Part shown: positions 1-41,632 of the stretch, one piece after another | How positions within the stretch are numbered: the first letter of the stretch is position 1 | Layout of the letters: every line of letters starts with the position of its first letter | Source: Escherichia phage K1H | Sequence record: NC_027994.1 | Length of the DNA stretch: 41,632 bases | Reading direction: 5' to 3' (one strand) | The notes under the pieces: model-generated | What the model saw: the letters and a program-made list of their open reading frames with translations, nothing else | The model's database searches: none | What the model was told of the DNA's origin: nothing | Translations under genes and position numbers: made by a program

Positions 1-1251
1 ATGAGTATTCAGCTATCCGCACCGCAGGCACTGTTCCTGAATTGCGATAACAAATACAAAGCCTATGTCGGCGGCTTCGGCAGCGGAAAGACATTTGTTG
101 GCTGCCTTGACCTGCTTACGTTTATGCTCAAGCATCCAGGTACGCGCCTGGGTTACTTCGGCCCGACATACCCGGCTATCCGTGACATCTTCTACCCGAC
201 ATTTGAGGAAGCCGCTAACCTGCTCGGCCTCGATGTGCTGGTTAAATCTGGCGACAAAGAAGTCGTGGTTACTCGCGGTAAGACGGTGCTCGGTACAGTT
301 ATCTGCCGTTCTATGGATAACCCAGGCTCGATAGTCGGCTTCAAAATCGCTGCTGCGGTCGTGGATGAGCTTGATGTATTGAGCCGTGAGAAAGCTGAGC
401 TGGCGTGGAACAAAATAGTCGCCCGTATGCGTCTGGTTATCCCCGGCGTAACTAACCACATCTCTGTCACCACGACACCGGAAGGGTTCAAGTTCGTCTA
501 CGCCAAGTTCAAAGAGAACCCGACGCCGAGTTACTCGATGGTGCAGGCTTCTACACACGAGAACGCGCGATTCCTGCCGCCTGACTACATTAGCTCACTG
601 ACCGAGACTTACCCCGCGCAACTGATTAACGCGTACCTGAACGGTGAGTTCGTTAACCTGACATCCGGCAGCGTGTATTATGCGTATGACCGTCGCAAGC
701 ACCGCAGCAAAGAGACAATTCAACCGGGCGATACACTGTACATCGGGCAGGACTTCAACGTTACGAAGAACGCCAGCGCCGTGTATGTGCAACGTAAAGA
801 CGGCTGGCACGCGGTGGCAGAACTGAAAGGTCTGTTTGATACGCCGGACACCGTGCGTGTAATTACTGAGAAGTGGAAGTCGCAGGGCCACCGCATAGTC
901 GTTTACCCGGACGCCAGCGGCAAGAACCGCAAGACCAACTCGGCGTCAATCTCAGATATTGCGTTACTCCAGCAGGCCGGTTTCGATGTTCGCGCTAAAT
1001 CCGCCAACCCTCCGGTTAAAGACCGTGTTTTAGCCGTGAATACCGCACTGGAAAAAGGTAAGCTGTGGGTTAATGACCACTTATGCCCCGAGATAGCGAA
1101 GACGCTGGAGCAGCAGGCATACGATGATAACGGAGAGCCAGCTAAAGACGGCATCATTGACCATATGGCGGATGCTCTCGGCTATCCTGTAGTTTACGAG
1201 ATGCCGGTGGTTAAACCAGTAATCAACATCCCGGTGACTTTCGCACTTTAA
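1..1251 (+). CDS. terL: Terminase large subunit
   Basis: 416-aa ORF; N-terminal Walker A-like GGFGSGKT; directly downstream of small terminase and upstream of portal. Confidence 0.85.
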   Translation: MSIQLSAPQALFLNCDNKYKAYVGGFGSGKTFVGCLDLLTFMLKHPGTRLGYFGPTYPAIRDIFYPTFEEAANLLGLDVLVKSGDKEVVVTRGKTVLGTVICRSMDNPGSIVGFKIAAAVVDELDVLSREKAELAWNKIVARMRLVIPGVTNHISVTTTPEGFKFVYAKFKENPTPSYSMVQASTHENARFLPPDYISSLTETYPAQLINAYLNGEFVNLTSGSVYYAYDRRKHRSKETIQPGDTLYIGQDFNVTKNASAVYVQRKDGWHAVAELKGLFDTPDTVRVITEKWKSQGHRIVVYPDASGKNRKTNSASISDIALLQQAGFDVRAKSANPPVKDRVLAVNTALEKGKLWVNDHLCPEIAKTLEQQAYDDNGEPAKDGIIDHMADALGYPVVYEMPVVKPVINIPVTFAL

Positions 1252-1262
1252 GAGGACAACAA

Positions 1263-2756
1263 ATGGTTTCCGCAAACATTAACGCAGGGCAAGGGCAGAA
1301 CGTTAAAACCCGCCACCGCCAGTACGAAGAGTATTTCCCTAAGTGGCAGAAGGTGCGACATGCGCTTTCTGGCGACCTGACATCGTATCTACGTGACGTC
1401 AGTAAGAACGAGCCGGACCCGGTTTACGGTCGCCAGCGTCAGGCTGAATACGAAGCGGGGGCAATTTGCTACAACTTCACCAAGCGAACGCTTTCAGGCA
1501 TGGTCGGCAGCGTAATGCGCAAAGACCCCGAGATGATTATTCCGTCTCAGATGGAATACCTGACCACTAACTGTGACGGGTCGGGCGTTGGCCTGTGGCA
1601 GCACGCACAGGATACTCTGTATGAGATTGATGCTGTTGGTCGCGGTGGTTTGCTGGTTGACGCCCCCGCGGTAGAAGTAGCTACCATGGCAGAGCAAAAC
1701 GAGGGTTTACTAAACCCAACAATCGCTTTCTACACCGCAGAGAACATCATCAACTGGCGTCTCCAGCGCGTCGGGTCTGTTAATCGTGCGGTTATGGTTG
1801 TATTGCGTGAGGAATACGAGTACACCGATGGCGCGGATGAGTTCAGCCCCAACTACGGCGAGCAATACCGAGTCCTTGATATTTTCGAAGGCCAGTATCG
1901 CCAGCGTCTGTACCGCTTTAACCAGAAAGGTGCACTGACGGAAGGTGGCTATATCGAAATATTCCCGAAACTCGGTAATATTCCGGTCGGGGTGATTCCG
2001 TTCACGTTCATCGGCGCGGGAAATAACGACTCAACCCCTGACGATGCACCTTTGCTGCCGTTGGCTGAACTTAATATCGGGCACTTCCGCAACAGCGCGG
2101 ACAATGAGGAGTCCAGCTTCGTCGTAGGCCAGCCTACTCTGTTCATCGCCCCCGGTGAGAACATGAGCATGGGACAATGGAAAGAAGCCAACCCTCACGG
2201 AGTGCGTATGGGGTCACGTTCTGGCCATAACATCGGTTACGGCGGCAATGCGTTTCTGGTCCAGGCCGGTGAGAACAACCTAGCCAAGCAGAACATGTTG
2301 GATAAAGAGAACCAGGCAATCCAGATTGGTGCACAGCTTATTACCCCGACGCAGCAAATCACCGCGGAATCGGCACGCCTGCAACGCGGCGCTGATACGT
2401 CCGTTATGGCAACAATCGCACGTAACGTAAGCATGGCGTATACCGATGCGTTGCGCTGGGTCGCGGGTATGCTTGGGATTAGCGACAGCACTGAAATTGA
2501 GTTCAAACTGAACATGGAGTTCTTCCTGCAACCAATGACCGCTCAGGACCGCGCGCAGTGGATGGCGGATATTAACGCGGGCCTGTTACCGGCTACCGCT
2601 TACTATGCTGCGTTGCGTAAGGCGGGGGTAACTGACTGGACAGACGAGGACATTCAGAACGCTATCGAGGATGCGCCTCTGCCATTAGGTGCTGTTGCTC
2701 AGGTGGCTGGGGAGATTCCGCAGTCGGCGCAGCAAAAAGACCCCACCCAGCAGTAA
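1263..2756 (+). CDS. Portal protein
   Basis: 497-aa ORF immediately after terL, canonical position and size; followed by a hairpin terminator. Confidence 0.75.
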   Translation: MVSANINAGQGQNVKTRHRQYEEYFPKWQKVRHALSGDLTSYLRDVSKNEPDPVYGRQRQAEYEAGAICYNFTKRTLSGMVGSVMRKDPEMIIPSQMEYLTTNCDGSGVGLWQHAQDTLYEIDAVGRGGLLVDAPAVEVATMAEQNEGLLNPTIAFYTAENIINWRLQRVGSVNRAVMVVLREEYEYTDGADEFSPNYGEQYRVLDIFEGQYRQRLYRFNQKGALTEGGYIEIFPKLGNIPVGVIPFTFIGAGNNDSTPDDAPLLPLAELNIGHFRNSADNEESSFVVGQPTLFIAPGENMSMGQWKEANPHGVRMGSRSGHNIGYGGNAFLVQAGENNLAKQNMLDKENQAIQIGAQLITPTQQITAESARLQRGADTSVMATIARNVSMAYTDALRWVAGMLGISDSTEIEFKLNMEFFLQPMTAQDRAQWMADINAGLLPATAYYAALRKAGVTDWTDEDIQNAIEDAPLPLGAVAQVAGEIPQSAQQKDPTQQ

Positions 2757-2766
2757 GTTCACATAT

Positions 2767-2789
2767 AGCCCCGAAAGGGGCTTTCTTAT
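2767..2789 (+). terminator. Intrinsic terminator-like hairpin after portal gene
   Basis: AGCCCC-GAAA-GGGGCT stem-loop followed by TTCTTATA. Confidence 0.5.
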
Positions 2790-2792
2790 AGT

Positions 2793-3869
2793 ATGCTATT
2801 AACTTTAGCGCCACAGGGTTTATCTATGAGCTTACTTACATCACTAATCAGCCACCAAATATGGCTGCAACGCACCGCATCCGGTGAGGTGAAAGACCTC
2901 GCGCCGTTCATTAAGGAGATGCGGGACGAAATCAAACGGCAGGTGCTGCTATTCGGCGACGACGGTCGCAGCACTGCGCGACTGAATAAACTGTTACGTG
3001 ACCTTGAAGAAGTACTGACAGGACTTACTGGTGACTGGCAAACAAAGCTGGCAGAAGACCTCAAGGAACTGGCGGTGTATGAAGCTGAGTGGAACGTAAA
3101 GACCCTGACCGCCAACGTAGATGCGGAATTTGTTACGCCCACCGCCGAACAGGTGTGGGCCGCTGCTGAGTTTCAGCCATTATCATTGAGTGGCAAGCCA
3201 GTTGATTTCACTAAACTGATGTCAGGTTGGGGTGAAACGGAAGTAGCACGTCTTGTAACCAGCGTTAAGATGGGCTTTGTACAAGGTCAAACAACACGGC
3301 AGATTGTTAAGAATGTAGTAGGCGCCGGTGGGCTGGCTGACATCTCTGAGCGTAACGCCGCTACCGTCATCCGCACCGCGCTGTCTCACGTGTCCAACGA
3401 AGCCCGTAACGAGACGTACCGCCAGAACGACGACATCATCGAGAAGTACGAGTGGGTGTCAACGCTTGACAGCCGCACCAGTACGATTTGCAGGGTCAGA
3501 GACGGGATGACGTGGGAAATTGGTAAGGGGCCGATACCCCCAGCCCATCCGAACTGCCGGTCGTGCACGGCTCCGGTAATCAGTTCCGAGTTCGACTTCC
3601 TCGATAAAGGCGCAAAACGCGCGGCTAAAGGCGCGGAAGGTGGCACTCAGGTAAGCGCAGACACCACTTACTACGAGTTCCTTAAACAACAACCGGCGTG
3701 GTTTCAGGACCAGGCGCTCGGCCCGGTGCGAGGTAAGATTTTCCGTAACAGCGGTATATCGCCGGAAGAGTTTCGCGTAATATCTGTAGATGGTTTCGGG
3801 AATCCGCTCACGCTTAAGCAGATGGCGGAACTCGATAAACGTGTTGCTGATTATCTGAAAGGGTATTAA
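2793..3869 (+). CDS. Head morphogenesis protein (putative, Mu F / SPP1 gp7-like by position)
   Basis: 358-aa ORF between portal and capsid assembly genes; start uncertain (2793 or internal ATG near 2826). Confidence 0.55.
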   Translation: MLLTLAPQGLSMSLLTSLISHQIWLQRTASGEVKDLAPFIKEMRDEIKRQVLLFGDDGRSTARLNKLLRDLEEVLTGLTGDWQTKLAEDLKELAVYEAEWNVKTLTANVDAEFVTPTAEQVWAAAEFQPLSLSGKPVDFTKLMSGWGETEVARLVTSVKMGFVQGQTTRQIVKNVVGAGGLADISERNAATVIRTALSHVSNEARNETYRQNDDIIEKYEWVSTLDSRTSTICRVRDGMTWEIGKGPIPPAHPNCRSCTAPVISSEFDFLDKGAKRAAKGAEGGTQVSADTTYYEFLKQQPAWFQDQALGPVRGKIFRNSGISPEEFRVISVDGFGNPLTLKQMAELDKRVADYLKGY

Positions 3870-4330
3870 TGATGGGCTTTTTCAAAGTAACTGATGTACC
3901 GTCACGTCGCGTAGTCCAGTACGCCCGCGTGTCTGGCTCTGGTGAGAACGTGGTGTTTATTGATGATGAAAGTGTACTCGGTACACCCGAAGACGATATG
4001 CCGTTTGCAGATAAAACCGGTATTGCGTTACCCGCGGCGGGCATGCTTTATGAAATTCCGTATCTGGCGGATGCAGGTGACGTGTATTTCTCGGTGCAAC
4101 CGAAAGACACCGAGCTGGTCGACGGTAGCGCCACCATCACCGTCGAAGTTAAGGCGGGTAAAGCGCCGTGTGTACTGACCTGGTACAAAGACGGTAAGGA
4201 AGTGGTAAACGCCCCGGAAGAGGCTTTGTCTCTAACGGTTAATGCAGTTGGCGAATACTTTGTTAAAGTTACTGATGCCGATGGTGTAGAGGCCGTAAGC
4301 AAAGCGGCGAAGGTTACTAAGCCAGAATGA
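3869..4330 (+). CDS. Hypothetical structural protein
   Basis: 153-aa ORF with ATGA-type overlap to upstream gene; followed by bidirectional terminator. Confidence 0.5.
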   Translation: MMGFFKVTDVPSRRVVQYARVSGSGENVVFIDDESVLGTPEDDMPFADKTGIALPAAGMLYEIPYLADAGDVYFSVQPKDTELVDGSATITVEVKAGKAPCVLTWYKDGKEVVNAPEEALSLTVNAVGEYFVKVTDADGVEAVSKAAKVTKPE

Positions 4331-4331
4331 T

Positions 4332-4359
4332 AAAAGGCCCCTTTCGGGGCCTTATTTTT
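4332..4359. terminator. Bidirectional intrinsic terminator
   Basis: GGCCCC-TTTC-GGGGCC with T-run on + strand and A-run (T-run on - strand) on the other side. Confidence 0.6.
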
Positions 4360-4361
4360 CA

Positions 4362-4463
4362 TCAAAGTTCACCATTCCCGCTATCTGCGTCCTCGACCCC
4401 GCTAACAGCCCACACAAACAATCCTAAATTAACCAGTAACACAAATGAAATTGCTACCATCAT
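4362..4463 (-). CDS. Small hydrophobic peptide (33 aa, MMVAISFVLLVNLGLFVWAVSGVEDADSGNGEL)
   Basis: Internal ATG of track ORF 4362..4553; GGAGG Shine-Dalgarno 4-5 nt upstream; own promoter (TTGCAG-17-TACTAT) and terminator; single predicted TM helix. Confidence 0.4.
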   Translation of the reverse strand: MMVAISFVLLVNLGLFVWAVSGVEDADSGNGEL

Positions 4464-4489
4464 AACCACCTCCACTATACGTTTACTTA

Positions 4490-4518
4490 ATAGTACCCTA
4501 TTATGTTGGTGTCTGCAA
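4490..4518 (-). promoter_or_regulatory. Sigma70-like promoter, class 1 (TTGCAG-N17-TACTAT) with embedded dyad TAATAG-N4-CTATTA
   Basis: -35 at about 4513-4518 and -10 at about 4490-4495 (minus strand); spacer nearly identical to three other class-1 promoters. Confidence 0.5.
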
Positions 4519-4559
4519 ACTATTTGTTTACGTATTCCAGTTATTCCACTCAATTGTAA

Positions 4560-4584
4560 ATGTTGGAATAAGCTATTCGAATAG
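4560..4584. repeat. Half-site cluster GAATAA / CTATTC / GAATAG plus ATGTTGGAATAA direct-repeat copy 1
   Basis: ATGTTGGAATAA (4560-4571) recurs at 5343-5354; CTATTCGAATAG is a perfect 12-bp palindrome (4573-4584) abutting a -35 hexamer. Confidence 0.6.
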
Positions 4585-4613
4585 TTGACTTTTCACCAAA
4601 AATGTGCTAAGCT
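4585..4613 (+). promoter_or_regulatory. Sigma70-like promoter (TTGACT-N17-TAAGCT with TGn extended -10)
   Basis: TTGACT 4585-4590; TG at -15/-14; weak -10 TAAGCT 4608-4613. Confidence 0.4.
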
Positions 4614-4792
4614 CCACCTGAGCTTGTGAAGTATGAACAAGCGACCGCGGCGCGGGCAGGTAACGGAGCGGGACGTAAGTCCTGAGTGTAGTTACGCTGA
4701 CGCGTTCGGAAGGGCCATACTCTATTGCTTGTGTAAAAAGTAACTGGTTTACTGAGATTACGCCGTTTCTATGTTTAAATGATAAGGACTAG

Positions 4793-4820
4793 CGCCCCGC
4801 TTTAAGGCGGGGCTTTACTT
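4793..4820 (+). terminator. Intrinsic terminator
   Basis: GC-rich stem CCCCGC/GCGGGG followed by CTTTACTT; the same hairpin sequence recurs inverted at about 34970. Confidence 0.5.
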
Positions 4821-4837
4821 ATCGAGAAAGGGGAAAC

Positions 4838-5224
4838 ATGAATCTTAAAGCAACTGTCGTAGCGGGAGCATGTTTCATCATCCTGGCTTACGCACACGGC
4901 ATCTACCAGTATCGCAGCGGCTGGAACGGAGGCCGGGCAAATCTCGTTTCGCAGCAACAGCAGAAAGCACAGGCTGAGTTAGCTAAGAAAACACAACGGC
5001 AGCAGCAGGATGAGTCGAAGGCCGCAGCCGCTGATAACGAAGGCAAGACGAAATCAGAGGTAATCACCCGTGAAGTCGTTAAGTACATTAAAACGCCTGG
5101 CCGCAGCGTGTGCACTTTTGACCCTGAGCGCGTGCAGCTCAAGTCCCGCGCCGTCGCAAACGCCAATTCCATCCCCGGATACGACGATGATGCAGCCGCC
5201 GTGCAAACTGGCACTGCCAAGTAA
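4838..5224 (+). CDS. Rz: i-spanin (Rz-like)
   Basis: 128 aa; N-terminal TM segment, Q/A/K-rich coiled-coil periplasmic domain; contains overlapping +1-frame lipoprotein ORF; AAAGGGG SD upstream. Confidence 0.75.
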   Translation: MNLKATVVAGACFIILAYAHGIYQYRSGWNGGRANLVSQQQQKAQAELAKKTQRQQQDESKAAAADNEGKTKSEVITREVVKYIKTPGRSVCTFDPERVQLKSRAVANANSIPGYDDDAAAVQTGTAK

Positions 5225-5333
5225 CGACGCGGACGAGGATTTAGCTATTGACGTCCAGAACGCAGAATGTGTACGGCAACTGAGACTTAAAGTGTTCATG
5301 TTGCAGGATTACGTGAGGAATATTCTGGAATAG
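5070..5333 (+). CDS. Rz1: o-spanin (Rz1-like outer-membrane lipoprotein)
   Basis: +1 frame inside and beyond Rz; signal peptide with lipobox LSAC, proline-rich mature region. Confidence 0.7.
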   Translation: MKSLSTLKRLAAACALLTLSACSSSPAPSQTPIPSPDTTMMQPPCKLALPSNDADEDLAIDVQNAECVRQLRLKVFMLQDYVRNILE

Positions 5334-5342
5334 TTGCCTTGT

Positions 5343-5367
5343 ATGTTGGAATAATTTATTCTTGACA
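5343..5367. repeat. ATGTTGGAATAA direct-repeat copy 2 plus palindrome GAATAA-T-TTATTC and TTGACA
   Basis: Second copy of 12-mer; 13-bp palindrome 5349-5361; TTGACA 5362-5367 without a convincing -10; followed by hairpin AATCCGGG-TGGC-CCGGATT. Confidence 0.55.
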
Positions 5368-5412
5368 TGTAAATCCGGGTGGCCCGGATTCCAACGTCCA
5401 GGGGACATACTG

Positions 5413-6039
5413 ATGAGCGAAGAAGTGAAAGACGAAACTATCGAACAACAAGAGACTAAGACCACGTTTACCAAAGAAGAAGTTGACGCGCTGGTATCCG
5501 GTCTTAAAGCTAACAACGAGAAACTCTTGTCTGAAAAGAAAGCTGCCGCCGCTGCCGCGAAAGAAGCCGCAGATGCGAAGCTGAAAGCCGAACAGGAACG
5601 CGCAAAACAGAACGGCGAACTTGAGGCATTCGAGAAAACGTTACGCAGTCAGTATGAGCCAGTTCTCGCCGAGAAGGACGGTAAGATTAGCAAAATGGCT
5701 GAGCGTATCCTCGGCGCAGAACGTAAATCAGTTATCAGCCAGTTGTCTGGAATGTTGATTGATGAGAGCGCAGCGGATATCATCGCTATGATGGTCAAGA
5801 CCGAATTCGACGGCGATGACGTTGTGACCAAGTTCACAGGTGCAGATGGTAATGTCATCACCACCGACGCAGAGCAATTTAAAAAGTATCTGCGTGAGCA
5901 CAAAGCATTTTCGCATCTGATTAAAGCAGATGCAGCAACCGGCGGCGGGGCTTCCGGTAACAAAAATTCTACTGGCGGGGCCGGTGGTGCGGACGTAATC
6001 CAGCAAAAACTTAACGCCAAATACGGCAAACGAGGATAA
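5413..6039 (+). CDS. Scaffolding protein (putative)
   Basis: 208 aa from ATG 5413 with AGGGGA SD; acidic, alanine/lysine-rich helical protein directly upstream of major capsid gene. Track ORF starts earlier (5362). Confidence 0.65.
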   Translation: MSEEVKDETIEQQETKTTFTKEEVDALVSGLKANNEKLLSEKKAAAAAAKEAADAKLKAEQERAKQNGELEAFEKTLRSQYEPVLAEKDGKISKMAERILGAERKSVISQLSGMLIDESAADIIAMMVKTEFDGDDVVTKFTGADGNVITTDAEQFKKYLREHKAFSHLIKADAATGGGASGNKNSTGGAGGADVIQQKLNAKYGKRG

Positions 6040-6045
6040 CAGAAT

Positions 6046-7014
6046 ATGTCTCTGTCAGATATGAAGGTTTATAACGACGATATCGTCGGTACCACTATCG
6101 AACTGCTTGGTCAGAAAACTGACCAGTTTAACGCGGCCTCCGGTGGCGCAATTGTACTGTCTACTGCCTCATGGCGCGGTGATTTCTCCCGTGAGTCTTT
6201 CTTTAACCAGATTGCCTCCGCTAAACGCCGCGTTGACCGTTACGCCGCTATCGCGTCTCAGGCAGCTACCGCGCTGACTCAGGGCGAGCATGTAGGCGTT
6301 AAAGTCGCTGGCGGCTTCGGACCGGTACTGTTCGAGCCTGCGCAAATGACCTGGCTGAACGAAGACCCGGCGAGCGCGATTCGTGCTATTTCCGAAGGCT
6401 TCTCTGACGCACTGTTAGCGGACCAGCTTAACACCGCTGTTGGTGCCGCCGTTGCCGCGGTATCAGGTCAGACTGCACTGGTTAACAATGTATCCGCGAC
6501 CGCTGGCTTGTCCCTGAACGTGCTGAACAACAGCCACGCTAAATTCGGCGACCAGTCTCAGCTGCTGATTACCGACATCATGACTGGTGCTGCTTATCAC
6601 ACGCTGGTAGATAAAGCGCTGACTAACGCAAACCAGCTGTTCGTTGCCGGTAACGTTATGGTTGTCGATGTTCTCGGCAAGCGTTACGTAATCTCTGACA
6701 TTCCTGCGCTGTACGAGGCCGGTACTCCGAACAAGACTAAGGTCCTGTCCGTAGTTGCAAACGGCATCATCGTTGATAATGCTTCTGATATTATCAGCAA
6801 CATTGATACCAGCAACGGTAACACCCGCATCCAGACCACCTGGCAGGCGGATTACAGCTTCGGCCTGAAACTGAAAGGCTATAGCTGGGATGTCGCCAAC
6901 GGCGGTAAATCTCCGCTGGACGCAGAACTGTTCACCGCGACCAACTGGGACAAAGCTGTTGCCGAGAGCAAACACACCCTCGGTACTCTGGCAATCGCCG
7001 ACGCGGACAAGTGA
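6046..7014 (+). CDS. Major capsid protein
   Basis: 322 aa following scaffold; followed by strong terminator. Confidence 0.75.
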   Translation: MSLSDMKVYNDDIVGTTIELLGQKTDQFNAASGGAIVLSTASWRGDFSRESFFNQIASAKRRVDRYAAIASQAATALTQGEHVGVKVAGGFGPVLFEPAQMTWLNEDPASAIRAISEGFSDALLADQLNTAVGAAVAAVSGQTALVNNVSATAGLSLNVLNNSHAKFGDQSQLLITDIMTGAAYHTLVDKALTNANQLFVAGNVMVVDVLGKRYVISDIPALYEAGTPNKTKVLSVVANGIIVDNASDIISNIDTSNGNTRIQTTWQADYSFGLKLKGYSWDVANGGKSPLDAELFTATNWDKAVAESKHTLGTLAIADADK

Positions 7015-7034
7015 TACAGTTAGTGGTAAAAACA

Positions 7035-7057
7035 AAGGGGCTACGGCCCCTTTTTAC
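7035..7057 (+). terminator. Intrinsic terminator after capsid gene
   Basis: GGGGC-TACG-GCCCC plus TTTTT. Confidence 0.6.
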
Positions 7058-7071
7058 TAGGAGAAATTAAA

Positions 7072-7239
7072 GTGGAAATTAAATATGTACCAATGCCGAT
7101 TACCATCGAGCAGAAGCGAGAATATAACCGTCGGGGGTTCCGTGTAGTAGATGCTCGTTTCGCACCAGAAGGCACCGTGGTAGAATCGGCTAAAGAAGAG
7201 ACACCACGCCGCCAGCGTCGGGCTAAATCAGAGGAATAA
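7072..7239 (+). CDS. Small basic protein (55 aa, GTG start)
   Basis: AGGAGA SD 7 nt upstream of GTG; ORF ends 3 nt before next gene; below ORF-track size cutoff. Confidence 0.4.
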   Translation: MEIKYVPMPITIEQKREYNRRGFRVVDARFAPEGTVVESAKEETPRRQRRAKSEE

Positions 7240-7242
7240 TTT

Positions 7243-7755
7243 ATGCCGCTAATCGTGGAAGACGGGTCGATAGTACCTAACGCTGACAGTTACGTTAGTC
7301 TGGCCGACGCCCGCGCGTTAGCGGCTAATTACGGTCTTGTGTTGCCGGCAGACGATACCGCCGCAGAGGTGGCCCTGCGCAACGGCGCTACTTATGTTGG
7401 GCTTGCGGAACCTCAGATGTGCGGTCGACGTGCATCCGCCGAACAGTCTCTGGCGTACCCACGTACAGGAACAACACTAAACGGCTTCACCGTAGCGGAT
7501 AATGTTATCCCGTCGCAGTTAATCCGGGCACAAGTAATCGCTGCGGTTACGTATGGTGCGGGTACTGATGTTCGGGCTAACTCAGATGGGCGTTCCGTGC
7601 AGACTGAGCGTGTTGAGGGTGCTGTGACAGTGACATACTTCAACAACGGCAACAGCGGCGCCACAACCGCTATTACCGCTGCGGACGACGCATTACGCCC
7701 GTTACTGTGTGGCGGTCTTAACAACGGCTTCTCATTTAATGTGTACCGGGGTTAA
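7243..7755 (+). CDS. Head-tail connector/adaptor protein (putative)
   Basis: 170 aa; position after capsid; N-terminus resembles gp6-like connector proteins (weak recollection). Confidence 0.5.
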   Translation: MPLIVEDGSIVPNADSYVSLADARALAANYGLVLPADDTAAEVALRNGATYVGLAEPQMCGRRASAEQSLAYPRTGTTLNGFTVADNVIPSQLIRAQVIAAVTYGAGTDVRANSDGRSVQTERVEGAVTVTYFNNGNSGATTAITAADDALRPLLCGGLNNGFSFNVYRG

Positions 7756-7757
7756 AA

Positions 7758-7985
7758 ATGGCGAAGACTAAAACAGAGATATTTACGCTAATCGGGTCCG
7801 AGCTACCTGACAACACGACCGGGCAAATTACACCAGCTAAGTTGCGTGGCGTACTTACGCAGATGGCCGACTCGCCTATTTACACCACTCCCGGTGTTAA
7901 AGATGTTGAAGTTCTCCGTGCCACATCAACAGTAACGCAAGCGCCTACCGCGCTACTGGTTATCTCGAGACTGGAGGCCGCCTGA
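7758..7985 (+). CDS. Hypothetical protein (structural module)
   Basis: 75-aa ORF, tightly packed. Confidence 0.5.
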   Translation: MAKTKTEIFTLIGSELPDNTTGQITPAKLRGVLTQMADSPIYTTPGVKDVEVLRATSTVTQAPTALLVISRLEAA

Positions 7986-8083
7986 TGAATAAGTTCACAT
8001 GTGGTGTAGTTTTTGGTTTTCTTACCGCGGTAGTCTTGCACAGTTACGGTGTTCTTTTGACGCTGCAAGAGGTGTTAAAATGA
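7985..8083 (+). CDS. Small hydrophobic peptide (32 aa, MNKFTCGVVFGFLTAVVLHSYGVLLTLQEVLK)
   Basis: GGAGG SD 7 nt upstream; start overlaps upstream stop (TGATG) and stop overlaps downstream start (ATGA). Confidence 0.4.
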   Translation: MNKFTCGVVFGFLTAVVLHSYGVLLTLQEVLK

Positions 8084-8439
8084 GCACCGCCTTTAGTAAA
8101 CGTATGCAAGGCGTGGGTACACGCCTACTAACCAAATTCGGCAGCACGGTATCTCTGGTTCGCGCTGGCTCGAAAGTGTGGGATGAAGTTCTCGGCGAAT
8201 ACATCTGGTCAGATGATGAAGTGCTGCCGCTGAAAGCCGTACCCGTTCCGGTTAACTCGGGCTTGGTTAACGGCACAACCATTCAGGCGGGAGACATGAT
8301 TGTTAAAGCCGATTGCAGCGTCGTTCCTAAGATGGAAGACAAGGTGCAATTCGGCGGCGAGCAGTGGTCGGTAGTATCCATTGAGAAGAAGATGGTTAAC
8401 GATGACGTTGCGGCTTACTTCATTCAGGTGAGAAAATGA
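8080..8439 (+). CDS. Head-tail joining / head closure protein (putative)
   Basis: 119 aa from ATG 8080 with GAGGTG SD; track ORF extends to 7999 without SD. Confidence 0.5.
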   Translation: MSTAFSKRMQGVGTRLLTKFGSTVSLVRAGSKVWDEVLGEYIWSDDEVLPLKAVPVPVNSGLVNGTTIQAGDMIVKADCSVVPKMEDKVQFGGEQWSVVSIEKKMVNDDVAAYFIQVRK

Positions 8440-8831
8440 GTTTCGCGCTCGATGTCTCTAAGTTCGTGGAAAAGGCGAAGAAGAACCCTGAGAAGGTGAT
8501 GCGTCAGGTGTCTATCAAGCTGTTTTCCGCTATCATAAAGGCGAGTCCGGTAGACACTGGCCGCTTTCGTATGAACTGGATGGCATCTGGCGGTACTCCT
8601 GCTTCCGGGATTACGGACGCTACGGATAAATCAGGAAACACAGCAACCGGAAACGCTACGAGTTTCGTGCTGAAAGCCGCTGACTGGCATGAGTTCACGC
8701 TGACAAATAATCTGCCGTATGCGCAACGGCTGGAGTATGGTTGGTCGCAACAGGCGCCAGCCGGGGTTGTCAGGACTAATGTGTCTCGCTTCCAGCAACT
8801 CATTAACGAAGAAGCCAACAAGGTGAAATGA
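8436..8831 (+). CDS. Neck / tail completion protein (putative)
   Basis: 131 aa, overlapping starts/stops typical of morphogenesis operon. Confidence 0.5.
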   Translation: MSFALDVSKFVEKAKKNPEKVMRQVSIKLFSAIIKASPVDTGRFRMNWMASGGTPASGITDATDKSGNTATGNATSFVLKAADWHEFTLTNNLPYAQRLEYGWSQQAPAGVVRTNVSRFQQLINEEANKVK

Positions 8832-9244
8832 TGGGCTACTTTGAGGACTTAACAAAAGCGTTCGATGTTCCGCTGGTAGCCTTCGGAACCGCCAACGGCA
8901 TCAAGGTCGCGCTTGAAAACATCGACGCGCCGACGTCAACCGATACGCCATATCTGGCAAGTTACATGTTACTTGCGGATACGGAACAGGCGGATTTGTT
9001 CTTCACGGAACAACGCGCCGGTGTTTATCAGGTAGACATTAACTACGCATCGGTGAAAGGTAGCGCGCCAATCAATAAAATGGCAGACTTACTTAACACG
9101 GCGTTTAAAGCAGGTAAGTCATTTTCACGTAACGACATCTGCGCCGAGGTTCAATCGGTTAGCCTGGGGCCGCTGATTGTAGAAAACGGATGGGCCAAAC
9201 GACCATTGTCAATTAACTTTATTGCATTCACCAAGAGGCTGTGA
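8828..9244 (+). CDS. Tail terminator-like protein (putative)
   Basis: 138 aa, position immediately upstream of major tail protein. Confidence 0.45.
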   Translation: MMGYFEDLTKAFDVPLVAFGTANGIKVALENIDAPTSTDTPYLASYMLLADTEQADLFFTEQRAGVYQVDINYASVKGSAPINKMADLLNTAFKAGKSFSRNDICAEVQSVSLGPLIVENGWAKRPLSINFIAFTKRL

Positions 9245-9246
9245 AT

Positions 9247-10413
9247 ATGGCTACAACTCCTTTTAAGGGCGCGAATACCGCGCAATTCTATGTGGCGGAA
9301 GTCACCCCGGGCGTAACACCGACTAACCCGGTCTGGTCACCGTTGCGTAACACTGGCGGTGTTCCTGCTATCACCCGCGACACGCTGACCTCCAACGAAC
9401 TGGACGGCAGCCGTGAAACTACATCCATCCGCACCGGTAACAAACAGGTTAGCGGTGAATACGCGATCGAGCTTAGCTCGAAAAGCCAGGATGACTGGCT
9501 GGCTGGTGCTTTAGGCTCTACGTGGCAATCCGGTGTTTCCCTGTCCAGTCTGTCGATTACCGTCGCACCCGCGGGCAAGACGTTCACACGCGCTACCGGC
9601 AGTTTTATCACTGACGGAGTTGGGGTAGGCGACCTGATTGCATTTACCGATTTAACAGGCGATAACGCAAAACCATTTATTGTTACTGCAGTAACGGCTA
9701 CGGTTGTTACCGGTGCGGGCATCCAACACACCCTGACCACCGAGACAAAAACTAGTAAGGCTAAAACCGGCGACACGCTGGAAACCGGTAACACGTGTAA
9801 GACGTTCTCTATCCTTACCTGGTACAAAGGCCAGTGCGGCGGTACTGACGCGTACACGTTAACCAAAGGCGTGGAAGTTTCTGGTTTTACCATCGAACAG
9901 GCTGTTAACGCGATGGTAACTGGCAGCTTCCCATTCATCGGTCGCAGTCAGGAGATTCTCACTACGCCGCCGACCGGTTCCAACTTCTCATCTGTTACTT
10001 TTGGTGATGAGCCGTTCTCTTCGGTTGACGTTTCCGTGTTCGATGGCTCTACGCCGTTGCGTTGTGATAGCCTTACTATCACCAACGACAACAGCGCGTC
10101 CGCACAGTTCGAACTCGGCAACACTAACGTAGCGTTTGTGGAGCGTAGCCGAGCAGCTAACACCTTCTCCATCTCCGGTAAGCTGTACGACATGGCGATG
10201 ATTCAGAAGTTTATCAACGAGCAGCAGGTGGAGATTAACTCTATTCTGGCTGGGGTAAACGGGGCTATGTCTTTCAGTTTGAAACGTGCAGAACTTACGG
10301 CGGTTACACCTGAGATTGGAGGACCTGAGTCAATCACTCAGTCTATTGAAGGCCAGGCTACTGGCAACCAGTACCAGTCGTCTATTGTTATTCAGCGTAT
10401 CACATACGCATAA
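9247..10413 (+). CDS. Major tail protein
   Basis: 389 aa from ATG 9247 (AGAGG SD); Thr/Ser/Gly-rich; followed by strong terminator. Confidence 0.65.
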   Translation: MATTPFKGANTAQFYVAEVTPGVTPTNPVWSPLRNTGGVPAITRDTLTSNELDGSRETTSIRTGNKQVSGEYAIELSSKSQDDWLAGALGSTWQSGVSLSSLSITVAPAGKTFTRATGSFITDGVGVGDLIAFTDLTGDNAKPFIVTAVTATVVTGAGIQHTLTTETKTSKAKTGDTLETGNTCKTFSILTWYKGQCGGTDAYTLTKGVEVSGFTIEQAVNAMVTGSFPFIGRSQEILTTPPTGSNFSSVTFGDEPFSSVDVSVFDGSTPLRCDSLTITNDNSASAQFELGNTNVAFVERSRAANTFSISGKLYDMAMIQKFINEQQVEINSILAGVNGAMSFSLKRAELTAVTPEIGGPESITQSIEGQATGNQYQSSIVIQRITYA

Positions 10414-10417
10414 AACT

Positions 10418-10441
10418 AAGGCCCCGTTTGGGGCCTTTTTC
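10418..10441. terminator. Bidirectional intrinsic terminator
   Basis: ACTAAGGCCCC-GTTT-GGGGCCTTTTT between convergent genes; same hairpin with loop inverted at 23140-23163. Confidence 0.65.
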
Positions 10442-10996
10442 TTACAAACCTAATCTTAAAGCAATGCCTATAGCGTTCGATTTAACGTAACCCGGTATGA
10501 TGTAGGTGTCATAATCTTTTACACCATCAATATCGTACAGGTAACCGCGGCTGTCCCCTTCAAACGTATGGCCGTCTCTGTGCAAGCGGACGATTCTCAC
10601 ATCATGCCCCGCGGCAACGATAGGGGCTACTTCGCTGGCGAACCCGCCATCAGACACCACAAAAACTTCGTCGCCGTCGGGCAAGTTTCCGGCAAGATAC
10701 TTACCGAAATAATCATCACCGAATACCGGTTTAATGAATTGCTCGGAAATGGCAATCATGAACTGACGCCGAGACAACCCGTTAAGGAAACCCTCTGGCT
10801 TTTCTTTCCGCGCCCGGTCGTCGTAGCCGTCGAGAAACTCGCGGTAAGCATCCCGGCCTAACGCAGCCATAGCAATATTGAACATCGGATTCTTGAAACT
10901 GGCGACACCCTTCGCAAAGCCCATTTCTACCAGCGCCCTAGCAAGTGTGTCTTTCCCGCAGCCCGCAGGACCATTAAGAATAATTACCTTAGCCAT
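10442..10996 (-). CDS. P-loop nucleotide/nucleoside-monophosphate kinase-like protein
   Basis: 184 aa; Walker A GPAGCGKDT near N-terminus (GKDT variant as in phage dNMP kinases). Confidence 0.55.
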   Translation of the reverse strand: MAKVIILNGPAGCGKDTLARALVEMGFAKGVASFKNPMFNIAMAALGRDAYREFLDGYDDRARKEKPEGFLNGLSRRQFMIAISEQFIKPVFGDDYFGKYLAGNLPDGDEVFVVSDGGFASEVAPIVAAGHDVRIVRLHRDGHTFEGDSRGYLYDIDGVKDYDTYIIPGYVKSNAIGIALRLGL

Positions 10997-11481
10997 TATT
11001 TATCACTCCCATGTGGTTTTAAGTGTGTAGAGTTCCCGTTACAGTCGTATTCAGTAACTGCGTGAGTGGTTATGCCGAGTTCGCGGAAATGCTTTATTAC
11101 CGCTGGAGAGTCGTCGAATGCACACAAGATTCTCTCCGGCCCAATAGCACGCAACACCTCTTCTTTAATTACGATGTCTTTTCTGTTGTCGTGTTTGCTG
11201 CGCATGATTAACTGATAAAATTCGACGCGGTGGCGCTGCAACCACATTCTGGTTTCTTTTTCCGCGTCATCACTACGGCCTGTTAAGATAATAACGGCAT
11301 AGCGACGATTAAGGGCGTTACACAGTTCGATGTTATCTTTAATGGGTGCATCGTCTTTGCACGCCATGTTAAATGGTTTCCACGCCCAGGTTTCGCCGTA
11401 GTTATCTTTCGGCAGCAGGTGTAAACGATGGGTACCATCTGCCAATGTCCCGTCTAAATCGAAAATCACAATATCTTTCAC
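10996..11481 (-). CDS. HAD-superfamily phosphatase (nucleotidase or Pnk-phosphatase-like)
   Basis: 161 aa; N-terminal DxDGT motif (FDLDGTL). Confidence 0.6.
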   Translation of the reverse strand: MKDIVIFDLDGTLADGTHRLHLLPKDNYGETWAWKPFNMACKDDAPIKDNIELCNALNRRYAVIILTGRSDDAEKETRMWLQRHRVEFYQLIMRSKHDNRKDIVIKEEVLRAIGPERILCAFDDSPAVIKHFRELGITTHAVTEYDCNGNSTHLKPHGSDK

Positions 11482-12608
11482 CCAAGCATCTCCGGTGAAA
11501 TAGTTAAACGTGCGACCTCGCCATATTCGGCGCTATAAGTAATTACGTTTGCACTGCGGCCCGACATCCACCCACCGCGGGAGGCATATGCATCTTTAGC
11601 CGCGAGAGTGCGGTGTTGCTCAACAATCATGTTACGGCTTTCTACAATCTTTTGGTGGTGCAGGTGACCCACGTGGGCGTAGCTGTAAACACTCTCGCCG
11701 AACGCTTTGCGGAACTTGGCGATCATAACCGGTTCGATAGCGTCGAATCGTGCTTTATGCCCATGATGGAAGAACAGCGTCGTTTTGCCGTGTTGCACCA
11801 TCTTGTAAACATCCGGCGACGTATCGACGAACACACGCGGCTCATTGTCATACAGCGTACTAAACATCTCAGCTAACCAAATCATTCCGCTTTCGTCGTG
11901 GTTACCTTGCACGATAAGCAAGCGAACATTTTTATGTTTAACGAGAGCCATATCAATGACACGGCGGACCATACGAATCATGTAGCGTACAAGTTTCTGA
12001 TAGCGGGTGTCAGCGTCAAGAACATGACCACTGGCAGGTGTAACGGCGTCCAGACTATCGAAATGCGCAAGGTCGCCCAGCAGATTAATAACTCCTGTTC
12101 CGGTATCCGGTGCTTTCTGGAACGCTGCGTCGAACCAGCGGGAGAACAGGTCTTCCGCAATCTTCATGTCCCAGTCGTCGCCGCTCTCGTCAGCCCAGGC
12201 CAGCATACCGAGATGGAAATCAGACACAGTGTAAAGGTTGAGTAGCTTGTCGTCTCGTTTGGCGCGAACGGCTTTAACAGGTGCAACTGGTGTAATCTCC
12301 GACTTCATGCCTTCGATTACGGCTTTCATCAATTCAACCTGACGTTCGGCATCGGTGTCGGTCTTAACCCATTGCAACTTGGTGTTGCCAAACTCATCCA
12401 CCAGTGATGACGTTCCTTTAATCTTGTAGCCGTCCGGTACAAGGTAACTAACGTCACGCCCGTGGCCTACACCTTTCTTAGCCAGCTTCGCTTTACGGAT
12501 ACGAATAACGCGGTCGGAGATGCCGTATTTACGGGCGATGTCGATATTCTTCATACCGGCGTTCAATTCTTCCTGCAACTGTTCGTCGGTTATTTTCTTC
12601 TGGGCCAT
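11478..12608 (-). CDS. Calcineurin-like metallophosphoesterase with N-terminal HTH domain
   Basis: 376 aa; motifs DFH, GDLAHFD, GNHDE, HHGH, GHLHH; N-terminal approx 50 aa HTH-like; GAGGAAG SD. Confidence 0.65.
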   Translation of the reverse strand: MAQKKITDEQLQEELNAGMKNIDIARKYGISDRVIRIRKAKLAKKGVGHGRDVSYLVPDGYKIKGTSSLVDEFGNTKLQWVKTDTDAERQVELMKAVIEGMKSEITPVAPVKAVRAKRDDKLLNLYTVSDFHLGMLAWADESGDDWDMKIAEDLFSRWFDAAFQKAPDTGTGVINLLGDLAHFDSLDAVTPASGHVLDADTRYQKLVRYMIRMVRRVIDMALVKHKNVRLLIVQGNHDESGMIWLAEMFSTLYDNEPRVFVDTSPDVYKMVQHGKTTLFFHHGHKARFDAIEPVMIAKFRKAFGESVYSYAHVGHLHHQKIVESRNMIVEQHRTLAAKDAYASRGGWMSGRSANVITYSAEYGEVARLTISPEMLG

Positions 12609-12673
12609 GCTTACTTCCTCGTGTTTAGGATTTGTCCTATTTAACCACAGTGCATTCCTTTAAATAAAGGCGA

Positions 12674-13000
12674 CTATTTACTTTCCGCACCTATTGCCCA
12701 TCCGGTCATTACCATTTGCAGACGCGTGGCTGTCAGTAGGCTGTAGAATGCATCTCCGTTTTTCTCTACAGAACGTATTACCGTGTAGGTTACGGCTTGC
12801 GGGGGTAGGCCCGATTTACCAACCTCTACGGCGGCCTCACACTCGCGAACTGTAGAGTCCTTAAATGCCTTTACAATAGTAGGGTCGGCTTTCTCAAGCA
12901 CACCAGAAGTCATAAGAACAGATTCACTAAATACCTGTTCGCACGGGGCCCCAAAAGTAGCAAAAGACATAAGCCCCAGAGCTAATACTAATTTACGCAT
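12674..13000 (-). CDS. Small secreted/periplasmic protein (signal peptide)
   Basis: 108 aa; N-terminal MRKLVLALGLMSFATFGAP signal sequence; GAGGGA SD; class-1 promoter directly upstream. Confidence 0.5.
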   Translation of the reverse strand: MRKLVLALGLMSFATFGAPCEQVFSESVLMTSGVLEKADPTIVKAFKDSTVRECEAAVEVGKSGLPPQAVTYTVIRSVEKNGDAFYSLLTATRLQMVMTGWAIGAESK

Positions 13001-13028
13001 AATTGTTCCCTCAGTAAGTTACAGGTGA

Positions 13029-13057
13029 ATAGTACCCTATTATATTGGGGTGTGCAA
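13029..13057 (-). promoter_or_regulatory. Sigma70-like promoter, class 1 (TTGCAC-N17-TACTAT) with dyad GAATAG-TACC-CTATTA
   Basis: -35 at 13052-13057, -10 at 13029-13034 on minus strand; 34-bp segment nearly identical to 35234-35268. Confidence 0.55.
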
Positions 13058-13164
13058 GTAGTGTGCTAGAATAAGTTTGCGCCTAGTGTCGCACACGAAA
13101 AGCGGGTGGTTCCCGTCTGGCGCATTAACCTTAACCCGTAACCTCTTAACCAAAGGATTAAAGA

Positions 13165-13581
13165 ATGAAACTTTCTGATTTTTATTTTGCTGACCGCCAC
13201 GCTGCTGGTACTAAAATGCCTATCCTTCTGCCGAGCGGTAAAGACTCCGGCGAATGGTTGCAGGTCATAGGCCCTGATTGTGATGCAGGTGTTCGTGCAG
13301 GCCGCGCCTACACAACGGCAATTAGACGCCTTACGGAAGAACTCGCGCCATTAGATAAAGAGTGTGAGGCGCTGAATAACTGGGCGCGCTATAACGACGA
13401 GAAGGGCTGGCGGGTGATGGACCTGAACAAGCAGCTTGCCGTGGAAATCGTCACCGGTTGGTCATTCGATGAGCCGTTCAGCAAAGAGGCGCTGGCTAAC
13501 CTGTTCGACCAGTACAGCGGACTGGCAGAAGCTGTAGTTAAGCACCACACCGATAGCCGCGAGAAACTCTCGGAAAAGTAA
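13165..13581 (+). CDS. Tail assembly chaperone (lambda gpG-like by position)
   Basis: 138-aa acidic protein upstream of tape measure gene. Confidence 0.5.
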   Translation: MKLSDFYFADRHAAGTKMPILLPSGKDSGEWLQVIGPDCDAGVRAGRAYTTAIRRLTEELAPLDKECEALNNWARYNDEKGWRVMDLNKQLAVEIVTGWSFDEPFSKEALANLFDQYSGLAEAVVKHHTDSREKLSEK

Positions 13582-13670
13582 AAGCGCTGTATGAATTTGC
13601 GCAATGGTGTTTTGTTGACCGCCATAAGCGTAAGCAATTTGACGACATCGCGGCGGGCCACCAGGCGGCT

Positions 13671-13943
13671 TTGATTGCAATGGGCGTGATTAAAGAACCG
13701 CAGATGAAAGAAGCGACGGGGCCAGAATGCCCCGTTTCTCTTATCGATGTGTTCGAGAAATACCGTGCCATTAAATTCCTACAGCGCGAAACAGATGATA
13801 CTATCGTTATAATCCCGCGCGACGCGCTCAAATGGCAAGATTTGGTAGCGTTTCGTGATGTCGCCGGTTACGGCATAAGTTTGTTCGAAGCCGAGGTTAT
13901 CATGGGCTTAGACGGAATATTTGAGGGCAGAGAAGATGGCTGA
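13671..13943 (+). CDS. Hypothetical protein (possible second tail chaperone)
   Basis: 90-aa ORF (TTG start in track, ATG at 13680) between chaperone and tape measure; no SD seen. Confidence 0.3.
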   Translation: MIAMGVIKEPQMKEATGPECPVSLIDVFEKYRAIKFLQRETDDTIVIIPRDALKWQDLVAFRDVAGYGISLFEAEVIMGLDGIFEGREDG

Positions 13944-16248
13944 TACGGCTTCCCTAATCGCCAGAGTAAAAACTGAAGGGGCTGACGTCGCTGCCAAACA
14001 GCTTGACGCTATGGCGGCATCCGCAGACCGAGCGGACACATCTGTAAACAAACTAACGCCGGATGTTAGTAAAGCTAACACAGCTACTTCTAAAGCCGCG
14101 TCCGATGGTTTTGCCAAGTTCCGTAACGCCGCCGGGCAGGTAGGCTTCCAGGTGCAGGACATGGTTGTCCAGTTGCAATCTGGTACGTCCGCATTCGTAG
14201 CAATCGGGCAACAAGGTTCGCAGCTTGCGGGTGCCTTCGGCCCAGGTGGTGCGGTGCTTGGGGCTGTAATTGCTCTTGCGTCCGCAATCGGCGGGGTCCT
14301 GTACAAGTCGCTAACAGAGGCGGAGGGGAGTTCAAAAGACCTCGAAGCCGCACAGAAACAGTTAAAAGATACTTTCCAGCAAACGGCATCCGGTTCTCTT
14401 GAACTGACAGACGGCCTTATCCAGCTTACCCAAATCAGCAGAGAAGCGGCGGAGACTCAGCTTGCTTTGGCTAAGGCTAACGCTGACCTTATCGCACAGC
14501 AAACAGCTAAAGCCGTTCGTGAGGACGCAGAATCGTGGGAAACATGGAAAGCCTCCACGGCATCGGCGATCAGCCAGTACGATGCACTGGTATCTAAGGG
14601 TGCGGATGTAGGCGACACATTAGAAAAACTCGGCGGCACTTACGAAGGTAACATCGTAGGTGTCAACATGCTGGCGCAGAATATCGCAGAGCTTAGCAGT
14701 AAGTTTGGGGTTAACCGCGACCAGGCGCTGGAGATGATAGCGGCGCAGAGCGCGTTTAACAAAGAGCCGACCGCCGAGAATGCACGCCGTATCGCCGATG
14801 TGTTTACTGACTGGCTAGGTAATACAAAACAGTTGAACCCGGAACTTATCCGCCTGACTGACAACGCCAACAAGAACGCCACGGCACTGGAGAACGCGGA
14901 GAAGTCGGCAAACGCGGTGGCGGAGGCCCAAAAGAATCTCGGCCGTAACGTCAACTCAACCACGCAGAGATTCCAGGAACAGAACGAAGCTATCGTCAAA
15001 AACCAGCAAATCGCCATCTTAAGCGACCGTGAGCGTATCCGGGCGCAAGCTGAACTGGATAAGCAGGCGTTTGCTAAACGTGAAGCTGTCACCAAAGAAC
15101 AGATAGCCGCGTATAACGCCGCCCGTGACGCGGAAGCGCAGCAAGACATCGCCCGCATTGACAAGACCGAGAAAGAGAAGGCAGACCGCGAGGCTAAATC
15201 TAACGAGAAACGTCTGGCGGCGCAGGCCAAACGTGAAGAAACGGCGGCGCAACGTCAGAAGAAAGCCGCTGAAGATTTCCTGGCTACTGTCGACCGCACT
15301 ACTGGAGACGAAATTTCTCGCATCACGGCGGCAGAAGAACAGAAACTGGCGAAACTTGAAGAGTTCAACCGTGCCGGAACAATAAGCCAGCAGCAGTACG
15401 AAAACGCCAAAACGCAGATTATGCTCACAGCCGAGCAGGCCCGACAGGAAGAACTGGATAAGAAAAGAAAAGAGCAGCAGGAAAAGCAACAGAAAGGTGA
15501 CGACTTCATGGCTCAGATTATGGGCCAGAACGCTACTGAGCTTGAGCTTCTCGACATCCAGGAACAGCAGAAGCTGGCGGTAGCAGATAAGTACCGTGAG
15601 CAGGGGCTTATTAGCGAGAAGCAGTATCAGGCCGCGCTTAACGCCATCAACGAGCAATACGCCACCAAGCGCGCCGACGCAACGGCAACCGCCTTCGGTA
15701 ACATGGCCTCAAACATCGGGTCTGCGTTGGGTGAGGCTTCCGGCGCGTACAAAGCATTCGCTATTGTGCAGGCCACTATCGCCACGTACACCGCGGCTAT
15801 TGAGGCGTACAAGTCTACGGCGGCTATCCCTGTTGTTGGCCCGTTTCTGGCTCCTGTAGCCGCTGCCGCTGCCGTTGGGGCGGGTATGGCGCAGATTTCA
15901 GCTATCAGGTCAGCACGTGAACAGGGCGGTCAGTTATCCGCGGGGCAGGCTTCTACTATCGCTGAACGTGGTAAACCCGAAGTTATCATGCCCGCTGGCG
16001 CATCGCGTGTACGCACCGCGCAGCAGATGAAAGAAATTATGGGGCAAAACGGGTCTTCTTCCGGCCCATCTAATGTTACCATTGTAAATAATACATCGAG
16101 TCAGATTGGCAACGTATCCACCGAGCAGGATGATGAAGGCCGTCTGCGTATCATCATTGAAGAACAGGTTGCCGCGTCTTTGCAGAACAGCAACAGTAAG
16201 ATTAGCAAGGCCCGCAAGGCCACAAGAAATGCGCCGGGGTTTAAATAA
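13936..16248 (+). CDS. Tail tape measure protein
   Basis: About 770 aa, Ala/Gln/Lys-rich coiled coil; GAGGG SD before ATG 13936 (track start 13921 is TTG). Confidence 0.8.
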   Translation: MADTASLIARVKTEGADVAAKQLDAMAASADRADTSVNKLTPDVSKANTATSKAASDGFAKFRNAAGQVGFQVQDMVVQLQSGTSAFVAIGQQGSQLAGAFGPGGAVLGAVIALASAIGGVLYKSLTEAEGSSKDLEAAQKQLKDTFQQTASGSLELTDGLIQLTQISREAAETQLALAKANADLIAQQTAKAVREDAESWETWKASTASAISQYDALVSKGADVGDTLEKLGGTYEGNIVGVNMLAQNIAELSSKFGVNRDQALEMIAAQSAFNKEPTAENARRIADVFTDWLGNTKQLNPELIRLTDNANKNATALENAEKSANAVAEAQKNLGRNVNSTTQRFQEQNEAIVKNQQIAILSDRERIRAQAELDKQAFAKREAVTKEQIAAYNAARDAEAQQDIARIDKTEKEKADREAKSNEKRLAAQAKREETAAQRQKKAAEDFLATVDRTTGDEISRITAAEEQKLAKLEEFNRAGTISQQQYENAKTQIMLTAEQARQEELDKKRKEQQEKQQKGDDFMAQIMGQNATELELLDIQEQQKLAVADKYREQGLISEKQYQAALNAINEQYATKRADATATAFGNMASNIGSALGEASGAYKAFAIVQATIATYTAAIEAYKSTAAIPVVGPFLAPVAAAAAVGAGMAQISAIRSAREQGGQLSAGQASTIAERGKPEVIMPAGASRVRTAQQMKEIMGQNGSSSGPSNVTIVNNTSSQIGNVSTEQDDEGRLRIIIEEQVAASLQNSNSKISKARKATRNAPGFK

Positions 16249-16748
16249 TGAGCGACTTATATTTCCCACGTAGCCTTAAGCCGGTGGTGTCGAAAGGCTA
16301 TTCGATGACCAGACGCAACAACGTCTGGAGTGTTGATTTAGCTGGCGGCGGTGTACGTCAGGGGCGCGACACGTATTACGACGTGTTCCCGATAAGCGTA
16401 ACCCTGATTACCTCAGCGCTGGGGCGTCAGGCGTTTCTGTCGTTCCTCGAAAAAGTCGATGGTGGTGCGTCAAGTTTCTGGATGGCGCATGACTTCGGCA
16501 TGGGTATTCAGGATTACCAAGTAACAATCACGTCAACCATCGCAGAGTCCACAGAAGACGGCATTAACTGGACGATTACTTTCACGGCAACCGCCGAGAA
16601 GTCACCGTTCCAGGACCTTGAGAACCAGTGCCTGATTAACAATCTGCCGGATTTGTTTGGTTGCTATGGTGACGGGCTGGGGTGTTTCCTTAAAGCCTAC
16701 GGAACCGCGCAATCAACGTTTCCACGAATTTGGGACCCGATGCAATGA
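16248..16748 (+). CDS. Minor/distal tail protein (lambda gpM-like by position)
   Basis: 166 aa immediately after tape measure, ATGA overlap. Confidence 0.55.
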   Translation: MSDLYFPRSLKPVVSKGYSMTRRNNVWSVDLAGGGVRQGRDTYYDVFPISVTLITSALGRQAFLSFLEKVDGGASSFWMAHDFGMGIQDYQVTITSTIAESTEDGINWTITFTATAEKSPFQDLENQCLINNLPDLFGCYGDGLGCFLKAYGTAQSTFPRIWDPMQ

Positions 16749-17260
16749 GTCAGGAATCAGTAGAAGCAGCCTACCGCCGTAAGCTGGCGTCGAACCCAGA
16801 TGGTGAGATGGACTACATCACGTTGCAAATCAGCCACCCGTTGCTGTCGAAGACGTACTATCTTGTGCGCGGGCTGCAGGAACTTACGGCGACACTGGAA
16901 ACCGGCGAAACTATCACATTCGAACCCACCCCGATGGAAGCGTCGGGGGCTGCTAACAACAGTGATATGGACCAGACGACGACGTTTACTCTACCGGATA
17001 TTCTCAATCAACTGGACGATGAGATGGATAAAATCCCGATGAGTAACACCGAGTTGCCGAAATTCGTCTTCCGCCGTTATGTCAGTACCGACCTGTCTTA
17101 TCCGGCGGACGGCCCGGTCGTGTACGAGTTACAGGCTATCAACCAGGAGAAAGGCGAGTTCTCCGCAGATGTCGGTACACCTATGCTGAACCAACGAAGC
17201 ACTGGTATACTGATGACACCTAAAGAGATACCGTTATTACGCGGCCTGTTGACCACATGA
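16730..17260 (+). CDS. Minor tail protein (lambda gpL-like by position)
   Basis: 176 aa; gene order M-L-K-J. Confidence 0.55.
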   Translation: MGPDAMSQESVEAAYRRKLASNPDGEMDYITLQISHPLLSKTYYLVRGLQELTATLETGETITFEPTPMEASGAANNSDMDQTTTFTLPDILNQLDDEMDKIPMSNTELPKFVFRRYVSTDLSYPADGPVVYELQAINQEKGEFSADVGTPMLNQRSTGILMTPKEIPLLRGLLTT

Positions 17261-17622
17261 ATATTAACGACTACACGGGCATACCTTACGACTTTCGCAA
17301 ACGCAATTGCTGGCATCACGTGCGCATTGTCCGCGCGGATGCAGGGTTAGAAACCCCTGCGTTCGACGTTACAAGCCCTACGGCAATTAACGAAGCGTTT
17401 GACGAAGGCCACCGTGACACGAAGGGGCTTACAAAAATTGATAAGCCTGAAAACTTCTGCGCGGTGCTTATGGGTTATCGCCGCGGGGGTCGTATCGTGT
17501 GGCATGCGGGAGTTTACTTCGACGGGATGGTGAGTCATTGCGAGCTTGCATCCCGCCAGGTACGGCTTGACAGGCTGGCGGACCTCAGAGACACGTACAC
17601 GGAGATTGAATTTTGGCGATAA
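17257..17622 (+). CDS. Tail assembly protein with NlpC/P60-like Cys/His motifs (gpK-like)
   Basis: 121 aa; NCWHH, HAGVY and HCE motifs consistent with papain-like Cys-His-His triad. Confidence 0.55.
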   Translation: MNINDYTGIPYDFRKRNCWHHVRIVRADAGLETPAFDVTSPTAINEAFDEGHRDTKGLTKIDKPENFCAVLMGYRRGGRIVWHAGVYFDGMVSHCELASRQVRLDRLADLRDTYTEIEFWR

Positions 17623-20168
17623 TCCTGCACTACTCGCGAAACGCTGATGGCGCTTTCGACCGTACAAAACACGTCGGGATGCCGATGGAGTTTGTTGTTA
17701 GCCGTATTCCGGACGGCGTGCCGGTGCGCGTCTACCTCGGCGAGATTGGCGATGATACTGATGTAACCGACGACTTCGATGCGCTTAAAGACGAAGACGC
17801 CGTGTACCACATTATTGAGGGAGCTGGTAGCGGGGCGCTTGGCGCCGTTAGTAAGGTGTTTGGTTTTATCCTTAAGCCAATCGCTAAGTTGTTCGGCCTG
17901 AACATGTCTGCAAACGCCAACTACACGGCGACTAATAACCAGACAACATCGCCAAATAACAGCCTTACCGACCGCTCAAACAAGCCGCGTCCTTACGAGC
18001 GCTCTTATGACATCTGCGGGACTGTACAGACAATCCCTAACGACCTTATGCAGACGTATAAGGCGTTCAACTCCACGGGTGCTTTGCTGGAGTATTCGTA
18101 TTATGACGCTGGGCGCGGGCATCTGCATATCGAGGCTGATGGCGTCACAGAGGGCGACACCCTGATAAGCGACATCACAGGTTCCTCTGTTGCCATATAC
18201 GCGCCGTATACGTCACCGAACAACACCACATCTCCGCAACTACAAATCGGCGACATCATTGACCAGAAACTCTATGTGACATACTCCAACGACGACGTTG
18301 ACGGTATTGTACTAAAAGCGCCAAACGACATTGGGGCCAACCCAAGCGCTGATGGTACCGCAAAACGTATTTCAAACACCGGCTACATCTATGACCCGTC
18401 AGGGGACTCTGCTTTTTCTGAGTTTCTTAGCGTCGGTGATGTGGCAGTGCTGAGCAACTTTGACGTTGCTGATGTCACTAACCTGAACGGCTCGTTTGAG
18501 GTTTTATACGTTGACGACTTCGAAGTAAGATTAGCGGTAAACGGTGCGTCTAACTGGGCGGCGTTGACCAGCGGGCAGACGTACACGTTAACAGAGCGTT
18601 CAGATACGTTTATGGGCCCGAGCAACACCTATGACGTATCCCTTACCGACTGGTATTACATGGTGCGCGGAGAAGTTGACCGAGTACTTGCTAACGTTGC
18701 CGGGCAGAACGGCCTCTACAAATACGACGGTGGCTATAATCGCACCAGCGTAACGGTAGAACTCCAGTACCAGATGATTGACTCTCGGCGCAACCCATTG
18801 AGCGATATTTACACAGTACAGGCTACAATTACCGGTAATAGCACGGATTACGTCGGTACGTCTATCTACGGGCAATTGCCTACTGCATCGCGTTTCCGCG
18901 CCCGTATGCGCCGTATAACGAATTTTGATAAGGACTACAACGGTACAGTAAGCGACGAGATAACCTTCATCAACCTGTACGGGCAGTCGCTGGACACAAC
19001 CCCACACTACGGCAACCGAACTACCGTGCATTGCGCACGTAAACAGACGCCGCGTGCCGCCAGTATCGACAACCCAGAACTGCGCATGATTTCGACCGAG
19101 ATGTGTTACAAATACCTCGGCAATGGGGTATTCGATACAGTAATGACGCCTAATACACAGGCGGTGCAGTCGCTAATCAGACTGGCGCGTGACCCGGCGG
19201 TTGGTAATCTGGAGCTGACAACGGCAAACATGGACAAGTTACTTGCTGTGCAGGAAGAGATTGAATCTTATTTTGGCAGCGAATTAGCCGGGCAATTCTG
19301 CTACACGTTCGACGACTACGACACGACGATGCAGGACATTGTTCAGGCCATAGCTGAAGCCGTGTTCTGTACTGCGTACCGTAAAGGCGCGGACATTATG
19401 CTGCGTTTCGACCGTCCGGTTGCAGGGCCTGAAATGGTGTTCACCCACCGTAGTAAGACGACCGGTACGGAGAAATGGACACGCACGTTCAACGATTCTA
19501 CGACCTACGATAGCCTGTCGTTCTCATACATCGACCCGGATACTAACGTACAGGAAACGATTTACATCCCGGAAGAACTGGGTGCAAATACGGAGGAATA
19601 CGAATCAAAGGGCGTGCGTAACTACCAACAGGCATATTGGCTGGCGTGGCGTCGCTATCAGCGCAATGCGTTAAGTAAAGTTGTTGTAGAGTTCGAAGCT
19701 ACGGAAGAAGGTGCGCTCGCTACGCCCGGTGGGGTAATCAGCGTAGTTAAAGGTTCACGTATCGCGCCACAGGACGGCTATGTTGTTGCCGTTAACGGGC
19801 TTACACTTACGCTATCCCAGCCTGTTACGTTTACTCCTGGCGATGACCACTCCATCATCCTCAAGAAGCGCGATGGCTCAGTGCAGAGTATCTCTGTCAT
19901 CAAAGGAAGACACGACCGCGAAGTGATTATGCTCTCCGCGCCGGAAGAAGCAATCTACACGGGGAATAGCGCACTAAAAACTGAGTTTTCATTCGGCAAC
20001 GAAGCAAGGCATAATGCTCAGAAGATAGTTGTTTCTTCAATCGACCCTGGCGACGACCGCACGGTCAAGATTACTGGCTACAACTATGACGACGGATTCT
20101 ACAAATACGACGGCGTCGCGCCATACGGCAGCGGTTTCTCCGACGGATTCAGCAATGGTTTTAATTAA
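17613..20168 (+). CDS. Tail tip / host specificity protein (gpJ-like, possibly with gpI-like N-terminus)
   Basis: 851 aa, largest tail gene after tape measure; TTG start in track, first ATG at about 17679. Confidence 0.65.
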   Translation: MAIILHYSRNADGAFDRTKHVGMPMEFVVSRIPDGVPVRVYLGEIGDDTDVTDDFDALKDEDAVYHIIEGAGSGALGAVSKVFGFILKPIAKLFGLNMSANANYTATNNQTTSPNNSLTDRSNKPRPYERSYDICGTVQTIPNDLMQTYKAFNSTGALLEYSYYDAGRGHLHIEADGVTEGDTLISDITGSSVAIYAPYTSPNNTTSPQLQIGDIIDQKLYVTYSNDDVDGIVLKAPNDIGANPSADGTAKRISNTGYIYDPSGDSAFSEFLSVGDVAVLSNFDVADVTNLNGSFEVLYVDDFEVRLAVNGASNWAALTSGQTYTLTERSDTFMGPSNTYDVSLTDWYYMVRGEVDRVLANVAGQNGLYKYDGGYNRTSVTVELQYQMIDSRRNPLSDIYTVQATITGNSTDYVGTSIYGQLPTASRFRARMRRITNFDKDYNGTVSDEITFINLYGQSLDTTPHYGNRTTVHCARKQTPRAASIDNPELRMISTEMCYKYLGNGVFDTVMTPNTQAVQSLIRLARDPAVGNLELTTANMDKLLAVQEEIESYFGSELAGQFCYTFDDYDTTMQDIVQAIAEAVFCTAYRKGADIMLRFDRPVAGPEMVFTHRSKTTGTEKWTRTFNDSTTYDSLSFSYIDPDTNVQETIYIPEELGANTEEYESKGVRNYQQAYWLAWRRYQRNALSKVVVEFEATEEGALATPGGVISVVKGSRIAPQDGYVVAVNGLTLTLSQPVTFTPGDDHSIILKKRDGSVQSISVIKGRHDREVIMLSAPEEAIYTGNSALKTEFSFGNEARHNAQKIVVSSIDPGDDRTVKITGYNYDDGFYKYDGVAPYGSGFSDGFSNGFN

Positions 20169-20180
20169 AGAGGACTCTAT

Positions 20181-23135
20181 ATGTCAAGCGGATGCGGTGA
20201 CGTTTTAAGCCTGGCGGATTTACAAACCGCCAAGAAACATCAGATTTTCGAGGCCGAGGTTATCACTGGCAAATCCGGCGGTGTCGCCGGTGGTGCCGAT
20301 ATTGATTACGCGACAAATCAGGTTACTGGACAGACCCAGAAGACGTTACCTGCCGTGTTGCGTGATGCTGGTTTTAAACTGGCAGATTTTGATTTCACGT
20401 CAGGCGGTACACTATCCGCTAACGACCGAAACACCGCAGTTTTGTGGCCGTCGTCCTCTGGCGGTGACGGGGATTGGTACTATTGGTTGGGCGCTCTGCC
20501 AAAAACTATCCCGGCGTCATCTTCTCCGCAGTCTACAGGAGGCGTGTCCGAAGGGGCATGGCAACGCGCCGGGTCGGTCGTACTGAGGCAGCAAATATCT
20601 AATGCGAACGGCGCAATTCTGTACCCAGATTTACATGTGGCGCGATGGAAGGACGAATACGACCCGCGCGCATGGGGCGCCGTGGGCGACGGCGTAACTG
20701 ATGATACCCAATCTATTTTTAATGTATTAGCCGCTTCACCCAACAATTGGATTATAGACGGCAGGGGCTTGACTTATAAAGTTTCCCAATTACCCGACAT
20801 TAGTAAATTTAAGAATGCTGCATTCGTTTACGAGCGCGTAGCCGGGCAACCGCTTACTTATGTAGCTGATGGCTTCTTTAACAGCTCACTAACTAAGGTG
20901 ACGGATACCCCGTTCTACAACGCATGGACGCAGGATAAAACTTTCGTCTACGACAATGTTATTTACGCTCCGTTTATGGCAGGCGAACGACATGGCGTTC
21001 AAAACTTACATGTAGCTTGGGTTCGCTCTGGTGACGACGGGCAGACTTGGTCAATGCCTGAGTGGTTGACCCCAATCCATGCTGACTATAATGCTAGTGT
21101 TTCCGCGGACAGAGTTAACTACCACTGCATGAGCATGGGTACGTGCGGCAACCGATTATATGCAGTTATAGAAACCCGCTACTTATCTAATATGCGGATG
21201 AAGAAGGCAGAACTTTGGTCACGCCCAATGCCGTATTTTAGACACCCAACCGGCGGAATAGCTATTAGTTCTGGCTCCACTACTGCTACCATTGTCATAG
21301 AAAATCATGGCCTAAAAGCAGGAGATGCGGTTAACTTCTCTAATACATCGGCAACTGGCGTATCGGGTAATATGACGGTTGCGTCTATAATTAACCGAAA
21401 TACGTTCACTGTTACGCTCTCAAGCCCGGCGAGTTCCACCATAAACAATGCGGGTGTTACCTGGAACTTCGCAACGCGATTCTGGGACAGCCCGTGGGAA
21501 ATTACCGAATTGCCTGGGGTAGCATACTCCGCTAACGCTGATTTGTGTGTCACGGAGACACATAGTTTTGCGGTTATAGATGATGTTAACTACACTATCG
21601 CTGTCGGCTATCACAACGGCGATGTGCCCCCTAGGCGTCTCGGTGTCTTGTATTTTAGTAACGTGTATGACAATCCTGGCGTATTCGTTCGTCGCACTGT
21701 CGCTCAGGCATACGCTGATAACGCTTCTGAGCCGTGCGTGAAAAGTTATGACGGTGTACTCTACCTTACCACACGCGGCACATTACCTACTTCCCCTGGC
21801 TCTACACTGGCGATGAGCACCGATTCTGGGCAAAACTGGAGCTACTTGCGATTTCCGAACAATGTACATCACTCCAATCTTCCGTTCGCTAAAGTAGGTG
21901 ACTATCTCTACATCTTTGGTACAGAACGTGCCTTTGGCGAGTGGGAAGGGGGCGAGCCGGACAGCCGCTATGAAGGCTCGTATCCAAGGACCTTTATGTG
22001 CAAAGTTAATGTGTCGTCCTGGCCTCCATCTTTAGATGATGTTCAGTGGTTTAATATTACCGACCAAATATACCAGGGTCATATCGTTAACACTGCTGTC
22101 GGCGTCGGCTCGGTCTGTGTTAAAGATGGCTGGTTGTACTATATCTTTGGTGGGGAAGACTTCTTCTCTCCCTGGAGCATAGGGGATAACAGTGCGAAGT
22201 TATGGTACAAACATGATGGACATCCTGCTGACTTATATAGCTACCGGATAAAGATTGAAGACCACCCGTATGTATCCCGTGATTTCAAATACGGAGCAAC
22301 TCCTAACCGTACACTACCTGTCGCCATGGGGGTAGATGGTGTACGTCATGTAGGGGCACCTTTAACATTTGATAATGATGTAAGCGTGTACTCCCTGCAT
22401 GTAACGGGGCTGGAATACGATGGTACACAACAGTCCGCCGTGCGTGCACAGTTTGATGGTGATTACGGGCTGATTTCAAAAACAGTCCCCACTAAAACCC
22501 CATCGGGTCAAAGACTGATAGTTAGCGGTGGTGATGGTGCATCCAGTTCCGATGGTGCGTTGCTGCAACTGTACGGGGCAAACCATGCAATGCCTAACAG
22601 GGCTATTATGTATGCGTCAGGAGGCTTCTACTCATACAACAATTTCCTTCCTTACTTAGACTCGCAAGTGTCTTTAGGTTCGGCAGGTAATAGGTGGACT
22701 ACGGTGTACGCGACCACCGGTACGATAAACACGTCTGATGGTACACTTAAGACGAATAAAGAGGAAATTGAGGGACAACTCCTTACCGCATGGGAAGATA
22801 TACATGTAATATCTTTTAAGTGGCTTGAAAGCCTAGCAATCAAGGGTGACACTGCAAGGATACACTTCGGTGTGATAGCCCAAGATGTGCGAGACATCTT
22901 GGTCAACCATGGGCTTATGGAGAAAGATTCTACCGATTGTAAATATGCTTTCTTGTGCTACGACCCAATTGAAGCTGCGTATGATATTGATGAAGATGGC
23001 CAGACTGTACAAGTATCCCCTCCCGGCGGCAGATGGGGGGTTAGGGCGGACCAGATGTTCTTCATAGAGATTGCCTATCAGCGTAAGAAGATGCGCGAGT
23101 TCGAGAAGAGGCTGGCAGCACTAGAAGATAAATAA
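20181..23135 (+). CDS. Tailspike / receptor-binding depolymerase with C-terminal intramolecular chaperone domain
   Basis: 984 aa; GAVGDGVTDDT motif (pectate-lyase-like beta-helix signature), two Asp-box-like motifs (SGDDGQTW, STDSGQNW), C-terminal region resembling self-cleaving chaperone domains of tail fibers/endosialidases. Confidence 0.65.
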   Translation: MSSGCGDVLSLADLQTAKKHQIFEAEVITGKSGGVAGGADIDYATNQVTGQTQKTLPAVLRDAGFKLADFDFTSGGTLSANDRNTAVLWPSSSGGDGDWYYWLGALPKTIPASSSPQSTGGVSEGAWQRAGSVVLRQQISNANGAILYPDLHVARWKDEYDPRAWGAVGDGVTDDTQSIFNVLAASPNNWIIDGRGLTYKVSQLPDISKFKNAAFVYERVAGQPLTYVADGFFNSSLTKVTDTPFYNAWTQDKTFVYDNVIYAPFMAGERHGVQNLHVAWVRSGDDGQTWSMPEWLTPIHADYNASVSADRVNYHCMSMGTCGNRLYAVIETRYLSNMRMKKAELWSRPMPYFRHPTGGIAISSGSTTATIVIENHGLKAGDAVNFSNTSATGVSGNMTVASIINRNTFTVTLSSPASSTINNAGVTWNFATRFWDSPWEITELPGVAYSANADLCVTETHSFAVIDDVNYTIAVGYHNGDVPPRRLGVLYFSNVYDNPGVFVRRTVAQAYADNASEPCVKSYDGVLYLTTRGTLPTSPGSTLAMSTDSGQNWSYLRFPNNVHHSNLPFAKVGDYLYIFGTERAFGEWEGGEPDSRYEGSYPRTFMCKVNVSSWPPSLDDVQWFNITDQIYQGHIVNTAVGVGSVCVKDGWLYYIFGGEDFFSPWSIGDNSAKLWYKHDGHPADLYSYRIKIEDHPYVSRDFKYGATPNRTLPVAMGVDGVRHVGAPLTFDNDVSVYSLHVTGLEYDGTQQSAVRAQFDGDYGLISKTVPTKTPSGQRLIVSGGDGASSSDGALLQLYGANHAMPNRAIMYASGGFYSYNNFLPYLDSQVSLGSAGNRWTTVYATTGTINTSDGTLKTNKEEIEGQLLTAWEDIHVISFKWLESLAIKGDTARIHFGVIAQDVRDILVNHGLMEKDSTDCKYAFLCYDPIEAAYDIDEDGQTVQVSPPGGRWGVRADQMFFIEIAYQRKKMREFEKRLAALEDK

Positions 23136-23139
23136 AACT

Positions 23140-23163
23140 AAGGCCCCAAACGGGGCCTTTTCT
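23140..23163. terminator. Bidirectional intrinsic terminator
   Basis: GGCCCC-AAAC-GGGGCC plus TTTTCTC between convergent tailspike and leftward operon. Confidence 0.65.
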
Positions 23164-23367
23164 CTACCCTTCAGATAACTTCTCCAGTATGAACGCCAGT
23201 TGTGCATTAGCGGCGTCTCTTTGCTGCCGTAGTCGTAGAATCTCTTCTTCTAGTTCCTTGATACGTTTTATTTCTCGCTTTAACTGCATAGCAAGAAGTT
23301 GCTCGCGGGCATTAAGAGCAGATTTTACCAATTCGTTGCAGGCGTCAATATCAAACTCATTATTCAT
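23164..23367 (-). CDS. Hypothetical coiled-coil protein
   Basis: 67 aa, last gene of leftward operon. Confidence 0.45.
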   Translation of the reverse strand: MNNEFDIDACNELVKSALNAREQLLAMQLKREIKRIKELEEEILRLRQQRDAANAQLAFILEKLSEG

Positions 23368-23549
23368 TTCTTACCTTCGCTTTTCTTGAAACTGCGCTTT
23401 ATATCCGGCAGCGTGTAGCACCGTGATTTTTCGTATTTACCGTCCGAGCTTACCAAAACAAAGCTGTTGCCGTCTTTTGATATGTACTCGATGGCGAAAA
23501 TATTAAATGAATGTACGCTGTATATTTCATCGCCAACATTAAGTTTCAT
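23364..23549 (-). CDS. Hypothetical protein
   Basis: 61 aa, overlaps neighbours by 4 nt. Confidence 0.45.
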   Translation of the reverse strand: MKLNVGDEIYSVHSFNIFAIEYISKDGNSFVLVSSDGKYEKSRCYTLPDIKRSFKKSEGKK

Positions 23550-24979
23550 TTCTTACCTCGTCTCTTCATGTAATTAAGCAACTCTTCCTGTACAGATTTC
23601 TTCTCGTCGGTTCGCGCGGCAACAACTTCGTCCAGCGTGTCTTTAGCAACGATGTGGTACAGGAACACCGGCCTCTCGTGTCCTGCCTGTTTCTGGCGGA
23701 CCGGGCCTATTCGCTCGACAACCTGCAAATAGTGTTCAAGATTCCAGCCTTGCGAGATGAACGCCAGATGGTGTCCGCCGTCCTGTAAATTCAAACCATG
23801 ACCGGCTGACGCAGGGTGGACGCACAAAATCTCGATTTCGCCGCGGTTCCATGCTTCCATCTGCTTATTACCCTTAGCACCTTTCGCGAATGCCTGCGCC
23901 TGCGGGAAACGTTTCAGGATACGCTCCAGTTCGTGCTTGAACTGATAGGCTACCAGTAGCGGAGCACCCTGTAACTCCTCAACAATTGACTCCAGCGCAT
24001 CCAGTTTCGTGTCGTGCACTTTCTCCCAGTCTTTGGTTGCTTCTCCGTCTGGCCCTGATACATACACAGCACCAGAAGCAATCTGCAAACACTTTGACGT
24101 CTTTGCCGCGGCGTTAGCCGCTTCAACTTCTCCGCTTTCCAGTTCCGCGAATAACTTTTCCTCCATATCGATGTACGCCTGACGCGCCTTCTTCGGCAGG
24201 TCGATTTCAACCGGTACAATAATCGGCGCTTCGCAACCAAACCACTCGGCGGCGTCAATCGTGAGACTAATGTCTTTCATCTTCTGATGAATCTCATTAT
24301 CCGCACCCGGTCGTGCGTGATACTCCCGCGCCATCGCGGATTTCCCTTTCTGTACCGAGTTAAACCAGCGGTCTGTGAATGCCGTGTACGAAGAACCAAG
24401 GCAACCAAGGCGCTCGCCAGCGTCGATAAACCAGTTCTGCCCCCACAAGTCCTTGAGGCCGTTCGGCGACGGTGTGCCTGTCAGGTTAATGAAACGCTTA
24501 ACCTTTCCGAACGCCACTTTGCTTAGCGCCTTAGCCCGTTTGCTTCCTCCAGAACGGCTACGGAAAGATTTCAGCTTCGTGCTCTCATCAGCAACGATAA
24601 CCGTAAAAGGCCAGTCGTCTTTGCCGTAGTAGTCAATCAGCCACTCGATAACTTCGTAGTTTGTGCACACCACGTTAGCATCTGACTCCAGCGCCGCGAT
24701 ACGGCGCTTCTCTGAACCGGTTGCGTCTACGACACTCAGACAGGGGAAGTTCCAACGTGCCTGTTCCGCGGGCCACGTACCTGACGCAACACGTAAAGGA
24801 GCCAGAATTAACACTCGGTCGTCGTCATTAAGTTGCCCATTACGGAACAGCCGATTGAGAACCCACAACGTTGACCCCGACTTACCGCTGCCCATGCTCG
24901 CCCAGATATTGCAGCGATGGTGCCGCAGCATGAACGAAGTCATGAGCTTCTGGTATTCGCGCCTTTGAAACTTACTCAT
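23546..24979 (-). CDS. SNF2/DEAD-like superfamily II helicase
   Basis: 477 aa; Walker A-like SMGSGKS, DExx box VADEST, C-terminal helicase motifs. Confidence 0.75.
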   Translation of the reverse strand: MSKFQRREYQKLMTSFMLRHHRCNIWASMGSGKSGSTLWVLNRLFRNGQLNDDDRVLILAPLRVASGTWPAEQARWNFPCLSVVDATGSEKRRIAALESDANVVCTNYEVIEWLIDYYGKDDWPFTVIVADESTKLKSFRSRSGGSKRAKALSKVAFGKVKRFINLTGTPSPNGLKDLWGQNWFIDAGERLGCLGSSYTAFTDRWFNSVQKGKSAMAREYHARPGADNEIHQKMKDISLTIDAAEWFGCEAPIIVPVEIDLPKKARQAYIDMEEKLFAELESGEVEAANAAAKTSKCLQIASGAVYVSGPDGEATKDWEKVHDTKLDALESIVEELQGAPLLVAYQFKHELERILKRFPQAQAFAKGAKGNKQMEAWNRGEIEILCVHPASAGHGLNLQDGGHHLAFISQGWNLEHYLQVVERIGPVRQKQAGHERPVFLYHIVAKDTLDEVVAARTDEKKSVQEELLNYMKRRGKK

Positions 24980-25796
24980 TTACCGCCCCCATAAACGCCT
25001 TTATAAATTCGGCGGCTACTTGCGGGACGATGGCATTGCCGTAACCGCGCAATCGTCCCACTCTGGCGGGTATCCCATTAGCCAGCGGGAATGCGCCGGG
25101 TTCAACCGGCCGGAACTTTCCATCACGGCATCCGAGCCAGTCAGCATCTGACCAGAAGCCGTGGTGCGGGTTGGTTGACTCGCTTTCAATCCCTGCTCTG
25201 TTGAGTAGTCCAGCCTGTCGAATGTTCTGTCCCTCCCGTCCGTGCGAATCACTGTCTCTCCGCTCCCTCTGAAGTCGTTCGCTGTCGGTGTAGGCCAGTT
25301 CGTGCGCGCCAAAGAAGAGTCGTTCTCTTTTGTGCGGTGCGCCGACGCTACAAGCTGGGAGTACAGCAAACCCGACGGCGTAGTCTTCTCCTTCCAGGTG
25401 AGCTTGTAAATCGCACATCCACGATTTTGCAATTGCTGCCGCAACCTGCTCCCCAAAGATGACTGGAGGGCGGCACTCGCTGATGAGGTCGAGGAAGACC
25501 GGCGCGAGGTGTCTCGGGTCGAACTGTCCGAGTTGCTTTCCCGCCGCGCTAAACGGTTGGCAAGGCGGGCTTCCCGTCCAGAGAGGCGCATCTTCCGGAA
25601 CTCCCGCAAGTCTGAGCGCGAGAGGCCAGCCGCCGATACCCGCGAAAAAATGACACTGGGTGAACCCGTCAAGGTCTTCTGGCTTAACTTCGGTAATGCT
25701 TCTTTCATCTACAACTCCAAAAGGTATGTGACCCTGTTTTATCAACTCACGCAGCCACGCGGCTGCGCCTTTATCCCATTCATTGTAATAGTTCAT
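24972..25796 (-). CDS. DNA (cytosine-5)-methyltransferase (orphan)
   Basis: 274 aa; motif I FAGIGG and motif [13 protein letters not shown] (catalytic Pro-Cys); no adjacent restriction endonuclease. Confidence 0.7.
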
Positions 25797-25984
25797 TTCG
25801 CCACCAGAACTAACTCTTTACGCCCGAACGCCGTAACGTTACCGGTTACATCTTCGATAACCAGTTTACCGTTCGACTCGACGAACACCGTATCAACGGC
25901 AACAGGTTGACGTGTCTTAACGTTGAAAATCATGTCACCCGGTACGATGTCACGTGCTGGTTTGCGGTCATATTCGTGTTTCAT
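25793..25984 (-). CDS. Hypothetical protein
   Basis: 63 aa; first gene downstream of class-2 promoter at about 26018-26046. Confidence 0.45.
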   Translation of the reverse strand: MKHEYDRKPARDIVPGDMIFNVKTRQPVAVDTVFVESNGKLVIEDVTGNVTAFGRKELVLVAK

Positions 25985-26014
25985 TTCTCAATTCCTTATA
26001 TTGTTGGTGTAGGA

Positions 26015-26314
26015 CTAACTATAATAGCTAGCTATTAGGTCGTCAACCTGTTTAAACGAACCAACGACAAAAACATTCGCACCACGTTTACGCATCCGCT
26101 CATGTTCCCGTAGCTGGTGCGGGTCTGGCTTCGTGTTCTCGTCTTTCTTAACCTCGACGAACCAGACTATGCCGCCGGGGAGAATTACCAGCAGGTCTGG
26201 GGCGCCGGAACGCCCCTCGTAGGAGAGTTTGCGAACGAGGCCGCCAAGGGCCTCGAATCGGTCTTTTGCGTATTTCTGTACGCGGCCCTCTTTAGTCATG
26301 AGCGTAGATCCCAA
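26015..26314 (-). CDS. VRR-NUC domain nuclease (putative)
   Basis: PD-(D/E)XK-like ...PDLLVILPGG...VEVKK; likely true start is the ATG 5 codons in (ATGA overlap with upstream small ORF). Confidence 0.55.
   Translation of the reverse strand: MGSTLMTKEGRVQKYAKDRFEALGGLVRKLSYEGRSGAPDLLVILPGGIVWFVEVKKDENTKPDPHQLREHERMRKRGANVFVVGSFKQVDDLIASYYS
26018..26046 (-). promoter_or_regulatory. Sigma70-like promoter, class 2 (TTGACG-N17-TATAGT) with perfect 16-bp palindrome TAATAGCTAGCTATTA
   Basis: Minus-strand -35 at about 26041-26046 and -10 at about 26018-26023; overlaps 3' end of VRR-NUC gene. Confidence 0.55.
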
Positions 26315-26447
26315 GTAATGAAAGCCCCGCCTAGAACGGCGACACCGGCAAACTTAAAGAACAGGCCATAACAGAACATCGCGGCTATTCCTGCACCGAG
26401 TAGCAGTGCGAGCATGGTTACTATCACCCGAAATACGAACATTGTCA
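26296..26447 (-). CDS. Small membrane protein (about 49 aa, two hydrophobic segments)
   Basis: ATG preceded by GGGAGGGG SD; stop overlaps VRR-NUC ATG; coordinates approximate (+/-2). Confidence 0.35.
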
Positions 26448-26651
26448 TAATACGCACCCCTCCCGTTTGGTATGCTCAATTCCGCAGCGCGGGCAGATTC
26501 GACAGTCTTCTTCATAAAACCAGTAAATTTTCATTCCAGCACCCACAGATAAATTGCGATGAACATGCCCAATATGGCAACCATCATGACGTATTGACCC
26601 TCGTGACAGTAGACACCGGCAGCAAATCCCGCCAGTACCGCGATAATCAGT

Positions 26652-28832
26652 TTACTTGGCATAACGCTTCATCTCCGCGCCTTCTGCTACAAGAGGGAAC
26701 CCCTCGGCCCACTCTGGTAATTCGCACATCAATCGTTCCAGTTCTGCGACATTGTATTCTGGTAAATCTGGTGTCTCGCAGATAATCTCATCGTGAACAT
26801 GAAGCACAATCGGGTAGCCGTTTGCTTCGACGTTCAGCAGTGCATTAGCCAACAAATCACGGCACAGCGCCTGAGTGCAGTTTTCCACGAGTTTACCGGA
26901 ATATGTGTACTGGAAGCCCCACTGACGGGTTAACTGGTTTTCGCCCTGGTACTTGATGCGCACGTTGGTAGACACCTTCCCGTCTTCGTCTGTCTCTTTC
27001 GACACGCTTAGCCCAACACCCGGATAAGACATAACGCGGCCCGACGGCAACGTCATCCGCAACCACCAACCGGCGACTTTGTTGCCGTTGTTGTCCGTTT
27101 CTACGTTGCGCGAAAACTTAACTCCCCGCGGCCCTGCGGTGAACTCTTTGCCCGGATTGCGGATAGCTGCCATAGCTGCGTCTTCAATATCCCGCCAGAA
27201 AGCTACTGTTTCCGGGTGTGACTCACGCCACATACGCTTGATAGCGTCGCAGGTACGCCACACTTTCTTATCAAGAATATAAGATGGTCGGTCATCATTT
27301 TCACCTGGACGTGGTGGTCGCTTGGCTTCCTGAATACGCGCCCACTCATATCCACGTGCGGTAGCAGCCCAGATGTGGTCGGGGAAAGTCCCGTCCATTG
27401 TTTTTGTCATATCAACAAGGTCAAGGCCGAGGTTCTTGGCGAACTGTACGAATGCGCCGACACCCCCCGCGTAGCCAAGTCCAAGTTCGCATGCCTTACC
27501 AATCTGGCGTAAGTCTTTACGTTCTTTCTTAATGTAATCCGGCTCCATGCCGAACATCTTGCCTGCGGTTACGCAGTAAATATCCAGCCCGGCACGGAAC
27601 GTATCAAGCGCGGTTTCTTCGCCAGCCAGCCACGCCAAACCGCGGCCTTCAACGTTCGAGTAGTCGGCGACGACAAACTTATGTCCGGCTTCCGGGATAA
27701 TGCAGCTGCGAACCGTAGATGCCGTTAGCTTGGCTACATCAAAACGGCGATGTGCTCGGCCCTTAAGTAATGCTGAAATACCTTTATCCAGTTCATCATC
27801 GTGATAGTACCCACGCGCCAGGTTCTGCGGCTGGAAGCCTTTACCCGCAAATCGTAACGTACGTTTAGCTCCACCATACTGGATGCAACCGCGACGGCGG
27901 TCGTCAGACGAGCGGCCTAACAGCAGCGGGTTATATTTCGTTGACGCAGTGGATGCCGCCCCGAGGCGCATTTCTATAATCGTGCGGGCGTCGTCCGGTA
28001 AATCATCGTCAGCAAGCAGGTCGTTAAGCGTTGACTTCTGCGCGTTGTGGATGCGATGCGCAGGCGCCAGTTCACGCAGAATCGGCAGGAAGTCCTTACC
28101 TGTAAGCGAGCCGCCGTATTTACGTTGGGCTTCTTCCTGTAACTGTGCCTTGTGTTTCTCCACAGCTTCAATTGCGGCTTCCGCCAGCGCAACGTCGACC
28201 TTAAACCCGCGGTCGTTAATTAACTGGTCCAGTTCCAGTACACGGTCTTCGAACTCGGAGTTACCCCAACGCGGCAACTTATGGAACACTTCACGCATCG
28301 CGGTGATGTCGCTAACGGCGTACTTGATGAACAGCGCCCACTCATCCGGGTGCGTTTCAGCAGTGTAGCGGCGAATTTTGTAGTTCTTCGGCGTCGGTTT
28401 AGAGAAACGCTGAATAAGCGCTTTGCCTCGTTTGTCTTTCGCGTTGTCTGCAGACACGCCAAGCACTTCGCACAATGCGTCGAGTGAACCCGGCAGCGCG
28501 TGACGAAACGCCCAAATCATCGTATCAATGGTGTTGCTTACGGGAATATCAAAACCCCAGCAGTGCTTCATGATGAGTCTGTCGAACATTGAGCCGTTGT
28601 GCCACACCATCTTAATACGGCTGTTTGGTTTCACCAGACGGCGTAACGCGCGGTGCAAATCACCCGGCATGTCGCTGCCGTTGGTGCAATCCCATACCTG
28701 CACAGGCTCGTCGTCAAAAGCATATGTGCAGATTAGAACTTCGGTGGTTGGATGTTCGGCGTAAGCGTAGGAGCCGACTTTCTTCAAATCGGCTTCGGAG
28801 AATGTTTCAAAGTCTAAGAACAGGTAACTCAT
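26652..28832 (-). CDS. DNA polymerase I-like (family A) with 3'-5' exonuclease domain
   Basis: 726 aa; N-terminal DFETFSE exonuclease motif; size and position in replication module. Confidence 0.85.
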   Translation of the reverse strand: MSYLFLDFETFSEADLKKVGSYAYAEHPTTEVLICTYAFDDEPVQVWDCTNGSDMPGDLHRALRRLVKPNSRIKMVWHNGSMFDRLIMKHCWGFDIPVSNTIDTMIWAFRHALPGSLDALCEVLGVSADNAKDKRGKALIQRFSKPTPKNYKIRRYTAETHPDEWALFIKYAVSDITAMREVFHKLPRWGNSEFEDRVLELDQLINDRGFKVDVALAEAAIEAVEKHKAQLQEEAQRKYGGSLTGKDFLPILRELAPAHRIHNAQKSTLNDLLADDDLPDDARTIIEMRLGAASTASTKYNPLLLGRSSDDRRRGCIQYGGAKRTLRFAGKGFQPQNLARGYYHDDELDKGISALLKGRAHRRFDVAKLTASTVRSCIIPEAGHKFVVADYSNVEGRGLAWLAGEETALDTFRAGLDIYCVTAGKMFGMEPDYIKKERKDLRQIGKACELGLGYAGGVGAFVQFAKNLGLDLVDMTKTMDGTFPDHIWAATARGYEWARIQEAKRPPRPGENDDRPSYILDKKVWRTCDAIKRMWRESHPETVAFWRDIEDAAMAAIRNPGKEFTAGPRGVKFSRNVETDNNGNKVAGWWLRMTLPSGRVMSYPGVGLSVSKETDEDGKVSTNVRIKYQGENQLTRQWGFQYTYSGKLVENCTQALCRDLLANALLNVEANGYPIVLHVHDEIICETPDLPEYNVAELERLMCELPEWAEGFPLVAEGAEMKRYAK

Positions 28833-28845
28833 TATTTTTGACCCT

Positions 28846-28872
28846 TAGTAAAAAGGCCCAATGAAGGGCCTT
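28846..28872 (-). terminator. Intrinsic terminator/attenuator between SSB-like gene and DNA polymerase
   Basis: GGCCC-N6-GGGCC followed by TTTTT on minus strand. Confidence 0.45.
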
Positions 28873-28891
28873 AGTTAAATTGATTCAGATA

Positions 28892-29518
28892 TTAGCGACG
28901 ACGACGCTCGCGGCGCGGTGCTTCATCTTCTTCGTCGTCTTCCAGGTCATTTACGCTGGCAGCGACTTTAGAACCGCCAAACGCTTTGCCTTCGCCAATG
29001 TATTTAATCGCCAGCAGGTTAACGCCGAGGACTTTATATTTCTGACTGAACCAGATTTCAACGCTTACGTTAGCGACGCAGCCGCTGTAAACCTGTTCAC
29101 CTTCAATCTGTTCGCCGTCTACATTGAAGTCCTGTTCTACCTGAGTCTCGCCTTTTTTAGAGGTTACAATCAGTGGCTGTTTCTGTGCCTTCGCCTTGAA
29201 GTAGAAGCCTTCCGGGAAGTCTTCAAACGGATTGTCGCGCTCGGCAATGTCTTTAATCGCACATTTATCCATGTGCTTACCTTCGCCGTAGTTGGACTTC
29301 ATCCACTTCTCAGCGGCAGCTGCGCCCAACGCTTCTTCAACCACAGCGTAAACGGTGTCGTAGAGCGCGTCGATTTGTGCGTGGTCAGACGGCAGGATGA
29401 TAGTCGCGCTGTACTGGCCTTTAGTGATTGAGCCATCATCGTTTTCACGGTCTTTTTCGCGTTCGAATACGTTAACCCATGCAGTGTTTACTTTACGCAG
29501 ATTCAGTTTAATACCCAT
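28892..29518 (-). CDS. Single-stranded DNA-binding protein-like (DUF2815-like, tentative)
   Basis: 208 aa; acidic C-terminal tail (DLEDDEEDE); position between nuclease and polymerase. Confidence 0.45.
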   Translation of the reverse strand: MGIKLNLRKVNTAWVNVFEREKDRENDDGSITKGQYSATIILPSDHAQIDALYDTVYAVVEEALGAAAAEKWMKSNYGEGKHMDKCAIKDIAERDNPFEDFPEGFYFKAKAQKQPLIVTSKKGETQVEQDFNVDGEQIEGEQVYSGCVANVSVEIWFSQKYKVLGVNLLAIKYIGEGKAFGGSKVAASVNDLEDDEEDEAPRRERRRR

Positions 29519-29571
29519 CGTGATTTCTCGCTTTTCAGTTTACTCCGGGAACTGCCCGGCCAGTGATTAGA

Positions 29572-29600
29572 ACTATAATAGCTAACTATTCAGGTGTCAA
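29572..29600 (-). promoter_or_regulatory. Sigma70-like promoter, class 2 (TTGACA-N17-TATAGT) with dyad TAATAG-CTAA-CTATTC
   Basis: Minus-strand -35 at 29595-29600, -10 at 29572-29577. Confidence 0.55.
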
Positions 29601-29604
29601 CACT

Positions 29605-30870
29605 TTATTCCGAATCTTCTTCACTAACCTGATTCCACTCAGGACGTTTGTCGTCTGCCGTTGCGACACATGGTGCGCCTGGCTTACGGGTAATAAACGG
29701 CTCAAGCGCTGCCATCTCATCCGCCGAAAGAACTTTTGCTGCCTCCGTAGGGGTCATCAATACCTCTTTTTTGAGAATGTCGCCGTGTGACACTTCAATC
29801 GCATCGGCATCTTTCCACGCACGATTACCCTGGCGGCCTTCTACCAGTTTGTACCCTGGCACTTTCTTACCGGAATGCAATGCGGCGGACATCGCTTTCT
29901 CAACCTTGTCGATGTGCTGGCGCAACAGCGGCAACTTCTCATACTCAACTACGAGTTGCTCCGTCGTCAGTTCCAGCACAAAGTCGTCTTCAAGTTCTTC
30001 CGCCAGTACAGAATTAACCGTCTTTGTACGCGCGGCACACTGTTCAGAGAACCGGCACCACTGGCAACCATCTACTGACGGCTTAAAGTCTGACGCTTTC
30101 AGGTTCTTCTTACCGCGGAAATATGCATCAAGTGCTAACAGTGCTCGTTTTTGTGCGAACTTAGCGAACAGTTCCAGGCCTTCAACCGAGATATCCCACT
30201 CCGACGCACCCCCAGCGTACGGCTGGAAGATGACCAGACGAACAGTTGTTATGTTATAACGTCTCTTGAGTCGGCGATAGACACCGAGCGCGTAAAGCAT
30301 AAGCTGCTTGTTTTCTTTCGCTTCGACGCGATGCCGTCCTGTTTTCAGGTCACCAATAATGAGCATGTGCTCGTCGGTGTTTGCCAGTTCCTGTACGGCA
30401 ACAAGGTCAGCAGTTCCGAACGTTTCAACGCCTTCGTAGCCTGGGTGCAACACCTCAGTAAGATTGACGCGCATTTCCAGCTTAGCGTAAGTCGCTACAT
30501 CAATAATCGCTTTGCAGTAGTCGGTGTACTTGCGCACCTGCTCAATCATGTCCGTCGTAATCAGTACCGCGCCTTTCATTGGGCTGATTAGCGCCTTAAT
30601 CTGGCCTTTACCCTCATCCAGCACATAAGCGCCAACTTCACGCTCTAATGGCAGAGCAGTGCCTTTGATGTACTGGTTAAGGTGCATCTCCGCTATGGTG
30701 TGGCATGCAGTCCCTGTAACGGCGGCTTTACCAGACGTGTTGGGAATATCTTTCTCACAGGCCAGTGACGCACTGCACGCCAGCCACTTTTTAGCGCCAG
30801 ACGGCGACAGTAAGGCGTGCACATCGTTATTGCCGCCGCGTTCCTTTAAAATCATACCCTGCTCTCCCAC
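29605..30870 (-). CDS. PD-(D/E)XK family nuclease (DUF2800-like, Cas4/RecB-type with C-terminal Cys cluster)
   Basis: 421 aa; N-terminal LSPSGAKKWLAC..., C-terminal CQWCRFSEQC cluster. Confidence 0.6.
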   Translation of the reverse strand: MGEQGMILKERGGNNDVHALLSPSGAKKWLACSASLACEKDIPNTSGKAAVTGTACHTIAEMHLNQYIKGTALPLEREVGAYVLDEGKGQIKALISPMKGAVLITTDMIEQVRKYTDYCKAIIDVATYAKLEMRVNLTEVLHPGYEGVETFGTADLVAVQELANTDEHMLIIGDLKTGRHRVEAKENKQLMLYALGVYRRLKRRYNITTVRLVIFQPYAGGASEWDISVEGLELFAKFAQKRALLALDAYFRGKKNLKASDFKPSVDGCQWCRFSEQCAARTKTVNSVLAEELEDDFVLELTTEQLVVEYEKLPLLRQHIDKVEKAMSAALHSGKKVPGYKLVEGRQGNRAWKDADAIEVSHGDILKKEVLMTPTEAAKVLSADEMAALEPFITRKPGAPCVATADDKRPEWNQVSEEDSE

Positions 30871-31124
30871 TGGTCAATTAAATGTCGTGTCTTATGGTCG
30901 CAGTGCATAGCCCAGCCATACATCGACTCGAAGACGTAAAAGTCCGGTTTGGCGAAAGTCGTGCGCTTAATATGTGACACGTGGCGGCCTATGTCTTTAG
31001 GCCGTGGCACTTTGCCTAAGTACGCCATATCTTCCATCTGGTGCGAGCCAGACGGCGCACGTAACAGCCATAGCGCCTCTGTGCTATCCCTCCTGTCTAC
31101 GGCGCGGTAGAGTTGGTAAATCAT
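30852..31124 (-). CDS. Hypothetical protein
   Basis: 90 aa; GAGGG SD; hairpin upstream. Confidence 0.45.
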   Translation of the reverse strand: MIYQLYRAVDRRDSTEALWLLRAPSGSHQMEDMAYLGKVPRPKDIGRHVSHIKRTTFAKPDFYVFESMYGWAMHCDHKTRHLIDQWESRV

Positions 31125-31167
31125 AATCCCGACCCTCAGTTAAAGCGGCCCGAAGGCCGCGGGATAA

Positions 31168-31686
31168 TTATTCTTCTTCGAAATACTTGTTCTTGATTGC
31201 CGTCAGGCGTTCCAGGTATTCGGCAAGGTCTTCGTCTTTAATCGCGGCAATCTTCATCTTCTTACCGGTGAACTCTTCCAGCAGTTCATCGGAATCATCG
31301 CACGCGGCGTCGCTCGGACCTTCGTTAATTGCATCGTCGATAGCCTGAATCTGGTCACGCAGAGACTGGTAATCTACTTCTTCCTTCTCTTCCGGTTCTG
31401 GCGTCGGTTCCTCTACTTTAGATTTACGCGGCTTGCGTTTCGGCTTCTCTTCTTCTGCTGGTTTAGTGTCGACGATGTCTTCACCTTCAACCGGGATTTC
31501 TTTCGCCTTCTCGACTTCTTCAAGTGCTTTAGCCAGTTCTTTTTTAACTGTCTCTACCCCAGTTACCGCGACGTCAACAGTCAATTCACCTACAGATTTG
31601 CTAGTCGGTTGTTTCACACTGTTTGCAGCAATCAGTTCGTGGGCGACTACGAAACGTTCCAGTAATACCAAGAATTTCTCTAACAT
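31168..31686 (-). CDS. Highly acidic early protein (function unknown)
   Basis: 172 aa, very rich in Glu/Asp with short lysine-rich patch; first gene of leftward operon from class-2 promoter; GAGGAG SD. Confidence 0.5.
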   Translation of the reverse strand: MLEKFLVLLERFVVAHELIAANSVKQPTSKSVGELTVDVAVTGVETVKKELAKALEEVEKAKEIPVEGEDIVDTKPAEEEKPKRKPRKSKVEEPTPEPEEKEEVDYQSLRDQIQAIDDAINEGPSDAACDDSDELLEEFTGKKMKIAAIKDEDLAEYLERLTAIKNKYFEEE

Positions 31687-31717
31687 TTGTTTCTCTCCTC
31701 TCGTTTGGTATGTGTTA

Positions 31718-31747
31718 ACTATAATAGCGAACTATTCACGTTGTCAA
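31718..31747 (-). promoter_or_regulatory. Sigma70-like promoter, class 2 (TTGACA-N18-TATAGT) with dyad TAATAG-CGAA-CTATTC
   Basis: Minus-strand -35 at 31742-31747, -10 at 31718-31723. Confidence 0.55.
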
Positions 31748-31751
31748 TGGG

Positions 31752-31782
31752 CTTTTCTAAAATAATTAATATGGTACTATTC
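31752..31782 (+). promoter_or_regulatory. Weak plus-strand promoter (-10 TACTAT, poor -35) with dyad TAATAT-GGTA-CTATTC
   Basis: TACTAT at 31775-31780; overlaps the divergent class-2 promoter; AAGGAG SD before ATG 31812. Confidence 0.4.
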
Positions 31783-31811
31783 ACATATCAACTGACTAAG
31801 GAGTAATTGAC

Positions 31812-32027
31812 ATGCAACCATCTGAACTAGGCATCCGTGTAGAACAGCGCCGTAAAGAACTCGGCATTTCCCAACGCCGTCTGGCTGTCCTGGCCGGTGT
31901 TTCCCAGGGCGCGATTAACCAGCTGGCACTCGGTGTAACTAAGGACGTCCGCCCAGCGACGCTGTTTAAACTGGCGGAAGTGCTAGAGGTAGACGCCAAG
32001 TGGCTGGCGTTCGGTGAAGGGGCTTAA
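31812..32027 (+). CDS. XRE-family (Cro/CI-type) HTH transcriptional regulator
   Basis: 71 aa; RRKELGISQRRLAVLAGVSQGAINQ... typical HTH_XRE helix-turn-helix. Confidence 0.7.
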   Translation: MQPSELGIRVEQRRKELGISQRRLAVLAGVSQGAINQLALGVTKDVRPATLFKLAEVLEVDAKWLAFGEGA

Positions 32028-32042
32028 CGCCCCTTTCTTTTT
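32018..32042 (+). terminator. Intrinsic terminator after HTH gene
   Basis: GGGGC-TTAAC-GCCCC plus TTTCTTTTT; stop codon lies in loop. Confidence 0.55.
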
Positions 32043-32044
32043 GC

Positions 32045-34312
32045 CTATTCTAAATCCTCCTCTGTCACTGTTAACAGTTCATTCGGTTCGTATATCGTCT
32101 TCGGAATCTTGTTATCAGTTATCCGGGTGTTCAGCCTGTAACGGCCAGGGATTATCTGATTGTTTTCGTCAGTCCCCGGAACAAGATACCCAGCCTCAAC
32201 CATTTTCTTAATCTTCCCGCGTTCTATGGCTTCTTTGGAGTTAAACGCCTTTGCATTGGGGTCAGACTGTGCGAGCTTATTAGCGGCGGCGACTGTGATG
32301 CCTTCGTTGCCGTTGTAGGTTCCTTCCGCCAGTTCAAACGCCGCCAGTATCGTGGCTTCTGAACTGTTGACGGCGTTCTCTATGGTTTTACGTACGTTTT
32401 CTTTACCTTCTTTCGTCAACCCTTCTTCCCGCTCTTTCTCCTCGTCAGTCTTGAACGGCTCGAAACCCCACGGCATTAACACAAGTGCCTTATGCGGCTC
32501 CGGCAGGTCGAGGTTTACGATTGTGCCGTATTCCTCCGTGCTACCGAGGAACTCAACCGCACGGTACTCTTTCGGCGGCGGCGCTTCACGGAACTGTACA
32601 GACTCCAGCACCATACCAACCGTCTTCTGTTGAGGCCCGTGCTTGAATTTCGAGTGGTATACATTTATCTGGCGGTCGGTAGCTCGTTCGATTGTCAGTT
32701 CCACGTCGACGCCAGCATACAGCGCCCCACTGCCACGGGCTTTCTTTCCGCCCTTCGGCGTATGGTGGACAACGCCTACCGCAGCTTTAGTCGCGTCACG
32801 TACTTCTTTCAGGATGGCGATAACCTTACCCATGCCGATTGCCGTTGATGAACTGTTCTCGTCGAACTTATCAATCGTCAGGGCTAGCGTCTGGTTGAGG
32901 GTGTCGAACGCAACCATGCCGATGGGTTCGTCACCCGCAGTTTCACGCATCAACTTAATCAGGCTTTTCAGTTTTCCGACTTCGCCCATGTCGATGACAT
33001 GTACATAATCTTTACCTTCCTCGCTATACTTAGCTGCGAGCGCATCGATACGGGTGCGTGTAGCTGCGCCGCCCTCACCGTCGATATAAAAATGGTGGCA
33101 ACGCTGCGTATCTGCCCCCGCAAACCGGTATCCGGCGGCGCTCAGGTACATCATCCCCAGCGTATAGAACGATTTGTACGTTCCGGATTCCCCGACAATA
33201 TCCCAGATACAATCTGACGGCATGTACCCTTCAACGACGAAATCCGCCTTTACCGGTTCCGGTAACTCGTCATCCTCTGAGTCCTCGTCATCTTCCAGGT
33301 CGTCGAGGCTGCATGAAACAGATTCACGTGCACCCCATCCGATGGCCTCTGCGACTTCACTGAACGGCAGCCCCGTCGCATCGCACGCATACTTCCACAC
33401 CTCTTTCGGTGACATGCCTTCGGTCGCCGTAATGTCAGTGTCGTGAATCATGGTTACGTTCGGCGCCTCATATCCCTCTCGCGGGAAGCACAGCAGGAAG
33501 TCATCCGGGCGCGGCGTCGGGTCGCTGTAGTTTTCTGCGTGTTCTGGCGTAGCTGGCATCTTAAGGCCTCGTGGCGTCATGATACCGCCATACTCGAACG
33601 CCAGTGCCTCGAACGCGTCGGTAAACGCGGTGCGCAGTTCTTCCGGTATCTGGTAATCCGATGCGCTGCTAACGTCAACGGCAGGGATGCCTTCCAGTAA
33701 CTCGTCCGGGTCAATCAGGTCGTTGCGGCGTGACCAGATAACGGTAGAGCCAACCGGAGGCAGGTACATCGGTTGCGAAAGAGTGAACCCGCTGCGGTCA
33801 GCACCCATGCTTTTGAAGAAGTGTTCCAGCAATCCATGGCGAACACGGATGATGTCACCACCTTCGACCGGACGGGCCAGCGGCATGACGACGCGAAAGC
33901 GCGGGGACTCGTCGGTATGTGATGCCGTGGTATAGATACACATGCCCCGGCGGCTGCGTTTAACTAAGCGCACCGCTTCCTGATACTCTTCTGGTGTTGC
34001 GCTGTCGAAGTCCAGATACGCCAGCGACGATTTGCTTACAGACGCGTCACAGCGATAGAAAAAGCCTTTACGCGCTTGCTTAAAGTCGCCGGTTTCCGGG
34101 TCTTTTACAGTGCTGTGCGTCGAGTCGCACGCGGCGGTGATATAACCGGGCGCGGTCTTCGGGTTAATTCCGTCACGGACAGCATCGAGTGGCTGGATTA
34201 ACTCTTTCAGGTCGTCCAGTGTTGCCGTGTGTGTGGTTCTGACGTTTATATCCTTTTTCTCTGCCCGCGCGTTGCGACGTGACCACGAGTAGGATAAAAT
34301 TACATCGGACAT
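32045..34312 (-). CDS. DNA primase/helicase-like replication protein
   Basis: 755 aa; central RecA/P-loop-like segment GESGTYKS and hhhhD motif VAFDTL; assignment by size and context. Confidence 0.65.
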   Translation of the reverse strand: MSDVILSYSWSRRNARAEKKDINVRTTHTATLDDLKELIQPLDAVRDGINPKTAPGYITAACDSTHSTVKDPETGDFKQARKGFFYRCDASVSKSSLAYLDFDSATPEEYQEAVRLVKRSRRGMCIYTTASHTDESPRFRVVMPLARPVEGGDIIRVRHGLLEHFFKSMGADRSGFTLSQPMYLPPVGSTVIWSRRNDLIDPDELLEGIPAVDVSSASDYQIPEELRTAFTDAFEALAFEYGGIMTPRGLKMPATPEHAENYSDPTPRPDDFLLCFPREGYEAPNVTMIHDTDITATEGMSPKEVWKYACDATGLPFSEVAEAIGWGARESVSCSLDDLEDDEDSEDDELPEPVKADFVVEGYMPSDCIWDIVGESGTYKSFYTLGMMYLSAAGYRFAGADTQRCHHFYIDGEGGAATRTRIDALAAKYSEEGKDYVHVIDMGEVGKLKSLIKLMRETAGDEPIGMVAFDTLNQTLALTIDKFDENSSSTAIGMGKVIAILKEVRDATKAAVGVVHHTPKGGKKARGSGALYAGVDVELTIERATDRQINVYHSKFKHGPQQKTVGMVLESVQFREAPPPKEYRAVEFLGSTEEYGTIVNLDLPEPHKALVLMPWGFEPFKTDEEKEREEGLTKEGKENVRKTIENAVNSSEATILAAFELAEGTYNGNEGITVAAANKLAQSDPNAKAFNSKEAIERGKIKKMVEAGYLVPGTDENNQIIPGRYRLNTRITDNKIPKTIYEPNELLTVTEEDLE

Positions 34313-34370
34313 GTTGTATTTCCTTCAGCAAGTAATTTGGCCTCGGCGTTCACCGCGTCGGGGCTTTCTT

Positions 34371-34691
34371 TTATTCCAGGTCGTGGGAGATATTACCCTC
34401 GGGCACCAACACTTTTCCAATACTTCTCGCTTTCTCTGTAATAGGCGTCGCTCTTGTTGCCCGATAAAACTTTCCTTTATTAAGAATCTCACCATGTCGC
34501 TCGAGCACATCTAAAGCATGTTTGATCGGGTTTACACCGTAATTATCCAACCGGTATCTCCGAAGCCCGTCTACCGTAAAAGCGCCGTTCGCTTCGGTCA
34601 GTCTGCGTGCACACATTAATATGTGTTTCTGGAATTTAGTTAGCATCTTTAACGTTCTCCTTAATCCACGCCTCCACAGTAGCGCGGTCAA
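34371..34691 (-). CDS. Hypothetical protein
   Basis: 106-aa track ORF overlapping upstream gene by 56 nt; true start probably an internal ATG. Confidence 0.4.
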   Translation of the reverse strand: MTALLWRRGLRRTLKMLTKFQKHILMCARRLTEANGAFTVDGLRRYRLDNYGVNPIKHALDVLERHGEILNKGKFYRATRATPITEKARSIGKVLVPEGNISHDLE

Positions 34692-34815
34692 AGGTACCTG
34701 GCTGACGGTAGCCGTTAATAACCCGGCAACACTCAGGGAACTTACCCGACCGCAGCCAGCGATTAAGCGTCATAGGAGAAACTCCGATTAAGTCTGCTAC
34801 TTCTTTCTGTGTCAT
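34636..34815 (-). CDS. AlpA/excisionase-family HTH DNA-binding protein
   Basis: 59 aa from ATG 34815 (AGAGGG SD); MTQKEVADLIGVSPMTLNRWLRSGKFP... matches AlpA-like pattern. Confidence 0.55.
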   Translation of the reverse strand: MTQKEVADLIGVSPMTLNRWLRSGKFPECCRVINGYRQPGTFDRATVEAWIKENVKDAN

Positions 34816-34844
34816 TTTACACGCCCTCTTTATCAAGTGAAACA

Positions 34845-34873
34845 ACTATAACACCCACAATAGCCAAACACAA
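34845..34873 (-). promoter_or_regulatory. Putative minus-strand promoter (TTGTGT-N17-TATAGT)
   Basis: TATAGT -10 as in class-2 promoters; 23 nt upstream of AlpA-like ATG. Confidence 0.35.
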
Positions 34874-34877
34874 CCTA

Positions 34878-34905
34878 TTGACAAAATAAAATGTAGCTGT
34901 AAAAT
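34878..34905 (+). promoter_or_regulatory. Strong sigma70-like promoter (TTGACA-N16-TAAAAT)
   Basis: Consensus -35, near-consensus -10; faces a 390-nt region lacking any ATG. Confidence 0.55.
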
Positions 34906-35236
34906 CAATGTATCGAAGGACCTTAATTCAGAATTACTTAGAAACATCATTCTTAAGTCTCGGGTACTTAAAGCCCCGCCCTAAAGCGGGGCGCTAAACA
35001 GTACTCTTGGTAACGTTAGTATCTAAGTTTCCTCAAAGTAACAGCAAGTAGCAAGAAAGCCTCCGTCTATTTAAATTTTACCCTCCTTCATAAGCTACTG
35101 ATAATTAAAAGTTTCTATAGTTGCCGTAAGCGAGGTAGAGAGTACTTCACTCCGCTGGGGTGGGCTAACGCCCACCCACTGCGTTGCGTACTCCTTTAAG
35201 AAACGAAAGAATCACAACGGCAACGTAACTATTCTC

Positions 35237-35267
35237 TTGCACACCCCAACATAATAGGATACTATTC
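35237..35267 (+). promoter_or_regulatory. Sigma70-like promoter, class 1 (TTGCAC-N17-TACTAT) with dyad TAATAG-GATA-CTATTC
   Basis: -35 35237-35242, -10 35260-35265; about 30 nt upstream of first early-right gene. Confidence 0.55.
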
Positions 35268-35299
35268 ACTTATCGGAACGAGACAGAGGAGTGAGGGTT

Positions 35300-35497
35300 A
35301 TGTTTAAGAATGGTCAGTTGGTTAAATGCGCCGACGGTGAACACGGCATAATTGAATTAAAATCTGCTTTATTTCCAGGAAAGTACGTAGTTACCGTGCA
35401 AAATGTGAGAGGAGTAAATTCACAAATATACGTAGCGGAGGAGAACTTAAAACTCATCGGCAACAATTTTAAATTTAAAGGGGGGAGGGTGAAGTGA
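35300..35497 (+). CDS. Hypothetical early protein
   Basis: 65 aa from ATG 35300 (GAGGAG SD); track start GTG 35291. Confidence 0.5.
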   Translation: MFKNGQLVKCADGEHGIIELKSALFPGKYVVTVQNVRGVNSQIYVAEENLKLIGNNFKFKGGRVK

Positions 35498-35706
35498 TGG
35501 AAGAATTATTTGAAGAACTGAAACATCATGATTTCGAGGAAATATATTTCGTAGCTGAACGCTACGAGGTGCATTTATCGGACGTGATTACAATTATAAC
35601 GATGGATAGCCAGCAAATGCTAAATAGCTTACGAGCAATACGAGCAATACGAACGGCATCGAATCATGATGCTTGTGCCGACGACGCTGAGGGAGGTTGC
35701 CGTTAA
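35494..35706 (+). CDS. Hypothetical early protein
   Basis: 70 aa, ATGA overlap with upstream gene. Confidence 0.5.
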   Translation: MMEELFEELKHHDFEEIYFVAERYEVHLSDVITIITMDSQQMLNSLRAIRAIRTASNHDACADDAEGGCR

Positions 35707-35909
35707 TGCGAATCCGTATAACTGACCGCAGGCTTATCCGTATAACTGACCGCAGGCTTATCCGTATAACTGACCGCAGGCTTATAGATTTCGGTATCTC
35801 GGTAGGTGATGTTTTTCCGGCGTTCAGCATCAACCATTATGGTTTTATGATTGAGTACAAAGGGTCGTTATTGTTCGTGTATCGGGATGAATGTGAGGTT
35901 CTGGTATGA
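35706..35909 (+). CDS. Small protein with triplicated RLIRITDR peptide repeat
   Basis: 67 aa from ATG 35706 (TAATG overlap, GGAGG SD 10 nt upstream); N-terminus encoded by three perfect 24-bp tandem repeats. Confidence 0.45.
   Translation: MRIRITDRRLIRITDRRLIRITDRRLIDFGISVGDVFPAFSINHYGFMIEYKGSLLFVYRDECEVLV
35712..35785. repeat. Tandem direct repeat, 3 perfect copies of 24 bp (ATCCGTATAACTGACCGCAGGCTT)
   Basis: Read directly from sequence: copies at 35712-35735, 35736-35759, 35760-35783, followed by a 2-bp partial copy. Confidence 0.9.
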
Positions 35910-36061
35910 GAGAAGCATTTGAACGGTGGGCTGTGGTCGAGGGTCTGCCGGTTAACAAGGGTTCAAAGAAAGAGTACCTGAACGTTAAGACGCGTCTCGC
36001 GTGGCGGGCGTGGAAAGCTGGTGTGCAATCCTTGATTGAAAGAGGTGTGAGGTATGGGTGA
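35906..36061 (+). CDS. Hypothetical small protein (51 aa)
   Basis: ATGA overlap with upstream and downstream genes; below ORF-track size cutoff. Confidence 0.35.
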   Translation: MREAFERWAVVEGLPVNKGSKKEYLNVKTRLAWRAWKAGVQSLIERGVRYG

Positions 36062-36254
36062 GTGGATTAAGTGTAGTGAGATGCTGCCGGGTAATGGGTA
36101 TACGGATAAAGAGTTCCTGGTGTATGAAACGTTAAATAACGCAGTTCAGCACGATTATTACATAGTTCCTGATGACGGGAGAAAGCCTTTCTGGAATCAC
36201 TACGATAAGTACGTGACGCACTGGATGCCGTTACCCGAGCCGCCAGAAGTGTGA
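36054..36254 (+). CDS. Hypothetical protein
   Basis: 66 aa, translationally coupled. Confidence 0.5.
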   Translation: MGEWIKCSEMLPGNGYTDKEFLVYETLNNAVQHDYYIVPDDGRKPFWNHYDKYVTHWMPLPEPPEV

Positions 36255-36388
36255 TGTTCAATAGTTTGGGATTTTACTGAGTGACTTACGCTGCTACACA
36301 GCAGCGTACAACTTTAACTTAGTGTCGTCAAAAGGCGACACTTTCATCAAACGCAACAATCGAAGCGACTATTGCAGGAGATGCAACA

Positions 36389-36562
36389 ATGATTACTAAA
36401 GAACAGGCTGAACGACTAATCACGTTAATCGACACGATGGTTGATGCGAAAACCGATTTAGCAACGGCAACAGAGGAATCCGCTACCTGGTCGCTTGAAG
36501 AAAGAGAAGCAGAAGCGGAAAGGGAGTTACTGGCGTTCATCGACTCTATAACACACCAATAA
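36389..36562 (+). CDS. Hypothetical small protein (57 aa)
   Basis: AGGAG SD 8 nt upstream of ATG; acidic helical protein; antisense track ORF 36328..36540 judged spurious. Confidence 0.4.
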   Translation: MITKEQAERLITLIDTMVDAKTDLATATEESATWSLEEREAEAERELLAFIDSITHQ

Positions 36563-36569
36563 AATTTAC

Positions 36570-36600
36570 TTGCACACTAAGATAGAATAGGCTACTATTC
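36570..36600 (+). promoter_or_regulatory. Sigma70-like promoter, class 1 (TTGCAC-N17-TACTAT) with dyad GAATAG-GCTA-CTATTC
   Basis: -35 36570-36575, -10 36593-36598; perfect 6-bp half-sites. Confidence 0.55.
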
Positions 36601-36628
36601 ATTTACACAAGCGAGAGGGGAGACAGAG

Positions 36629-36766
36629 ATGGGCTGGTACGGTAGCTGGACTTTAGGCGAACTGGTAGACGCTTACGAAATAATTAGTAGCGCTTCGGTG
36701 TGTGACGGCGACACTAAATCGCTGCTAGTCGGGGTGGATGAGAAAAGGGGTGAAGCTGATGAGTAA
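36629..36766 (+). CDS. Hypothetical small protein (45 aa)
   Basis: GAGAGGGGA SD; overlaps start of next gene. Confidence 0.35.
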   Translation: MGWYGSWTLGELVDAYEIISSASVCDGDTKSLLVGVDEKRGEADE

Positions 36767-37307
36767 CAAAAACGAAATATTCGAGTACCTGATCGACCAG
36801 CTACGGCAGCAGGTAAATAACAGCCGGAGCGAAGACCTGGCTCATGAGGTGCAGTCACTTAAGAATCAGTTACGTGATGCTTCGGTGCAGATTAAGGAGT
36901 TACATATGGCGCTGGCTACCGCCACCGGGGATGTAGAGGCTTACAAACTTGTGCGTAAGGGTGGGTACATTTCTAGGGGCCAGGGCTACGTGGTTGGCGA
37001 ACATGCGCCCGGGCCAACGGTAAATTGTCGGTGCACCCAGACGCCTGTACCGCCGGAGCAATCTGGTTGCCGTAAAGAAGATACCCAGGAATGCGAGCAC
37101 TCTTGGATTATTATGCCTGGGTTGTTTCTCAGCGAAGGCAATCCGAACAACGTTCCTGGTAGCGAGCTTTGCTCTAAATGTGGTAAACGTGAGTGGGACG
37201 ACAAGGAATATAAACCGAAAAACGATACTCAGGAATGTGATCATGATTGGGTTCTTGATGCCGACGAGGATTATTTTGTGTGCCGCAGATGTGGAGAGAC
37301 GACATGA
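36759..37307 (+). CDS. Cys-rich (zinc-ribbon-like) protein with N-terminal coiled coil
   Basis: 182 aa from ATG 36759; paired Cys motifs CRC, CSKCG, CRRCG plus ECEH/ECDH. Confidence 0.5.
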   Translation: MSNKNEIFEYLIDQLRQQVNNSRSEDLAHEVQSLKNQLRDASVQIKELHMALATATGDVEAYKLVRKGGYISRGQGYVVGEHAPGPTVNCRCTQTPVPPEQSGCRKEDTQECEHSWIIMPGLFLSEGNPNNVPGSELCSKCGKREWDDKEYKPKNDTQECDHDWVLDADEDYFVCRRCGETT

Positions 37308-37507
37308 CCAGCATCTTATTTATCTGGGTGCTAACTGCTGGCCAGATGCAACTAGCGGCATCAGAAACGTTTTATTCGATGGAGGCGTGCCAGTCAGCGG
37401 CACGCGCCGCAGAGAACGCGCACTTCCTGTTTCAGGGCGACAAGCCCAACGATTCGGAGGTACGCGCTATCTGCTCACCTAAGCGACTTGGTAAACAGGA
37501 GAAATAA
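37304..37507 (+). CDS. Small protein with N-terminal signal/TM segment
   Basis: 67 aa from ATG 37304 (ATGA overlap); MTSILFIWVLTAGQMQLAAS hydrophobic N-terminus. Confidence 0.45.
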   Translation: MTSILFIWVLTAGQMQLAASETFYSMEACQSAARAAENAHFLFQGDKPNDSEVRAICSPKRLGKQEK

Positions 37508-37800
37508 TGTCGTTAGCAACTGACATCCTGAAACGAAGCGGCCTTGCGCCGCTGTCGCCGAGAGCGAATACGCGTATACACAAGCGCCGCCGTAATGCAC
37601 TGTACCCCGAGATTCAGGCCAGACGCAAAGCGGTACGCGCCTGTGGATTCCAGAACGGGAAGGCTGTGAATCTCGGTGAGTTTAAAACACAGGAACGCGC
37701 AGCAATCGCTAATCGGCTATTTAATTACTGGAAATCGTTGGGATACGATGATATTCCGACGAAACCGCAGAGACGCCAATACATCTGGAGACATAAATAA
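37507..37800 (+). CDS. Hypothetical basic protein
   Basis: 97 aa, Arg/Lys-rich. Confidence 0.5.
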   Translation: MSLATDILKRSGLAPLSPRANTRIHKRRRNALYPEIQARRKAVRACGFQNGKAVNLGEFKTQERAAIANRLFNYWKSLGYDDIPTKPQRRQYIWRHK

Positions 37801-37831
37801 ACAACTATTAGGATAATTCCTACCCGTGGTA

Positions 37832-37869
37832 TCCTCCAGTTACTGCATACTTAATACGCACCTGGAGGA
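37832..37869 (+). promoter_or_regulatory. RNA hairpin sequestering holin Shine-Dalgarno
   Basis: TCCTCCAG (37832-37839) pairs with CTGGAGGA (37862-37869); the GGAGGA SD of the TTG-initiated holin lies in the 3' arm. Confidence 0.45.
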
Positions 37870-37875
37870 TTCATC

Positions 37876-38184
37876 TTGGATAAATTTACTGAAACAGTGA
37901 CGGGGTGGCTTCTCGCTGCCGCACTGGTCGGTGGATTGGTCGGGCTAAGACAACATAAAAAGTCTATATCCGGGCCGATTGACGGACTGGTATTTCTTCT
38001 CACCGGCTTCGCGTGTGCTATTTTCGGTGCACCTCTTGCCGCTCAATGGTTCGGTATTACCGGTGAGCGTGAGATAGCTGGCCTCGGATTCATCATTGCC
38101 ATTCTCTGGATGCCTATCTATTCCCGCCTTTCTGGCATCGTATCGGGTGGCGATATTGCCCGCCCAGGAGGACCGCATGACTGA
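37876..38184 (+). CDS. Holin (putative, multi-TM)
   Basis: 102 aa, TTG start, 2-3 predicted TM helices, immediately upstream of endolysin. Confidence 0.6.
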   Translation: MDKFTETVTGWLLAAALVGGLVGLRQHKKSISGPIDGLVFLLTGFACAIFGAPLAAQWFGITGEREIAGLGFIIAILWMPIYSRLSGIVSGGDIARPGGPHD

Positions 38185-38449
38185 GCTATTCTGGTTTGTC
38201 ACAATGCTTTCAATGGGCGCTTCGTCCCTGTTCAACGTGTATAATGAACGCGTGGACGACGGGCTGTTCGGGCGTGTTCTCTATATCCTGACTGCTATCG
38301 TCTGTGCCGCCGGATGTATTCACCTGTTACAGGGCAGCATGTCGCCTACGCTGCCTGAGACATTAATCACATTAGTCGCGCTGCGCCAGATTCGCCAGGC
38401 GTGGCTGTCATACGGAGGGCATAAGCGTGTCTCGAAATATTTCAGATAA
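38177..38449 (+). CDS. Second small membrane protein of lysis cassette (holin/antiholin-like)
   Basis: 90 aa from ATG 38177 overlapping holin stop; two hydrophobic segments. Confidence 0.45.
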   Translation: MTELFWFVTMLSMGASSLFNVYNERVDDGLFGRVLYILTAIVCAAGCIHLLQGSMSPTLPETLITLVALRQIRQAWLSYGGHKRVSKYFR

Positions 38450-38915
38450 TGGATTGCATTTCTGTGCCGCGTTCGAGGGATTCCGCGGAACTGCGTATCG
38501 CGCTACGCCGAACGAGAAGTACCTGACTATTGGTTATGGTCACTACGGGCCAGACGTAACACCAGGTAAGACCATCACACCAGGACAGGGCTTGCTGTTA
38601 CTGAATCGCGATATGGCTAAGGCTGTAGCTGCTGTTGACGCAGCAGCACACCACTCCCTGACACAGGCGCAGTTTGATGCAGTGTGCGACCTGGTCTATA
38701 ACGCAGGTGCTGGCGTGATTGCGTCTACTACGGGCGCAGGCAAGGCACTGCGTTCTGGTGATACTGCAACACTGCGGGCTAAGCTGGCGCTGTTCATCAA
38801 CCAGAACGGCAAACCACTACTTGGCCTGCGTCGCCGTACAGCCGGGCGTCTGGCGCTGTTCGACGGTAAACCGTGGCAAGAGGCTGAGGCTATTGGGCGC
38901 GAGGTGGAAGGTTGA
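38427..38915 (+). CDS. Endolysin, GH24 lysozyme-like
   Basis: 162 aa; FEGFRGTAY...TIGYGH motif typical of phage lysozymes; GTG start with GGAGGG SD. Confidence 0.8.
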   Translation: MSRNISDNGLHFCAAFEGFRGTAYRATPNEKYLTIGYGHYGPDVTPGKTITPGQGLLLLNRDMAKAVAAVDAAAHHSLTQAQFDAVCDLVYNAGAGVIASTTGAGKALRSGDTATLRAKLALFINQNGKPLLGLRRRTAGRLALFDGKPWQEAEAIGREVEG

Positions 38916-38979
38916 CACCTAAGACCAATCAGACGATACTTAAATCACCTCCTGTCCCATCCCTCTGCTCTCCAGTTTT

Positions 38980-39012
38980 ATCCCGGCCCTGACCCAGCCG
39001 GGATTTTTTTTA
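38980..39012 (+). terminator. Strong intrinsic terminator after endolysin
   Basis: ATCCCGGC-N9-GCCGGGAT followed by 9 T. Confidence 0.75.
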
Positions 39013-39033
39013 TCTATTTTCTGCAATGACTAG

Positions 39034-39062
39034 TTGACTATTACTCTTACACCAATTATATT
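39034..39062 (+). promoter_or_regulatory. Sigma70-like promoter (TTGACT-N17-TATATT)
   Basis: Right after terminator, about 35 nt upstream of small gene at 39096. Confidence 0.5.
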
Positions 39063-39095
39063 TACTCCATCGACAACGAGAACGGAGTAGCGAAG

Positions 39096-39245
39096 ATGAA
39101 AATAACAGATACCGAAGCATTCGAAGACGCGCAACTGTTGGCACGCGTCGCCGTTAGTAACATGGGTGGAAGCATTCCAGCGGACGCGTTCTGGTTCGCT
39201 GCGATGCAGACACTTAAAGCAGCTTATGCAGGAGAGAAGAAATGA
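39096..39245 (+). CDS. Hypothetical small protein (49 aa)
   Basis: GGAG SD; ATGA overlap with next ORF. Confidence 0.35.
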   Translation: MKITDTEAFEDAQLLARVAVSNMGGSIPADAFWFAAMQTLKAAYAGEKK

Positions 39246-39400
39246 GCGAACAAGGCCCAGTAAGCCAGCCGTTACGAGTAGGCCGTAAAGTCAGTCACAC
39301 CCCGTTCCCGACACGCGAGGAACTGATGAAACGCAACAGTTTCCCGGGGCCGGACAAGAACAAGTATCTCAATCGCATGTGGGGAGAGCGTAAAGAATGA
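39242..39400 (+). CDS. Hypothetical small protein (52 aa)
   Basis: ATGA overlaps at both ends. Confidence 0.35.
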   Translation: MSEQGPVSQPLRVGRKVSHTPFPTREELMKRNSFPGPDKNKYLNRMWGERKE

Positions 39401-39582
39401 CTGACCGTGAATACGAAAAGATGATGGTAGAGGCTGTTAACGGCGGCGTAGACATCGGTCACGTGATGCACGCCCTGAATACTAAAATCGCAGTAGCTGA
39501 GCAGATGGTTGAGTCGCTTTACGAGACACGCCGTGAACTGATTAACCGCTTCAACCTGAACAAGGGTGATACCAATGCCTAA
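39397..39582 (+). CDS. Hypothetical protein
   Basis: 61-aa track ORF, coupled. Confidence 0.45.
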   Translation: MTDREYEKMMVEAVNGGVDIGHVMHALNTKIAVAEQMVESLYETRRELINRFNLNKGDTNA

Positions 39583-39823
39583 AATCACAATCGCATCACT
39601 CGAACGCCGTATTATGGTGCTCGAGTCAGAGAAACAGACGTTAGGCGGGCAACTGTCGATTAACGGTGAGTACCAGTTAGCCGCATTTAAGGTTCTTCTC
39701 ATGTTGTTGAGAGGAGAAGAGGAAAAGATGAACGCCTGCGAGCATGATTACCGCCTGCATTTAGTTGATGGGGTGCATCGAGTCACATGCTTAAAATGCG
39801 GTAAAGCGTATGAAGTCGCCTAA
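39566..39823 (+). CDS. Hypothetical protein with C-terminal CxxC...CxxC-like pairs
   Basis: 85-aa track ORF (GTG 39566 or ATG 39575). Confidence 0.45.
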   Translation: MIPMPKITIASLERRIMVLESEKQTLGGQLSINGEYQLAAFKVLLMLLRGEEEKMNACEHDYRLHLVDGVHRVTCLKCGKAYEVA

Positions 39824-39992
39824 ACCAGTAGTAATTGATGGTGTCCTGTGGAAACCCTACTCGGTTAACCATATCGACGCCGACGGGAAGAAGTTTAGCT
39901 TCTACATTTTTGCAATTAGCCGGGAGCACGCCGCCTGTGTGGTCGACGATATACGAGAAACGGCGTGGCTTGGCGATGAGATAGGGGGGTAA
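39810..39992 (+). CDS. Hypothetical protein
   Basis: 60 aa. Confidence 0.4.
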   Translation: MKSPKPVVIDGVLWKPYSVNHIDADGKKFSFYIFAISREHAACVVDDIRETAWLGDEIGG

Positions 39993-39994
39993 GT

Positions 39995-40225
39995 ATGTTT
40001 CACGAACTGAAGATATTACCTGATCATTTTGAGCCTGTTATGGCTGGAATCAAGCTGGCGGAACTTCGATTAAACGACCGCGACTTTAAGGAATATGACA
40101 CTCTGTGCCTGCGAGAATACGAAAACGGTGGGTACACAGGCCGTATCGTTTACCGCCGCATCATTCATGTTGCGGACGTAGGGGCTTACCTGCCTGGATA
40201 CGTGCTATTAAGTATGGAGGGTTGA
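39995..40225 (+). CDS. ASCH/DUF3850-like small protein (tentative)
   Basis: 76 aa; MFHELKILPDHFEPVMAGIKLAELRLNDRDF... resembles DUF3850 N-terminus from memory. Confidence 0.4.
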   Translation: MFHELKILPDHFEPVMAGIKLAELRLNDRDFKEYDTLCLREYENGGYTGRIVYRRIIHVADVGAYLPGYVLLSMEG

Positions 40226-40227
40226 GT

Positions 40228-40320
40228 ATGAGTCTTGAGGTGGTTATTGGCCTTGTCGCAGCAGGTTATTTTATCGGCGTATTGATTGGGTTTATGTGGG
40301 GTAGAGACAGTGTTCAGTGA
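40228..40320 (+). CDS. Tiny hydrophobic peptide (30 aa, MSLEVVIGLVAAGYFIGVLIGFMWGRDSVQ)
   Basis: GGAGGG SD 6 nt upstream of ATG; single TM helix. Confidence 0.35.
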   Translation: MSLEVVIGLVAAGYFIGVLIGFMWGRDSVQ

Positions 40321-40476
40321 CATCAACGCGGCAATCGAAGAAGCAATCTGGCGCCGGTACAATGGTGAGCAGCAACGGCACTTCTGCCTTGTGCAACGCG
40401 GCAACATGATTGCTGTGGTTCAGGACCGCGATAATAAATATCCGAATGCGATGTGGACAACGAGGAATTTCTTAGG

Positions 40477-40713
40477 ATGATTACCAGCATTCCGAACCTG
40501 ATTAAAGAATTTGGCACAATGGCGGAGACATGCCGACAAACCGGCATCAACGAAATGACGATTGCGAAGTACAGCAAAGACGTCGATTGTGAACGCCATG
40601 TAATTTATAACAATCGTCTGATGACGCACGTTAAGACAAGCCCGGTGTTATTCACGCGCCGGGGTATTACTAAAACAGAGCAACGTATTGCTAAAGAGGG
40701 GAGTGGGGAATGA
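40477..40713 (+). CDS. Putative DNA-binding protein (HTH-like)
   Basis: 78 aa from ATG 40477; CRQTGINEMTIAKYS segment resembles HTH; track start 40453 is GTG. Confidence 0.4.
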   Translation: MITSIPNLIKEFGTMAETCRQTGINEMTIAKYSKDVDCERHVIYNNRLMTHVKTSPVLFTRRGITKTEQRIAKEGSGE

Positions 40714-40868
40714 TTAGTATTCTGGAGTTCATCGACAACCAAGTTTGGTACGAGCCAGAGTTAAATAAGTATTCAGTTAATGGGAAAATATTTCGGCGCA
40801 AAGGCCAGGCAGAGCGTTACGCAGCTAAACTATACCGTCAGCTTGTCAAGGATGGTTTCTTCAAATGA
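40710..40868 (+). CDS. Hypothetical small protein (52 aa)
   Basis: ATGA overlaps at both ends. Confidence 0.35.
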   Translation: MISILEFIDNQVWYEPELNKYSVNGKIFRRKGQAERYAAKLYRQLVKDGFFK

Positions 40869-40966
40869 GACTACTAATCATCCCTAACGCCTGGGCCATT
40901 CCCGTAGCTAACGACCATTACGGCGGCGACGGTAAAAGAGCACCACGCCACGGCCTATACAACTGA
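40865..40966 (+). CDS. Hypothetical small protein (33 aa)
   Basis: Coupled ORF; followed by terminator. Confidence 0.25.
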   Translation: MRLLIIPNAWAIPVANDHYGGDGKRAPRHGLYN

Positions 40967-40969
40967 TAC

Positions 40970-40994
40970 AAGCCCTCTACCGAGGGCTTTTCTG
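40970..40994 (+). terminator. Intrinsic terminator
   Basis: AGCCCTC-TACC-GAGGGCT plus TTTTCTG. Confidence 0.55.
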
Positions 40995-41022
40995 TACATC
41001 CTGCCCAATCACCTTATATAAT
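40993..41022 (+). promoter_or_regulatory. Putative sigma70-like promoter of terminase operon (TGTACA-N18-TATAAT)
   Basis: Consensus -10 TATAAT at 41017-41022; weak -35. Confidence 0.4.
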
Positions 41023-41087
41023 CCATTTAGACGCGTAGGGCGCGTCTGGTGCGCTCTGATGGTCAGACGCATATGCAAGGGGATTAT

Positions 41088-41632
41088 ATGAAGCTGAAAC
41101 TCAAGCAGCCATCGCCAGAGGTGGTGCAAGCTGCACATGAAGAAGCTGTTAGCGCAAACCGCCGACGTAAACGACCGCGTGGGAAACAGAGCCTTTATCA
41201 ATCGTCCCGTAATTCCGCCGCGTTGTGGGACCCGGACTATTGCGACGCGTTAATCGAGTTCTTCGACCGCACGTCATGGGAGGCTATGCCGACAGGAGCG
41301 CACGGAGACTACAAAGCAGTCATTGCGGATAAACCGCCATCACTGGCTCGCTTCGCCTTACACATCGGTGTAACTATCCCGATTATTAAGCTGTGGCTGC
41401 GTGAGATTCCCGCATTTGCAGAAGCCTATGAAACAGCACAGGCGCTGGAAGAGGCATATTTCACTGAGACAGGGGCCGCGGGCATCTCTGCTACGTTCTC
41501 CGCAGCTAAACTGGGCCTCGGTAAAGAGAAACCAGTCGAATCCACCGAAGAAACGGCACCGACTGAGATTATTTTTAGTGTTGCAGAGCCTGTAGGTAAA
41601 ATTGTAACAACGAATATGGGTGAGGTAGAGGA
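41088..41632 (+). CDS. terS: Terminase small subunit (3' end truncated by window)
   Basis: Open frame from ATG 41088 to window end (no stop; absent from ORF track); basic N-terminus, precedes terL on the circular/permuted map. Confidence 0.65.
   Translation, partial: MKLKLKQPSPEVVQAAHEEAVSANRRRKRPRGKQSLYQSSRNSAALWDPDYCDALIEFFDRTSWEAMPTGAHGDYKAVIADKPPSLARFALHIGVTIPIIKLWLREIPAFAEAYETAQALEEAYFTETGAAGISATFSAAKLGLGKEKPVESTEETAPTEIIFSVAEPVGKIVTTNMGEVE

Follow-up and report, generated by a model that had tools for sequence, protein, structure and literature searches.

The window, by which we mean the whole 41,632-nt stretch of Escherichia phage K1H DNA analysed here (NC_027994.1), belongs to a virulent Kagunavirus (Guernseyvirinae), a siphophage of E. 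coli. The head genes around the locus of interest all lie on the plus strand: upstream are those for the portal, a Mu-F-like head morphogenesis protein and a Hoc-like Ig-domain decoration protein (3869–4330, the immediate upstream neighbour), and beyond it stand an i-spanin/o-spanin pair (4838–5333, also plus strand), then the scaffold and the major capsid protein. A reading of the DNA made from its letters (hereafter the sequence-only reading) had placed a mini-gene on the opposite strand within this head-gene block, and the orientation of the flanking genes bears this out.

All of the elements described for the mini-gene (promoter, GGAGG site, 33-codon ORF and bidirectional terminator) were recovered at exact coordinates. 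Following the minus strand, a −35 hexamer TTGCAG (4518–4513; TTGCAC/G is kept in the four window copies of the element and in relatives) stands 17 nt ahead of a −10 hexamer TACTAT (4495–4490), which is invariant in relatives whatever gene follows; both belong to a 30-nt promoter/operator element (4489–4518, minus strand) with four copies in the window, whose dyad AATAG-N4-CTATT (4489–4502, minus strand) overlaps the −10. A Shine-Dalgarno sequence GGAGG (4473–4469) sits 5 nt ahead of the ATG of an ORF of 33 codons plus stop (4463–4362, minus strand; TGA at 4364–4362), encoding MMVAISFVLLVNLGLFVWAVSGVEDADSGNGEL and opening with two tandem start codons (ATG at 4463–4461 and at 4460–4458). Eight nucleotides past the stop begins a hairpin, AAGGCCCC-GAAA-GGGGCCTT (4334–4353), followed by a T-run; identified by a terminator scan and scored as terminator-like in both directions, it terminates the Hoc-like transcript on the plus strand and the mini-gene on the minus strand. 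The conserved structured RNA that neighbours the unit (4621–4813) carries annotation as a 36-aa CDS.

The 16-mer core of the promoter element, ATAATAGGGTACTATT, has seven matches in the window at up to three mismatches, against 0.3 expected; given this recurrence the leftward promoter is not a chance match, its agreement with the sigma-70 consensus being 7/12 and a generic promoter scan not having flagged it. The full element, TTGCAC/G-N-ATAATAGGRTACTATT, is also found at 13028–13057 (minus strand), 35237–35266 (plus) and 36570–36599 (plus), each copy facing genes: that at 13028–13057 heads a leftward operon for a secreted 108-aa protein, a metallophosphoesterase, a PNK-type phosphatase and an AAA protein, and those at 35.2 and 36.6 kb precede small rightward genes. 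The replication-gene block is headed by three strong minus-strand promoters (TTGACA-N17/18-TATAGT), and these have the dyad in their spacers. The element equals the PHIRE consensus tgAATAGTa-ccTATTat-T, reported as the repeated “phage promoter” of fBC-Eco01 (PMC9825357).

When all copies in the window were examined, none was found to precede a structural gene. Since the motif copies head non-structural genes, we infer that the mini-gene is probably expressed early or in the middle of infection, as part of a non-structural regulon that would answer to one dimeric regulator; a published Guernseyvirinae transcriptome (PMC12645636) is too coarse in its time and gene resolution to place the mini-gene. 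The opposite strand and the non-structural promoter class together suggest an expression independent of the late operon.

The region is matched by ~200 Guernseyvirinae phages, mainly Kagunavirus (E. coli) and Jerseyvirus (Salmonella), and comparison among them separates a constant from a variable part. The stretch comprising the Shine-Dalgarno sequence and two divergent promoters, one leftward and one rightward (window 4467–4632), is conserved in ~178 records and the ORF body is not; homology to phages carrying other genes here extends through the GGAGG site, and a slot survey that covered 35 IMG/VR loci as well as loci from GenBank and elsewhere showed the sequence to be hypervariable from the Hoc stop as far as the leftward promoter. 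The closest record, vB_EcoS-UTI89UKE1, has flanks 98.6% identical to those of the window and an empty slot. Its alignment delimits an exchangeable minus-strand module of terminator, cargo, leader and promoter (4331–4532), one indel boundary being the Hoc stop and the other window position 4533. In UTI89UKE1 and in nine of the 35 IMG/VR loci the promoter is missing along with the cargo; empty-slot relatives carry in place of the module a short segment with a different hairpin, such that the distance from the end of Hoc to the rightward promoter is 86 nt in empty slots versus 251 nt in the window. That the unit is present or absent as a whole in close relatives fits the description of a self-contained leftward transcription unit.

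In other relatives the slot is taken by one of some 12 alternative cargos, each preceded by the same promoter and Shine-Dalgarno sequence, with every cargo start 25–30 nt past the same −10. The window holds the 33-aa peptide alone; Golestan-type phages hold the peptide together with a 114-aa lipoprotein and a 25-aa hydrophobic ORF; one locus (L014) has the lipoprotein and the 25-aa ORF without the peptide. Among the other occupants are an HNH-like protein, a 242-aa N6/N4 DNA methylase (PF01555), a 179-aa protein that annotation calls an endonuclease, a 173-aa RusA-like/clamp-like protein, and small unknown, unrelated proteins, some of 57, 67, 81, 83 and 94–128 aa and others of 70–75 aa that have a hydrophobic stretch near the N-terminus. 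The 173-aa cargo is found again, behind the same promoter, in a second slot flanked by the portal and Mu-F genes. The mini-gene thus has its own promoter and terminator and is present or absent between collinear close relatives, as a moron is; judged from this comparison of genomes, it is one occupant of a promoter-equipped, moron-like accessory-gene socket in a virulent phage. Its other cargos being cytoplasmic proteins and unrelated, the slot itself gives no pointer to an envelope function.

By tblastn the peptide is found in 13 phage records, out of ~180–200 related GenBank records that share the conserved region. Eleven of the 13 carry a divergent allele, MLVVISVVIAVDAVMFLWACSGIGDIDTGNGEL, the phages concerned including Golestan, SCS44, phiEc4, phiSD1, fBC-Eco01, SZH-1, HSE2, K-02 and BUCT823. 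The window and Golestan-type alleles are 64% identical in nucleotides and 52–55% in amino acids, with equal length, start and stop, and their differences are distributed over the three codon positions as 11/8/18. The sequence-only reading had proposed a comparison of synonymous with non-synonymous changes, naming the lack of both a translation signal and purifying selection as the result that would count against the ORF; what we find is purifying selection, with a dN/dS between alleles of 0.15–0.26 (Nei-Gojobori; the ratio is approximate because dS is saturated) and a synonymous excess significant by Fisher's test (p = 0.0005–0.006). The 33-codon frame is the only one open in both alleles, the other five being closed or unrelated. 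Seventeen of the 33 residues are invariant across alleles, among them F16, W18, A19, S21, G22, D27 and the terminal GNGEL, and the polar residue in the middle of the helix is conservatively exchanged at position 12 (N12 in the window allele, D12 in the other). These patterns of substitution identify the 33-codon ORF as a real, conserved phage gene.

That such a gene would be missed by annotation holds for HSE2, K-02 and M01, where it is overlooked, and does not hold for Golestan, fBC-Eco01, phiEc4, phiSD1 and SZH-1, in which it is annotated as a hypothetical protein; homologues are already deposited under that label, and the peptide family is uncharacterised.

The peptide itself answers to its description as a hydrophobic, single-helix product with an acidic tail. 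The best 19-residue Kyte-Doolittle window (residues 2–20) has a mean of 2.43, within a best-window range of 2.4–2.6; there is no Lys or Arg, and the four Asp/Glu residues all lie within the last 10 positions. Two motifs are conserved, W18-A-x-S-G and the acidic tail D-x-G-N-G-E-L, and by these, by its length and by its locus the peptide groups with the Golestan gp06-like family. No family assignment was returned from PHROGs, Pfam, PADLOC or NCBIfam, and Pfam and NCBIfam gave no family at all, toxin families included, at E values up to 10; Rfam had nothing above its gathering score. A HMMER scan of 1.84 billion representatives recovered nothing beyond the cluster to which the peptide belongs and one spurious repetitive protein, scans of IMG/VR and JGI metagenomes gave Golestan-type copies only, and the peptide was not found in GTDB genomes or complete E. 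coli genomes. PLSDB holds one match, on a 44-kb “plasmid” that, from its length, is possibly a phage genome.

Among public contigs the exact window peptide occurs on 38, from many samples, in a cluster of eight variants; the Golestan-type cluster comprises 14 variants on ~140 contigs, and W18R or D25G is present in some cluster variants. At each of the eight places that were read for the exact peptide the gene stands alone in the same slot, and at all eight the window-type ORF is 99–100% identical in nucleotides, the sole change being one synonymous substitution. Six of these places (L069–L074) are divergent in their surroundings, with Hoc differing by 10–12%, the spanin by 5–7% and the scaffold by ~28%; an ORF so nearly identical amid such divergent flanks argues that the cassette has recently moved between lineages by recombination. 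The near-zero nucleotide diversity of the stand-alone allele is a mark of recent spread, and is uninformative on protein-level selection within that allele.

Two GenBank phages with the window-type allele, M01 and AMO_3701M, have five 1-nt insertions in the ORF. Decay of the gene was considered for these and rejected: the same records carry indels and frameshifts in essential head and spanin genes, apart from the insertions the ORF shows no substitution, and it is intact in metagenome contigs that share the flanks (L069–L073), from which we conclude that sequencing errors account for the insertions.

In Golestan-type phages the peptide gene opens an operon, its stop overlapping the start of the 114-aa lipoprotein gene by 4 nt (ATGA). 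The lipoprotein has a lipobox (LSGC) and a highly conserved hydrophobic segment, NVALGVTGAFLIVPLFFMD, and it is followed by the 25-aa hydrophobic ORF, whose differences by codon position (3/3/14) indicate purifying selection. It belongs to a widespread, unnamed family; an AlphaFold model is poor (pLDDT 62.5), the match to the Cor phrog is a grazing one (E = 0.29), and its label in HSE2 as a “structural protein”, being BLAST-based and not proteomic, was set aside. Homologues at 38–41% identity lie in P22-like prophages (Citrobacter and one metagenomic (SRA) contig) between gene 16, which encodes an ejection protein, and arc/ant/tailspike. This interval is the position of sieA in P22-like phages (PMC10883804). 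The lipoprotein is not a homologue of SieA, and the link to sieA is accordingly one of positional analogy only. The window has no homologue of the lipoprotein or of the 25-aa ORF anywhere along its length, so in this phage the peptide must act alone; and since peptide and lipoprotein occur separately, a shared function is not guaranteed.

The 4-nt overlap lends itself to a different account of the ORF, as an upstream or leader frame that served translational coupling to the lipoprotein and was left behind when the lipoprotein was deleted. By eye, ATGAAAAATAA after the window stop could be a remnant of MKYIK, and the insertions in M01 and AMO_3701M, at face value, would be those of a frame in decay. 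As sequencing errors these last lose their force; moreover, amino-acid constraint (dN/dS ~0.2) with a conserved C-terminal motif would be needless for pure coupling, the stand-alone allele is intact on all 38 contigs and in diverse flanks at the eight places read, and the L014 lipoprotein, with a GTG start directly behind the promoter, appears expressible without the peptide. We regard a relic as an unlikely explanation.

A toxin-like function, proposed by the sequence-only reading, is improbable to a like degree. On this account the peptide would oligomerise in the inner membrane and collapse the proton-motive force, restrained by an antisense or divergent small RNA. Its size, its single hydrophobic helix and its polar mid-helix residue resemble toxins of the TisB/Hok class, and the mini-gene has a divergently transcribed, structured small RNA 160 nt away, a layout known for tisB/istR-1 and zorO/orzO. 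The resemblance does not extend further: no toxin family is matched in Pfam or NCBIfam; no antisense promoter was scored on the plus strand within 3500–5500, the ORF included; the RNA at 4621–4813 shares no complementary or direct-repeat stretch of at least 12 nt with the peptide mRNA, and is kept in every relative, also where the slot is empty or holds another cargo; the 5′ UTR of the peptide mRNA is short and unstructured, unlike those of type I toxin mRNAs; and the peptide is missing from the E. coli and other bacterial genomes searched (complete E. coli, GTDB). With no toxin family, no antisense promoter, no complementarity and an RNA that is independent of the peptide, the type I toxin proposal is left unsupported.

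A real accessory gene for a membrane peptide is, by contrast with these accounts, what the locus very probably contains. The phage-specific promoter/operator, of non-structural class, would drive a short mRNA of leaderless type with a ~20-nt 5′ UTR and a strong Shine-Dalgarno sequence, which the shared hairpin would end, the product being a 33-residue peptide. This is predicted to insert in the inner membrane as one helix (residues ~2–22), with the acidic tail D-x-G-N-G-E-L most likely periplasmic; the lack of basic residues and the acidic tail would favour an N-in/C-out topology, the effect of the proton-motive force on the topology of acidic tails being established. The polar residue within the helix and the tail motifs may bind another membrane protein, and such binding would exclude a superinfecting phage or protect the infected cell. 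The peptide would do so on its own here, and in company with the lipoprotein and the second hydrophobic peptide, of 25 aa, in Golestan-type phages.

The same conserved residues at the end of the helix could instead be read as a cleavage site. A signal peptide cut at V-W-A/V (the slash marking the cut, placed by inspection) would free a 14-residue acidic periplasmic peptide, VSGVEDADSGNGEL; the small or neutral residues at −3 and −1 are conserved (V/L/I17 and A19), they stand just before the conserved tail, and that tail, D-x-G-N-G-E-L, is where the invariant polar residues are mostly found. A basic n-region is lacking, and the hydrophobic stretch of ~20 residues exceeds typical h-regions and includes N/D12, features that make cleavage a distinctly poor prospect beside a helix that stays in the membrane. 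A factor in lysis timing (a holin, an antiholin or a spanin accessory), as might be imagined for a membrane peptide adjoining and divergent to the i-spanin/o-spanin pair, is the least credible of all these accounts, for the gene is on the opposite strand behind a promoter of non-structural class, the endolysin gene (38427–38915) is 34 kb off, the peptide is missing from the 98.6%-identical UTI89UKE1 and from most relatives, the slot also holds a methylase, HNH-like proteins and other cargos, and the tail is acidic, when holin C-termini are usually basic.

We return, then, to an accessory membrane peptide, for which confidence declines as the claims grow more specific. Taken jointly (a moron-like accessory cassette in a virulent Kagunavirus, encoding a membrane peptide with a role at the envelope), the reading has in our judgement an even chance of being correct. 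That the peptide acts at the envelope by excluding superinfecting phage or protecting the infected cell is a tentative suggestion, for which we would allow a smaller chance. Superinfection exclusion may be the best guess, by two steps of association that lead through the lipoprotein partner and the sieA position of that partner's homologues. Still more doubtful is the strongest form, in which the 33-aa peptide alone would be an envelope effector working through its mid-helix Asn/Asp and its periplasmic DxGNGEL, and the sockets would constitute an exchange system.

Were that strongest form true, no smaller superinfection-exclusion or anti-defence membrane factor would be known from a phage, and the Hoc/spanin and portal/Mu-F sockets would form a promoter-equipped exchange system in which modules of operator, promoter and Shine-Dalgarno sequence let any cargo recombine in under one phage regulator. 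An envelope function, if confirmed, would furnish a minimal 33-residue tool to block the entry of phages or to modulate a membrane protein of the host, of use in engineering Kagunaviruses, which serve phage therapy and synthetic biology. In a phage, a hypothetical ORF that is small and hydrophobic causes no surprise by itself, small membrane morons being familiar; the locus is of wider interest as a natural gene-cassette socket, with a conserved, regulated promoter and Shine-Dalgarno sequence set before interchangeable cargo. The socket marks where accessory and anti-defence genes can be searched for in this phage group, and where payloads might be inserted.

Set beside known systems, the nearest counterparts are true homologues: Golestan gp06, fBC-Eco01_08 and phiEc4 AAKBPDAN_00006, all 33-aa hypothetical proteins in the same slot with the same promoter and Shine-Dalgarno sequence. 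They differ from the window gene in that the Golestan-type gene leads an operon of three genes, in which those for the 114-aa lipoprotein and the 25-aa peptide follow it, whereas the window gene stands alone. TisB/IstR-1, ZorO/OrzO and ShoB/OhsC offer a likeness in their hydrophobic single helix of ~30 aa with a divergent structured RNA close by, and part from the mini-gene, which has a short 5′ UTR, falls in no toxin family and has beside it an RNA that lacks complementarity to its mRNA. With P22 SieA, T4 Imm, HK97 gp15 and T5 Llp the mini-gene has in common that it is an accessory gene with a predicted inner-membrane product; those proteins have 83–164 aa and two to four helices, or are lipoproteins, against 33 aa and one helix here, and the peptide has neither sequence similarity to characterised exclusion proteins nor a significant profile match in PHROGs, Pfam, PADLOC or NCBIfam.

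The organisation of the unit is best compared with the morons of lambdoid phages, such as HK97 gp15 (Juhala et al, 2000; Cumby et al, 2012; as these are presented in PMC10883804). Like them it is an autonomous promoter–gene–terminator assembly set between late structural genes and absent from near-identical relatives, and lambdoid morons often encode membrane proteins, as is predicted for the mini-gene. Unlike them it resides in a virulent phage, without expression from a prophage state, and it is served by a phage-wide, regulated class of promoter that is common to all of the cargos and more conserved than the cargo itself.

To the right of the leftward mini-gene, a divergent rightward promoter (P-right; -35 TTGACT at 4586-4591 and extended -10 TGcTAAGCT at about 4606-4614, both on the + strand of the window sequence) precedes an RNA spanning about 4621-4813 (+), which ends at a terminator at 4794-4813 (+). 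The annotation of many relatives places a CDS, the "36-aa ORF", at 4633-4743 (+) within this RNA; its probable identity is that of a structured small RNA, ~190 nt long, rather than of a CDS. The nucleotide sequence of the region is highly conserved throughout Guernseyvirinae, yet among 43 distinct sequences at least 10 have indels that disrupt the 36-aa frame or have no start codon for it. Compensatory changes are observed at 6 base pairs of the RNA, a level reached by none of 500 shuffles (slid controls gave 0-2), and comparison with Rfam returned no matching family.

Two records of relatives, M01 (GenBank OR061069.1) and AMO_3701M (PQ474795.1) (loci L003 and L009), differ from the window by numerous indels of 1-2 nt; these indels also hit the head-morphogenesis, Hoc and spanin genes, and the capsid CDSs are split. 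These features are probably the result of sequencing or assembly error, and both records are therefore unfit for judging ORF integrity and are to be left out of that judgement.

A dyad, AATAG-N4-CTATT (+ strand starts at 4489, 13028, 26023, 29577, 31723, 31768, 35253 and 36586), is common to two promoter architectures in the window: in the first it overlaps the -10 of TTGCAC-type promoters, and in the second it lies within the spacer of TTGACA-N17/18-TATAGT promoters of the replication block. It is absent from structural-gene promoters, and this distribution suggests that a single dimeric regulator may act on all non-structural transcription. Separately, at 35712-35785 (+) in the early region, a 24-nt unit (ATCCGTATAACTGACCGCAGGCTT) is repeated perfectly in tandem, three copies in all; these would give 8-aa in-frame repeats (IRITDRRL) at the beginning of a small ORF.

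The promoter motif of the mini-gene recurs in front of a leftward operon within the tail-gene block (10442-13057, -), encoding a 108-aa protein (phrog_14165) with a signal-peptide-like N-terminal hydrophobic stretch, a metallophosphoesterase-like 376-aa protein, a PNK-type HAD phosphatase and an AAA/kinase-like protein; the operon looks like an RNA-repair module. A second cargo socket lies between the portal and Mu-F genes (metagenome contigs L070, 4150-4761, and L072). In some relatives it contains the same TTGCAG...TACTATT promoter with a 173-aa RusA-like/clamp-like cargo that occupies the Hoc/spanin slot of other phages (88% amino acid identity), and in others an acidic 55-aa protein; in the corresponding gap of the window (2757-2792), a hairpin (2763-2784) and, at 2787, a degenerate dyad are all that is present.

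The Golestan-type cassette (L066 2099-2511) includes a third gene that is missing from the annotation: a hydrophobic ORF of 25 aa (MQMTNSVMFYVVLWVSAAVITAMFI), overlapping the stop of the 114-aa lipoprotein gene. Judged by its differences from the allele of L014, which fall 3/3/14 across the codon positions, this ORF is coding. The AF2 model of the lipoprotein itself was of poor quality; Cys40/Cys113 and a NVALGVTGAFLIVPLFFMD segment are conserved in its family. Homologues of this Kagunavirus protein (38-41% identity) are found in P22-like prophages (L015-L018, 3001-3372), flanked by the gene-16 ejection protein on one side and arc/ant/tailspike on the other. This slot is the sieA position, and the family is a candidate new family of exclusion lipoproteins.

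Follow-up and report, generated by a model that had tools for sequence, protein, structure and literature searches.

Expression of the late genes of bacteriophage lambda proceeds through a short leader. The PR′ promoter gives rise to a 194-nt transcript, "6S", that ends at the terminator tR′; the latter lies just 5′ of the lysis and late genes, whose expression requires that it be read through. The early mRNA of phage T7 carries RNase III processing hairpins in a phage leader transcribed by the host polymerase, and a number of phages and prophages encode small RNAs that act in trans, such as DicF and the P1 c4 and P4 CI RNAs, which are represented in Rfam. Phages of E. coli and Salmonella that are isolated with particular frequency include the Guernseyvirinae (Kagunavirus, Jerseyvirus), which have found use in cocktails for therapy and biocontrol and as chassis for synthetic biology. 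In phage HK022, the putL and putR antiterminator RNAs are structured RNAs of about 70 nt, each made of two stem-loops starting at about +1 to +3 of a sigma-70 promoter; they are two diverged copies heading operons, with terminators downstream (PMC9378689). Put-type antitermination is factor-independent; it suppresses, in cis, the terminators that lie downstream, and depends on the beta-prime zinc-binding domain.

The locus described here precedes the Rz gene of Escherichia phage K1H (NC_027994.1; the 41,632-nt sequence analysed is referred to below as the window). Judging from comparisons among related phages, it is a module comprising a regulated-looking promoter, a presumptive transcription start at G4620, a 108-nt structured core, an A/U-rich spacer and a hairpin placed before the Rz ribosome-binding site. 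Its layout recalls that of lambda PR′-6S-tR′: a sigma-70 promoter, a presumably non-coding transcript of about 200 nt and a predicted terminator directly 5′ of late genes. The features considered below are the following.

4334-4353: bidirectional terminator
Between this terminator and the RNA unit, minus strand: short cargo ORF
4532-4571, plus strand: operator-like cluster of half-sites, 5′ of the promoter
4532-4539, plus strand: half-site GTATTCCA, read directly from the sequence
4541-4548, plus strand: half-site TTATTCCA, read directly from the sequence
4564-4571, plus strand: inverted half-site TGGAATAA, read directly from the sequence
4573-4584, no strand assigned: perfect 12-bp palindrome CTATTCGAATAG, adjoining the −35 motif, read directly from the sequence
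4585-4613, plus strand: putative sigma-70 promoter with extended −10, from sequence and conservation pattern (TTGACT, 4585-4590; 17-nt spacer; TG, 4605-4606; TAAGCT, 4608-4613)
4620-4727, plus strand: structured RNA core, 108 nt, from covariance model and covariation
4622-4627 paired with 4637-4642, plus strand: P1, the 5′ hairpin, which tandem G.A pairs can extend
4633-4743, plus strand: 36-aa ORF, labelled "hypothetical protein" in some records, not considered a gene here
4645-4709, plus strand: P2, a long irregular hairpin of about 23 bp, wobble pairs counted (CCG/CGG, bulged C, GGCGCG/CGCGUU, CAG/CUG, GUAAC/GUUAC, internal loop GGAG/AGUGUA, apical CGGGAC-GUAA-GUCCUG)
4710-4727, plus strand: conserved single-stranded tract AAGGGCCAUACUCUAUUG
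4728-4793, plus strand: A/U-rich 3′ part of the RNA, with a block, AGAUUACGCCGUUUCUAUGUUUAAAUGAUA, patchily common to the J class and the second-site copies (see below)
4794-4813, plus strand: GC-rich hairpin GCCCCGCU-UUAA-GGCGGGGC, 8 bp with loop UUAA, from folding and terminator scan
4794-4822, plus strand: the same hairpin with its tail UUUACUUAU, predicted intrinsic terminator with an imperfect U tract
4827-4833, plus strand: Rz Shine-Dalgarno sequence AAAGGGG, read directly from the sequence
4838-5224, plus strand: Rz, i-spanin gene (ATG at 4838; Bas70 annotation)
5070-5333, plus strand: Rz1, o-spanin gene, overlapping Rz

Distribution and conservation of the unit

A megablast search with the segment 4300-4900 returned 179 phage records, all from Guernseyvirinae siphophages of E. 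coli or Salmonella (Kagunavirus and Jersey-like). The local gene order is head-morphogenesis gene, Hoc-like decoration protein, terminator, cargo ORF, RNA unit, Rz/Rz1, scaffold and major capsid protein, and the RNA was found directly 5′ of Rz in all loci read. Homologues of Rz turned out to be present in many more Salmonella phages than blastn searches for the RNA had implied. A much more divergent form of the RNA, the J class, was found 5′ of Rz in phages Ent2, celemicas and Kenya-K50 (38-43 bits, E ~1e-8). This is the commonest class and belongs to Salmonella phages; blastn with a J-class query yielded 269 records, to be added to the 179 that carry classes a to e. Since the resulting 448 records compare with about 451 having an Rz at least 60% identical, the RNA adjoins Rz in nearly all these Kagunavirus and Jerseyvirus genomes.

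Scanning IMG/VR, metagenomes and GTDB with conserved words uncovered about 100 copies, falling into several sequence classes and all located on Guernseyvirinae-like contigs of roughly 41-45 kb. The GTDB genomes contributed one contig only, from a metagenome-assembled genome. No chromosomal match was present in 5,426 complete E. coli genomes, where the sole "plasmid" match proved to be a 44-kb Kagunavirus genome; mimicry of a host sequence was rejected on this ground. Searching the whole window against Rfam 15 at gathering thresholds gave no match, and relaxing the limit to E values up to 10 for 4450-4900 gave only noise (16 bits or less, against thresholds of 35-75). No tRNA or tmRNA was found. 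A literature search retrieved neither a paper describing the RNA nor transcript data for it, the one Kagunavirus transcriptome paper being devoted to annotated genes only. On the strength of the covariation presented below, the unit thus qualifies as a previously undescribed RNA family of the Guernseyvirinae. An attempt to extend the family with a second covariance model gave no significant match in Serratia phage Tsm2, Klebsiella phage 2 LV-2017 or Cornellvirus SP-049. The motif CAUUCGGAAAG occurs 5′ of Rz in Tsm2, and GCAUUCGGGAG and ACCGCGCGGAAGGGUC occur at that position in SP-049.

Comparison with Jerseyvirus SP-101 over 4585-4837 revealed 94% identity for the promoter, 98% for the core, 97% for the 3′ part (96.8% for 4728-4793) and 96% for the hairpin. 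Identity in the flanks ranges from 39 to 85% (Hoc-like gene, 85%; Rz, 80%; head morphogenesis, 68%; scaffold and capsid, lower). By this measure the module is the best-conserved DNA of its neighbourhood. The adjacent slot is hypervariable and holds, in other phages, a Dam methylase, a sliding clamp, endonuclease VII or small ORFs; the extreme conservation may in part reflect frequent recombination at the edge of this cargo hotspot.

Some Kagunavirus genomes carry a second copy of the RNA, 78-82% identical to the first and about 11 kb away. Its location, remote from Rz, is a hypervariable cargo slot flanked by a leftward HTH gene and the rightward early operon. This copy is equipped with the same promoter and a terminator-like hairpin of its own. 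An A/U-rich stretch follows promoter and core at both sites, and sequence classes have been exchanged between the two. A second matching place was detected in up to 43 of the 179 records, so that about a quarter of Kagunavirus records may have a second, diverged copy. The covariance model found no second core in the K1H window; at the equivalent of the second site (34,870-35,090) a different insert is present, the shared 3′ part being kept at 35,090-35,200. A third copy, suspected at the leader of the tail operon (13070-13170) from shared 9-10-mers, was discarded, as it gave no model match and its fold was no better than those of shuffled sequences. GC skew, considered as an indicator of a replication origin, was set aside as well; it simply tracks gene orientation.

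Promoter and structured RNA core

The initial annotation had described a palindrome and a cluster of half-sites immediately preceding a promoter, TTGACT-N17-TAAGCT with a TGn extension. All these elements are present, and the cluster is conserved together with the unit. The half-site TTATTCCA occurs four times in the window, against 1.04 expected. The same arrangement is found 5′ of the homologous promoter in Jerseyvirus SP-101, Ent2 and Kenya-K50 and in Cornellvirus SP-049. The half-sites are kept in the a class, the J class and the Cornellvirus even where the −35 motif is poor (TAGACT, TGGATT), which suggests that a phage DNA-binding regulator acts at the cluster. Separately, the motif AATAG-N4-CTATT has 12 sites in the genome versus 0.99 expected and, from this excess, is to be regarded as a genuine operator family of the phage. 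The right half of the palindrome together with the −35 motif (AATAGTTGACTTTT, 4580-4593) matches this operator with one mismatch and overlaps the −35. The palindrome is kept in the site-a copies of classes a to e; the J class has CTTTATTCAAAAAG instead.

The promoter did not appear in the output of a generic promoter scan because its −10 motif agrees with TATAAT at only three of six positions, and for the same reason it does not, as a pattern in a single sequence, rise above chance. What makes it credible is the pattern of conservation, not the sequence score. A comparison of about 50 distinct copies showed no change in the −35, TG and −10 motifs, against variation in the spacer, in the N of TGn and in the 6-nt discriminator. 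The next invariant stretch sets in precisely at G4620, 7 nt past the −10 and thus at the canonical +1 position, which we infer to be the transcription start. The J-class counterpart reads TAGACT-N17-TGnTACGCT, and the record of phage fBC-Eco01 has a predicted host promoter annotated at the site equivalent to 4585-4613.

A first hint that the transcribed segment is structured came from a divergent copy in phage Ec1-ASingh, 82% identical, whose differences form compensatory pairs. When six sequence classes were folded singly, one common architecture emerged, consisting of P1, a two-base linker, P2 and the single-stranded tract. P2 is interrupted by a bulged C, by a bulged G and by an internal loop in which GGAG faces AGUGUA; it also includes tandem G.U pairs, and the 6-bp stem at its apex closes a variable loop. 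A MAFFT alignment submitted to RNAalifold recovered P1 and the lower part of P2. A covariance model matched the window once only, at 4620-4727 (133.9 bits, E = 5e-30), and identified 96 copies across related loci. A second model produced no false match in 449 kb of unrelated viral DNA.

In the model-based alignment made without the J class, 96.7% of the cells pair and seven pairs are changed on both sides; double-change cells number 59, compared to 14.5 in shuffles, and sliding the partners by 1-3 columns lowers pairing to 31-38%. With the J class included (seven classes), 16 of the 29 pairs are changed on both sides, 95.5% of the cells remain paired, double-change cells rise to 121 as against 30 in shuffles and the slid controls give 29-38%; in both cases the alignments were fitted to the model, which biases the pair counts toward the structure. 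G.U pairs are conserved at several positions (at two of them in 35 of 37 sequences). Since on the opposite strand these would be C.A mismatches, the RNA can clearly be assigned to the plus strand. Together, these data indicate that 4620-4727 encodes a structured RNA whose fold is preserved by compensatory changes.

Taken over its full 208 nt, the RNA has a minimum-free-energy fold no better than those of shuffled sequences (z = −1.2), and energy minimization of the J-class sequence alone does not yield P2. A third small hairpin (AGGG/CUCU), proposed by single-sequence folding, was dropped on finding that its closing pair is lost among variants. The columns invariant in all classes, ACCGCGG..GC and GC.UUCGGAAGG.CC followed by U.UAUU, correspond to the base of P2 and the adjoining 3′ purine-rich tract; within the single-stranded part the invariant sequence is UUCGGAAGGGCC...UCUAUUG. 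Farther from its base, P2 varies, with compensating changes, and little is left of P1 in the J class. This distribution of constant and variable elements suggests that the P2 base and the tail constitute a recognition surface.

Relation to Rz and possible roles

The terminator hairpin that the initial annotation had located just 5′ of the Rz ribosome-binding site (4794-4813) is indeed the top-scoring terminator-like site of the region, with a folding energy of −17.2 kcal/mol (z = −3.6), and its U tail in this phage, short and interrupted, makes a usable if imperfect terminator end. In every class read, a stable hairpin lies 10-15 nt 5′ of the Rz Shine-Dalgarno sequence. Its stem covaries: besides GCCCCGC with its matching partner, there are GCCCUGC/GCAGGGC in L005 and GCCCGGC/GCCGGGC and GCCCGAC/GUCGGGC in the J class. 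The J-class tail, UUAGCGUAU, has no U tract, and the hairpin can hardly be a terminator there; the structure is nonetheless kept by compensatory changes. In K1H, a fraction of the transcripts probably end around 4820, which would make an RNA of roughly 200 nt. The 4728-4793 part revealed no covariation-supported structure.

Twenty-four nucleotides, including the Shine-Dalgarno sequence, separate the hairpin from the Rz ATG, a gap that leaves no space for a promoter of Rz's own. A weak candidate inside the unit, TTTACT-N16-TATGTT (about 4747-4776), was rejected, since the J class does not preserve it and one a-class variant has lost a key A. The fBC-Eco01 record shows a predicted promoter near the equivalent position. 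Given the short gap and the lack of conservation of the internal candidate, Rz is most likely transcribed through the structured RNA. With no conserved promoter between the two, the Rz-Rz1 message would most likely carry this RNA as an obligatory 5′ leader, which would probably also serve the scaffold and capsid genes that follow. The idea originally put forward was that of a small non-coding RNA or a regulated leader governing read-through into the spanin genes; the core common to both, a non-coding, covarying structured RNA through which Rz is likely transcribed, finds support in these comparisons.

Our preferred reading, to which we give about an even chance, is that of a structured cis-acting leader of the spanin/head operon, leakily terminated in this phage. 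The timing of promoter firing would be set by a DNA-binding protein at the TTATTCC/AATAG half-sites. Host RNA polymerase would then stop at the hairpin on many transcripts, releasing the RNA of about 200 nt, and on the rest would read through into the spanin genes. The folded leader would work in cis, on the complex transcribing it or on the message to which it belongs, setting either the passage of polymerase past the hairpin and later terminators or the stability or translatability of the spanin message. The invariant P2 base and purine tract would be where a conserved partner makes contact, be it host RNA polymerase or some other host factor that E. coli and Salmonella have in common. That the commonest Salmonella-phage class has a pre-Rz hairpin devoid of U tract favours the leader as the ancestral role. 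The second copy, self-contained and far from Rz, is better suited to a portable trans-acting RNA.

Such a trans-acting RNA is the chief alternative, possible though less probable than the leader. Here, the terminated product of about 200 nt would be the functional molecule, using UUCGGAAGGGCC...UCUAUUG either to bind and titrate a protein, of the host or of the phage, or to base-pair with a host mRNA; read-through into Rz would be incidental. The unit does have its own promoter and terminator, as a classical sRNA gene does. The main argument for a trans role would be the portability of promoter and core, as seen in the diverged second copy, which has the same promoter and in some phages sits in a cargo hotspot away from the first, and in the shuffling of classes between sites. 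A conservation peak in the single-stranded tract and helix base is reminiscent of protein-binding RNAs, and a host target conserved between the two bacteria would fit with the RNA being identical in phages of E. coli and of Salmonella. On the other hand, the commonest class, J, lacks the U tract and would be expected to yield a discrete small RNA only through processing, and in K1H the U tail is short and interrupted, unlike that of Hfq-type sRNAs. The conserved tract has no complementary site in the phage, where the longest complementarity found is 11 nt (4727-4737 with 36602-36612), at chance level. Strict synteny with Rz in some 448 genomes would be needless for action in trans. The 5′ UTR at 36602 was for its part discarded as a pairing target, an 11-nt match being at chance (about 4 expected) and the RNA part involved not being common to the other classes.

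More speculative, and in our view rather unlikely, is a new structural class of factor-independent, polymerase-modifying antiterminator, analogous to put but unrelated in sequence, with which virulent siphophages would carry host RNA polymerase through the hairpin and the later spanin/head terminators. The P2 base and the GGAAGGGCC tract would form the polymerase-binding surface and the second copy, where present, would serve the early operon likewise. Were it true that the RNA acts on RNA polymerase, this would be only the second kind of RNA-only antiterminator in phages.

It is improbable that the element serves primarily in RNA processing or stability, with P2 as an RNase III-type site and the 5′ and pre-Rz hairpins protecting processed messages. 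The length of P2, its central asymmetric internal loop, the position of P1 at the extreme 5′ end and the retention of a stable hairpin before the Rz Shine-Dalgarno sequence, even where it is unable to terminate, would all fit such a role; RNase III sites, however, need neither an invariant single-stranded tract nor an invariant helix base, and P1 is nearly absent in the J class. Still less probable is a purely DNA-level element, a recombination anchor at the edge of the cargo hotspot or a transcription-primed replication origin, whose RNA would be functionless. Such an element could account for the block bordering the hypervariable slot, for conservation reaching into the unstructured 3′ part and for the A/U-rich stretch following promoter and core at both sites. 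It is at odds with the compensatory changes and strand-specific G.U pairs, which point to selection on the fold of the plus-strand RNA, and with promoter elements conserved as in a working promoter.

A metabolite-sensing riboswitch controlling the downstream hairpin would have the expected order of structured leader, terminator-like hairpin and gene; we nevertheless consider it highly improbable. Rfam offers no matching family, even with E values up to 10 allowed. Rather than a multi-helix pocket, the RNA forms in essence a single long hairpin, and the pre-Rz hairpin of the J class is not a terminator. The core is separated from the hairpin by about 65 nt, and inspection found no competing antiterminator pairing between the two, hence no obvious switch.

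Finally, a gene for a 36-aa protein at 4633-4743 has practically nothing to recommend it except that the ORF is intact in the commonest a-class sequence and annotated in M01, Bas70, fBC-Eco01 and other GenBank records: its ATG, situated within the P1 loop 13 nt from the presumed start of the RNA, lacks a Shine-Dalgarno sequence and is missing in 12 copies from relatives, and in five classes single-base indels cut or recode the frame, leaving 9, 17, 19, 22 or 34-41 unrelated residues, with the RNA fold kept. As start codon or frame is lost in many relatives, the stretch is best described as non-coding and misannotated as a small protein in some records. The initial claim of about 200 nt with no convincing ORF therefore holds, this ORF being the single one inside, and not a conserved one.

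The most conserved non-coding element of the Guernseyvirinae has thus gone unannotated, or been annotated as a 36-aa protein, and is a candidate for a new RNA family. A covariation-supported RNA gating the spanin/head operon, as proposed here, would offer a handle on late-gene timing in these phages, of value because no RNA polymerase or antiterminator gene is named in the Bas70 annotation. For engineering purposes, payloads placed beside Rz or in the adjacent cargo slot should spare the RNA unit.

Comparison with known systems

Among trans-acting RNAs, those of the DicF type resemble the K1H unit in being free-standing, from promoter to terminator, in their length of 100-200 nt and in the existence of paralogous copies. 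The K1H RNA differs in having neither an Rfam match nor detectable complementarity to a phage target, and the unit differs in its poor U tail and in its strict synteny with one downstream gene. With respect to features of Hfq-dependent RNAs, the tail is UUUACUUAU in K1H and UUAGCGUAU in the J class, a conserved single-stranded tract is present and a search of the phage found no target. The RNase III hairpins of T7 are likewise irregular, about two helical turns long, with a central asymmetric internal loop. P2, with 23 pairs and a 4/6-nt loop, falls within what is expected of such a duplex (irregular, at least about 20 bp, with an internal loop). Unlike the K1H RNA, the T7 sites have no invariant single-stranded tract or invariant helix base.

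The lambda late leader is closer in layout. The succession of promoter, short terminated leader and late genes is reproduced in K1H, where Rz starts 24 nt past the hairpin. The two differ in several respects. No Q-family antiterminator is annotated among the 83 genes of the curated relative Bas70, whose annotation names two HTH regulators only and no RNA polymerase gene. In K1H the leader itself appears to be a covariation-supported structure and is the most conserved sequence of the region. The hairpin of the commonest class, J, has no U tract. Lastly, the downstream genes are those of the spanins and head, holin and endolysin being elsewhere according to the Bas70 annotation.

As for the put RNAs of HK022, homology was rejected, there being no match in sequence or structure above noise. 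Searching HK022 with both models, filters off, gave at best 5 bits in the PL/PR region and a partial match of 15.6 bits (E = 0.13) elsewhere, and reading through the putL region disclosed no similarity to the K1H RNA. The core is also longer (108 nt versus about 70), the J class can do without P1, and not every genome has the second copy. The likeness is in organization. A two-stem-loop RNA begins at +3 of the presumptive transcript, after a sigma-70 promoter and 5′ of the predicted terminator at 4794-4813; the put layout is thereby reproduced, yet with P1 nearly absent in the J class. As in HK022, there may be two diverged copies per genome, heading rightward operons. That the RNA is so nearly identical in phages of E. 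coli and of Salmonella would be accounted for by a partner present in both hosts, for instance RNA polymerase.

Inverted repeats, promoters and a cargo gene

The AATAG-N4-CTATT inverted repeat occurs 12 times in the window when up to one mismatch is allowed, against 0.99 occurrences expected. All seven exact sites overlap the spacer or the −10 motif of strong sigma-70-like promoters, which are of the TTGACA-N17/18-TATAGT and TTGCAC-N17-TACTAT types. The repeats look like the operator set for a single phage repressor. A family of four near-identical promoters of about 30 nt in the window reads TTGCAC/G-N17-TACTAT and is conserved even in the spacer.

Repeats and family promoters
4489-4502, 13028-13041, 26023-26036, 29577-29590, 31723-31736, 35253-35266, 36586-36599: exact AATAG-N4-CTATT inverted repeats
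4580-4593, 39029-39042: AATAG-N4-CTATT inverted repeats with one mismatch
4489-4518, 13028-13057, minus strand: TTGCAC/G-N17-TACTAT promoters
35237-35269, 36567-36601, plus strand: TTGCAC/G-N17-TACTAT promoters

The family promoter reading from 4518 to 4489 drives a minus-strand cargo gene and is divergent from the promoter of the RNA unit, the promoter-to-hairpin module ahead of the i-spanin gene Rz. The gene, a small hydrophobic ORF (MMVAISFVLLVNLGLFVWAVSGVEDADSGNGEL; 4362-4463, minus strand) with a strong Shine-Dalgarno sequence (GGAGGTGG), occupies a hypervariable slot with the RNA unit on one side and the Hoc terminator on the other. In other phages the same slot holds a Dam methylase, a sliding clamp, an endonuclease VII or other small ORFs.

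Spanin and scaffold genes

The o-spanin gene Rz1 (5070-5333) overlaps the end of Rz in a different frame and encodes the lipoprotein signal LTLSAC; in several public records, only a shorter version of 47-48 aa is annotated. The stretch at 5334-5390, ahead of the scaffold gene, contains the motif TGTTGGAATAA, found elsewhere only at 4561. Here it forms part of a GGAATAA-T-TTATTCT palindrome that adjoins TTGACA and is followed by a hairpin (CCGGGTGGCCCGG). This site and the RNA promoter may be under a common regulator.

Second-site locus and early region

The interval 34878-35090 corresponds to the position that holds a second, diverged copy of the RNA in other phages. In this phage it contains a near-consensus promoter (TTGACA-N16-TAAAAT) and a tiny ORF on the minus strand, whose Shine-Dalgarno sequence is GGAGG. 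The pre-Rz terminator also recurs there in inverted form, at 34969-34996, with 96% complementarity to 4790-4817. Such content may represent an antisense or small-peptide module. Second-site copies of one sequence class, class c, carry in their 3′ part a (CTCA)n microsatellite (L052 about 4290-4330; likewise L057, L060, L086 and L099), whose copy number differs among phages, from about 3 to 7 units. At 35712-35785, just within the early region and close to the point where transcription switches between leftward and rightward, a 24-nt unit (ATCCGTATAACTGACCGCAGGCTT) is repeated in tandem as three perfect copies with iteron-like spacing.

Hairpins upstream of Rz in more distant phages

Covariance models built on the RNA core gave no significant score for the regions upstream of Rz in Serratia phage Tsm2 (L144 1380-1500) and Cornellvirus SP-049 (L159 1035-1130). 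Both contain long hairpins, followed by CAUUCGGAAAG in Tsm2 and by GCAUUCGGGAG and ACCGCGCGGAAGGGUC in SP-049, sequences similar to the invariant tract, the conserved single-stranded stretch 3′ of hairpin P2 in the RNA core.

Follow-up and report, generated by a model that had tools for sequence, protein, structure and literature searches.

Repeats bracketing the spanin genes of Escherichia phage K1H as putative operator arms in a conserved control region with a structured leader RNA

Why does Escherichia phage K1H carry its spanin genes among head genes, and what are the two identical 12-bp repeats that bracket them? We analyzed the whole stretch of 41,632 nucleotides in record NC_027994.1, hereafter the window, which by its sequence is a Kagunavirus (Guernseyvirinae) genome; its positions 4533-5450 are 99.5% identical to fKuEco01. 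The genes concerned are the following:

4838-5224, plus strand: Rz, i-spanin, 128 aa, with an N-terminal transmembrane segment (N-terminus MNLKATVVAGACFIILAYA); full-length match to phrog_2536 (1.1e-56)
5070-5333, plus strand: Rz1, o-spanin, 87 aa, GTG start, lipobox LSAC; matches to phrog_5672 (7e-30) and phrog_1267 (6e-20)
5413-6039, plus strand: head scaffolding protein (phrog_206), the first gene past the candidate promoter P2
37876-38915, plus strand: cassette of two holins and the endolysin, the remote counterpart of the spanins, from profile matches

Rz has the features of an i-spanin and Rz1, which reads ...LLTLSAC and has a proline-rich mature portion, those of an o-spanin. Rz1 lies in the +1 frame, starts within Rz and ends 109 nt past its end, the overlapped architecture of a two-component spanin. 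The two holins occupy 37876-38449 and the endolysin (Pfam Phage_lysozyme) 38427-38915, which places Rz 7555 bp from the endolysin on the circular map (41632 - 38915 + 4838). The preliminary description had located Rz/Rz1 amid head genes about 7.5 kb from holin and endolysin, and the PHROG and Pfam matches and this distance bear it out. We compared 47 loci selected by their spanins, 37 selected by their Hoc-like gene (84 loci) and 188 GenBank records. The spanins lie between the Hoc-like and scaffold genes in all of them, so that their odd position is a fixed trait of the subfamily, and one already annotated. Phage T4 also encodes its spanins, pseT.3/pseT.2, apart from the holin and endolysin genes. 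The K1H spanins differ in that they lie in the head-gene region and head a structural-gene operon, in a position fixed across the subfamily.

The repeat itself, ATGTTGGAATAA, occurs as an exact copy at 4560-4571 and again at 5343-5354, with no other copy in the window when one mismatch is allowed; the earlier claim of exact direct repeats flanking the spanins therefore stands. The 12/12 identity of the two arms is within chance expectation. Random first-order Markov genomes contain on average 2.6 exact 12-mer direct pairs within 1 kb, at least one in 93% of cases, and the window holds about nine independent pairs of this kind. Because such a pair is expected by chance, the significance of the 12-mers has to come from their conservation. 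Nearly all Kagunavirus loci have both 12-mers, altered at no more than one or two positions, and both accompany the spanins in all full-length loci selected only by the Hoc-like gene. In Jersey-like phages and Hafnia phage TS33 only a GGAATA-N3-TATTC core is kept; the first five bases of the 12-mer (ATGTT) are specific to Kagunavirus. Copy 1 is followed by GCTATTCGAATAG and TTGACT (4585-4590), and copy 2 by TTTATTC and TTGACA (5362-5367). The palindrome and TTGAC hexamer described earlier after each copy are thus both present, but the second hexamer, TTGACA, is likewise Kagunavirus-specific and not conserved. When the symmetric cores are taken as reference, each 12-mer becomes the left arm of a larger element with further half-sites upstream:

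4533-4547, no strand: two half-sites in direct orientation, TATTCC-N3-TATTCC, 17 bp ahead of O1; 0.987 conserved
4558-4586, no strand: O1, imperfect palindrome of about 29 bp with dyad symmetry, centre 4572, core GGAATA-AGC-TATTC at 4565-4578
4560-4571, plus strand: 12-mer copy 1, left arm of O1; exact match, conserved
5317-5332, no strand: direct pair of half-sites, GGAATA-N4-GGAATA, in the final Rz1 codons and 15 bp ahead of O2; conservation 0.996 (0.85 in the remainder of Rz1)
5343-5354, plus strand: 12-mer copy 2, left arm of O2, within the P2 spacer; exact match, conserved
5343-5368, no strand: O2, imperfect palindrome of about 26 bp, centre 5355, ATGTtgGAATAA-T-TTATTCttgACAT, core 5348-5361; core 0.998 conserved

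The palindrome pattern has three matches in the 41.6-kb window, a number reached in 0 of 100 shuffles. The third, O3 (7232-7247), lies over the RBS and ATG of the ORF at 7243 and is found only alongside one head-module allele. Palindrome cores and half-site pairs are 0.99-1.00 conserved, compared with 0.85-0.86 for the spanin coding sequence, and these values show that the control elements are more tightly constrained than the spanin genes they enclose. O1 and O2 combine dyad symmetry, conservation above that of their neighbours and recurrence at related promoters, as putative operators would.

The preliminary description had also suggested that the repeats could be the scar of a cassette insertion, in which the spanin cassette entered between head genes and the 12-mers are a target-site duplication or recombination footprint. 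The block must have been added sometime if Vibrio phage 1.131.O is a guide: its capsid protein is 62% identical, and its MuF gene lies directly beside the scaffold gene, with no Hoc-like gene, RNA or spanins between. Mosaic junctions also occur on both flanks of the block. However, these junctions lie at about 4533 and 5413, outside both repeats, and the borders of homology do not coincide with the 12-mers as those of a target-site duplication would. The repeats are palindrome halves, with extra half-sites, over promoter elements; they decay to the symmetric core in other genera, and the Vibrio junction has no GGAATA-type motif. No empty site or single-copy relative was found among the 84 loci and 188 records, and the region between the repeats, whose absence from some relatives had been proposed as a check, is missing in none of those sampled. 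Since every relative sampled has the spanins and both copies, the scar reading fails, and we regard it as extremely improbable. Comparison of the relatives shows the arrangement to be ancestral to the subfamily; judged by the Vibrio phage, the Hoc/RNA/spanin block is an addition only on a much deeper time scale.

Transcription of this region is framed from upstream by a strong terminator, downstream of which new promoters are needed, and by a variable slot:

4334-4353, both strands: bidirectional intrinsic terminator, an 8-bp GC-rich stem with T-runs on both strands, from the terminator scan
4354-4532, minus strand: variable 'moron' slot, which in relatives holds 343-1116 nt of differing content

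In an Rfam scan of 4330-5420, the terminator gave weak matches to terminator-type models only; it presumably ends the upstream operon of terminase, portal, MuF and Hoc-like genes. Past the moron slot, two promoters accompany the palindromes, the second with a hairpin behind it:

4585-4613, plus strand: P1, TTGACT, 17-nt spacer and extended -10 TGcTAAGCT, conserved hexamers; predicted start 4620 +/- 1
5334-5362, plus strand: candidate promoter P2, TTGCCT, 17-nt spacer and TATTCT, conserved hexamers (-35 conservation 1.00); predicted start about 5369
5372-5390, plus strand: conserved hairpin where the P2 transcript is predicted to begin (about +3), AAUCCGGG-UGG-CCCGGAUU

P1 has the hexamers and 17-bp spacer of a sigma70 promoter, conserved in three genera (TAGACT-17-TGt-TACGCT in Jersey-like phages, TTTACT-17-TGa-TAACCT in TS33) and in a second copy of the promoter found in relatives. 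It was predicted earlier, independently, as 'host promoter 1' in phage fBC-Eco01 (PMC9825357). P2 agrees with the consensus at 8 of 12 positions, and the consensus promoter scan did not pick it up. Its hexamers are invariant in Kagunavirus and Jersey-like loci and read TTGCTT-17-TATTCT in TS33, and the conservation of TATTCT could stem from the operator alone. The hairpin behind P2 is the main stem of the 5369-5412 fold (-15.5 kcal/mol), shows a compensatory change in Jersey-like loci (CACCGGG/CCCGGUG) and precedes the RBS AGGGGA and the ATG of the scaffold gene at 5413. The right arm of O1 extends to the -35 of P1; O2 covers the P2 spacer and -10, and TTGACA forms its right outer arm. The operator and promoter setting proposed earlier, a duplicated late promoter/operator, is thus retained, but its assumed geometry is not: copy 1 lies upstream of the P1 -35, and copy 2 lies within the P2 spacer rather than upstream of a promoter at TTGACA. 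The transcriptome paper on Kagunavirus K1B4 gives coarse gene classes only, without start sites or gene-level values that could be applied to this locus (PMC12645636).

Between P1 and the spanins, the stretch 4585-4822 consists of a promoter, a structured RNA and a terminator-like hairpin, which the preliminary description had missed. Past P1 it holds the following:

4620-4728, plus strand: structured 5' domain of the leader RNA, 108 nt; covariance model R1, 130.8 bits
4633-4743, plus strand: 36-aa ORF, 'hypothetical protein' in the annotation of relatives, broken in relatives
4729-4790, plus strand: less conserved 3' part of the leader, which differs between the late copy, the second copy and Jersey-like phages
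4794-4822, plus strand: terminator-like hairpin GCCCCGC-UUUAAG-GCGGGGC with an interrupted U-tract, CUUUACUUAU; -17.2 kcal/mol, z = -2.5

The domain begins at about +1 to +3 of P1. A short hairpin, H1 (4622-4642), is followed by a long irregular hairpin with a CCG/CGG base, continuing as helices P2, P3 and P4 (about 4645-4709), and by a conserved single-stranded tail, AAGGGCC...CUAUUG. In the R1 alignment 93.2% of the cells are paired, whereas slid partners give 26-47%; changes on both sides are seen in 15 pairs, against 2-3. This leader-type alignment is model-based and replaced a MAFFT version that was not structure-aware. Taken together, the comparison shows the leader to be a structured RNA rather than a gene. 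As for the 36-aa ORF, a small protein was considered and rejected: the frame is cut to 9 aa in three loci (L013, L021 and L026) and to 17 aa in L004, its ATG is lost in L011, it is missing from Jersey-type leaders, and it has no PHROG or Pfam match. Judged from these relatives it is probably not a gene.

The terminator-like hairpin shows compensatory changes in two loci (L007 and L045). Its tail is UUUACUUAU in Kagunavirus, where it passes the terminator scan, and a U-poor UUAGCGUAU in Jersey-like phages; its counterpart is annotated as a terminator in fBC-Eco01, and the same hairpin recurs on the minus strand at 34965-35004. Whereas the K1H window has a single copy of the leader RNA, fKuEco01, L069, L106 and 14 more loci have a second promoter and RNA copy, with the operators absent, ahead of small genes presumed to be early.

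Searches for a known counterpart were negative. Rfam 15 gave no match at gathering score in the whole window and chance-level matches only at E <= 10 in 4330-5420; ARAGORN found no tRNA or tmRNA; no leader homologue was detected in 5,426 E. coli genomes. A pattern scan of 185,579 bacterial and archaeal species genomes, followed by the model, returned only two phage-like fragments. R1 has no match in the TS33 or Vibrio 1.131.O leaders, and the TS33 leader is similar in length and different in sequence. Three pairings outside the model were also examined and set aside. A riboswitch-like pairing of P4 with the terminator stem is not conserved, as P4 covaries freely while the terminator is constant. 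In the case of a long-range GCGGCG/CGCCGU pairing in the minimum-energy fold of the full leader, second copies have no 3' partner, and it is the local P2 helix that shows covariation, among C-G, U-A and A-U pairs. The complementarity of 4663-4679 to 5138-5154 was judged to be chance.

On balance, we think it probable that the 12-mers are the left arms of palindromic operators, O1 and O2, that control the second structural-gene operon of the Guernseyvirinae. We hypothesize that a dimeric, probably phage-encoded, DNA-binding protein recognises the GGAATA half-sites and, through O1 and O2, sets when the spanin-scaffold-capsid operon is transcribed. At P2 this regulator would act as a repressor, since O2 lies over the spacer and -10. 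O1 would lie at about -48 of P1. A simple contact mechanism at P1 is disfavoured by the variable O1-P1 distance: TS33 has an inverted array, with the palindrome about 56 bp upstream of the -35 and the half-site pair in inverted orientation at an unchanged 17-bp spacing. The O1-O2 spacing also varies among relatives (780-784 bp, 876 in one), which does not support phased looping. Operators that overlap promoter cores are familiar from the OR/OL regions of lambda and P22 and from LacI-type systems. The putative K1H operators resemble these in their dyad of about 25 bp, in the placement of O2 over spacer and -10 and in the several sites per genome, and the half-sites change symmetrically between related phages, as in these systems. 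They differ in having a direct half-site pair 15-17 bp from each palindrome, and O1 meets the P1 core at its edge only.

The protein that binds the GGAATA sites might instead come from the host, or the sites might be A/T-rich UP-like or curvature elements for host RNA polymerase. P1, with its near-consensus -35 and extended -10, needs no activator; the sites are A/T-rich and upstream of the -35; and GAGGAATATTCTGG (5315-5328) may resemble the RcsAB box. Nor could a phage regulator be assigned from the listed DNA-binding proteins, namely HTH_17 at 34636-34815 (minus strand), XRE at 31812-32027 (plus strand), a NinH-like protein and a 97-aa protein at 37507-37800. The HTH_17 protein was considered as an AlpA-type antiterminator and rejected: it has 59 aa and is without the N-terminal ring region described for AlpA. 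However, the outer arms of O2 vary by genus and yet stay symmetric (GTAA...TTAC in Jersey, TACAAG...CTTATA in TS33), as predicted for co-evolution with a phage-encoded dimer rather than for a conserved host factor. O2 lies over the -10 and not upstream, and the second promoter copy of the relatives has no array. We hold a host factor to be unlikely. The consensus sequences of ArgR, DeoR and RcsAB, which misfit in spacing or positions, are possible leads at most.

The symmetric arm changes between genera would also fit base pairing, and the repeats could act at the RNA level. Read-through from P1 would then transcribe O2 into an AU-rich hairpin past the Rz1 stop, with a role in processing, in stability or as an operator of translation. 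Positions 5338-5372 fold into a long AU-rich hairpin (-5.7 kcal/mol, z = -1.9), and O3 overlaps an RBS and ATG. This hairpin is nevertheless very weak, the direct half-site pairs have no RNA-structure rationale, and O3 is present with one head-module allele only. O1, upstream of P1 and past the strong terminator, is probably not contained in any plus-strand transcript. An RNA-level role is in our view very improbable.

A further regulatory repeat is found in the moron slot. Its minus strand carries a sigma70-type promoter (TTGCAG 4518-4513, 17-nt spacer, TACTAT 4495-4490) with an AATAG-N4-CTATT operator, the 'PHIRE motif' at 4487-4506, ahead of a 33-aa membrane-peptide ORF (4463-4362, minus strand; RBS GGAGGTGG). 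The PHIRE repeat tgAATAGTa-ccTATTat-T, which has been called a phage promoter in the Kagunavirus fBC-Eco01 (PMC9825357), occurs in seven copies in the K1H window. It is a conserved regulatory repeat spread over the genome, and it has the GAATA half-site and the TATGTTGG tail in common with the 12-mer region. It differs in its spacing (GAATA-N6-TATTA, against GAATA-N3-TATTC in O1 and O2) and in its setting, at promoters facing replication genes, small presumed-early genes and the moron slot. From their hexamers we read the PHIRE promoters as sigma70 type, TTGCAc-17-TACTAT or TTGACA-17-TATAGT, plus an operator; no phage-encoded RNA polymerase is annotated in fKuEco01.

The mosaic structure of the region raises one more explanation, that the conserved intergenic blocks serve mainly as stretches of homology at which head module and moron slot are exchanged by modular recombination, and that it is incidental that they contain repeats. 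The breaks fall right outside both regulatory regions, at about 4533, where the TATTCC pair starts, and at 5413, where the two scaffold/capsid alleles found within the genus meet at the scaffold ATG. Gene conversion also occurs between RNA copies, as the late copy of L015 equals the second copy of L128. In contrast, such patches of homology need neither dyad symmetry, fixed-spacing half-site arrays nor overlap with promoter hexamers, and the conservation spans genera whose flanks are not exchanged. As the explanation of the repeats we find this improbable. A role as recombination patches and a regulatory role are not mutually exclusive.

In order along the window, the terminator at 4334 and the moron slot are followed by a half-site pair, O1 and P1, a leader of about 200 nt with its end hairpin and Rz/Rz1; past Rz1 come the second half-site pair and O2 over P2, the scaffold and capsid genes, and so onward to a terminator at 10418. 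In the operator model, P1 would be a strong sigma70 promoter, and with some of its transcripts halted at the 4794 hairpin, spanin expression would depend on read-through. The spanins would be where they are as the first genes of an operon, as lysis genes head the late operon of lambda. That late unit consists of pR', the 194-nt 6S leader RNA, tR', S-R-Rz/Rz1 and the head genes, with Q as antiterminator. The K1H unit resembles it in its sigma70 promoter, its leader of about 200 nt with a terminator-like hairpin at the end, its lysis genes ahead of morphogenesis genes, and a candidate -10-like hexamer at the transcript start (GAGCTT 4620-4625; a second TACGCT in Jersey-like phages). Unlike lambda, K1H has only its spanins here, with holins and endolysin 7.5 kb upstream, and the putative site O1 is at about -48 rather than between -35 and -10. 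The K1H leader also has a conserved RNA structure with covariation, which to our knowledge is not known to matter in 6S RNA. The mechanism of Q antitermination is summarised in PMC9371919; among 15 proteins scanned, none was of the Q family.

The leader may have an analogue in the putL and putR sites of HK022, cis-acting RNAs that make RNA polymerase resistant to termination (PMC9378689). The likeness lies in a structured RNA at, or a few bases past, the transcription start, in two stem-loops with internal loops and bulges, in two related copies behind two different promoters in many Guernseyvirinae, and in the terminator-like hairpins and long operons after each copy. On the other side, the K1H domain has about 108 nt against about 70 nt, and K1H is of a virulent siphovirus type, not a lambdoid, with one copy in its window. 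R1, which is not a put model, had no match (E <= 1) in HK022 24000-32000, a region fetched to cover immunity, and similarity to put in sequence or structure was not found with it. By this analogy the 4620-4728 domain would represent a new class of RNAs that act in cis to modify the RNA polymerase of the host, a functional counterpart of put. Such an RNA would let transcripts pass the 4794 hairpin and later terminators, both ahead of the presumed-early small genes and ahead of the spanin-scaffold-capsid operon, and the GGAATA operators O1 and O2 would gate only the latter copy. We offer this as a tentative suggestion and hold it to be rather unlikely.

Kagunavirus-type phages are isolated in many places for use in therapy, and there has been essentially no study of how they are regulated. 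Our analysis suggests that the repeats are ordinary cis-regulatory elements and not the trace of a recent gene movement, and it maps the elements in the control region of this structural-gene operon, namely O1, P1, leader, hairpin, O2 and P2. The 'hypothetical protein' ORF that many GenBank records annotate between the Hoc-like and spanin genes most likely belongs to a structured RNA. That leader, previously unannotated, is a candidate for a new family of phage RNAs, one that covaries strongly and has two paralogous copies, and it may function in antitermination, stability, processing or in trans. If the antitermination reading were true, RNA-mediated processive antitermination would extend beyond the HK022-type lambdoids to a widespread group of virulent phages used in therapy.

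We compared the ORFs of the window with the annotated genome of fKuEco01 and could divide its gene order into four parts. The first rightward series runs from presumed-early small genes (~35.3 kb) through two holins, the endolysin and further small genes to terS, terL (1-1251), the portal, a MuF-like head protein and a Hoc-like protein (3869-4330). A second rightward operon begins in the region studied here and carries Rz/Rz1, scaffold, capsid, connectors and tail tube, up to a bidirectional terminator at 10418-10437. Next come a leftward block and the tail genes; leftward replication genes are last. The elements considered below are these:

4334-4353, both strands: strong bidirectional terminator, after the Hoc-like gene
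4362-4463, minus strand: ORF for a hydrophobic 33-aa peptide (MMVAISFVLLVNLGLFVWAVSGVEDADSGNGEL)
4533-4547: direct half-site pair TATTCC-N3-TATTCC, 17 bp before O1
Centre 4572: O1, proposed operator with motif copy 1 (4560) as left arm
4585-4613, plus strand: predicted promoter P1, TTGACT (4585-4590), 17-nt spacer, TGc-TAAGCT (4605-4613)
4794-4813: hairpin in the leader that follows P1
4838-5224, plus strand: Rz, PHROG family
5070-5333, plus strand: Rz1, PHROG family, +1 frame, lipobox LSAC
5317-5332: direct half-site pair GGAATA-N4-GGAATA, 15 bp before O2, within the last Rz1 codons
5334-5362, plus strand: candidate promoter P2, conserved, TTGCCT (5334-5339), 17-nt spacer, TATTCT (5357-5362)
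Centre 5355: O2, proposed operator with motif copy 2 (5343) as left arm
37876-38915, plus strand: two holins and the endolysin, by family matches

As the preliminary description stated, the spanin genes lie between head genes, at 7555 bp from the holin/endolysin cassette on the circular map. Because Rz1 extends beyond the end of Rz, their architecture is of the overlapped type. This separate position is already annotated in many records, and the papers describing Golestan and fBC-Eco01 mention it too (fBC-Eco01: PMC9825357).

The spanins had also been described as bracketed by a duplicated 12-bp motif, with a palindrome-type sequence and a TTGAC hexamer after each copy. All of this is present: ATGTTGGAATAA occurs exactly at 4560 and 5343, and nowhere else in the window even with one mismatch. 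The exact identity of the pair is nevertheless within chance and statistically unremarkable. In random sequences with matching first-order composition, exact 12-mer direct pairs within 1 kb number 2.6 on average (93% of the sequences have at least one), and the window itself has about 9 independent ones; a low chance expectation is valid only for a word chosen beforehand, not for some 12-mer. Thus, the meaning of the repeat rests on its context and conservation.

Region 4300-5450 matches 192 phage records, all of them Escherichia, Salmonella, Shigella or Raoultella siphoviruses of the subfamily Guernseyvirinae, and 4533-5450 is 99.5% identical to the Kagunavirus members fKuEco01 and UTI89UKE1. 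With 4530-4840 as query, 177 of 188 phage records cover at least 80% at 95-99% identity. We fetched 47 loci via the Rz protein and 37 via the Hoc-like protein, the latter picked without regard to spanins. All long-enough Hoc-selected loci have Rz downstream together with the upstream motif copy or its core, and nearly all have the downstream copy. The 12-mer or a variant lies ~278 nt before the Rz ATG wherever detected, and the Hoc-like gene and Rz are 343 to 1116 nt apart, depending on the locus.

One proposed origin of the repeats was the scar of a cassette insertion, in which case the region between them might be absent from some relatives. No single-copy genome with the intervening segment missing was present in these 84 loci or the 188 records. 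Homology breaks on the left at ~4533, beyond which relatives have a variable slot with differing small genes. The right-hand break falls exactly on the scaffold ATG (5413), at which Kagunavirus genomes switch between two unrelated scaffold and major capsid alleles; the capsid type of the window is found at ≥95% identity in only ~17 GenBank records. The repeats are therefore internal to the constant block, whose edges are 27 and 59 bp away, and this, with the lack of an empty site, refutes a recent insertion with target duplication. On these comparisons the scar interpretation is rejected. In Vibrio phage 1.131.O, whose capsid protein is 62% identical, MuF is followed after 86 nt by the scaffold, with no Hoc-like gene, RNA, spanins or motif between them; the block counts as an addition only at great evolutionary depth. 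The variable slot of the window holds the 33-aa peptide ORF, which is served by a promoter of its own and a strong RBS and stops at the bidirectional terminator. Relatives have other small genes there, with a methylase and a sliding clamp annotated under two matches.

The other proposal, a duplicated late promoter/operator, is supported in modified form. Since the strong terminator at 4334-4353 follows the Hoc-like gene, new promoters are needed here. P1, previously predicted as a host promoter in fBC-Eco01 (PMC9825357), has the counterparts TAGACT-17-TGt-TACGCT in Jersey-like phages (Salmonella phages of another genus) and TTTACT-17-TGa-TAACCT in Hafnia phage TS33. The hexamer after the second copy, TTGACA at 5362-5367, lacks a usable -10 and is TTGTTA in Jersey-like phages, so that part of the proposal did not hold. 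The P2 hexamers are invariant in Kagunavirus and Jersey-like loci, and read TTGCTT-17-TATTCT in TS33. O1 ends at the P1 -35 hexamer, with its centre near -48, while O2, including the second 12-mer, fills the spacer and -10 of P2; consequently, the two copies sit differently relative to their promoters. At the 5' end of the predicted P2 transcript there would be a hairpin (5372-5390) with a compensatory change in Jersey-like phages, as also seen in hairpin H1 after P1. In Jersey-like loci (L038-L047) a second TACGCT follows the P1 -10 by 3 nt, close to the transcription start, and forms the 5' strand of H1; Kagunavirus has TGAGCT/GAGCTT there. This second hexamer might act as a -10-like element in sigma-dependent pausing.

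Alignments of both regions across Kagunavirus, Jersey-like phages and TS33 reduce the universal part of the 12-mer to GGAATA(A), with TATTC three bases further on. O1 has ~29 bp of symmetry (AAATGTTGGAATAA-G-CTATTCGAATAGTT) and O2 ~26 bp (ATGTTGGAATAA-T-TTATTCTTGACAT). The O2 counterparts are GTAAGTGGAATAA-T-TTATTCTTGTTAC in Jersey-like phages and TACAAGAATAA-T-TTATTCTTATA in TS33, so the outer arms vary from genus to genus with the symmetry retained. Upstream of P1, TS33 has a palindrome and a half-site pair with the identical 17-bp gap, in opposite orientation. Among 46 distinct sequences, conservation of the palindromes and half-site pairs is 0.99-1.00, versus 0.85-0.86 for Rz and Rz1. The pattern TGGAATAANTTATTCC with up to 3 mismatches finds only O1, O2 and 7232-7247 in the whole window, and none of 100 shuffles equalled this. 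From the dyad symmetry, the half-site arrays, a constraint exceeding that on overlapping coding sequence and the symmetric divergence between genera, we infer that O1 and O2 bind a dimeric protein co-evolving with its sites. These DNA elements would be ordinary in kind, promoters with palindromic operators. The third near-palindrome, 7232-7247 (AGGAATAATTTATGCC), has 12 bases in common with O2, overlaps the RBS and ATG of a connector gene (ORF 7243) and is confined to genomes carrying this head-module allele.

We considered four candidate regulators, none of which could be tied to the O1/O2 sites:

34636-34815, minus strand: HTH_17 protein
31812-32027, plus strand: XRE protein
NinH-like protein
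37507-37800: 97-aa protein

The more likely partner of the XRE protein is the PHIRE repeat family, two copies of which flank its gene. This motif (TGAATAGTAnCCTATTAT) has seven copies in the window (TGAATAGTAnCCTATTATnT):

4487-4506
13026-13045
29573-29592
31719-31738
31764-31783
35249-35268
36582-36601

It was published as phage RNA polymerase promoters in fBC-Eco01 (PMC9825357). No RNA polymerase gene is annotated in fKuEco01, and we read the motif rather as an AATAG-N4-CTATT operator within sigma70 promoters, four copies having TTGCAc-17-TACTAT (opposite strand) and two TTGACA-17/18-TATAGT.

The 224 nt between P1 and Rz (4614-4837) are 95-99% identical in most relatives and most likely form a structured, non-coding RNA. 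Differences between variants are compensatory for the helices of H1 and of a long irregular hairpin, which has a CCG/CGG base, then helices P2, P3 and P4 (stems, distinct from the promoters), and a conserved tail AAGGGCC...CUAUUG after it. R1, a covariance model of the structured 5' domain built from eight variants with the proposed structure, scores 130.8 bits at 4620-4728 and 34-38 bits (E ~1e-8) on Jersey-type leaders. In a model-based alignment of 28 distinct sequences, standard pairs fill 93.2% of cells (26-47% with slid partners), 15 of 25 pairs change on both sides (2-3 with slid partners) and the covariation score is 0.431 (at most 0.079 with slid partners), figures inflated because the alignment was fitted to the structure. 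One helix-P2 pair is seen as C-G, U-A and A-U. The architecture is the same in the RNAalifold result for the fitted alignment and when two divergent members are folded singly. A 36-codon ORF in the leader, annotated as a hypothetical protein in several records, is probably not a gene: a one-base deletion leaves 9 codons in loci L013, L021 and L026, L004 has 17 codons, L011 has lost the ATG and the Jersey-type leader has no counterpart.

The 3' part of the leader is less conserved and is followed by the 4794-4813 hairpin with its tail UUUACUUAU, annotated as a terminator in the fBC-Eco01 record. Its stem covaries; as its U-tract is poor in Jersey-like phages, it would be at best a partial terminator. 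Rfam had no family matching the leader (whole window; 4330-5420), E. coli genomes contained nothing similar, and when 185,579 species genomes were scanned by pattern, only two phage-like fragments came up. TS33 has a P1-Rz leader of similar length (3045-3285) that contains several strong stems besides a hairpin at its 5' end. R1 does not match it, nor could any similarity to the Kagunavirus/Jersey RNA be detected; an analogous element may have replaced that RNA here.

The P1 core promoter and 5' RNA domain recur in fKuEco01 and 16 metagenomic loci, ~10-11.6 kb from the first copy in equal orientation:

fKuEco01 (L118), 34270-34458
L069, 11804-11960, minus strand
L106, 12236-12390, minus strand
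14 further loci (L119-L133)

These second copies score 90-104 bits with R1, comprise three sequence types with extra compensatory changes, and lack GGAATA arrays and the 4794-type hairpin. They precede an operon of small genes, presumed early, starting just beyond the HTH_17 gene; in fKuEco01 another hairpin and then a PHIRE-type promoter follow. The late copy of L015 is identical to the second copy of L128, which suggests gene conversion between RNA copies. The window has no second copy; another promoter and leader occupy its place. All that it keeps is a near-exact reversed copy of the leader terminator hairpin (34965-35004, minus strand; TAGCGCCCCGCTTTAGGGCGGGGCTTTAAGTA), located in the control region that separates the HTH_17 gene from the presumed-early small genes, with a TTGACA-16-TAAAAT promoter (34878-34905) upstream. 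Among those small genes, a 24-bp unit occurs three times in perfect tandem (35712-35785; ATCCGTATAACTGACCGCAGGCTT).

Beyond the anatomy, its conservation and the RNA structure, which these comparisons document, we propose four steps, with confidence falling from the promoters to the regulator, to the RNA at the hairpin and to put-like action. P1 and P2 would start the spanin-scaffold-capsid operon past the 4334 terminator. A dimeric regulator, probably phage-encoded, would bind O1, O2 and the adjoining half-sites to set the timing, repressing P2 by covering its spacer and -10. In P1 transcripts the 5' RNA domain would influence what happens to them at the 4794 hairpin and further on, which would make spanin expression dependent on read-through. 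The lambda late unit consists of a promoter, a ~200-nt leader, a terminator, lysis genes and head genes, an order that the K1H control region resembles overall.

Finally, the 5' RNA domain might act on RNA polymerase in a put-like manner. In HK022, two related structured RNAs, putL and putR, directly follow two promoters (PMC9378689). The paired leaders of the relatives resemble this arrangement and also recall lambda nutL/nutR, but the HK022 region compared (24000-32000) has no sequence similarity and no R1 match, which at the sequence level contradicts membership in the put family. Alternatively, the domain might stabilise the transcript from its 5' end, serve as a processing signal of the RNase III type or belong to a separate trans-acting RNA of ~200 nt. 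The spanin position and the predictions of P1 and the 4794 hairpin are already known; for O1/O2, promoter P2, the structured RNA and its second copy, and for the reading of the 36-codon ORF as non-coding, we found no earlier description in the related phage records or literature searched. An unannotated structured leader RNA, the function of which is easily testable, raises the interest of this locus.

Follow-up and report, generated by a model that had tools for sequence, protein, structure and literature searches.

The window, i.e., the whole stretch of 41,632 nt analysed here (Escherichia phage K1H, NC_027994.1), belongs to the genus Kagunavirus (Guernseyvirinae; K1G-like siphophages) according to megablast searches with two of its stretches, and its best matches were the Escherichia phages MirsaeidiM_Esher4, K1ind2/3 and K1G. 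Gene order, starting from the large terminase gene, is as in K1G. Two intergenic spaces of this genome carry a closely similar short hairpin. At the first site (A1), the tail tube (major tail) gene (9241..10413, plus strand) converges on a kinase-like gene (10442..10996, minus strand). The latter is part of a set of accessory genes (10442..11481, minus strand; ATP-binding/kinase-like and polynucleotide kinase) that ends at A1 and is replaced in many relatives. At the second site (A2), the endosialidase tailspike gene (20181..23135, plus strand; stop codon 23133-23135) converges on a conserved 67-aa gene (23164..23367, minus strand), whose stop codon (CTA as read on the plus strand) is separated from the A2 stem by 4 nt. 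Both spaces measure 28 nt from stop to stop and are built alike: 4 nt on either side separate a 20-nt hairpin from the stop codons of the two convergent genes.

The motif of these hairpins, which we call family A, is (TAA)AACT-AAGGCCCC-N4-GGGGCCTT-TTTT. With its flanking stop codons, A1 reads TAA-AACT-AAGGCCCC-GTTT-GGGGCCTT-TTTC-TTA (10411..10444) and A2 reads TAA-AACT-AAGGCCCC-AAAC-GGGGCCTT-TTCT-CTA (23133..23166), both legible on either strand. In a narrower delimitation A1 is ACTAAGGCCCC-GTTT-GGGGCCTTTT at 10415-10439 (stem-loop 10418-10437) and A2 is ACTAAGGCCCC-AAAC-GGGGCCTTTT at 23137-23161 (stem-loop 23140-23159), and a wider form, ATAAAACT-AAGGCCCC-N4-GGGGCCTT-TTTT, occupies 10410-10439 (loop GTTT) and 23132-23161 (loop AAAC). 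Identity between the two copies reaches from ATAAAACTAAGGCCCC to GGGGCCTTTT and takes in the TAA stop codon of the upstream gene, which forms the first 3 nt of the A1 element; the A2 stem begins 4 nt past the tailspike TAA. The asymmetric flanks of A1 and A2 are in direct orientation, and their loops are exact reverse complements. A preliminary description of this DNA had claimed a hairpin reused with conserved flanks and an inverted loop between convergent transcription units, and two further GC-rich hairpins. All four exist, within 2–3 nt of where they had been placed, and the flanks, the inverted loop and the convergent gene pairs are as it had claimed.

Two members of family A come in addition to that description. 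A third copy (A3; 4332-4359, minus strand), found by a pattern search with one mismatch, is inverted (AAAAATAAGGCCCCGAAAGGGGCCTTTT on the minus strand) and sits directly 3' of a Hoc-like decoration gene (3869..4330), its stem beginning 2 nt past the stop codon. A fourth, diverged hairpin, TTTAACTAAGGCCC-TTCATT-GGGCCTTTTT (28850-28876, minus strand), came from a repeat finder. Read on the minus strand, it consists of AAGGCCC-N6-GGGCCTT and a TTTAACTAA flank, and it lies between the co-directional genes for a DUF2815 protein and DNA polymerase. Genomes contain 3–4 copies of family A, located at gene 3' ends with embedded stop codons. The family A pattern had 0.00 expected matches in 100 dinucleotide-preserving shuffles.

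The same number of matches was expected for the two further hairpins, family B, which consist of the 28-nt sequence TAGCGCCCCGCTTTARGGCGGGGCTTTA at 4790-4817 (B1, plus strand) and 34969-34996 (B2, minus strand). B1 (TAGCGCCCCGC-TTTAAG-GCGGGGCTTTA) is intergenic, 21 nt upstream of the spanin gene start (4838), and its core GCCCCGC-TTTAAG-GCGGGGC (4794-4813) returns as the reverse complement, with one loop difference, at 34973-34992. The two copies agree at 27 of 28 nt, unpaired bases included. Conservation of B1 extends to all Kagunavirus loci. In Jerseyvirus-like loci the stem at this site is a different, compensated one (GCCCGGC/GCCGGGC), which supports a structural role. B2 lies in the early divergent control region, in a variable patch of 260–370 nt, and was found in only four of seven complete genomes (the window, K1G, K1ind2 and K1ind3). 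A T-tract downstream of B2 is missing on the plus strand and amounts only to TTTAAGT on the minus strand, and B2 is located upstream of predicted leftward promoters. Family B reads as a one-directional, terminator-like hairpin that was apparently duplicated once in its transcriptional orientation. The preliminary description had called this GCCCCGC-N6-GCGGGGC pair related to the A1/A2 hairpins. Both copies were found and they are inverted as it had said, but the relationship does not hold: families A and B have nothing in common beyond a GC-rich stem, and a single family was rejected.

Conservation of the hairpins was assessed in three comparison sets: six complete Kagunavirus genomes; 26 IMG/VR loci found via the tail protein 17613-20165; and 78 IMG/VR loci that match AAACTAAGGCCCC-N4-GGGGCCTTTT exactly, almost all of them on contigs of 41–45 kb. 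Loci found via the protein were anchored on flanking sequence by blastn (on the downstream flank for A2), and the exact hairpin was present at 24 of 26 A1 sites and 27 of 29 A2 sites. A 37-nt query matched 1,148 records in all, most commonly from Salmonella and Escherichia phages and with Guernseyvirinae as the best matches, and reached at least 80% coverage in 717 phage records. High-coverage matches were essentially confined to Guernseyvirinae; those in other taxa (records of Taipeivirus, Klebsiella, Vibrio and Microviridae) were weaker and mostly covered the stem only. Jerseyviruses carry the entire asymmetric element in inverted orientation with respect to the tail tube gene.

Predicted transcription termination

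The hairpin core of A1 and A2 folds at −15.5 kcal/mol on either strand, and the minus strand of A1 at −19.1 kcal/mol. Overall, the stems have 8 bp with 6–7 GC pairs, minimum free energies of −15.5 to −21.3 kcal/mol and z-scores of −2.6 to −3.9. Both hairpins ranked top in a terminator scan in both directions. Directly 3' of the family A hairpin, the plus strand reads UUUU(U)CU and the minus strand UUAGUUUUA. The individual U-tracts are TTTTTCTT (plus) and TTAGTTTTAT (minus) at A1, TTTTCTCT (plus) and TTAGTTTTAT (minus) at A2, and TTTACTTAT at B1; that of B2 is weak (TTTAAGT). The tracts are interrupted (TTTTCTCT; TTAGTTTT). On the minus strand, the conserved left flank AAAACTAA appears as UUAGUUUU, and hence would serve as a second U-tract for the opposite strand. 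A1 and A2 thus combine a stable GC-rich stem-loop, a U-rich tract 3' of it and a position at gene 3' ends, and between their convergent genes hairpin and U-tract are legible on both strands. Since U-tracts flank the hairpins on both strands, A1 and A2 can be read as bidirectional intrinsic terminators. This is in line with the terminator-like nature proposed in the preliminary description, and with the record of the Jerseyvirus Shelanagig, in which the orthologous hairpin carries a terminator annotation on each strand; the record of phage skrot annotates it as a repeat_region. Searches of the whole window with the curated covariance models of Rfam gave no match at gathering thresholds, and a known RNA family was rejected on that basis.

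We consider it likely, from sequence and predicted structure, that family A is a compact, near-palindromic, bidirectional Rho-independent terminator that is reused in the Guernseyvirinae backbone. It would stop both converging transcripts, and thereby insulate the late structural operon from the minus-strand cassettes and the replication operon. Like other bidirectional intrinsic terminators, it has a GC-rich stem-loop with an upstream A-tract and a downstream T-tract between convergent stop codons. In contrast to the usual examples, this predicted terminator is unusually compact and stereotyped, and identical in sequence across sites and genera. A3 and B1 lie within the plus-strand late operon, where a strong terminator needs read-through or re-initiation.

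The stem of family A showed no compensatory variation across ~100 instances. This uniformity exceeds what structure alone would predict and hints at homogenisation or at a sequence-specific use, neither of which is explained by a plain terminator. The T-tract at A1 ranges from T4 to T11 among relatives (L030 at 2997-3030, L049, L070 and L099), a polymorphism of the slippage type, and locus L015 combines one mutated stem base (GGGGCT) with an expanded T-run at this site. At the A2 site of L026 (~15440-15471), the usual right flank TTTTCTCTA follows a different hairpin, AAGGGCC-GAAA-GGCCCTT; here, exceptionally, the tailspike appears to have arrived together with a terminator stem of its own.

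Loop inversion and the origin of the copies

The loops at each orthologous site are polymorphic as reverse-complement pairs. At A1 of Kagunavirus, the counts were TTTC 16 and GAAA 4, GTTT 4 and AAAC 1, and TTCC 1 and GGAA 1; at A1 of Jerseyvirus they were GAAA 7 and TTTC 5. At A2, AAAC occurred 16 times and GTTT 6 times, and GAAA 3 times and TTTC once, and at A3 both TTAC and GTAA are present. Pairs of loci with unlike loops but at least 90% identical flanks comprised seven exact inversions, six two-base differences and two inversions with one further change; single substitutions were absent among these pairs. For instance, L015 and L018 have a common tailspike 3' end, with loops GTTT and AAAC, respectively. 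Assembly ambiguity is an implausible cause of these flips, because the stem arms are only 8 nt long.

Template switching between inverted-repeat arms is an established mutation process, which inverts the spacer or loop and homogenises the arms (PMC8604942; PMC8794818). Flipped loops of family A may have arisen in this way between its perfect arms, and inversion would be tolerated since the terminator works in both directions. The inverted loop of A1 relative to A2 would then be one instance of a recurrent inversion, and the pattern fits this mechanism. It resembles template-switch inversions (PMC8794818; PMC8604942) and the 'small inversions' of chloroplast hairpins (e.g., PMC5492656) in its perfect short arms, in the presence of both spacer orientations among close relatives and in a lack of intermediates. 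It differs from rRNA, where loop or spacer inversions are reported to be very rare (PMC8794818), in that both orientations of the family A loops are common at each site. None of the papers that a literature search on phage terminators listed used the phrase loop inversion. In the window, A1 carries GTTT, the inverted counterpart of the loop most often seen at A2. This could also stem from conversion between the two sites, but one possible intermediate (GTTC) exists at A2, which makes conversion a speculation.

The flanks that the copies share play no part in the hairpin structure. Family A copies are for this reason best regarded as paralogues that arose by copying and not by convergence. Only two features of family A are mildly unusual: the repeated flipping of its loops and the invariance of its stems.

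Cassette boundaries and a possible role in recombination

Comparison with relatives shows that homology often ends exactly at the hairpins. The right flank of A2 forms one conserved class, whereas the left flank falls into 23 unrelated classes that diverge immediately 5' of TAAAACTAA; for every one of these 23 tailspike 3' ends, the junction with the backbone is the TAA of TAAAACTAAGG. Conversely, the left flank of A1, the end of the tail tube gene, forms one class, and its right flank at least four unrelated classes, starting just past the stop codon of the minus-strand gene (four by eye; an automatic count of nine was inflated by shifts in T-run length). At the A3 site elsewhere, variable minus-strand genes end in TAAAACTAA at the hairpin. 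Family A is the sole non-coding sequence that separates a conserved gene of the backbone from its replaceable neighbour, and therefore marks the edge of a variable cassette. The cassettes that it would delimit are, at A2, the receptor-binding part of the tailspike and, at A1 and A3, accessory genes or genes for homing endonucleases. Chained alignment gaps place the exchangeable receptor-binding part between ~20.36–20.43 kb, inside the tailspike gene, and the stop codon at 23133-23135.

The preliminary description had viewed the hairpins as module boundaries, and possibly as recombination hotspots that exchange the tail/host-range block; it had suggested a breakpoint analysis of related phages, in which a lack of mosaic breakpoints at the hairpins would have spoken against this view. 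Breakpoints were present, and the view was not refuted in this way. Presence/absence edges, scored as homology loss on one side with 90-nt arms, occurred at A2 in 21 of 26 loci (81%), with the tailspike side lost, and at A1 in 11 of 22 loci (50%), with the side of the minus-strand cassette lost, against a control rate of 2.3% within genes. Arms of 200 nt mis-score A2, because another break lies 105 nt to its right. The description as module boundaries is accurate for A1 and A2, which lie exactly at mosaic boundaries, but not for B1 and B2, neither of which is located at a patch edge. At the diverged hairpin (28850-28876), an identity step was found in 13 of 24 relatives.

The hairpins are not unique in this respect. 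Among 19 junctions without these hairpins, eight scored 8/22 to 19/22 and eleven scored 0–1. Hence a hotspot specific to the hairpins is not demonstrated, as eight junctions that lack them are equally mosaic. Exchange of the A1–A2 interval as one tail/host-range block was rejected. Identity patches of 0.5–3 kb begin and end throughout this interval and no coherent block is seen; the host-range cassette comprises only ~20.4–23.13 kb, and the variable side of A1 is the accessory cassette. Family A is in our reading an ordinary regulatory element, reused across sites, that marks cassette boundaries.

A second repeated element is associated with the cassettes. This promoter-like repeat of 34–39 nt (TTGCAC-17 nt-TACTAT) occurs on the minus strand at 4480-4518 and 13025-13058, at the 5' ends of both minus-strand cassettes, which end in A3 and A1, respectively; two more copies lie in the early region on the plus strand (35236-35275 and 36567-36601). 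The copy at 13025 coincides with a mosaic edge in 19 of 22 loci. On the minus strand of 4334-4518, the promoter-like element is followed by ~120 nt and the A3 terminator with no convincing ORF, and this segment looks like an 'empty' cassette or a small RNA; relatives such as phage fPoEco01 (5043..5564) have a minus-strand gene at the matching position. Free-standing HNH homing endonuclease genes are inserted at A1 in two relatives (L007, 1197-1743; L006, 12451-13213). The insert of L007 (ORF 1281..1712, minus strand) has a hairpin copy on either side, with the opposite loops GAAA and TTTC, and in L006 (fPoEco01) the HNH gene separates the tail tube stop codon from the hairpin.

The morons of lambdoid and other phages, as reportedly described by Juhala et al. 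2000 and by Hendrix et al., consist of a gene that has been inserted between backbone genes together with a promoter and terminator of its own. The cassettes seen here are similar, as opposite-strand accessory genes lie in the late operon between a promoter-like element and a terminator, with one bracket apparently empty (4518->4334). They differ from morons in that the bracketing elements have the same sequence at different sites, and the terminator serves the backbone operon as well.

Beyond termination, family A might act as a recombination substrate. It would then offer ~30 nt of portable homology, together with the promoter-like element, through which phage or host recombination inserts, deletes and swaps cassettes including the tailspike, much as the PeSLs of T4-type phages. 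We regard this as possible, yet on balance unlikely. It would account for the identical non-structural flanks at 3–4 sites, in both orientations and across genera, for the 23 tailspike ends joined at the same nucleotide, for the HNH genes of L007 and fPoEco01 beside or between hairpins, and for the two minus-strand cassettes that open with the promoter-like element and close with family A. Invariant stems, and loops that appear mobile between sites (A2-type loops at A1 and the reverse), point in the same direction. Further support comes from near-identical K1 tailspike genes, where divergence jumps from ~1% to 9–12% within −100..+29 around A2, and from the window and K1ind1, which diverge by ~7% in the 100 nt left of A1, ~1% to its right, and 1.5% in the next 200 nt further left. 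These jumps fit crossovers at or near the hairpins, but they are not decisive given pervasive mosaicism, with identity steps at 16.6% of control positions. Moreover, the hairpin-free junctions show equally frequent presence/absence edges, high-identity patches often cross A1 and A2 (several relatives are 99–100% identical straight across one or the other), and the sample pairs are not independent. Kilobases of flanking homology are usable within the subfamily, and hence the hairpin is not needed for exchange there. Across taxa, no family A hairpin was found downstream of the endosialidase genes of Phapecoctavirus nepoznato, which has a different hairpin, and of K1F, which has none; an arrival of the hairpin from other taxa together with the endosialidase domain was therefore rejected, and it did not travel with the receptor-binding domain.

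The hotspot idea itself is not new (PMC10408124, PMC2839356). PeSLs of T4-type phages are composites of a sigma-70 promoter and a stem-loop, for which recombination and mini-circles have been shown experimentally (Arbiol et al. 2010, PMC2839356; Comeau et al. 2014, PMC4122927). As in those phages, repeated promoter or terminator motifs lie here beside non-essential variable genes at the boundaries of indels and replacements, and a conserved regulatory motif is repeated (3–4 family A copies) beside variable genes at A1, A2 and A3. However, the promoter-like and terminator parts are separate here, the copies number only 3–4, and recombination between them is hypothetical. No promoter adjoins the hairpins in the 28-nt intergenic spaces of A1 and A2, and thus the composite unit of a PeSL is missing there.

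A study of receptor-binding proteins (RBPs) is closer to the present case (Virol J 2023, PMC10408124). It reported, for all six Kagunavirus RBPs, a conserved motif where the anchor domain of the tailspike ends and, in other lytic genera, a 20-nt predicted-terminator motif 0–19 nt past the RBP stop codons, and suggested that both motifs aid the swapping of receptor-binding domains. Our results agree with these RBP-flanking motifs, in that the left edge of the swap (20.36-20.43 kb) lies inside the gene, consistent with the anchor-domain motif, and its right edge is the terminator. The distance of 4 nt between the tailspike TAA and the A2 stem falls within the 0–19 nt of this 'motif three'. They differ from that study in that it does not list the downstream terminator motif for Kagunavirus, and in that the A2 hairpin is absent past the nepoznato and K1F endosialidases. 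A broader version of the recombination hypothesis holds that Guernseyvirinae have a PeSL-like shuffling system, in which template switching and conversion between sites keep a 30-nt terminator identical and, together with the promoter-like element, drive the exchange of morons, homing endonucleases and receptor-binding domains. Flipping loops and invariant stems would be the footprint of template switching and conversion. This, too, we put forward only tentatively, as an idea that is probably not correct as a whole.

It is very unlikely that family A moves from one intergenic site to another by itself, be it as a small palindromic mobile element (REP/MITE-like) or as a target or vehicle of free-standing homing endonucleases. 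The presence of several copies in each genome, oriented either way with respect to neighbouring genes, HNH genes adjoining the hairpin in L006 and L007, and the duplicated hairpin of L007 could be understood in this way. Yet the copies have no terminal inverted repeats beyond the stem, no target-site or other flanking duplications were seen, and there is no transposase. Instead of many dispersed copies, each genome has only 3–4, always at gene 3' ends with embedded stop codons and at sites that are orthologous and stable across the subfamily; HNH genes, in turn, are also inserted away from hairpins. A chance or convergent likeness of generic GC-rich terminators, with no common descent, is extremely improbable: tetraloop stems of the GGCCCC/GGGGCC type are common in enterobacterial phages, and weaker, stem-only matches occur in other taxa, but against this reading stand the identity of the unpaired flanks (ATAAAACT.., ..TTTT) across sites and genera, the agreement of B1 and B2 in their unpaired bases, and the lack of expected matches in shuffles.

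Read as a terminator, family A provides a precise and conserved punctuation that helps to delimit transcription units in Kagunavirus and Jerseyvirus genomes. For the engineering of therapeutic phages specific for K1 or O-antigens, the right edge of the tailspike cassette can be given to the nucleotide, as the stop codon inside TAAAACTAAGG, and keeping the hairpin intact would be a natural design rule for swaps of receptor-binding domains. In alignments and phylogenies, an apparent 4-nt 'multi-substitution' at these loops should be treated as a single event. If the hairpins were hotspots after all, the PeSL principle would extend from T4-type myoviruses to a siphophage subfamily.

Several other segments of the window deserve mention. 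The region 12640-15400 encodes a superinfection-immunity-like protein, the tail assembly chaperone and the N-terminal half of the tape measure protein. It aligns with only three of 18 relatives (L011, L022 and L026), and by this comparison appears to be a rare allele, in a tail module that is normally conserved. Exact tandem copies of a 24-nt unit (from ATCCGTATAACTGACCGCAGGCTTAT) lie at 35712-35785 in the early region; these are candidate iterons or regulator binding sites. A putative minus-strand promoter (TTGACA-17-TATAGT, with conserved surroundings) occurs three times in the replication operon, at 26017-26047, 29571-29601 and 31717-31741, and chained alignment gaps cluster at 29600-29624, adjoining its second copy.

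Follow-up and report, generated by a model that had tools for sequence, protein, structure and literature searches.

The window, i.e., the whole stretch of 41,632 nucleotides that was analysed, is the genome of Escherichia phage K1H (NC_027994.1), a Kagunavirus of the Guernseyvirinae. Between two plus-strand tail genes it carries a leftward unit of four genes, laid out as follows:

9241-10413, plus strand, tail tube gene (annotation in near-identical phages)
10418-10437, both strands, GC-rich, terminator-like hairpin between the convergent tail tube and kinase genes
10442-10996, minus strand, P-loop kinase (DNK), 184 aa, GPAGCGKDT, ATG start
10996-11481, minus strand, HAD phosphatase, 161 aa, FDLDGTL, GTG start
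11478-12608, minus strand, HTH-metallophosphoesterase (MPE), 376 aa
12674-13000, minus strand, signal-peptide protein, 108 aa, first gene of the leftward unit
13029-13057, minus strand, promoter-like element upstream of the secreted-protein gene: TTGCAC (13057-13052), 17-nt spacer, TACTAT (13034-13029)
13165-13581, plus strand, tail assembly chaperone gene (annotation in near-identical phages)

The open reading frames of the MPE, the HAD and the kinase agree exactly in position, orientation and motifs with a preliminary description of this DNA, which had also correctly placed them between tail genes, with the major tail protein (the tail tube) on one side and the tail chaperone on the other. 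Since each of the three matches its family strongly and has homologues numbering from hundreds to thousands, they are real genes and not chance reading frames. Their junctions overlap, with the GTG start of the HAD gene over the stop codon of the MPE gene (GTGA) and the ATG of the kinase gene over that of the HAD gene (TAATG), and on sequence grounds the three genes are translationally coupled. The 108-aa protein at the head of the unit has an N-terminal signal peptide and belongs to PHROG 14165 (unknown function); it has no match in Pfam, NCBIfam or PADLOC, and the NCBIfam search gave nothing useful for the cassette proteins. Its slot is variable: K1G-type relatives have a superinfection immunity (Imm) gene and a small ORF instead, and the secreted protein was found in 4 of 15 Kagunavirus-like loci in IMG/VR.

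Transcription of the unit had been attributed to a “class-1 promoter,” and a repeated promoter-like element (CTTGCAC-N17-TACTAT) is indeed present upstream. A repeat search (related 47-mers) found copies at 13062 (minus), 35232 (plus), 36565 (plus), and 4523 (minus), and a partial further copy near 31765 (plus); the element of the cassette went undetected in a generic sigma-70 scan. The copies at 35232 and 36565 stand ahead of runs of small early-type genes. We infer that the element upstream of the leftward unit acts as a promoter, and the unit is probably expressed early, a timing judged only from the similarity of the promoters. Downstream of the cassette, the hairpin (AAGGCCCCGTTTGGGGCCTT) is followed by a T-run on the plus strand and has a weaker T-run on the minus strand; this terminator-like structure is predicted to work in both directions.

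The P-loop of the kinase reads G9PAGCGK15D16T, with G14, K15, and D16 invariant in 45 homologues, and both sequence and fold place the protein in the T4 gp1/R1DNK family (PHROG 139). Because searches against PDB sequences, with the single sequence as well as with a seven-sequence profile, returned P-loop noise only, a fold search was used, in which T4 Dnk is the closest fold. The T4 gp1 dNMP kinase itself (PDB 1dek) is longer (241 vs. 184 aa) and 19% identical to DNK, with no sequence-level HMMER match. The kinase is 50% identical to R1DNK of Escherichia phage Rao1, which has been assayed as a dNMP kinase converting dNMPs to dNDPs and is inactivated by the mutation K15A (Zeng et al., bioRxiv 10.1101/2024.12.20.629578); the catalytic K15 is also present in the K1H protein. 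The K1H protein is thus a phage Dnk-type dNMP kinase by family and, by analogy with this assayed homologue, would use ATP to turn dNMPs into dNDPs; the nucleotide pool was correctly named at the outset as one possible role. Deletion of dnk in Rao1 lowered dATP without an apparent fitness cost (bioRxiv 10.1101/2024.12.20.629578), so the benefit of DNK may be conditional. A scan of bacterial and archaeal genomes revealed no relatives of this DNK clade.

The HAD phosphatase matches the Pfam family HAD_PNKP (PF25109) over 140 of the 143 profile positions (6.7e-20; 72.1 bits vs. a cut-off of 27.6), and its matches among PDB sequences are Pnkp1 (4xrp) and T4 Pnkp (5uj0/1ltq). With the T4 Pnkp phosphatase domain and Capnocytophaga Pnkp1 (4xrp) it has in common the DxDGT, SGR/TGR, and DD motifs and the D-x-R-K-D-x-V-x-K-E-E block. 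The 75 family members compared show no or almost no variation at D8, D10, T12, R19, T67, R69, D98, R100, D102, K106, D123, and D124; motifs I-IV and the Arg and Asp residues essential in T4 Pnkp are all present and aligned with the T4 chain, the roles of these residues reportedly having been worked out by mutagenesis in the Shuman laboratory. The protein is by sequence a stand-alone member of the T4-Pnkp-type 3'-phosphatase family, and it may remove 3'-phosphates from DNA ends or nucleotides. Unlike T4 Pnkp, it is free-standing, with no fused Pnk-type kinase domain, and its neighbour is a Dnk-type kinase. The preliminary description had left the choice between a dNMP-kinase/nucleotidase pair and a split polynucleotide kinase-phosphatase; the kinase is of the Dnk type and the HAD of the Pnkp type, and the Pnk-type 5'-OH polynucleotide kinase domain that would partner the HAD in a bifunctional T4-type Pnkp is absent. 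T5 Dmp, which we take to be a HAD-type phosphatase, was considered as an orthologue and rejected: the two proteins align only over residues 4-51 of the HAD, a 48-residue stretch around motif I (E 1e-4), and T5 Dmp matches neither PF25109 nor any other Pfam family.

Three parts make up the MPE: an N-terminal HTH of three helices (about residues 8-44), a beta-hairpin with a helix (61-104) that is conserved, and the binuclear metallophosphoesterase domain itself (about 119-376). All calcineurin-like motifs (DxH, GD, GNH(D/E), H, and GHxH) are present, and D130, H132, G178, D179, N236, H237, H282, and H317 do not vary across 41 diverse members, and H315 hardly does. The fusion to an N-terminal HTH is confirmed, the HTH being real and conserved and the metal-binding motifs intact. 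Its description as an unusual architecture, on the other hand, is contradicted by its frequency, since the protein belongs to PHROG 704, a family with members in 2049 of 50,697 phage records, and, as a “DNA repair exonuclease,” is persistent in 508 of 522 Drexlerviridae (PMC13164509). The Pfam check proposed in the preliminary description places the HAD above its cut-off, whereas the MPE scores under the gathering cut-offs for Metallophos (19 vs. 21.5 and 21 vs. 27), its superfamily being confirmed by fold and motifs. The closest folds are the DNA nucleases PolD-DP1, SbcD, and Mre11, and the cyclic-nucleotide phosphodiesterase Rv0805 ranks about equal with them in Foldseek; a profile search against PDB sequences gave HTH matches and otherwise sub-threshold Mre11/MPE matches only. 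Mre11, SbcD, and archaeal PolD DP1 are 9-18% identical to the phage protein, which carries its HTH where these nucleases have partner-binding elements, and neither the window ORFs of 130 aa or more nor the annotated genes of a near-identical genome include a Rad50/SbcC or PolD DP2 partner. We infer that the MPE is a DNA nuclease of the Mre11/SbcD/DP1-like kind. A role as proofreading subunit of the phage polymerase was rejected because this polymerase is annotated, in the near-identical genome, with a DnaQ-like exonuclease region of its own; that T1-like phages carry the MPE yet are not known to encode a polymerase also counts against it. A literature search returned nothing on the MPE in Drexlerviridae or on HTH-MPE proteins in host DNA degradation, and the family ranks among the most widespread of those phage enzymes for which, to our knowledge, no member has been assayed.

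The MPE fills the slot between the tail genes throughout the Guernseyvirinae, and the corresponding slot of Jerseyvirus holds the MPE plus unrelated genes. The earlier view of an inserted trio consequently holds for the HAD and kinase genes, which were added specifically in Kagunavirus, but not for the MPE. In 76 of the 80 viral loci sampled, the HAD gene is the immediate upstream neighbour of the DNK gene and shares its strand. The full MPE-HAD-DNK order recurs in Rao1 (Drexlerviridae-like) and in an Edwardsiella Autographiviridae phage; in the sample of related IMG/VR loci, collected with a six-sequence alignment as query, the MPE adjoins in this order at only 11 of the 65 non-Kagunavirus DNK loci. 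In Rao1 the trio (gp56-gp57-gp58) has matching order and orientation, with identities of 45% (MPE), 50% (HAD), and 50% (DNK), but precedes the lysis genes, whereas the K1H cassette lies antisense inside the tail module; of the Rao1 trio, DNK is the one protein that has been studied. Phage T1 has HAD-HNH-DNK, with no MPE within the 10.5 kb retrieved; a literature search found nothing on T1 gene 2.5. The MPE occurs without HAD or DNK in Jerseyvirus, Dhillonvirus, Hanrivervirus, a Vibrio phage, and RcPacific, and DNK without the other two in Vibrio KF1 and an rV5-like phage. The best reading is that HAD and DNK, tightly linked as a two-gene module, joined the MPE in several phage lineages, the MPE being the anciently linked core gene of the slot. 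The linkage of HAD and DNK is almost invariable and deserves to be explained biochemically.

The main result for this window is the correct annotation of a dNMP kinase, a stand-alone Pnkp-type phosphatase, and an HTH-MPE of a very common phage family; the trio is a common, already annotated phage cassette, which most likely provides nucleotides for phage DNA synthesis rather than serving as a novel system of repair or anti-defence. In the leftward unit, the conserved MPE-HAD-DNK cassette comes after a variable secreted protein. As to function, we consider it about an even chance (probability near 0.5) that this cassette raises the supply of DNA precursors in the manner set out here. The MPE would bind DNA through its N-terminal HTH and act as an Mn/Mg-dependent, Mre11/SbcD/DP1-like nuclease, most plausibly attacking DNA ends or the chromosome of the host and so setting 5'-dNMPs free. 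The HAD, to judge from its family membership, would strip 3'-phosphates that block exonuclease or polymerase or trap nucleotides in a useless form. DNK would convert dNMPs to dNDPs, as its 50%-identical homologue has been shown to do, and host Ndk would make from these the dNTPs used by the family-A DNA polymerase that the phage itself encodes; a primase-helicase and a Cas4-like exonuclease are also encoded, but no ligase. In the pan-genome of the Drexlerviridae, PNK and dNMP kinase are the commonest genes right after the “DNA repair exonuclease,” and nucleotide supply has been proposed there as well (PMC13164509). The overlapping junctions, the recurrent gene order, and a promoter class common to early-type genes speak for this reading. 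A 3'-phosphatase, however, has no obvious way to feed a 5'-dNMP kinase, and each cassette gene also occurs without the others, both of which count against it.

The independent occurrence of the MPE raises the question of whether the three genes act together at all. The MPE could be a core gene (e.g., in recombination, processing of replication intermediates, or packaging) and HAD-DNK an independent accessory module, the two being neighbours as both end early/middle operons. The lineages with the MPE alone, its persistence in the Drexlerviridae, the T1 arrangement, the Jerseyvirus slot, and the 11 of 65 adjacent loci are all consistent with this; but the MPE-HAD-DNK order, with overlapping or very short junctions in three unrelated lineages, exceeds expectation from module position alone, and we regard the lack of a joint function as rather unlikely. 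Distributed end-healing by a split Pnkp seems improbable. In such a scheme 3'-phosphates would be taken off by the HAD and 5'-OH ends phosphorylated by the kinase, while the MPE would trim cyclic phosphate ends or open them; a ligase would then reseal damaged tRNA or nicked DNA, countering anticodon nucleases or host DNases. The HAD is indeed of the Pnkp phosphatase family. In Clostridium thermocellum-type bacterial Pnkp, a kinase and a phosphatase of the MPE type occur together with a ligase domain, and an ATP-dependent DNA ligase gene directly follows the trio in some Autographiviridae-type loci (one in GenBank and three in IMG/VR).

Countering of host defences had also been suggested. The MPE would then be a cyclic (oligo)nucleotide phosphodiesterase, as the Foldseek rank of Rv0805 might indicate, and the HAD a Dmp-like dNMP phosphatase that starves Kongming-type signalling. 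T5 Dmp, a 5'-deoxyribonucleotidase with the same DLDGT motif I, acts on nucleotide pools and blocks Kongming by removing dAMP (bioRxiv 10.1101/2024.12.20.629578), Dmp genes co-occur with DNK genes, as in T5, and two recent systems, Kongming (dAMP to dITP) and PUA-Cal-HAD (m6-dAMP), take dNMPs from degraded host DNA as their immune signals. However, Rao1, which has the full trio, is still restricted by Kongming, its own DNK being the trigger and its own HAD giving no protection, and recovers when T5 Dmp is provided in trans (bioRxiv 10.1101/2024.12.20.629578). Moreover, none of the four proteins of the leftward unit matches any PADLOC model (E <= 0.01), T5 Dmp resembles the HAD only around motif I, and the conserved HTH and the persistence of the MPE point instead to a housekeeping role directed at DNA. 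We consider this reading very improbable, and an anti-defence role for the trio is unsupported.

Returning to precursor supply, a more specific form, in which the HTH-MPE degrades the host chromosome, MPE-HAD-DNK is a self-contained pipeline from chromosome to dNDP, its dNMP output is what Kongming and PUA-Cal-HAD sense, and the HAD edits the pool, is unlikely. The HTH-MPE is persistent in T1-like, Dhillonvirus, and Guernseyvirinae phages. As carriers of a DNK, Kagunavirus phages are predicted to be sensitive to Kongming-type defence, a point that matters when phages are chosen for therapy.

The three leftward genes that the preliminary description had placed inside the tail module are real, and their open reading frames (ORFs) lie exactly where it had put them. 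According to the annotation of near-identical genomes, the leftward unit is flanked by the tail tube gene on one side and by the genes for the tail assembly chaperone and the tape measure on the other:

9241-10413, plus strand: tail tube gene (annotation of near-identical genomes)
10418-10437, both strands: terminator-like GC-rich hairpin between the kinase gene and the convergent tail tube gene
10442-10996, minus strand: kinase (DNK), 184 aa
10996-11481, minus strand: HAD phosphatase (HAD), 161 aa, GTG start
11478-12608, minus strand: HTH-metallophosphoesterase (MPE), 376 aa
12674-13000, minus strand: signal-peptide protein, 108 aa, first gene of the leftward unit, before the trio
13165 onward, plus strand: tail assembly chaperone and tape measure genes (annotation of near-identical genomes)

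The MPE/HAD and HAD/kinase junctions (GTGA and TAATG, respectively), each preceded by a Shine-Dalgarno-like sequence, indicate that the three genes are translationally coupled. Over the full length of the 3.2 kb around the cassette, Escherichia phage G AB-2017 is 96% identical, and many K1G-like phages (genus Kagunavirus, subfamily Guernseyvirinae) show 89-99% identity in the same region. The hairpin past the tail tube gene has a T-run on the plus strand as well, so that the tail genes downstream would need either read-through of the antisense cassette or a restart.

The kinase of this cassette has already been characterized in a relative. It shares 50% identity (E 2e-60) with R1DNK from Escherichia phage Rao1, the sequence of which was taken from the supplement of the study describing it (bioRxiv 10.1101/2024.12.20.629578). 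R1DNK efficiently phosphorylates dAMP, dGMP, and dCMP, and also dTMP; its effect is lost with the K15A substitution, and deletion of dnk from Rao1 lowers dATP with no apparent fitness cost (bioRxiv 10.1101/2024.12.20.629578). K15 is invariant across the family of the window kinase, which is very probably a dNMP kinase. No member of the DNK clade was found among 185,579 bacterial and archaeal species, each represented by one genome, as would be expected if the gene is restricted to virulent phages.

The phosphatase matches the phosphatase domain of polynucleotide kinase-phosphatase (Pnkp; Pfam PF25109) at 6.7e-20 (72.1 bits, cut-off 27.6). Capnocytophaga Pnkp1 and the phosphatase domain of T4 Pnkp are the only proteins of solved structure that are related to it in sequence. 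Across 75 distinct family members D8, D10, G11, T12, R19, T67, G68, R69, D98, R100, D102, K106, D123, and D124 are invariant or nearly so, aligning with the T4 blocks DxDGT, SGR, D-x-R-K-D-x-V-x-K-E-E, and DD. Mutagenesis literature on T4 Pnkp places its essential residues among these positions. The protein is thus predicted to be a free-standing Pnkp-type phosphatase. Of the two pairings proposed earlier, dNMP kinase with nucleotidase or split Pnkp, the kinase is of the type named in the first and the phosphatase of the family named in the second; a polynucleotide kinase is not supported. A close relationship to T5 Dmp, a 5'-deoxyribonucleotidase that blocks the nucleotide-signal defence Kongming (bioRxiv 10.1101/2024.12.20.629578), was rejected: the alignment is limited to the motif-I region (E 1e-4), and Dmp does not match PF25109.

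The MPE matches PHROG 704 ("DNA repair exonuclease") at 6.8e-167. Among 41 diverse members D130, H132, G178, D179, N236, H237, H282, and H317 are invariant and H315 nearly so, i.e., the full binuclear metallophosphoesterase motif set and, judged from sequence, an intact active site. The N-termini of many members match sigma-70 region 4, GerE, Fis, and further HTH families. The fusion had been called an unusual architecture; it is in fact a very common phage protein, present in 2049 of 50,697 phage records by tblastn (Escherichia, Klebsiella, Salmonella, Vibrio, Rhodobacter, and others) and forming 4636 clusters at 50% identity in an exhaustive search.

The strongest signal in the data is the genetic linkage of HAD and DNK. 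With DNK as query, 80 IMG/VR loci were retrieved, and HAD lies upstream of DNK on the same strand in 76 of them (61 of the 65 that are not Kagunavirus-like). The full MPE-HAD-DNK order occurs in 11 of these 65, and is shared by Rao1 gp56-58 (identities 45%, 50%, and 50%) and by an Edwardsiella Autographiviridae phage (52%, 48%, and 47%). In Autographiviridae-type loci (L012, 762-4037; L076, L077, L084) an ATP-dependent DNA ligase (DNA_ligase_A_M + OB_2) directly follows the trio, which there sits inside a general DNA-metabolism module; in L012 an exonuclease and endonuclease VII stand before it. In phage T1 (L007, 3987-5573) an HNH endonuclease gene is inserted between HAD and DNK. The two genes are 750-2200 bp apart in about 34 of the 80 loci (many of them Drexlerviridae, L031-L075), possibly through homing-endonuclease insertions similar to that of T1. 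The arrangement has been described before: in Drexlerviridae PNK and dNMP kinase are the commonest genes right after the exonuclease, and were suggested to extend the replication module and raise nucleotide supply (PMC13164509). The cassette is ordinary in these phages, and hundreds of public genomes already carry its annotation.

As a unit the trio holds only in part, since the MPE also occurs without HAD and DNK, near lysis or terminase genes, in Hanrivervirus, Dhillonvirus, a Vibrio phage, and RcPacific. In Jerseyvirus the MPE is found in the same slot of the tail module, again antisense, with unrelated genes after it; the MPE is therefore the resident gene there, and HAD plus DNK a Kagunavirus addition. 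In the Jerseyvirus Salmonella phage SF4 (L008, 3758-6142) the slot holds a superinfection immunity gene (Imm), the MPE, and, replacing HAD and DNK, a 76-aa ORF and a 223-aa "putative DNA-binding protein".

The best-supported reading, at a probability of roughly one half for the whole model, is an early nucleotide-supply cassette. The MPE, brought to DNA by its HTH, would degrade or process DNA; HAD would strip 3'-phosphates that obstruct further processing or lock up nucleotides; and DNK would make dNDPs from dNMPs for the phage's own family-A polymerase. Of these steps only that of DNK has experimental support, via its homologue. That the genes are independent and merely adjoin each other is less probable but still plausible, because each is found alone in some lineages. 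A split Pnkp for end healing would draw on the Pnkp-type phosphatase, but is improbable with a Dnk-type kinase and a Kagunavirus lacking a ligase. Slightly less probable still is a role against host defence: R1DNK itself triggers Kongming, which turns dAMP into the signal dITP (bioRxiv 10.1101/2024.12.20.629578), and Rao1 has the entire trio yet is restricted, T5 Dmp in trans being required for rescue; no defence-related profile was matched either. What remains of interest is the uncharacterized, extremely widespread HTH-MPE, and the fact that a dNMP kinase is obligately paired with a Pnkp-type phosphatase although a 3'-phosphatase would not feed a 5'-dNMP kinase in any evident way.

The "class-1 promoter" ascribed to the unit is real as a repeated element, whereas its early activity is inferred only. 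CTTGCAC-N17-TACTAT occurs at 13016-13062(-), with close copies at 35232-35278(+), 36565-36611(+), and 4477-4523(-), a partial copy at about 31765-31790(+), and a conserved spacer (..AATAGG.); a generic sigma-70 scan did not pick up these elements. Downstream of the copies at 35232 and 36565 come series of small early-type genes adjoining a divergent control region, and the cassette may therefore be expressed early. A weak promoter-like site lies at 13018-13046(+). A small ORF (about 4362-4463(-)), antisense within the head module and immediately downstream of the 4523(-) copy, has a strong RBS (GGAGGTGG); its product is a hydrophobic peptide of ~33 aa (MMVAISFVLLVNLGLFVWAV...).

The first position of the leftward unit varies among relatives. 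The K1H version, 12674-13000(-), belongs to PHROG 14165, of unknown function, and this secreted protein occurs in only 4 of 15 Kagunavirus-like IMG/VR loci; K1G-type relatives have Imm and a small ORF in its place (L001, 12430-12748). Elsewhere, the cytosine-C5 methyltransferase region has two long same-strand ORFs that overlap (24972-25796(-) and 25016-25708(-)), and the annotation of a relative has both, as a methyltransferase and an "Mte8-like" protein.

What the first reader, a model, noticed from the sequence alone, without database searches (positions are those of the whole stretch)
12674..13000. Secreted small protein under a dyad-controlled early promoter
A 108-aa protein with a classical N-terminal signal peptide is the first gene after promoter 13029-13057, in a location typical of morons. 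Periplasmic phage proteins in such positions often mediate superinfection exclusion or receptor modification.
Basis: inference. Interest (0 to 1): 0.4.

Follow-up and report, generated by a model that had tools for sequence, protein, structure and literature searches.

The report
Exported small phage protein, Imm-swappable slot
A virulent K1-capsule coliphage (genus Kagunavirus) encodes a small exported helical protein of unknown family at a genome position where most relatives carry a T4-type superinfection-immunity membrane protein. It is therefore a reasonable but untested candidate for a new kind of phage-exclusion factor.

Summary
The ORF at 12674-13000 (minus strand, 108 aa) is a real gene under strong purifying selection (dN/dS 0.03-0.07). 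It has a Sec-type signal sequence by rule-based criteria. All 55 relatives analysed have one too, and 10 of them carry a lipoprotein lipobox instead. Two cysteines are invariant.

The AlphaFold model is a confident all-helical bundle with no match to any solved fold. No Pfam, NCBIfam or PADLOC family matches. The family occurs only on 40-45 kb Guernseyvirinae-like phage contigs.

The gene is always the first gene transcribed away from the tail-assembly-chaperone gene. In GenBank coliphages this position holds either this family (33 records) or a T4 Imm-family protein (81 records), together 114 of 114. More distant relatives carry other small membrane proteins there. That supports an envelope-acting, exclusion-like role, but only by inference.

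The promoter matches consensus at only 7 of 12 positions, which is chance level, but its key bases are phylogenetically conserved. The "dyad" is part of a covarying structured RNA on the opposite strand (13076-13140), which resembles the Rfam int-alpA motif and lies in the leader of the tail operon. Glycan-receptor modification is unlikely, because 98% identical proteins occur in K1-specific and O16-specific phages.

The parts
12674..13000 (-). Gene for the 108-aa exported protein (precursor 11.6 kDa; predicted mature form about 91 aa, 9.7 kDa, pI 5.0)
   Evidence: ORF. phrog_14165 at E 1e-55. dN/dS 0.03-0.07. Mass and pI. 100% identical to the phage K1H protein D2XJD6 and to phage G AB-2017 G_9.
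12950..13000 (-). Codons 1-17, the predicted Sec signal peptide MRKLVLALGLMSFATFG, with predicted cleavage before APCEQ
   Evidence: Rule-based analysis. An equivalent N-terminus is present in 55 of 55 family members, and 10 of them have a lipobox. AlphaFold pLDDT is below 50 for residues 1-16 only.
13008..13012 (-). Shine-Dalgarno sequence GAGGG, 7 nt upstream of the ATG
   Evidence: Read directly from the sequence.
13029..13057 (-). Leftward promoter candidate P_L1: -35 TTGCAC (13057-13052), 17-nt spacer, -10 TACTAT (13034-13029).
   Evidence: Only 7 of 12 to consensus, which is chance level, and not called by the scan. However, TTGC and TAnTAT are invariant or nearly invariant in 12 diverse relatives.
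13039..13067 (-). Alternative or tandem leftward promoter candidate P_L2: AGCACA, 17-nt spacer, TATAAT
   Evidence: 9 of 12 to consensus. Positions 2 and 6 of the -10 hexamer (13043, 13039) are invariant in alignment A4.
13076..13140 (+). Structured RNA motif (an outer stem enclosing two hairpins) in the leader of the rightward tail operon.
   Evidence: Rfam int-alpA RF02996: 31.6 bits (gathering score 35.8), full-length match, E 6e-5 to 9e-3 depending on the search space. In 19 relatives, 92% of cells are paired and 8 of 15 pairs show compensatory changes, with 0 of 500 shuffles as good; G-U pairs favour the + strand. There is one copy per genome.
13064..13072 (+). Conserved extended -10 element TGcTAGAAT, a candidate rightward promoter that would start transcription at about the 5' end of the RNA motif
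   Evidence: TTGGGG-16-TAGAAT scores 8 of 12. TGnTAGAAT is conserved in most relatives (sequences). Its function is inferred.
11478..12608 (-). Next gene in the leftward unit: metallophosphoesterase / 'DNA repair exonuclease'
   Evidence: phrog_704 at E 7e-167, weak Pfam Metallophos hit. No terminator-like structure in the 65-nt gap before it.
10442..11481 (-). Remaining leftward cassette genes: HAD-type polynucleotide-kinase phosphatase (10996-11481) and a dNMP-kinase-like P-loop protein (10442-10996)
   Evidence: Pfam HAD_PNKP at E 7e-20, phrog_415 and phrog_139. This part of the cassette varies between relatives.
13165..13581 (+). Divergently transcribed tail assembly chaperone gene, the fixed right-hand neighbour of the variable position
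   Evidence: Pfam Phage_TAC_4 at E 1e-8, phrog_15027.

Best explanation
The gene encodes a small pre-protein that is exported through Sec and cleaved near residue 17. The mature protein would be a ~91-residue acidic helical bundle in the periplasm of the infected cell. Its two invariant cysteines suggest a disulfide bond.

The gene is transcribed by host RNA polymerase from a conserved sigma-70-like promoter in the 164-bp region shared with the divergent tail operon. It is the first gene of a leftward unit that continues into DNA-metabolism genes.

The same position in most sister phages carries a T4 Imm-family inner-membrane protein, and in more distant relatives other small membrane proteins. 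The most likely job is therefore the one Imm does: protecting the infected cell's envelope against secondary infection by blocking a step after adsorption (periplasmic transit or DNA ejection) rather than the receptor.

What is shown: the gene is real, the signal-type N-terminus is present in every member analysed, the fold is helical and unmatched, and the position is swapped with Imm. What is inferred: export, cleavage site, disulfide, promoter use and the exclusion function.

My estimates are about 0.9 for export, about 0.85 for 'swappable envelope-acting accessory gene', and about 0.4 for superinfection exclusion at a post-adsorption step.
For: - Signal-type N-terminus by rule, present in 55 of 55 relatives. 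Ten relatives replace it with a lipobox-type signal, which makes sense only for an envelope protein.
- The two cysteines are invariant and 34-37 residues apart. The conserved domain starts 1-3 residues after the predicted cleavage site.
- Strong purifying selection.
- AlphaFold pLDDT 84 and pTM 0.75, five helices, with only the signal peptide disordered.
- GenBank counts. Of 114 Escherichia, Kagunavirus and Shigella records with this region, 33 match this family and 81 match Imm. For Salmonella phages the figures are 64 and 263 of 358.
- The alternative occupant matches Pfam Imm_superinfect at E 7.5e-13, above the gathering score. The window has no Imm homologue anywhere.
- In IMG/VR loci the position holds this family, Imm, or other one- or two-transmembrane small proteins, and never both of the first two.
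- Distant and lipoprotein-type members sit in the same position although the rest of the cassette differs.
- Baig et al. 2017 list the superinfection-immunity gene among the few genes that distinguish phage P from phages G and L.
- The protein is 98% identical in K1-specific and O16-specific phages, so its target does not depend on the glycan receptor.
- GC3 is 0.42 against 0.57 in neighbouring genes, consistent with an exchangeable cassette.
Against: - No experiment exists on any member of the family.
- Sharing a position does not prove sharing a function. Variable positions in phage genomes often hold functionally unrelated cargo.
- There is no sequence or fold similarity to any known exclusion protein: none to Imm, and no significant match in any family or fold library searched, so nothing resembling Sp, Sim, Llp or Cor turned up.
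- dN/dS of 0.03-0.07 is low for a protein engaged in a phage-phage arms race.
- Signal-peptide cleavage was judged by rule only.
- The one RNA-seq study of a relative places the gene at this position in the latest-peaking class, which does not fit an early protective role. That classification is coarse, however, and it groups the gene with DNA polymerase and methylases.
Confidence: 0.4

Rival explanations
1. The protein is exported but does something other than exclusion in the periplasm. Possibilities include control of lysis timing (an antiholin-like sensor such as T4 RI, itself a small helical periplasmic protein), protection of the murein or outer membrane during infection, or interference with a host envelope function.
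For: The evidence for export is the same as for the main explanation. The small all-helical periplasmic domain is compatible with many binding roles. High sequence constraint fits a conserved host or phage partner. In the K1B4 RNA-seq the gene at this position peaks late.
Confidence: 0.3
2. Receptor modification or masking. The periplasmic protein would alter O-antigen or capsule synthesis or export, so that the infected cell and its debris no longer adsorb phage.
For: Guernseyvirinae depend on surface glycans as receptors (BASEL paper). A periplasmic location would give access to the Wzy, Wzz and Wza machineries.
Against: The protein is 98% identical between phage G / this window (endosialidase tailspike, K1 capsule) and Bas71-73 (O16 O-antigen dependent). 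It is still about 60% identical in Salmonella O-antigen phages. A glycan-specific target is therefore unlikely. The protein has no enzyme-like fold.
Confidence: 0.07
3. The N-terminal hydrophobic segment is not cleaved and acts as a signal anchor. The protein would then be a bitopic inner-membrane protein with a periplasmic helical domain. This is a localisation variant and is compatible with either functional reading.
For: The c-region is not a textbook A-x-A: the best site is T-F-G|A, and Pro19 lies close to it. Other occupants of this position are membrane-anchored. Some relatives are lipid-anchored.
Against: The hydrophobic core has only about 13 residues, which is short for a transmembrane helix. 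Jersey-type relatives have a clean S-F-A|H site, and the phiEap-2 type has A-x-A|T immediately before the conserved PCE.
Confidence: 0.12
4. The ORF is not a functional gene, and the apparent signal peptide is a chance hydrophobic stretch.
For: No Pfam, NCBIfam or PADLOC family matches.
Against: dN/dS is 0.03-0.07. There are at least 100 homologues with conserved length, cysteines and C-terminal motif. The AlphaFold model is confident. A good ribosome-binding site is present.
Confidence: 0.01

Closest known systems
T4 Imm (Pfam PF14373, Imm_superinfect)
   Same: It occupies exactly the same genome position in sister Guernseyvirinae: first gene divergent from the tail assembly chaperone gene. 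It is small, encoded by a virulent phage and acts at the envelope. The two genes partition the coliphage records (33 + 81 = 114).
   Different: Imm-type proteins here are 63-68 aa with two transmembrane helices and no cleavable signal. The window protein is a 108-aa secreted helical domain with two cysteines. It has no sequence similarity to Imm and no PF14373 hit.
P1 Sim and T4 Sp (periplasm-facing exclusion proteins; from my own knowledge)
   Same: These are phage-encoded proteins that act from the periplasmic side after adsorption. Sim is processed by signal peptidase, and Sp blocks the tail lysozyme. This is the kind of mechanism proposed here.
   Different: No homology was detected. No Pfam family matched any of 38 members at E up to 10, and no fold match was found. 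Sim is much larger (about 24 kDa) and prophage-encoded. I did not compare the sequences directly.
T5 Llp and the Cor lipoproteins of T1, phi80 and N15 (from my own knowledge; T5 paper listed)
   Same: They are small exported phage proteins encoded next to tail or receptor-binding genes. Ten relatives of the window protein carry a lipobox, as Llp and Cor do.
   Different: Llp and Cor block a specific outer-membrane protein receptor (FhuA). Kagunaviruses use glycans and have no known protein receptor. The window protein itself has no lipobox, because Pro precedes the Cys. There is no sequence or fold similarity.
Streptococcal phage TP-J34 Ltp (from my own knowledge)
   Same: It is an extracytoplasmic, all-helical small domain and is thought to intercept the tape measure protein of incoming siphoviruses. 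That is an attractive model here, since the gene sits next to the chaperone and tape-measure genes.
Rfam int-alpA RNA (RF02996), for the 'dyad' only
   Same: The architecture is the same: an outer stem enclosing two hairpins, with GAAAA between them. The match to the model is full length.
   Different: The score of 31.6 is below the gathering score of 35.8. The context is a tail-operon leader in a virulent phage, not an int-alpA intergenic region. E. coli K-12 CP4-57 intA-alpA gave no match, and blastn against E. coli genomes found no similar sequence.

Membership tests
Sec/SPase I secreted protein (classical signal peptide) | Positively charged n-region | tested here: met
   M-R-K gives a net charge of +2 in the first 6 residues. 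All 55 relatives have +1 to +3.
Sec/SPase I secreted protein (classical signal peptide) | Hydrophobic h-region of about 7-15 residues | tested here: met
   LVLALGLMSFATF. The best 10-residue Kyte-Doolittle mean is 2.0-2.9 across the family.
Sec/SPase I secreted protein (classical signal peptide) | Small uncharged residues at -3 and -1, and no Pro at +1 | tested here: met
   T-F-G|A-P-C after residue 17, or S-F-A|T after residue 14. Cleavage after residue 18 is excluded by Pro19. Relatives have S-F-A|H-P-C and A-x-A|T-P-C. This is rule-based; SignalP was not run.
Sec/SPase I secreted protein (classical signal peptide) | Actual export and cleavage | not testable with these tools
   Needs fractionation, PhoA fusions or N-terminal sequencing.
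Bacterial lipoprotein (SPase II) | Lipobox [LVI][ASTVI][GAS]C at the end of the signal | tested here: not met
   The window protein has F-G-A-P-C, with Pro at -1. However, 10 of 55 relatives have [VFI][LI]GC at residues 14-17.
Moron (independent unit inserted in a phage operon; definition of Hendrix and Juhala, from my own knowledge) | Own promoter | tested here: inconclusive
   Conserved -35 and -10 bases, but the consensus match is at chance level, and there are no transcription-start data.
Moron (independent unit inserted in a phage operon; definition of Hendrix and Juhala, from my own knowledge) | Own terminator directly after the gene | tested here: not met
   No terminator-like site in 12609-12673. 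The RNA fold of the gap has z = -0.24. Three co-oriented genes follow.
Moron (independent unit inserted in a phage operon; definition of Hendrix and Juhala, from my own knowledge) | Present in some and absent from other otherwise collinear relatives | tested here: not met
   The position is filled in nearly all relatives, and the gene is replaced (Imm, or one- or two-transmembrane proteins) rather than absent.
Moron (independent unit inserted in a phage operon; definition of Hendrix and Juhala, from my own knowledge) | Deviant base composition | tested here: met
   GC 0.48 against 0.51 for the genome, and GC3 0.42 against 0.57 in the neighbours. The deviation is mild.
Moron (independent unit inserted in a phage operon; definition of Hendrix and Juhala, from my own knowledge) | Expressed from a prophage for the benefit of the lysogen | tested here: not met
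   The phage is a Kagunavirus, a virulent siphovirus. No integrase is annotated in the close relative Bas70, whose one 'excisionase'-labelled product is only a small HTH_17 protein. Literature context.
T4 Imm family (PF14373) | Match to the Pfam model, and a two-transmembrane topology | tested here: not met
   No Pfam hit for the window protein or for any of 38 relatives. The proteins of K1G and XY1 at this position do match, at E 7e-13 to 8e-14.
Known anti-phage defence or exclusion proteins in PADLOC | Match to any PADLOC model | tested here: not met
   No hit at E up to 1.
DUF3718 (the annotation given in the GenBank record of Salmonella phage S4lw) | Match to the Pfam model | tested here: not met
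   Not among the hits for any of 38 members at E up to 10. The annotation was seen.
Rfam int-alpA RNA (RF02996), for the 'dyad' | Score at or above the gathering threshold | tested here: not met
   31.6 bits against 35.8.
Rfam int-alpA RNA (RF02996), for the 'dyad' | Conserved secondary structure supported by covariation | tested here: met
   8 of 15 pairs have compensatory changes and 92% of cells are paired, against 28-62% in slid controls.
Rfam int-alpA RNA (RF02996), for the 'dyad' | Location between integrase and alpA genes | tested here: not met
   It lies between the exported-protein gene and the tail assembly chaperone gene. The phage has only a small HTH_17 protein, at about 34648-34830.

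The most novel reading that the evidence does not exclude
This would be the founding member of a new family of periplasmic superinfection-exclusion proteins (soluble or lipid-anchored) in virulent siphoviruses, interchangeable with T4-Imm-type membrane proteins. It would block genome delivery after adsorption, for instance by capturing the tape-measure or ejection proteins of incoming phage in the periplasm, independently of which glycan receptor the phage uses.
Probability: 0.33. Interest if true: 0.6.

Novelty: new variant of a known kind. Interest (0 to 1): 0.4.

Why it matters
Guernseyvirinae (Kagunavirus and Jerseyvirus) are among the phages most often isolated for E. coli K1 and Salmonella therapy and biocontrol. 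Which accessory gene they carry at this position could decide how members of a cocktail interfere with each other.

If the 108-aa protein is an exclusion factor, it would be a compact, structurally new periplasmic inhibitor of siphovirus genome delivery. It would also be a handle on the poorly understood periplasmic step of DNA ejection.

The two natural alleles (secreted protein versus Imm) in otherwise near-identical phages (G and L versus P; Bas70-73 versus others) make a ready-made experimental comparison.

The structured RNA next to the gene may be a regulatory element of the tail operon and deserves its own test.

Tried and rejected
- Family assignment. Pfam, NCBIfam and PADLOC gave nothing for the protein. 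Scanning 38 relatives at E up to 10 gave only scattered single hits. PHROGs gave only phrog_14165, of unknown function.
- GenBank labels. 'Glycoprotein precursor' and 'DUF3718' could not be reproduced.
- Remote homology. Exhaustive HMMER on 1.8 billion representatives and two profile searches found only proteins of about 107-123 aa on phage-sized contigs. Three long hits (P0029, P0031, P0032) are repeat-inflated false positives.
- Terminator after the gene: none found.
- The dyad as an operator: rejected in favour of an RNA structure on the + strand.
- Further copies of the RNA motif in the genome: none.
- Canonical context of int-alpA. E. coli K-12 CP4-57 intA-alpA gave no match. blastn of the motif against 5,426 E. 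coli genomes found nothing. The literature search was uninformative.
- Spanin or lysis role: set aside, because holins, endolysin and Rz/Rz1 are annotated elsewhere.

Full report
**What the window is.** The 41.6-kb window is essentially a complete Kagunavirus genome (subfamily Guernseyvirinae). The region around the finding is 98.7% identical to Escherichia phage G AB-2017, a virulent K1-specific siphovirus. The tailspike at 20181-23135 is an endosialidase. Head and tail genes run on the + strand from 1 to about 23.1 kb. They are interrupted by a four-gene minus-strand cassette at 10442-13000, between the tail tube gene (9241-10413) and the tail assembly chaperone gene (13165-13581). The finding is the first gene of that cassette.

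**The ORF is a real gene.** The ORF at 12674-13000 (minus strand, 108 aa) starts with ATG, and GAGGG lies 7 nt upstream. Against nine Kagunavirus orthologues it shows 15-30 synonymous but only 2-6 non-synonymous differences, giving dN/dS of 0.03-0.07. It matches phrog_14165 (unknown function) over its full length at E 1e-55. It is 100% identical to the corresponding proteins of phage K1H and phage G.

**The signal peptide.** The N-terminus MRKLVLALGLMSFATFG|APCEQ has the three parts of a Sec signal: a +2 n-region, a 13-residue hydrophobic core, and small residues at -3 and -1. Pro19 rules out cleavage one residue later. There is no lipobox. All 55 full-length relatives analysed have an equivalent N-terminus. 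In ten of them it ends in [VFI][LI]GC, a lipoprotein signal followed by a short linker and then the same domain. Alternation between a soluble-secreted and a lipid-anchored form makes sense only for an envelope protein. The conserved domain begins 1-3 residues after the predicted cleavage site in every subgroup (G|APCE, A|HPCE, A|TPCE). Two cysteines 34-37 residues apart are invariant, which suggests a periplasmic disulfide. This analysis is rule-based, because no signal-peptide predictor was available.

**The position is the informative part.**
- A DNA search of the region shows many Kagunaviruses matching only the flanks.
- In K1G and vB_EcoS_XY1 the same position holds a 63-aa protein with two transmembrane helices. 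It matches Pfam Imm_superinfect, the T4 Imm family, at E 7.5e-13 to 7.7e-14.
- Counting GenBank phage records, 114 Escherichia, Kagunavirus and Shigella records carry the region. Of these, 33 encode the 108-aa family and 81 encode the Imm type. That is an exact partition by count. I could not list every record, so strict mutual exclusivity is inferred.
- For Salmonella phages the figures are 64 and 263 of 358.
- The window has no Imm homologue anywhere.
- In 49 IMG/VR loci retrieved with the chaperone protein, the first divergent ORF is this family (including distant members), or Imm, or another small protein with one or two transmembrane helices. The two main types never occur together.
- Three distant members, two of them lipoprotein types, sit in the same position although the rest of the cassette is completely different.
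- Baig et al. 2017 list the superinfection immunity protein and the tail assembly chaperone among the few genes that distinguish phage P from G and L.

The conserved feature is therefore a small envelope-targeted protein as the first gene divergent from the chaperone gene, and the identity of that protein is exchangeable.

**Promoter.** Matches that good occur about 12.7 times per kb per strand in this genome, and the scan tool did not call it. Conservation is what supports it. In 12 relatives whose cargo genes differ, TTGC of the -35 and TAnTAT of the -10 are invariant or nearly so, at fixed spacing. A second candidate 10 bp upstream, AGCACA-17-TATAAT, scores 9 of 12 and also has its key -10 positions conserved. 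Either would make the 108-aa gene the first gene transcribed. No terminator separates it from the metallophosphoesterase gene, so it is probably co-transcribed with the DNA-metabolism genes.

**Expression timing is open.** In the only RNA-seq study of a Kagunavirus (an Imm-type phage), the gene at this position falls in the latest-peaking class, together with DNA polymerase and methylases. The tail genes peak earlier. The time points are coarse and may include second-round infection. The study does show that the gene is regulated separately from its tail-gene neighbours.

**The 'dyad'.** The inverted repeat at 13061-13073 / 13084-13096 is 77% complementary and is not conserved as such in the Jersey-type relatives of the alignment. 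It overlaps a strikingly conserved block that Rfam recognises, below threshold, as int-alpA RNA on the + strand (13076-13140; 31.6 bits against a gathering score of 35.8; full-length match). In 19 relatives the three-helix structure is 92% paired. Eight of 15 pairs show compensatory changes, none of 500 shuffles does as well, and slid controls reach only 28-62% pairing. Several G-U pairs would be A-C on the other strand. The element therefore acts as RNA on the + strand, in the leader of the chaperone and tape-measure operon. A conserved extended -10 element (TGnTAGAAT, 13064-13072) precedes it. It occurs once per genome. It is not an operator dyad for the leftward promoter. The leftward and rightward promoter elements do interdigitate within about 45 bp, so competition between them is possible but untested.

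**Mechanism.** The best-supported account has four parts:
- The protein is exported and cleaved, giving a disulfide-stabilised helical protein in the periplasm.
- It is made from its own promoter during infection.
- It is functionally analogous to the Imm-type protein it replaces.
- It therefore protects the infected cell against secondary infection at a step after adsorption.

The protein is 98% identical in K1-capsule-specific phages (this window, G, K1H) and in O16-O-antigen-dependent phages (Bas71-73). It is still about 60% identical in Salmonella phages. Capture of the tape-measure or ejection proteins, as proposed for Ltp, is an attractive but purely speculative detail.

**Rivals.**
- Another periplasmic role, such as lysis-timing control of the T4 RI type.
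- An uncleaved signal anchor.
- Glycan modification.

The lysis genes are all accounted for elsewhere, and no fold similarity supports the first rival.

**Comparison and novelty.** The protein plausibly works like Imm, Sp, Sim or Llp, but it is a member of none of them. Each sequence or fold criterion that I tested was not met. It fails the strict definition of a moron on three counts: no terminator, replaced rather than present or absent, and a virulent phage. It does share the mild compositional deviation (GC3 0.42 against 0.57). The gene is already deposited many times as 'hypothetical protein'. What is new here:
- recognition of a coherent exported family with soluble and lipoprotein forms;
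- its fixed position;
- its alternation with Imm;
- the reassignment of the dyad to an RNA motif.

I rate it a new variant of a known kind (a phage envelope-acting accessory or exclusion factor). Interest is moderate, and function remains unproven.

Noticed in passing
window 13076-13140 (+), with a conserved TGnTAGAAT at 13064-13072: A strongly conserved three-helix RNA structure lies in the leader of the tail assembly chaperone and tape-measure operon. It gives a sub-threshold, full-length match to Rfam int-alpA (31.6 of 35.8 bits). Compensatory changes occur in 8 of 15 pairs across Guernseyvirinae, and there is a single copy per genome. It could be a cis-regulatory leader or antitermination-type element, or a small RNA.
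   Followed up: partly
window 13040-13153 (-); L002 4040-4132 (Bas70_0025): A 37-aa ORF (30 aa in Bas70, where it is annotated as a hypothetical protein) lies entirely inside the conserved intergenic region and overlaps the RNA motif. Its conservation is explained by the RNA and promoter elements, so it is probably not a gene.
   Followed up: partly
L004 1700-1891, L005 1754-1945, and IMG/VR loci L022 and L034-L051: In most Guernseyvirinae the same position holds a 59-68 aa protein of Pfam Imm_superinfect (T4 Imm family) with two transmembrane helices. In Kagunavirus this allele is linked to a chaperone allele only about 50% identical to the window's, whereas in Jersey-type phages the chaperone does not differ between the two types.
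   Followed up: partly
L016 2527-2964, L025 959-1165, L033 2638-2835, L048 2515-2838, L050 1900-2238: More distant relatives carry other small envelope proteins at this position: N-terminally anchored one-transmembrane proteins, an unrelated 65-aa two-transmembrane protein, and further signal-peptide proteins with two cysteines that look like very remote members of the same superfamily (C-terminal G-[FYW]-A-[FY]-G-E).
   Followed up: partly
window 10442-11481 (-) versus L002 2251-2481, L007, L059-L062: The remainder of the leftward cassette is highly variable between relatives. The window has a PNK-type phosphatase and a dNMP kinase, Bas70 has a DUF3310 protein, others have small ORFs or a phiTE_015-like protein, and phiEap-2 has nothing. 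Only the first (envelope-protein) gene position and the intergenic region are constant.
   Followed up: no
window about 34648-34830 (-): A small HTH_17 (Xis/AlpA/MerR-like) protein, annotated in Bas70 as 'excisionase and transcriptional regulator', is present in a virulent phage. Given the int-alpA-like RNA, it is a candidate regulator of the tail operon, but no link was tested.
   Followed up: no
window 13029-13072: The leftward (-35 TTGCAC, -10 TACTAT or TATAAT) and rightward (-35 TTGGGG, -10 TGcTAGAAT) promoter candidates interdigitate within about 45 bp. RNA polymerase binding to the two may therefore be mutually exclusive.
   Followed up: no
window 13165-13943 (+); L005 805-1586 (K1G ORF22A/22B joined): The chaperone gene is followed by an overlapping or extended ORF that is annotated as a joined product in K1G. 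This is the usual programmed frameshift of siphovirus tail chaperones and is ordinary.
   Followed up: no
proteins P0029, P0031, P0032: Long repetitive proteins scored as 'homologues' of the 108-aa protein in the exhaustive HMMER search. They are repeat-inflated false positives (one repeats the string TFGAPCEAT) and should not be used to infer function.
   Followed up: yes
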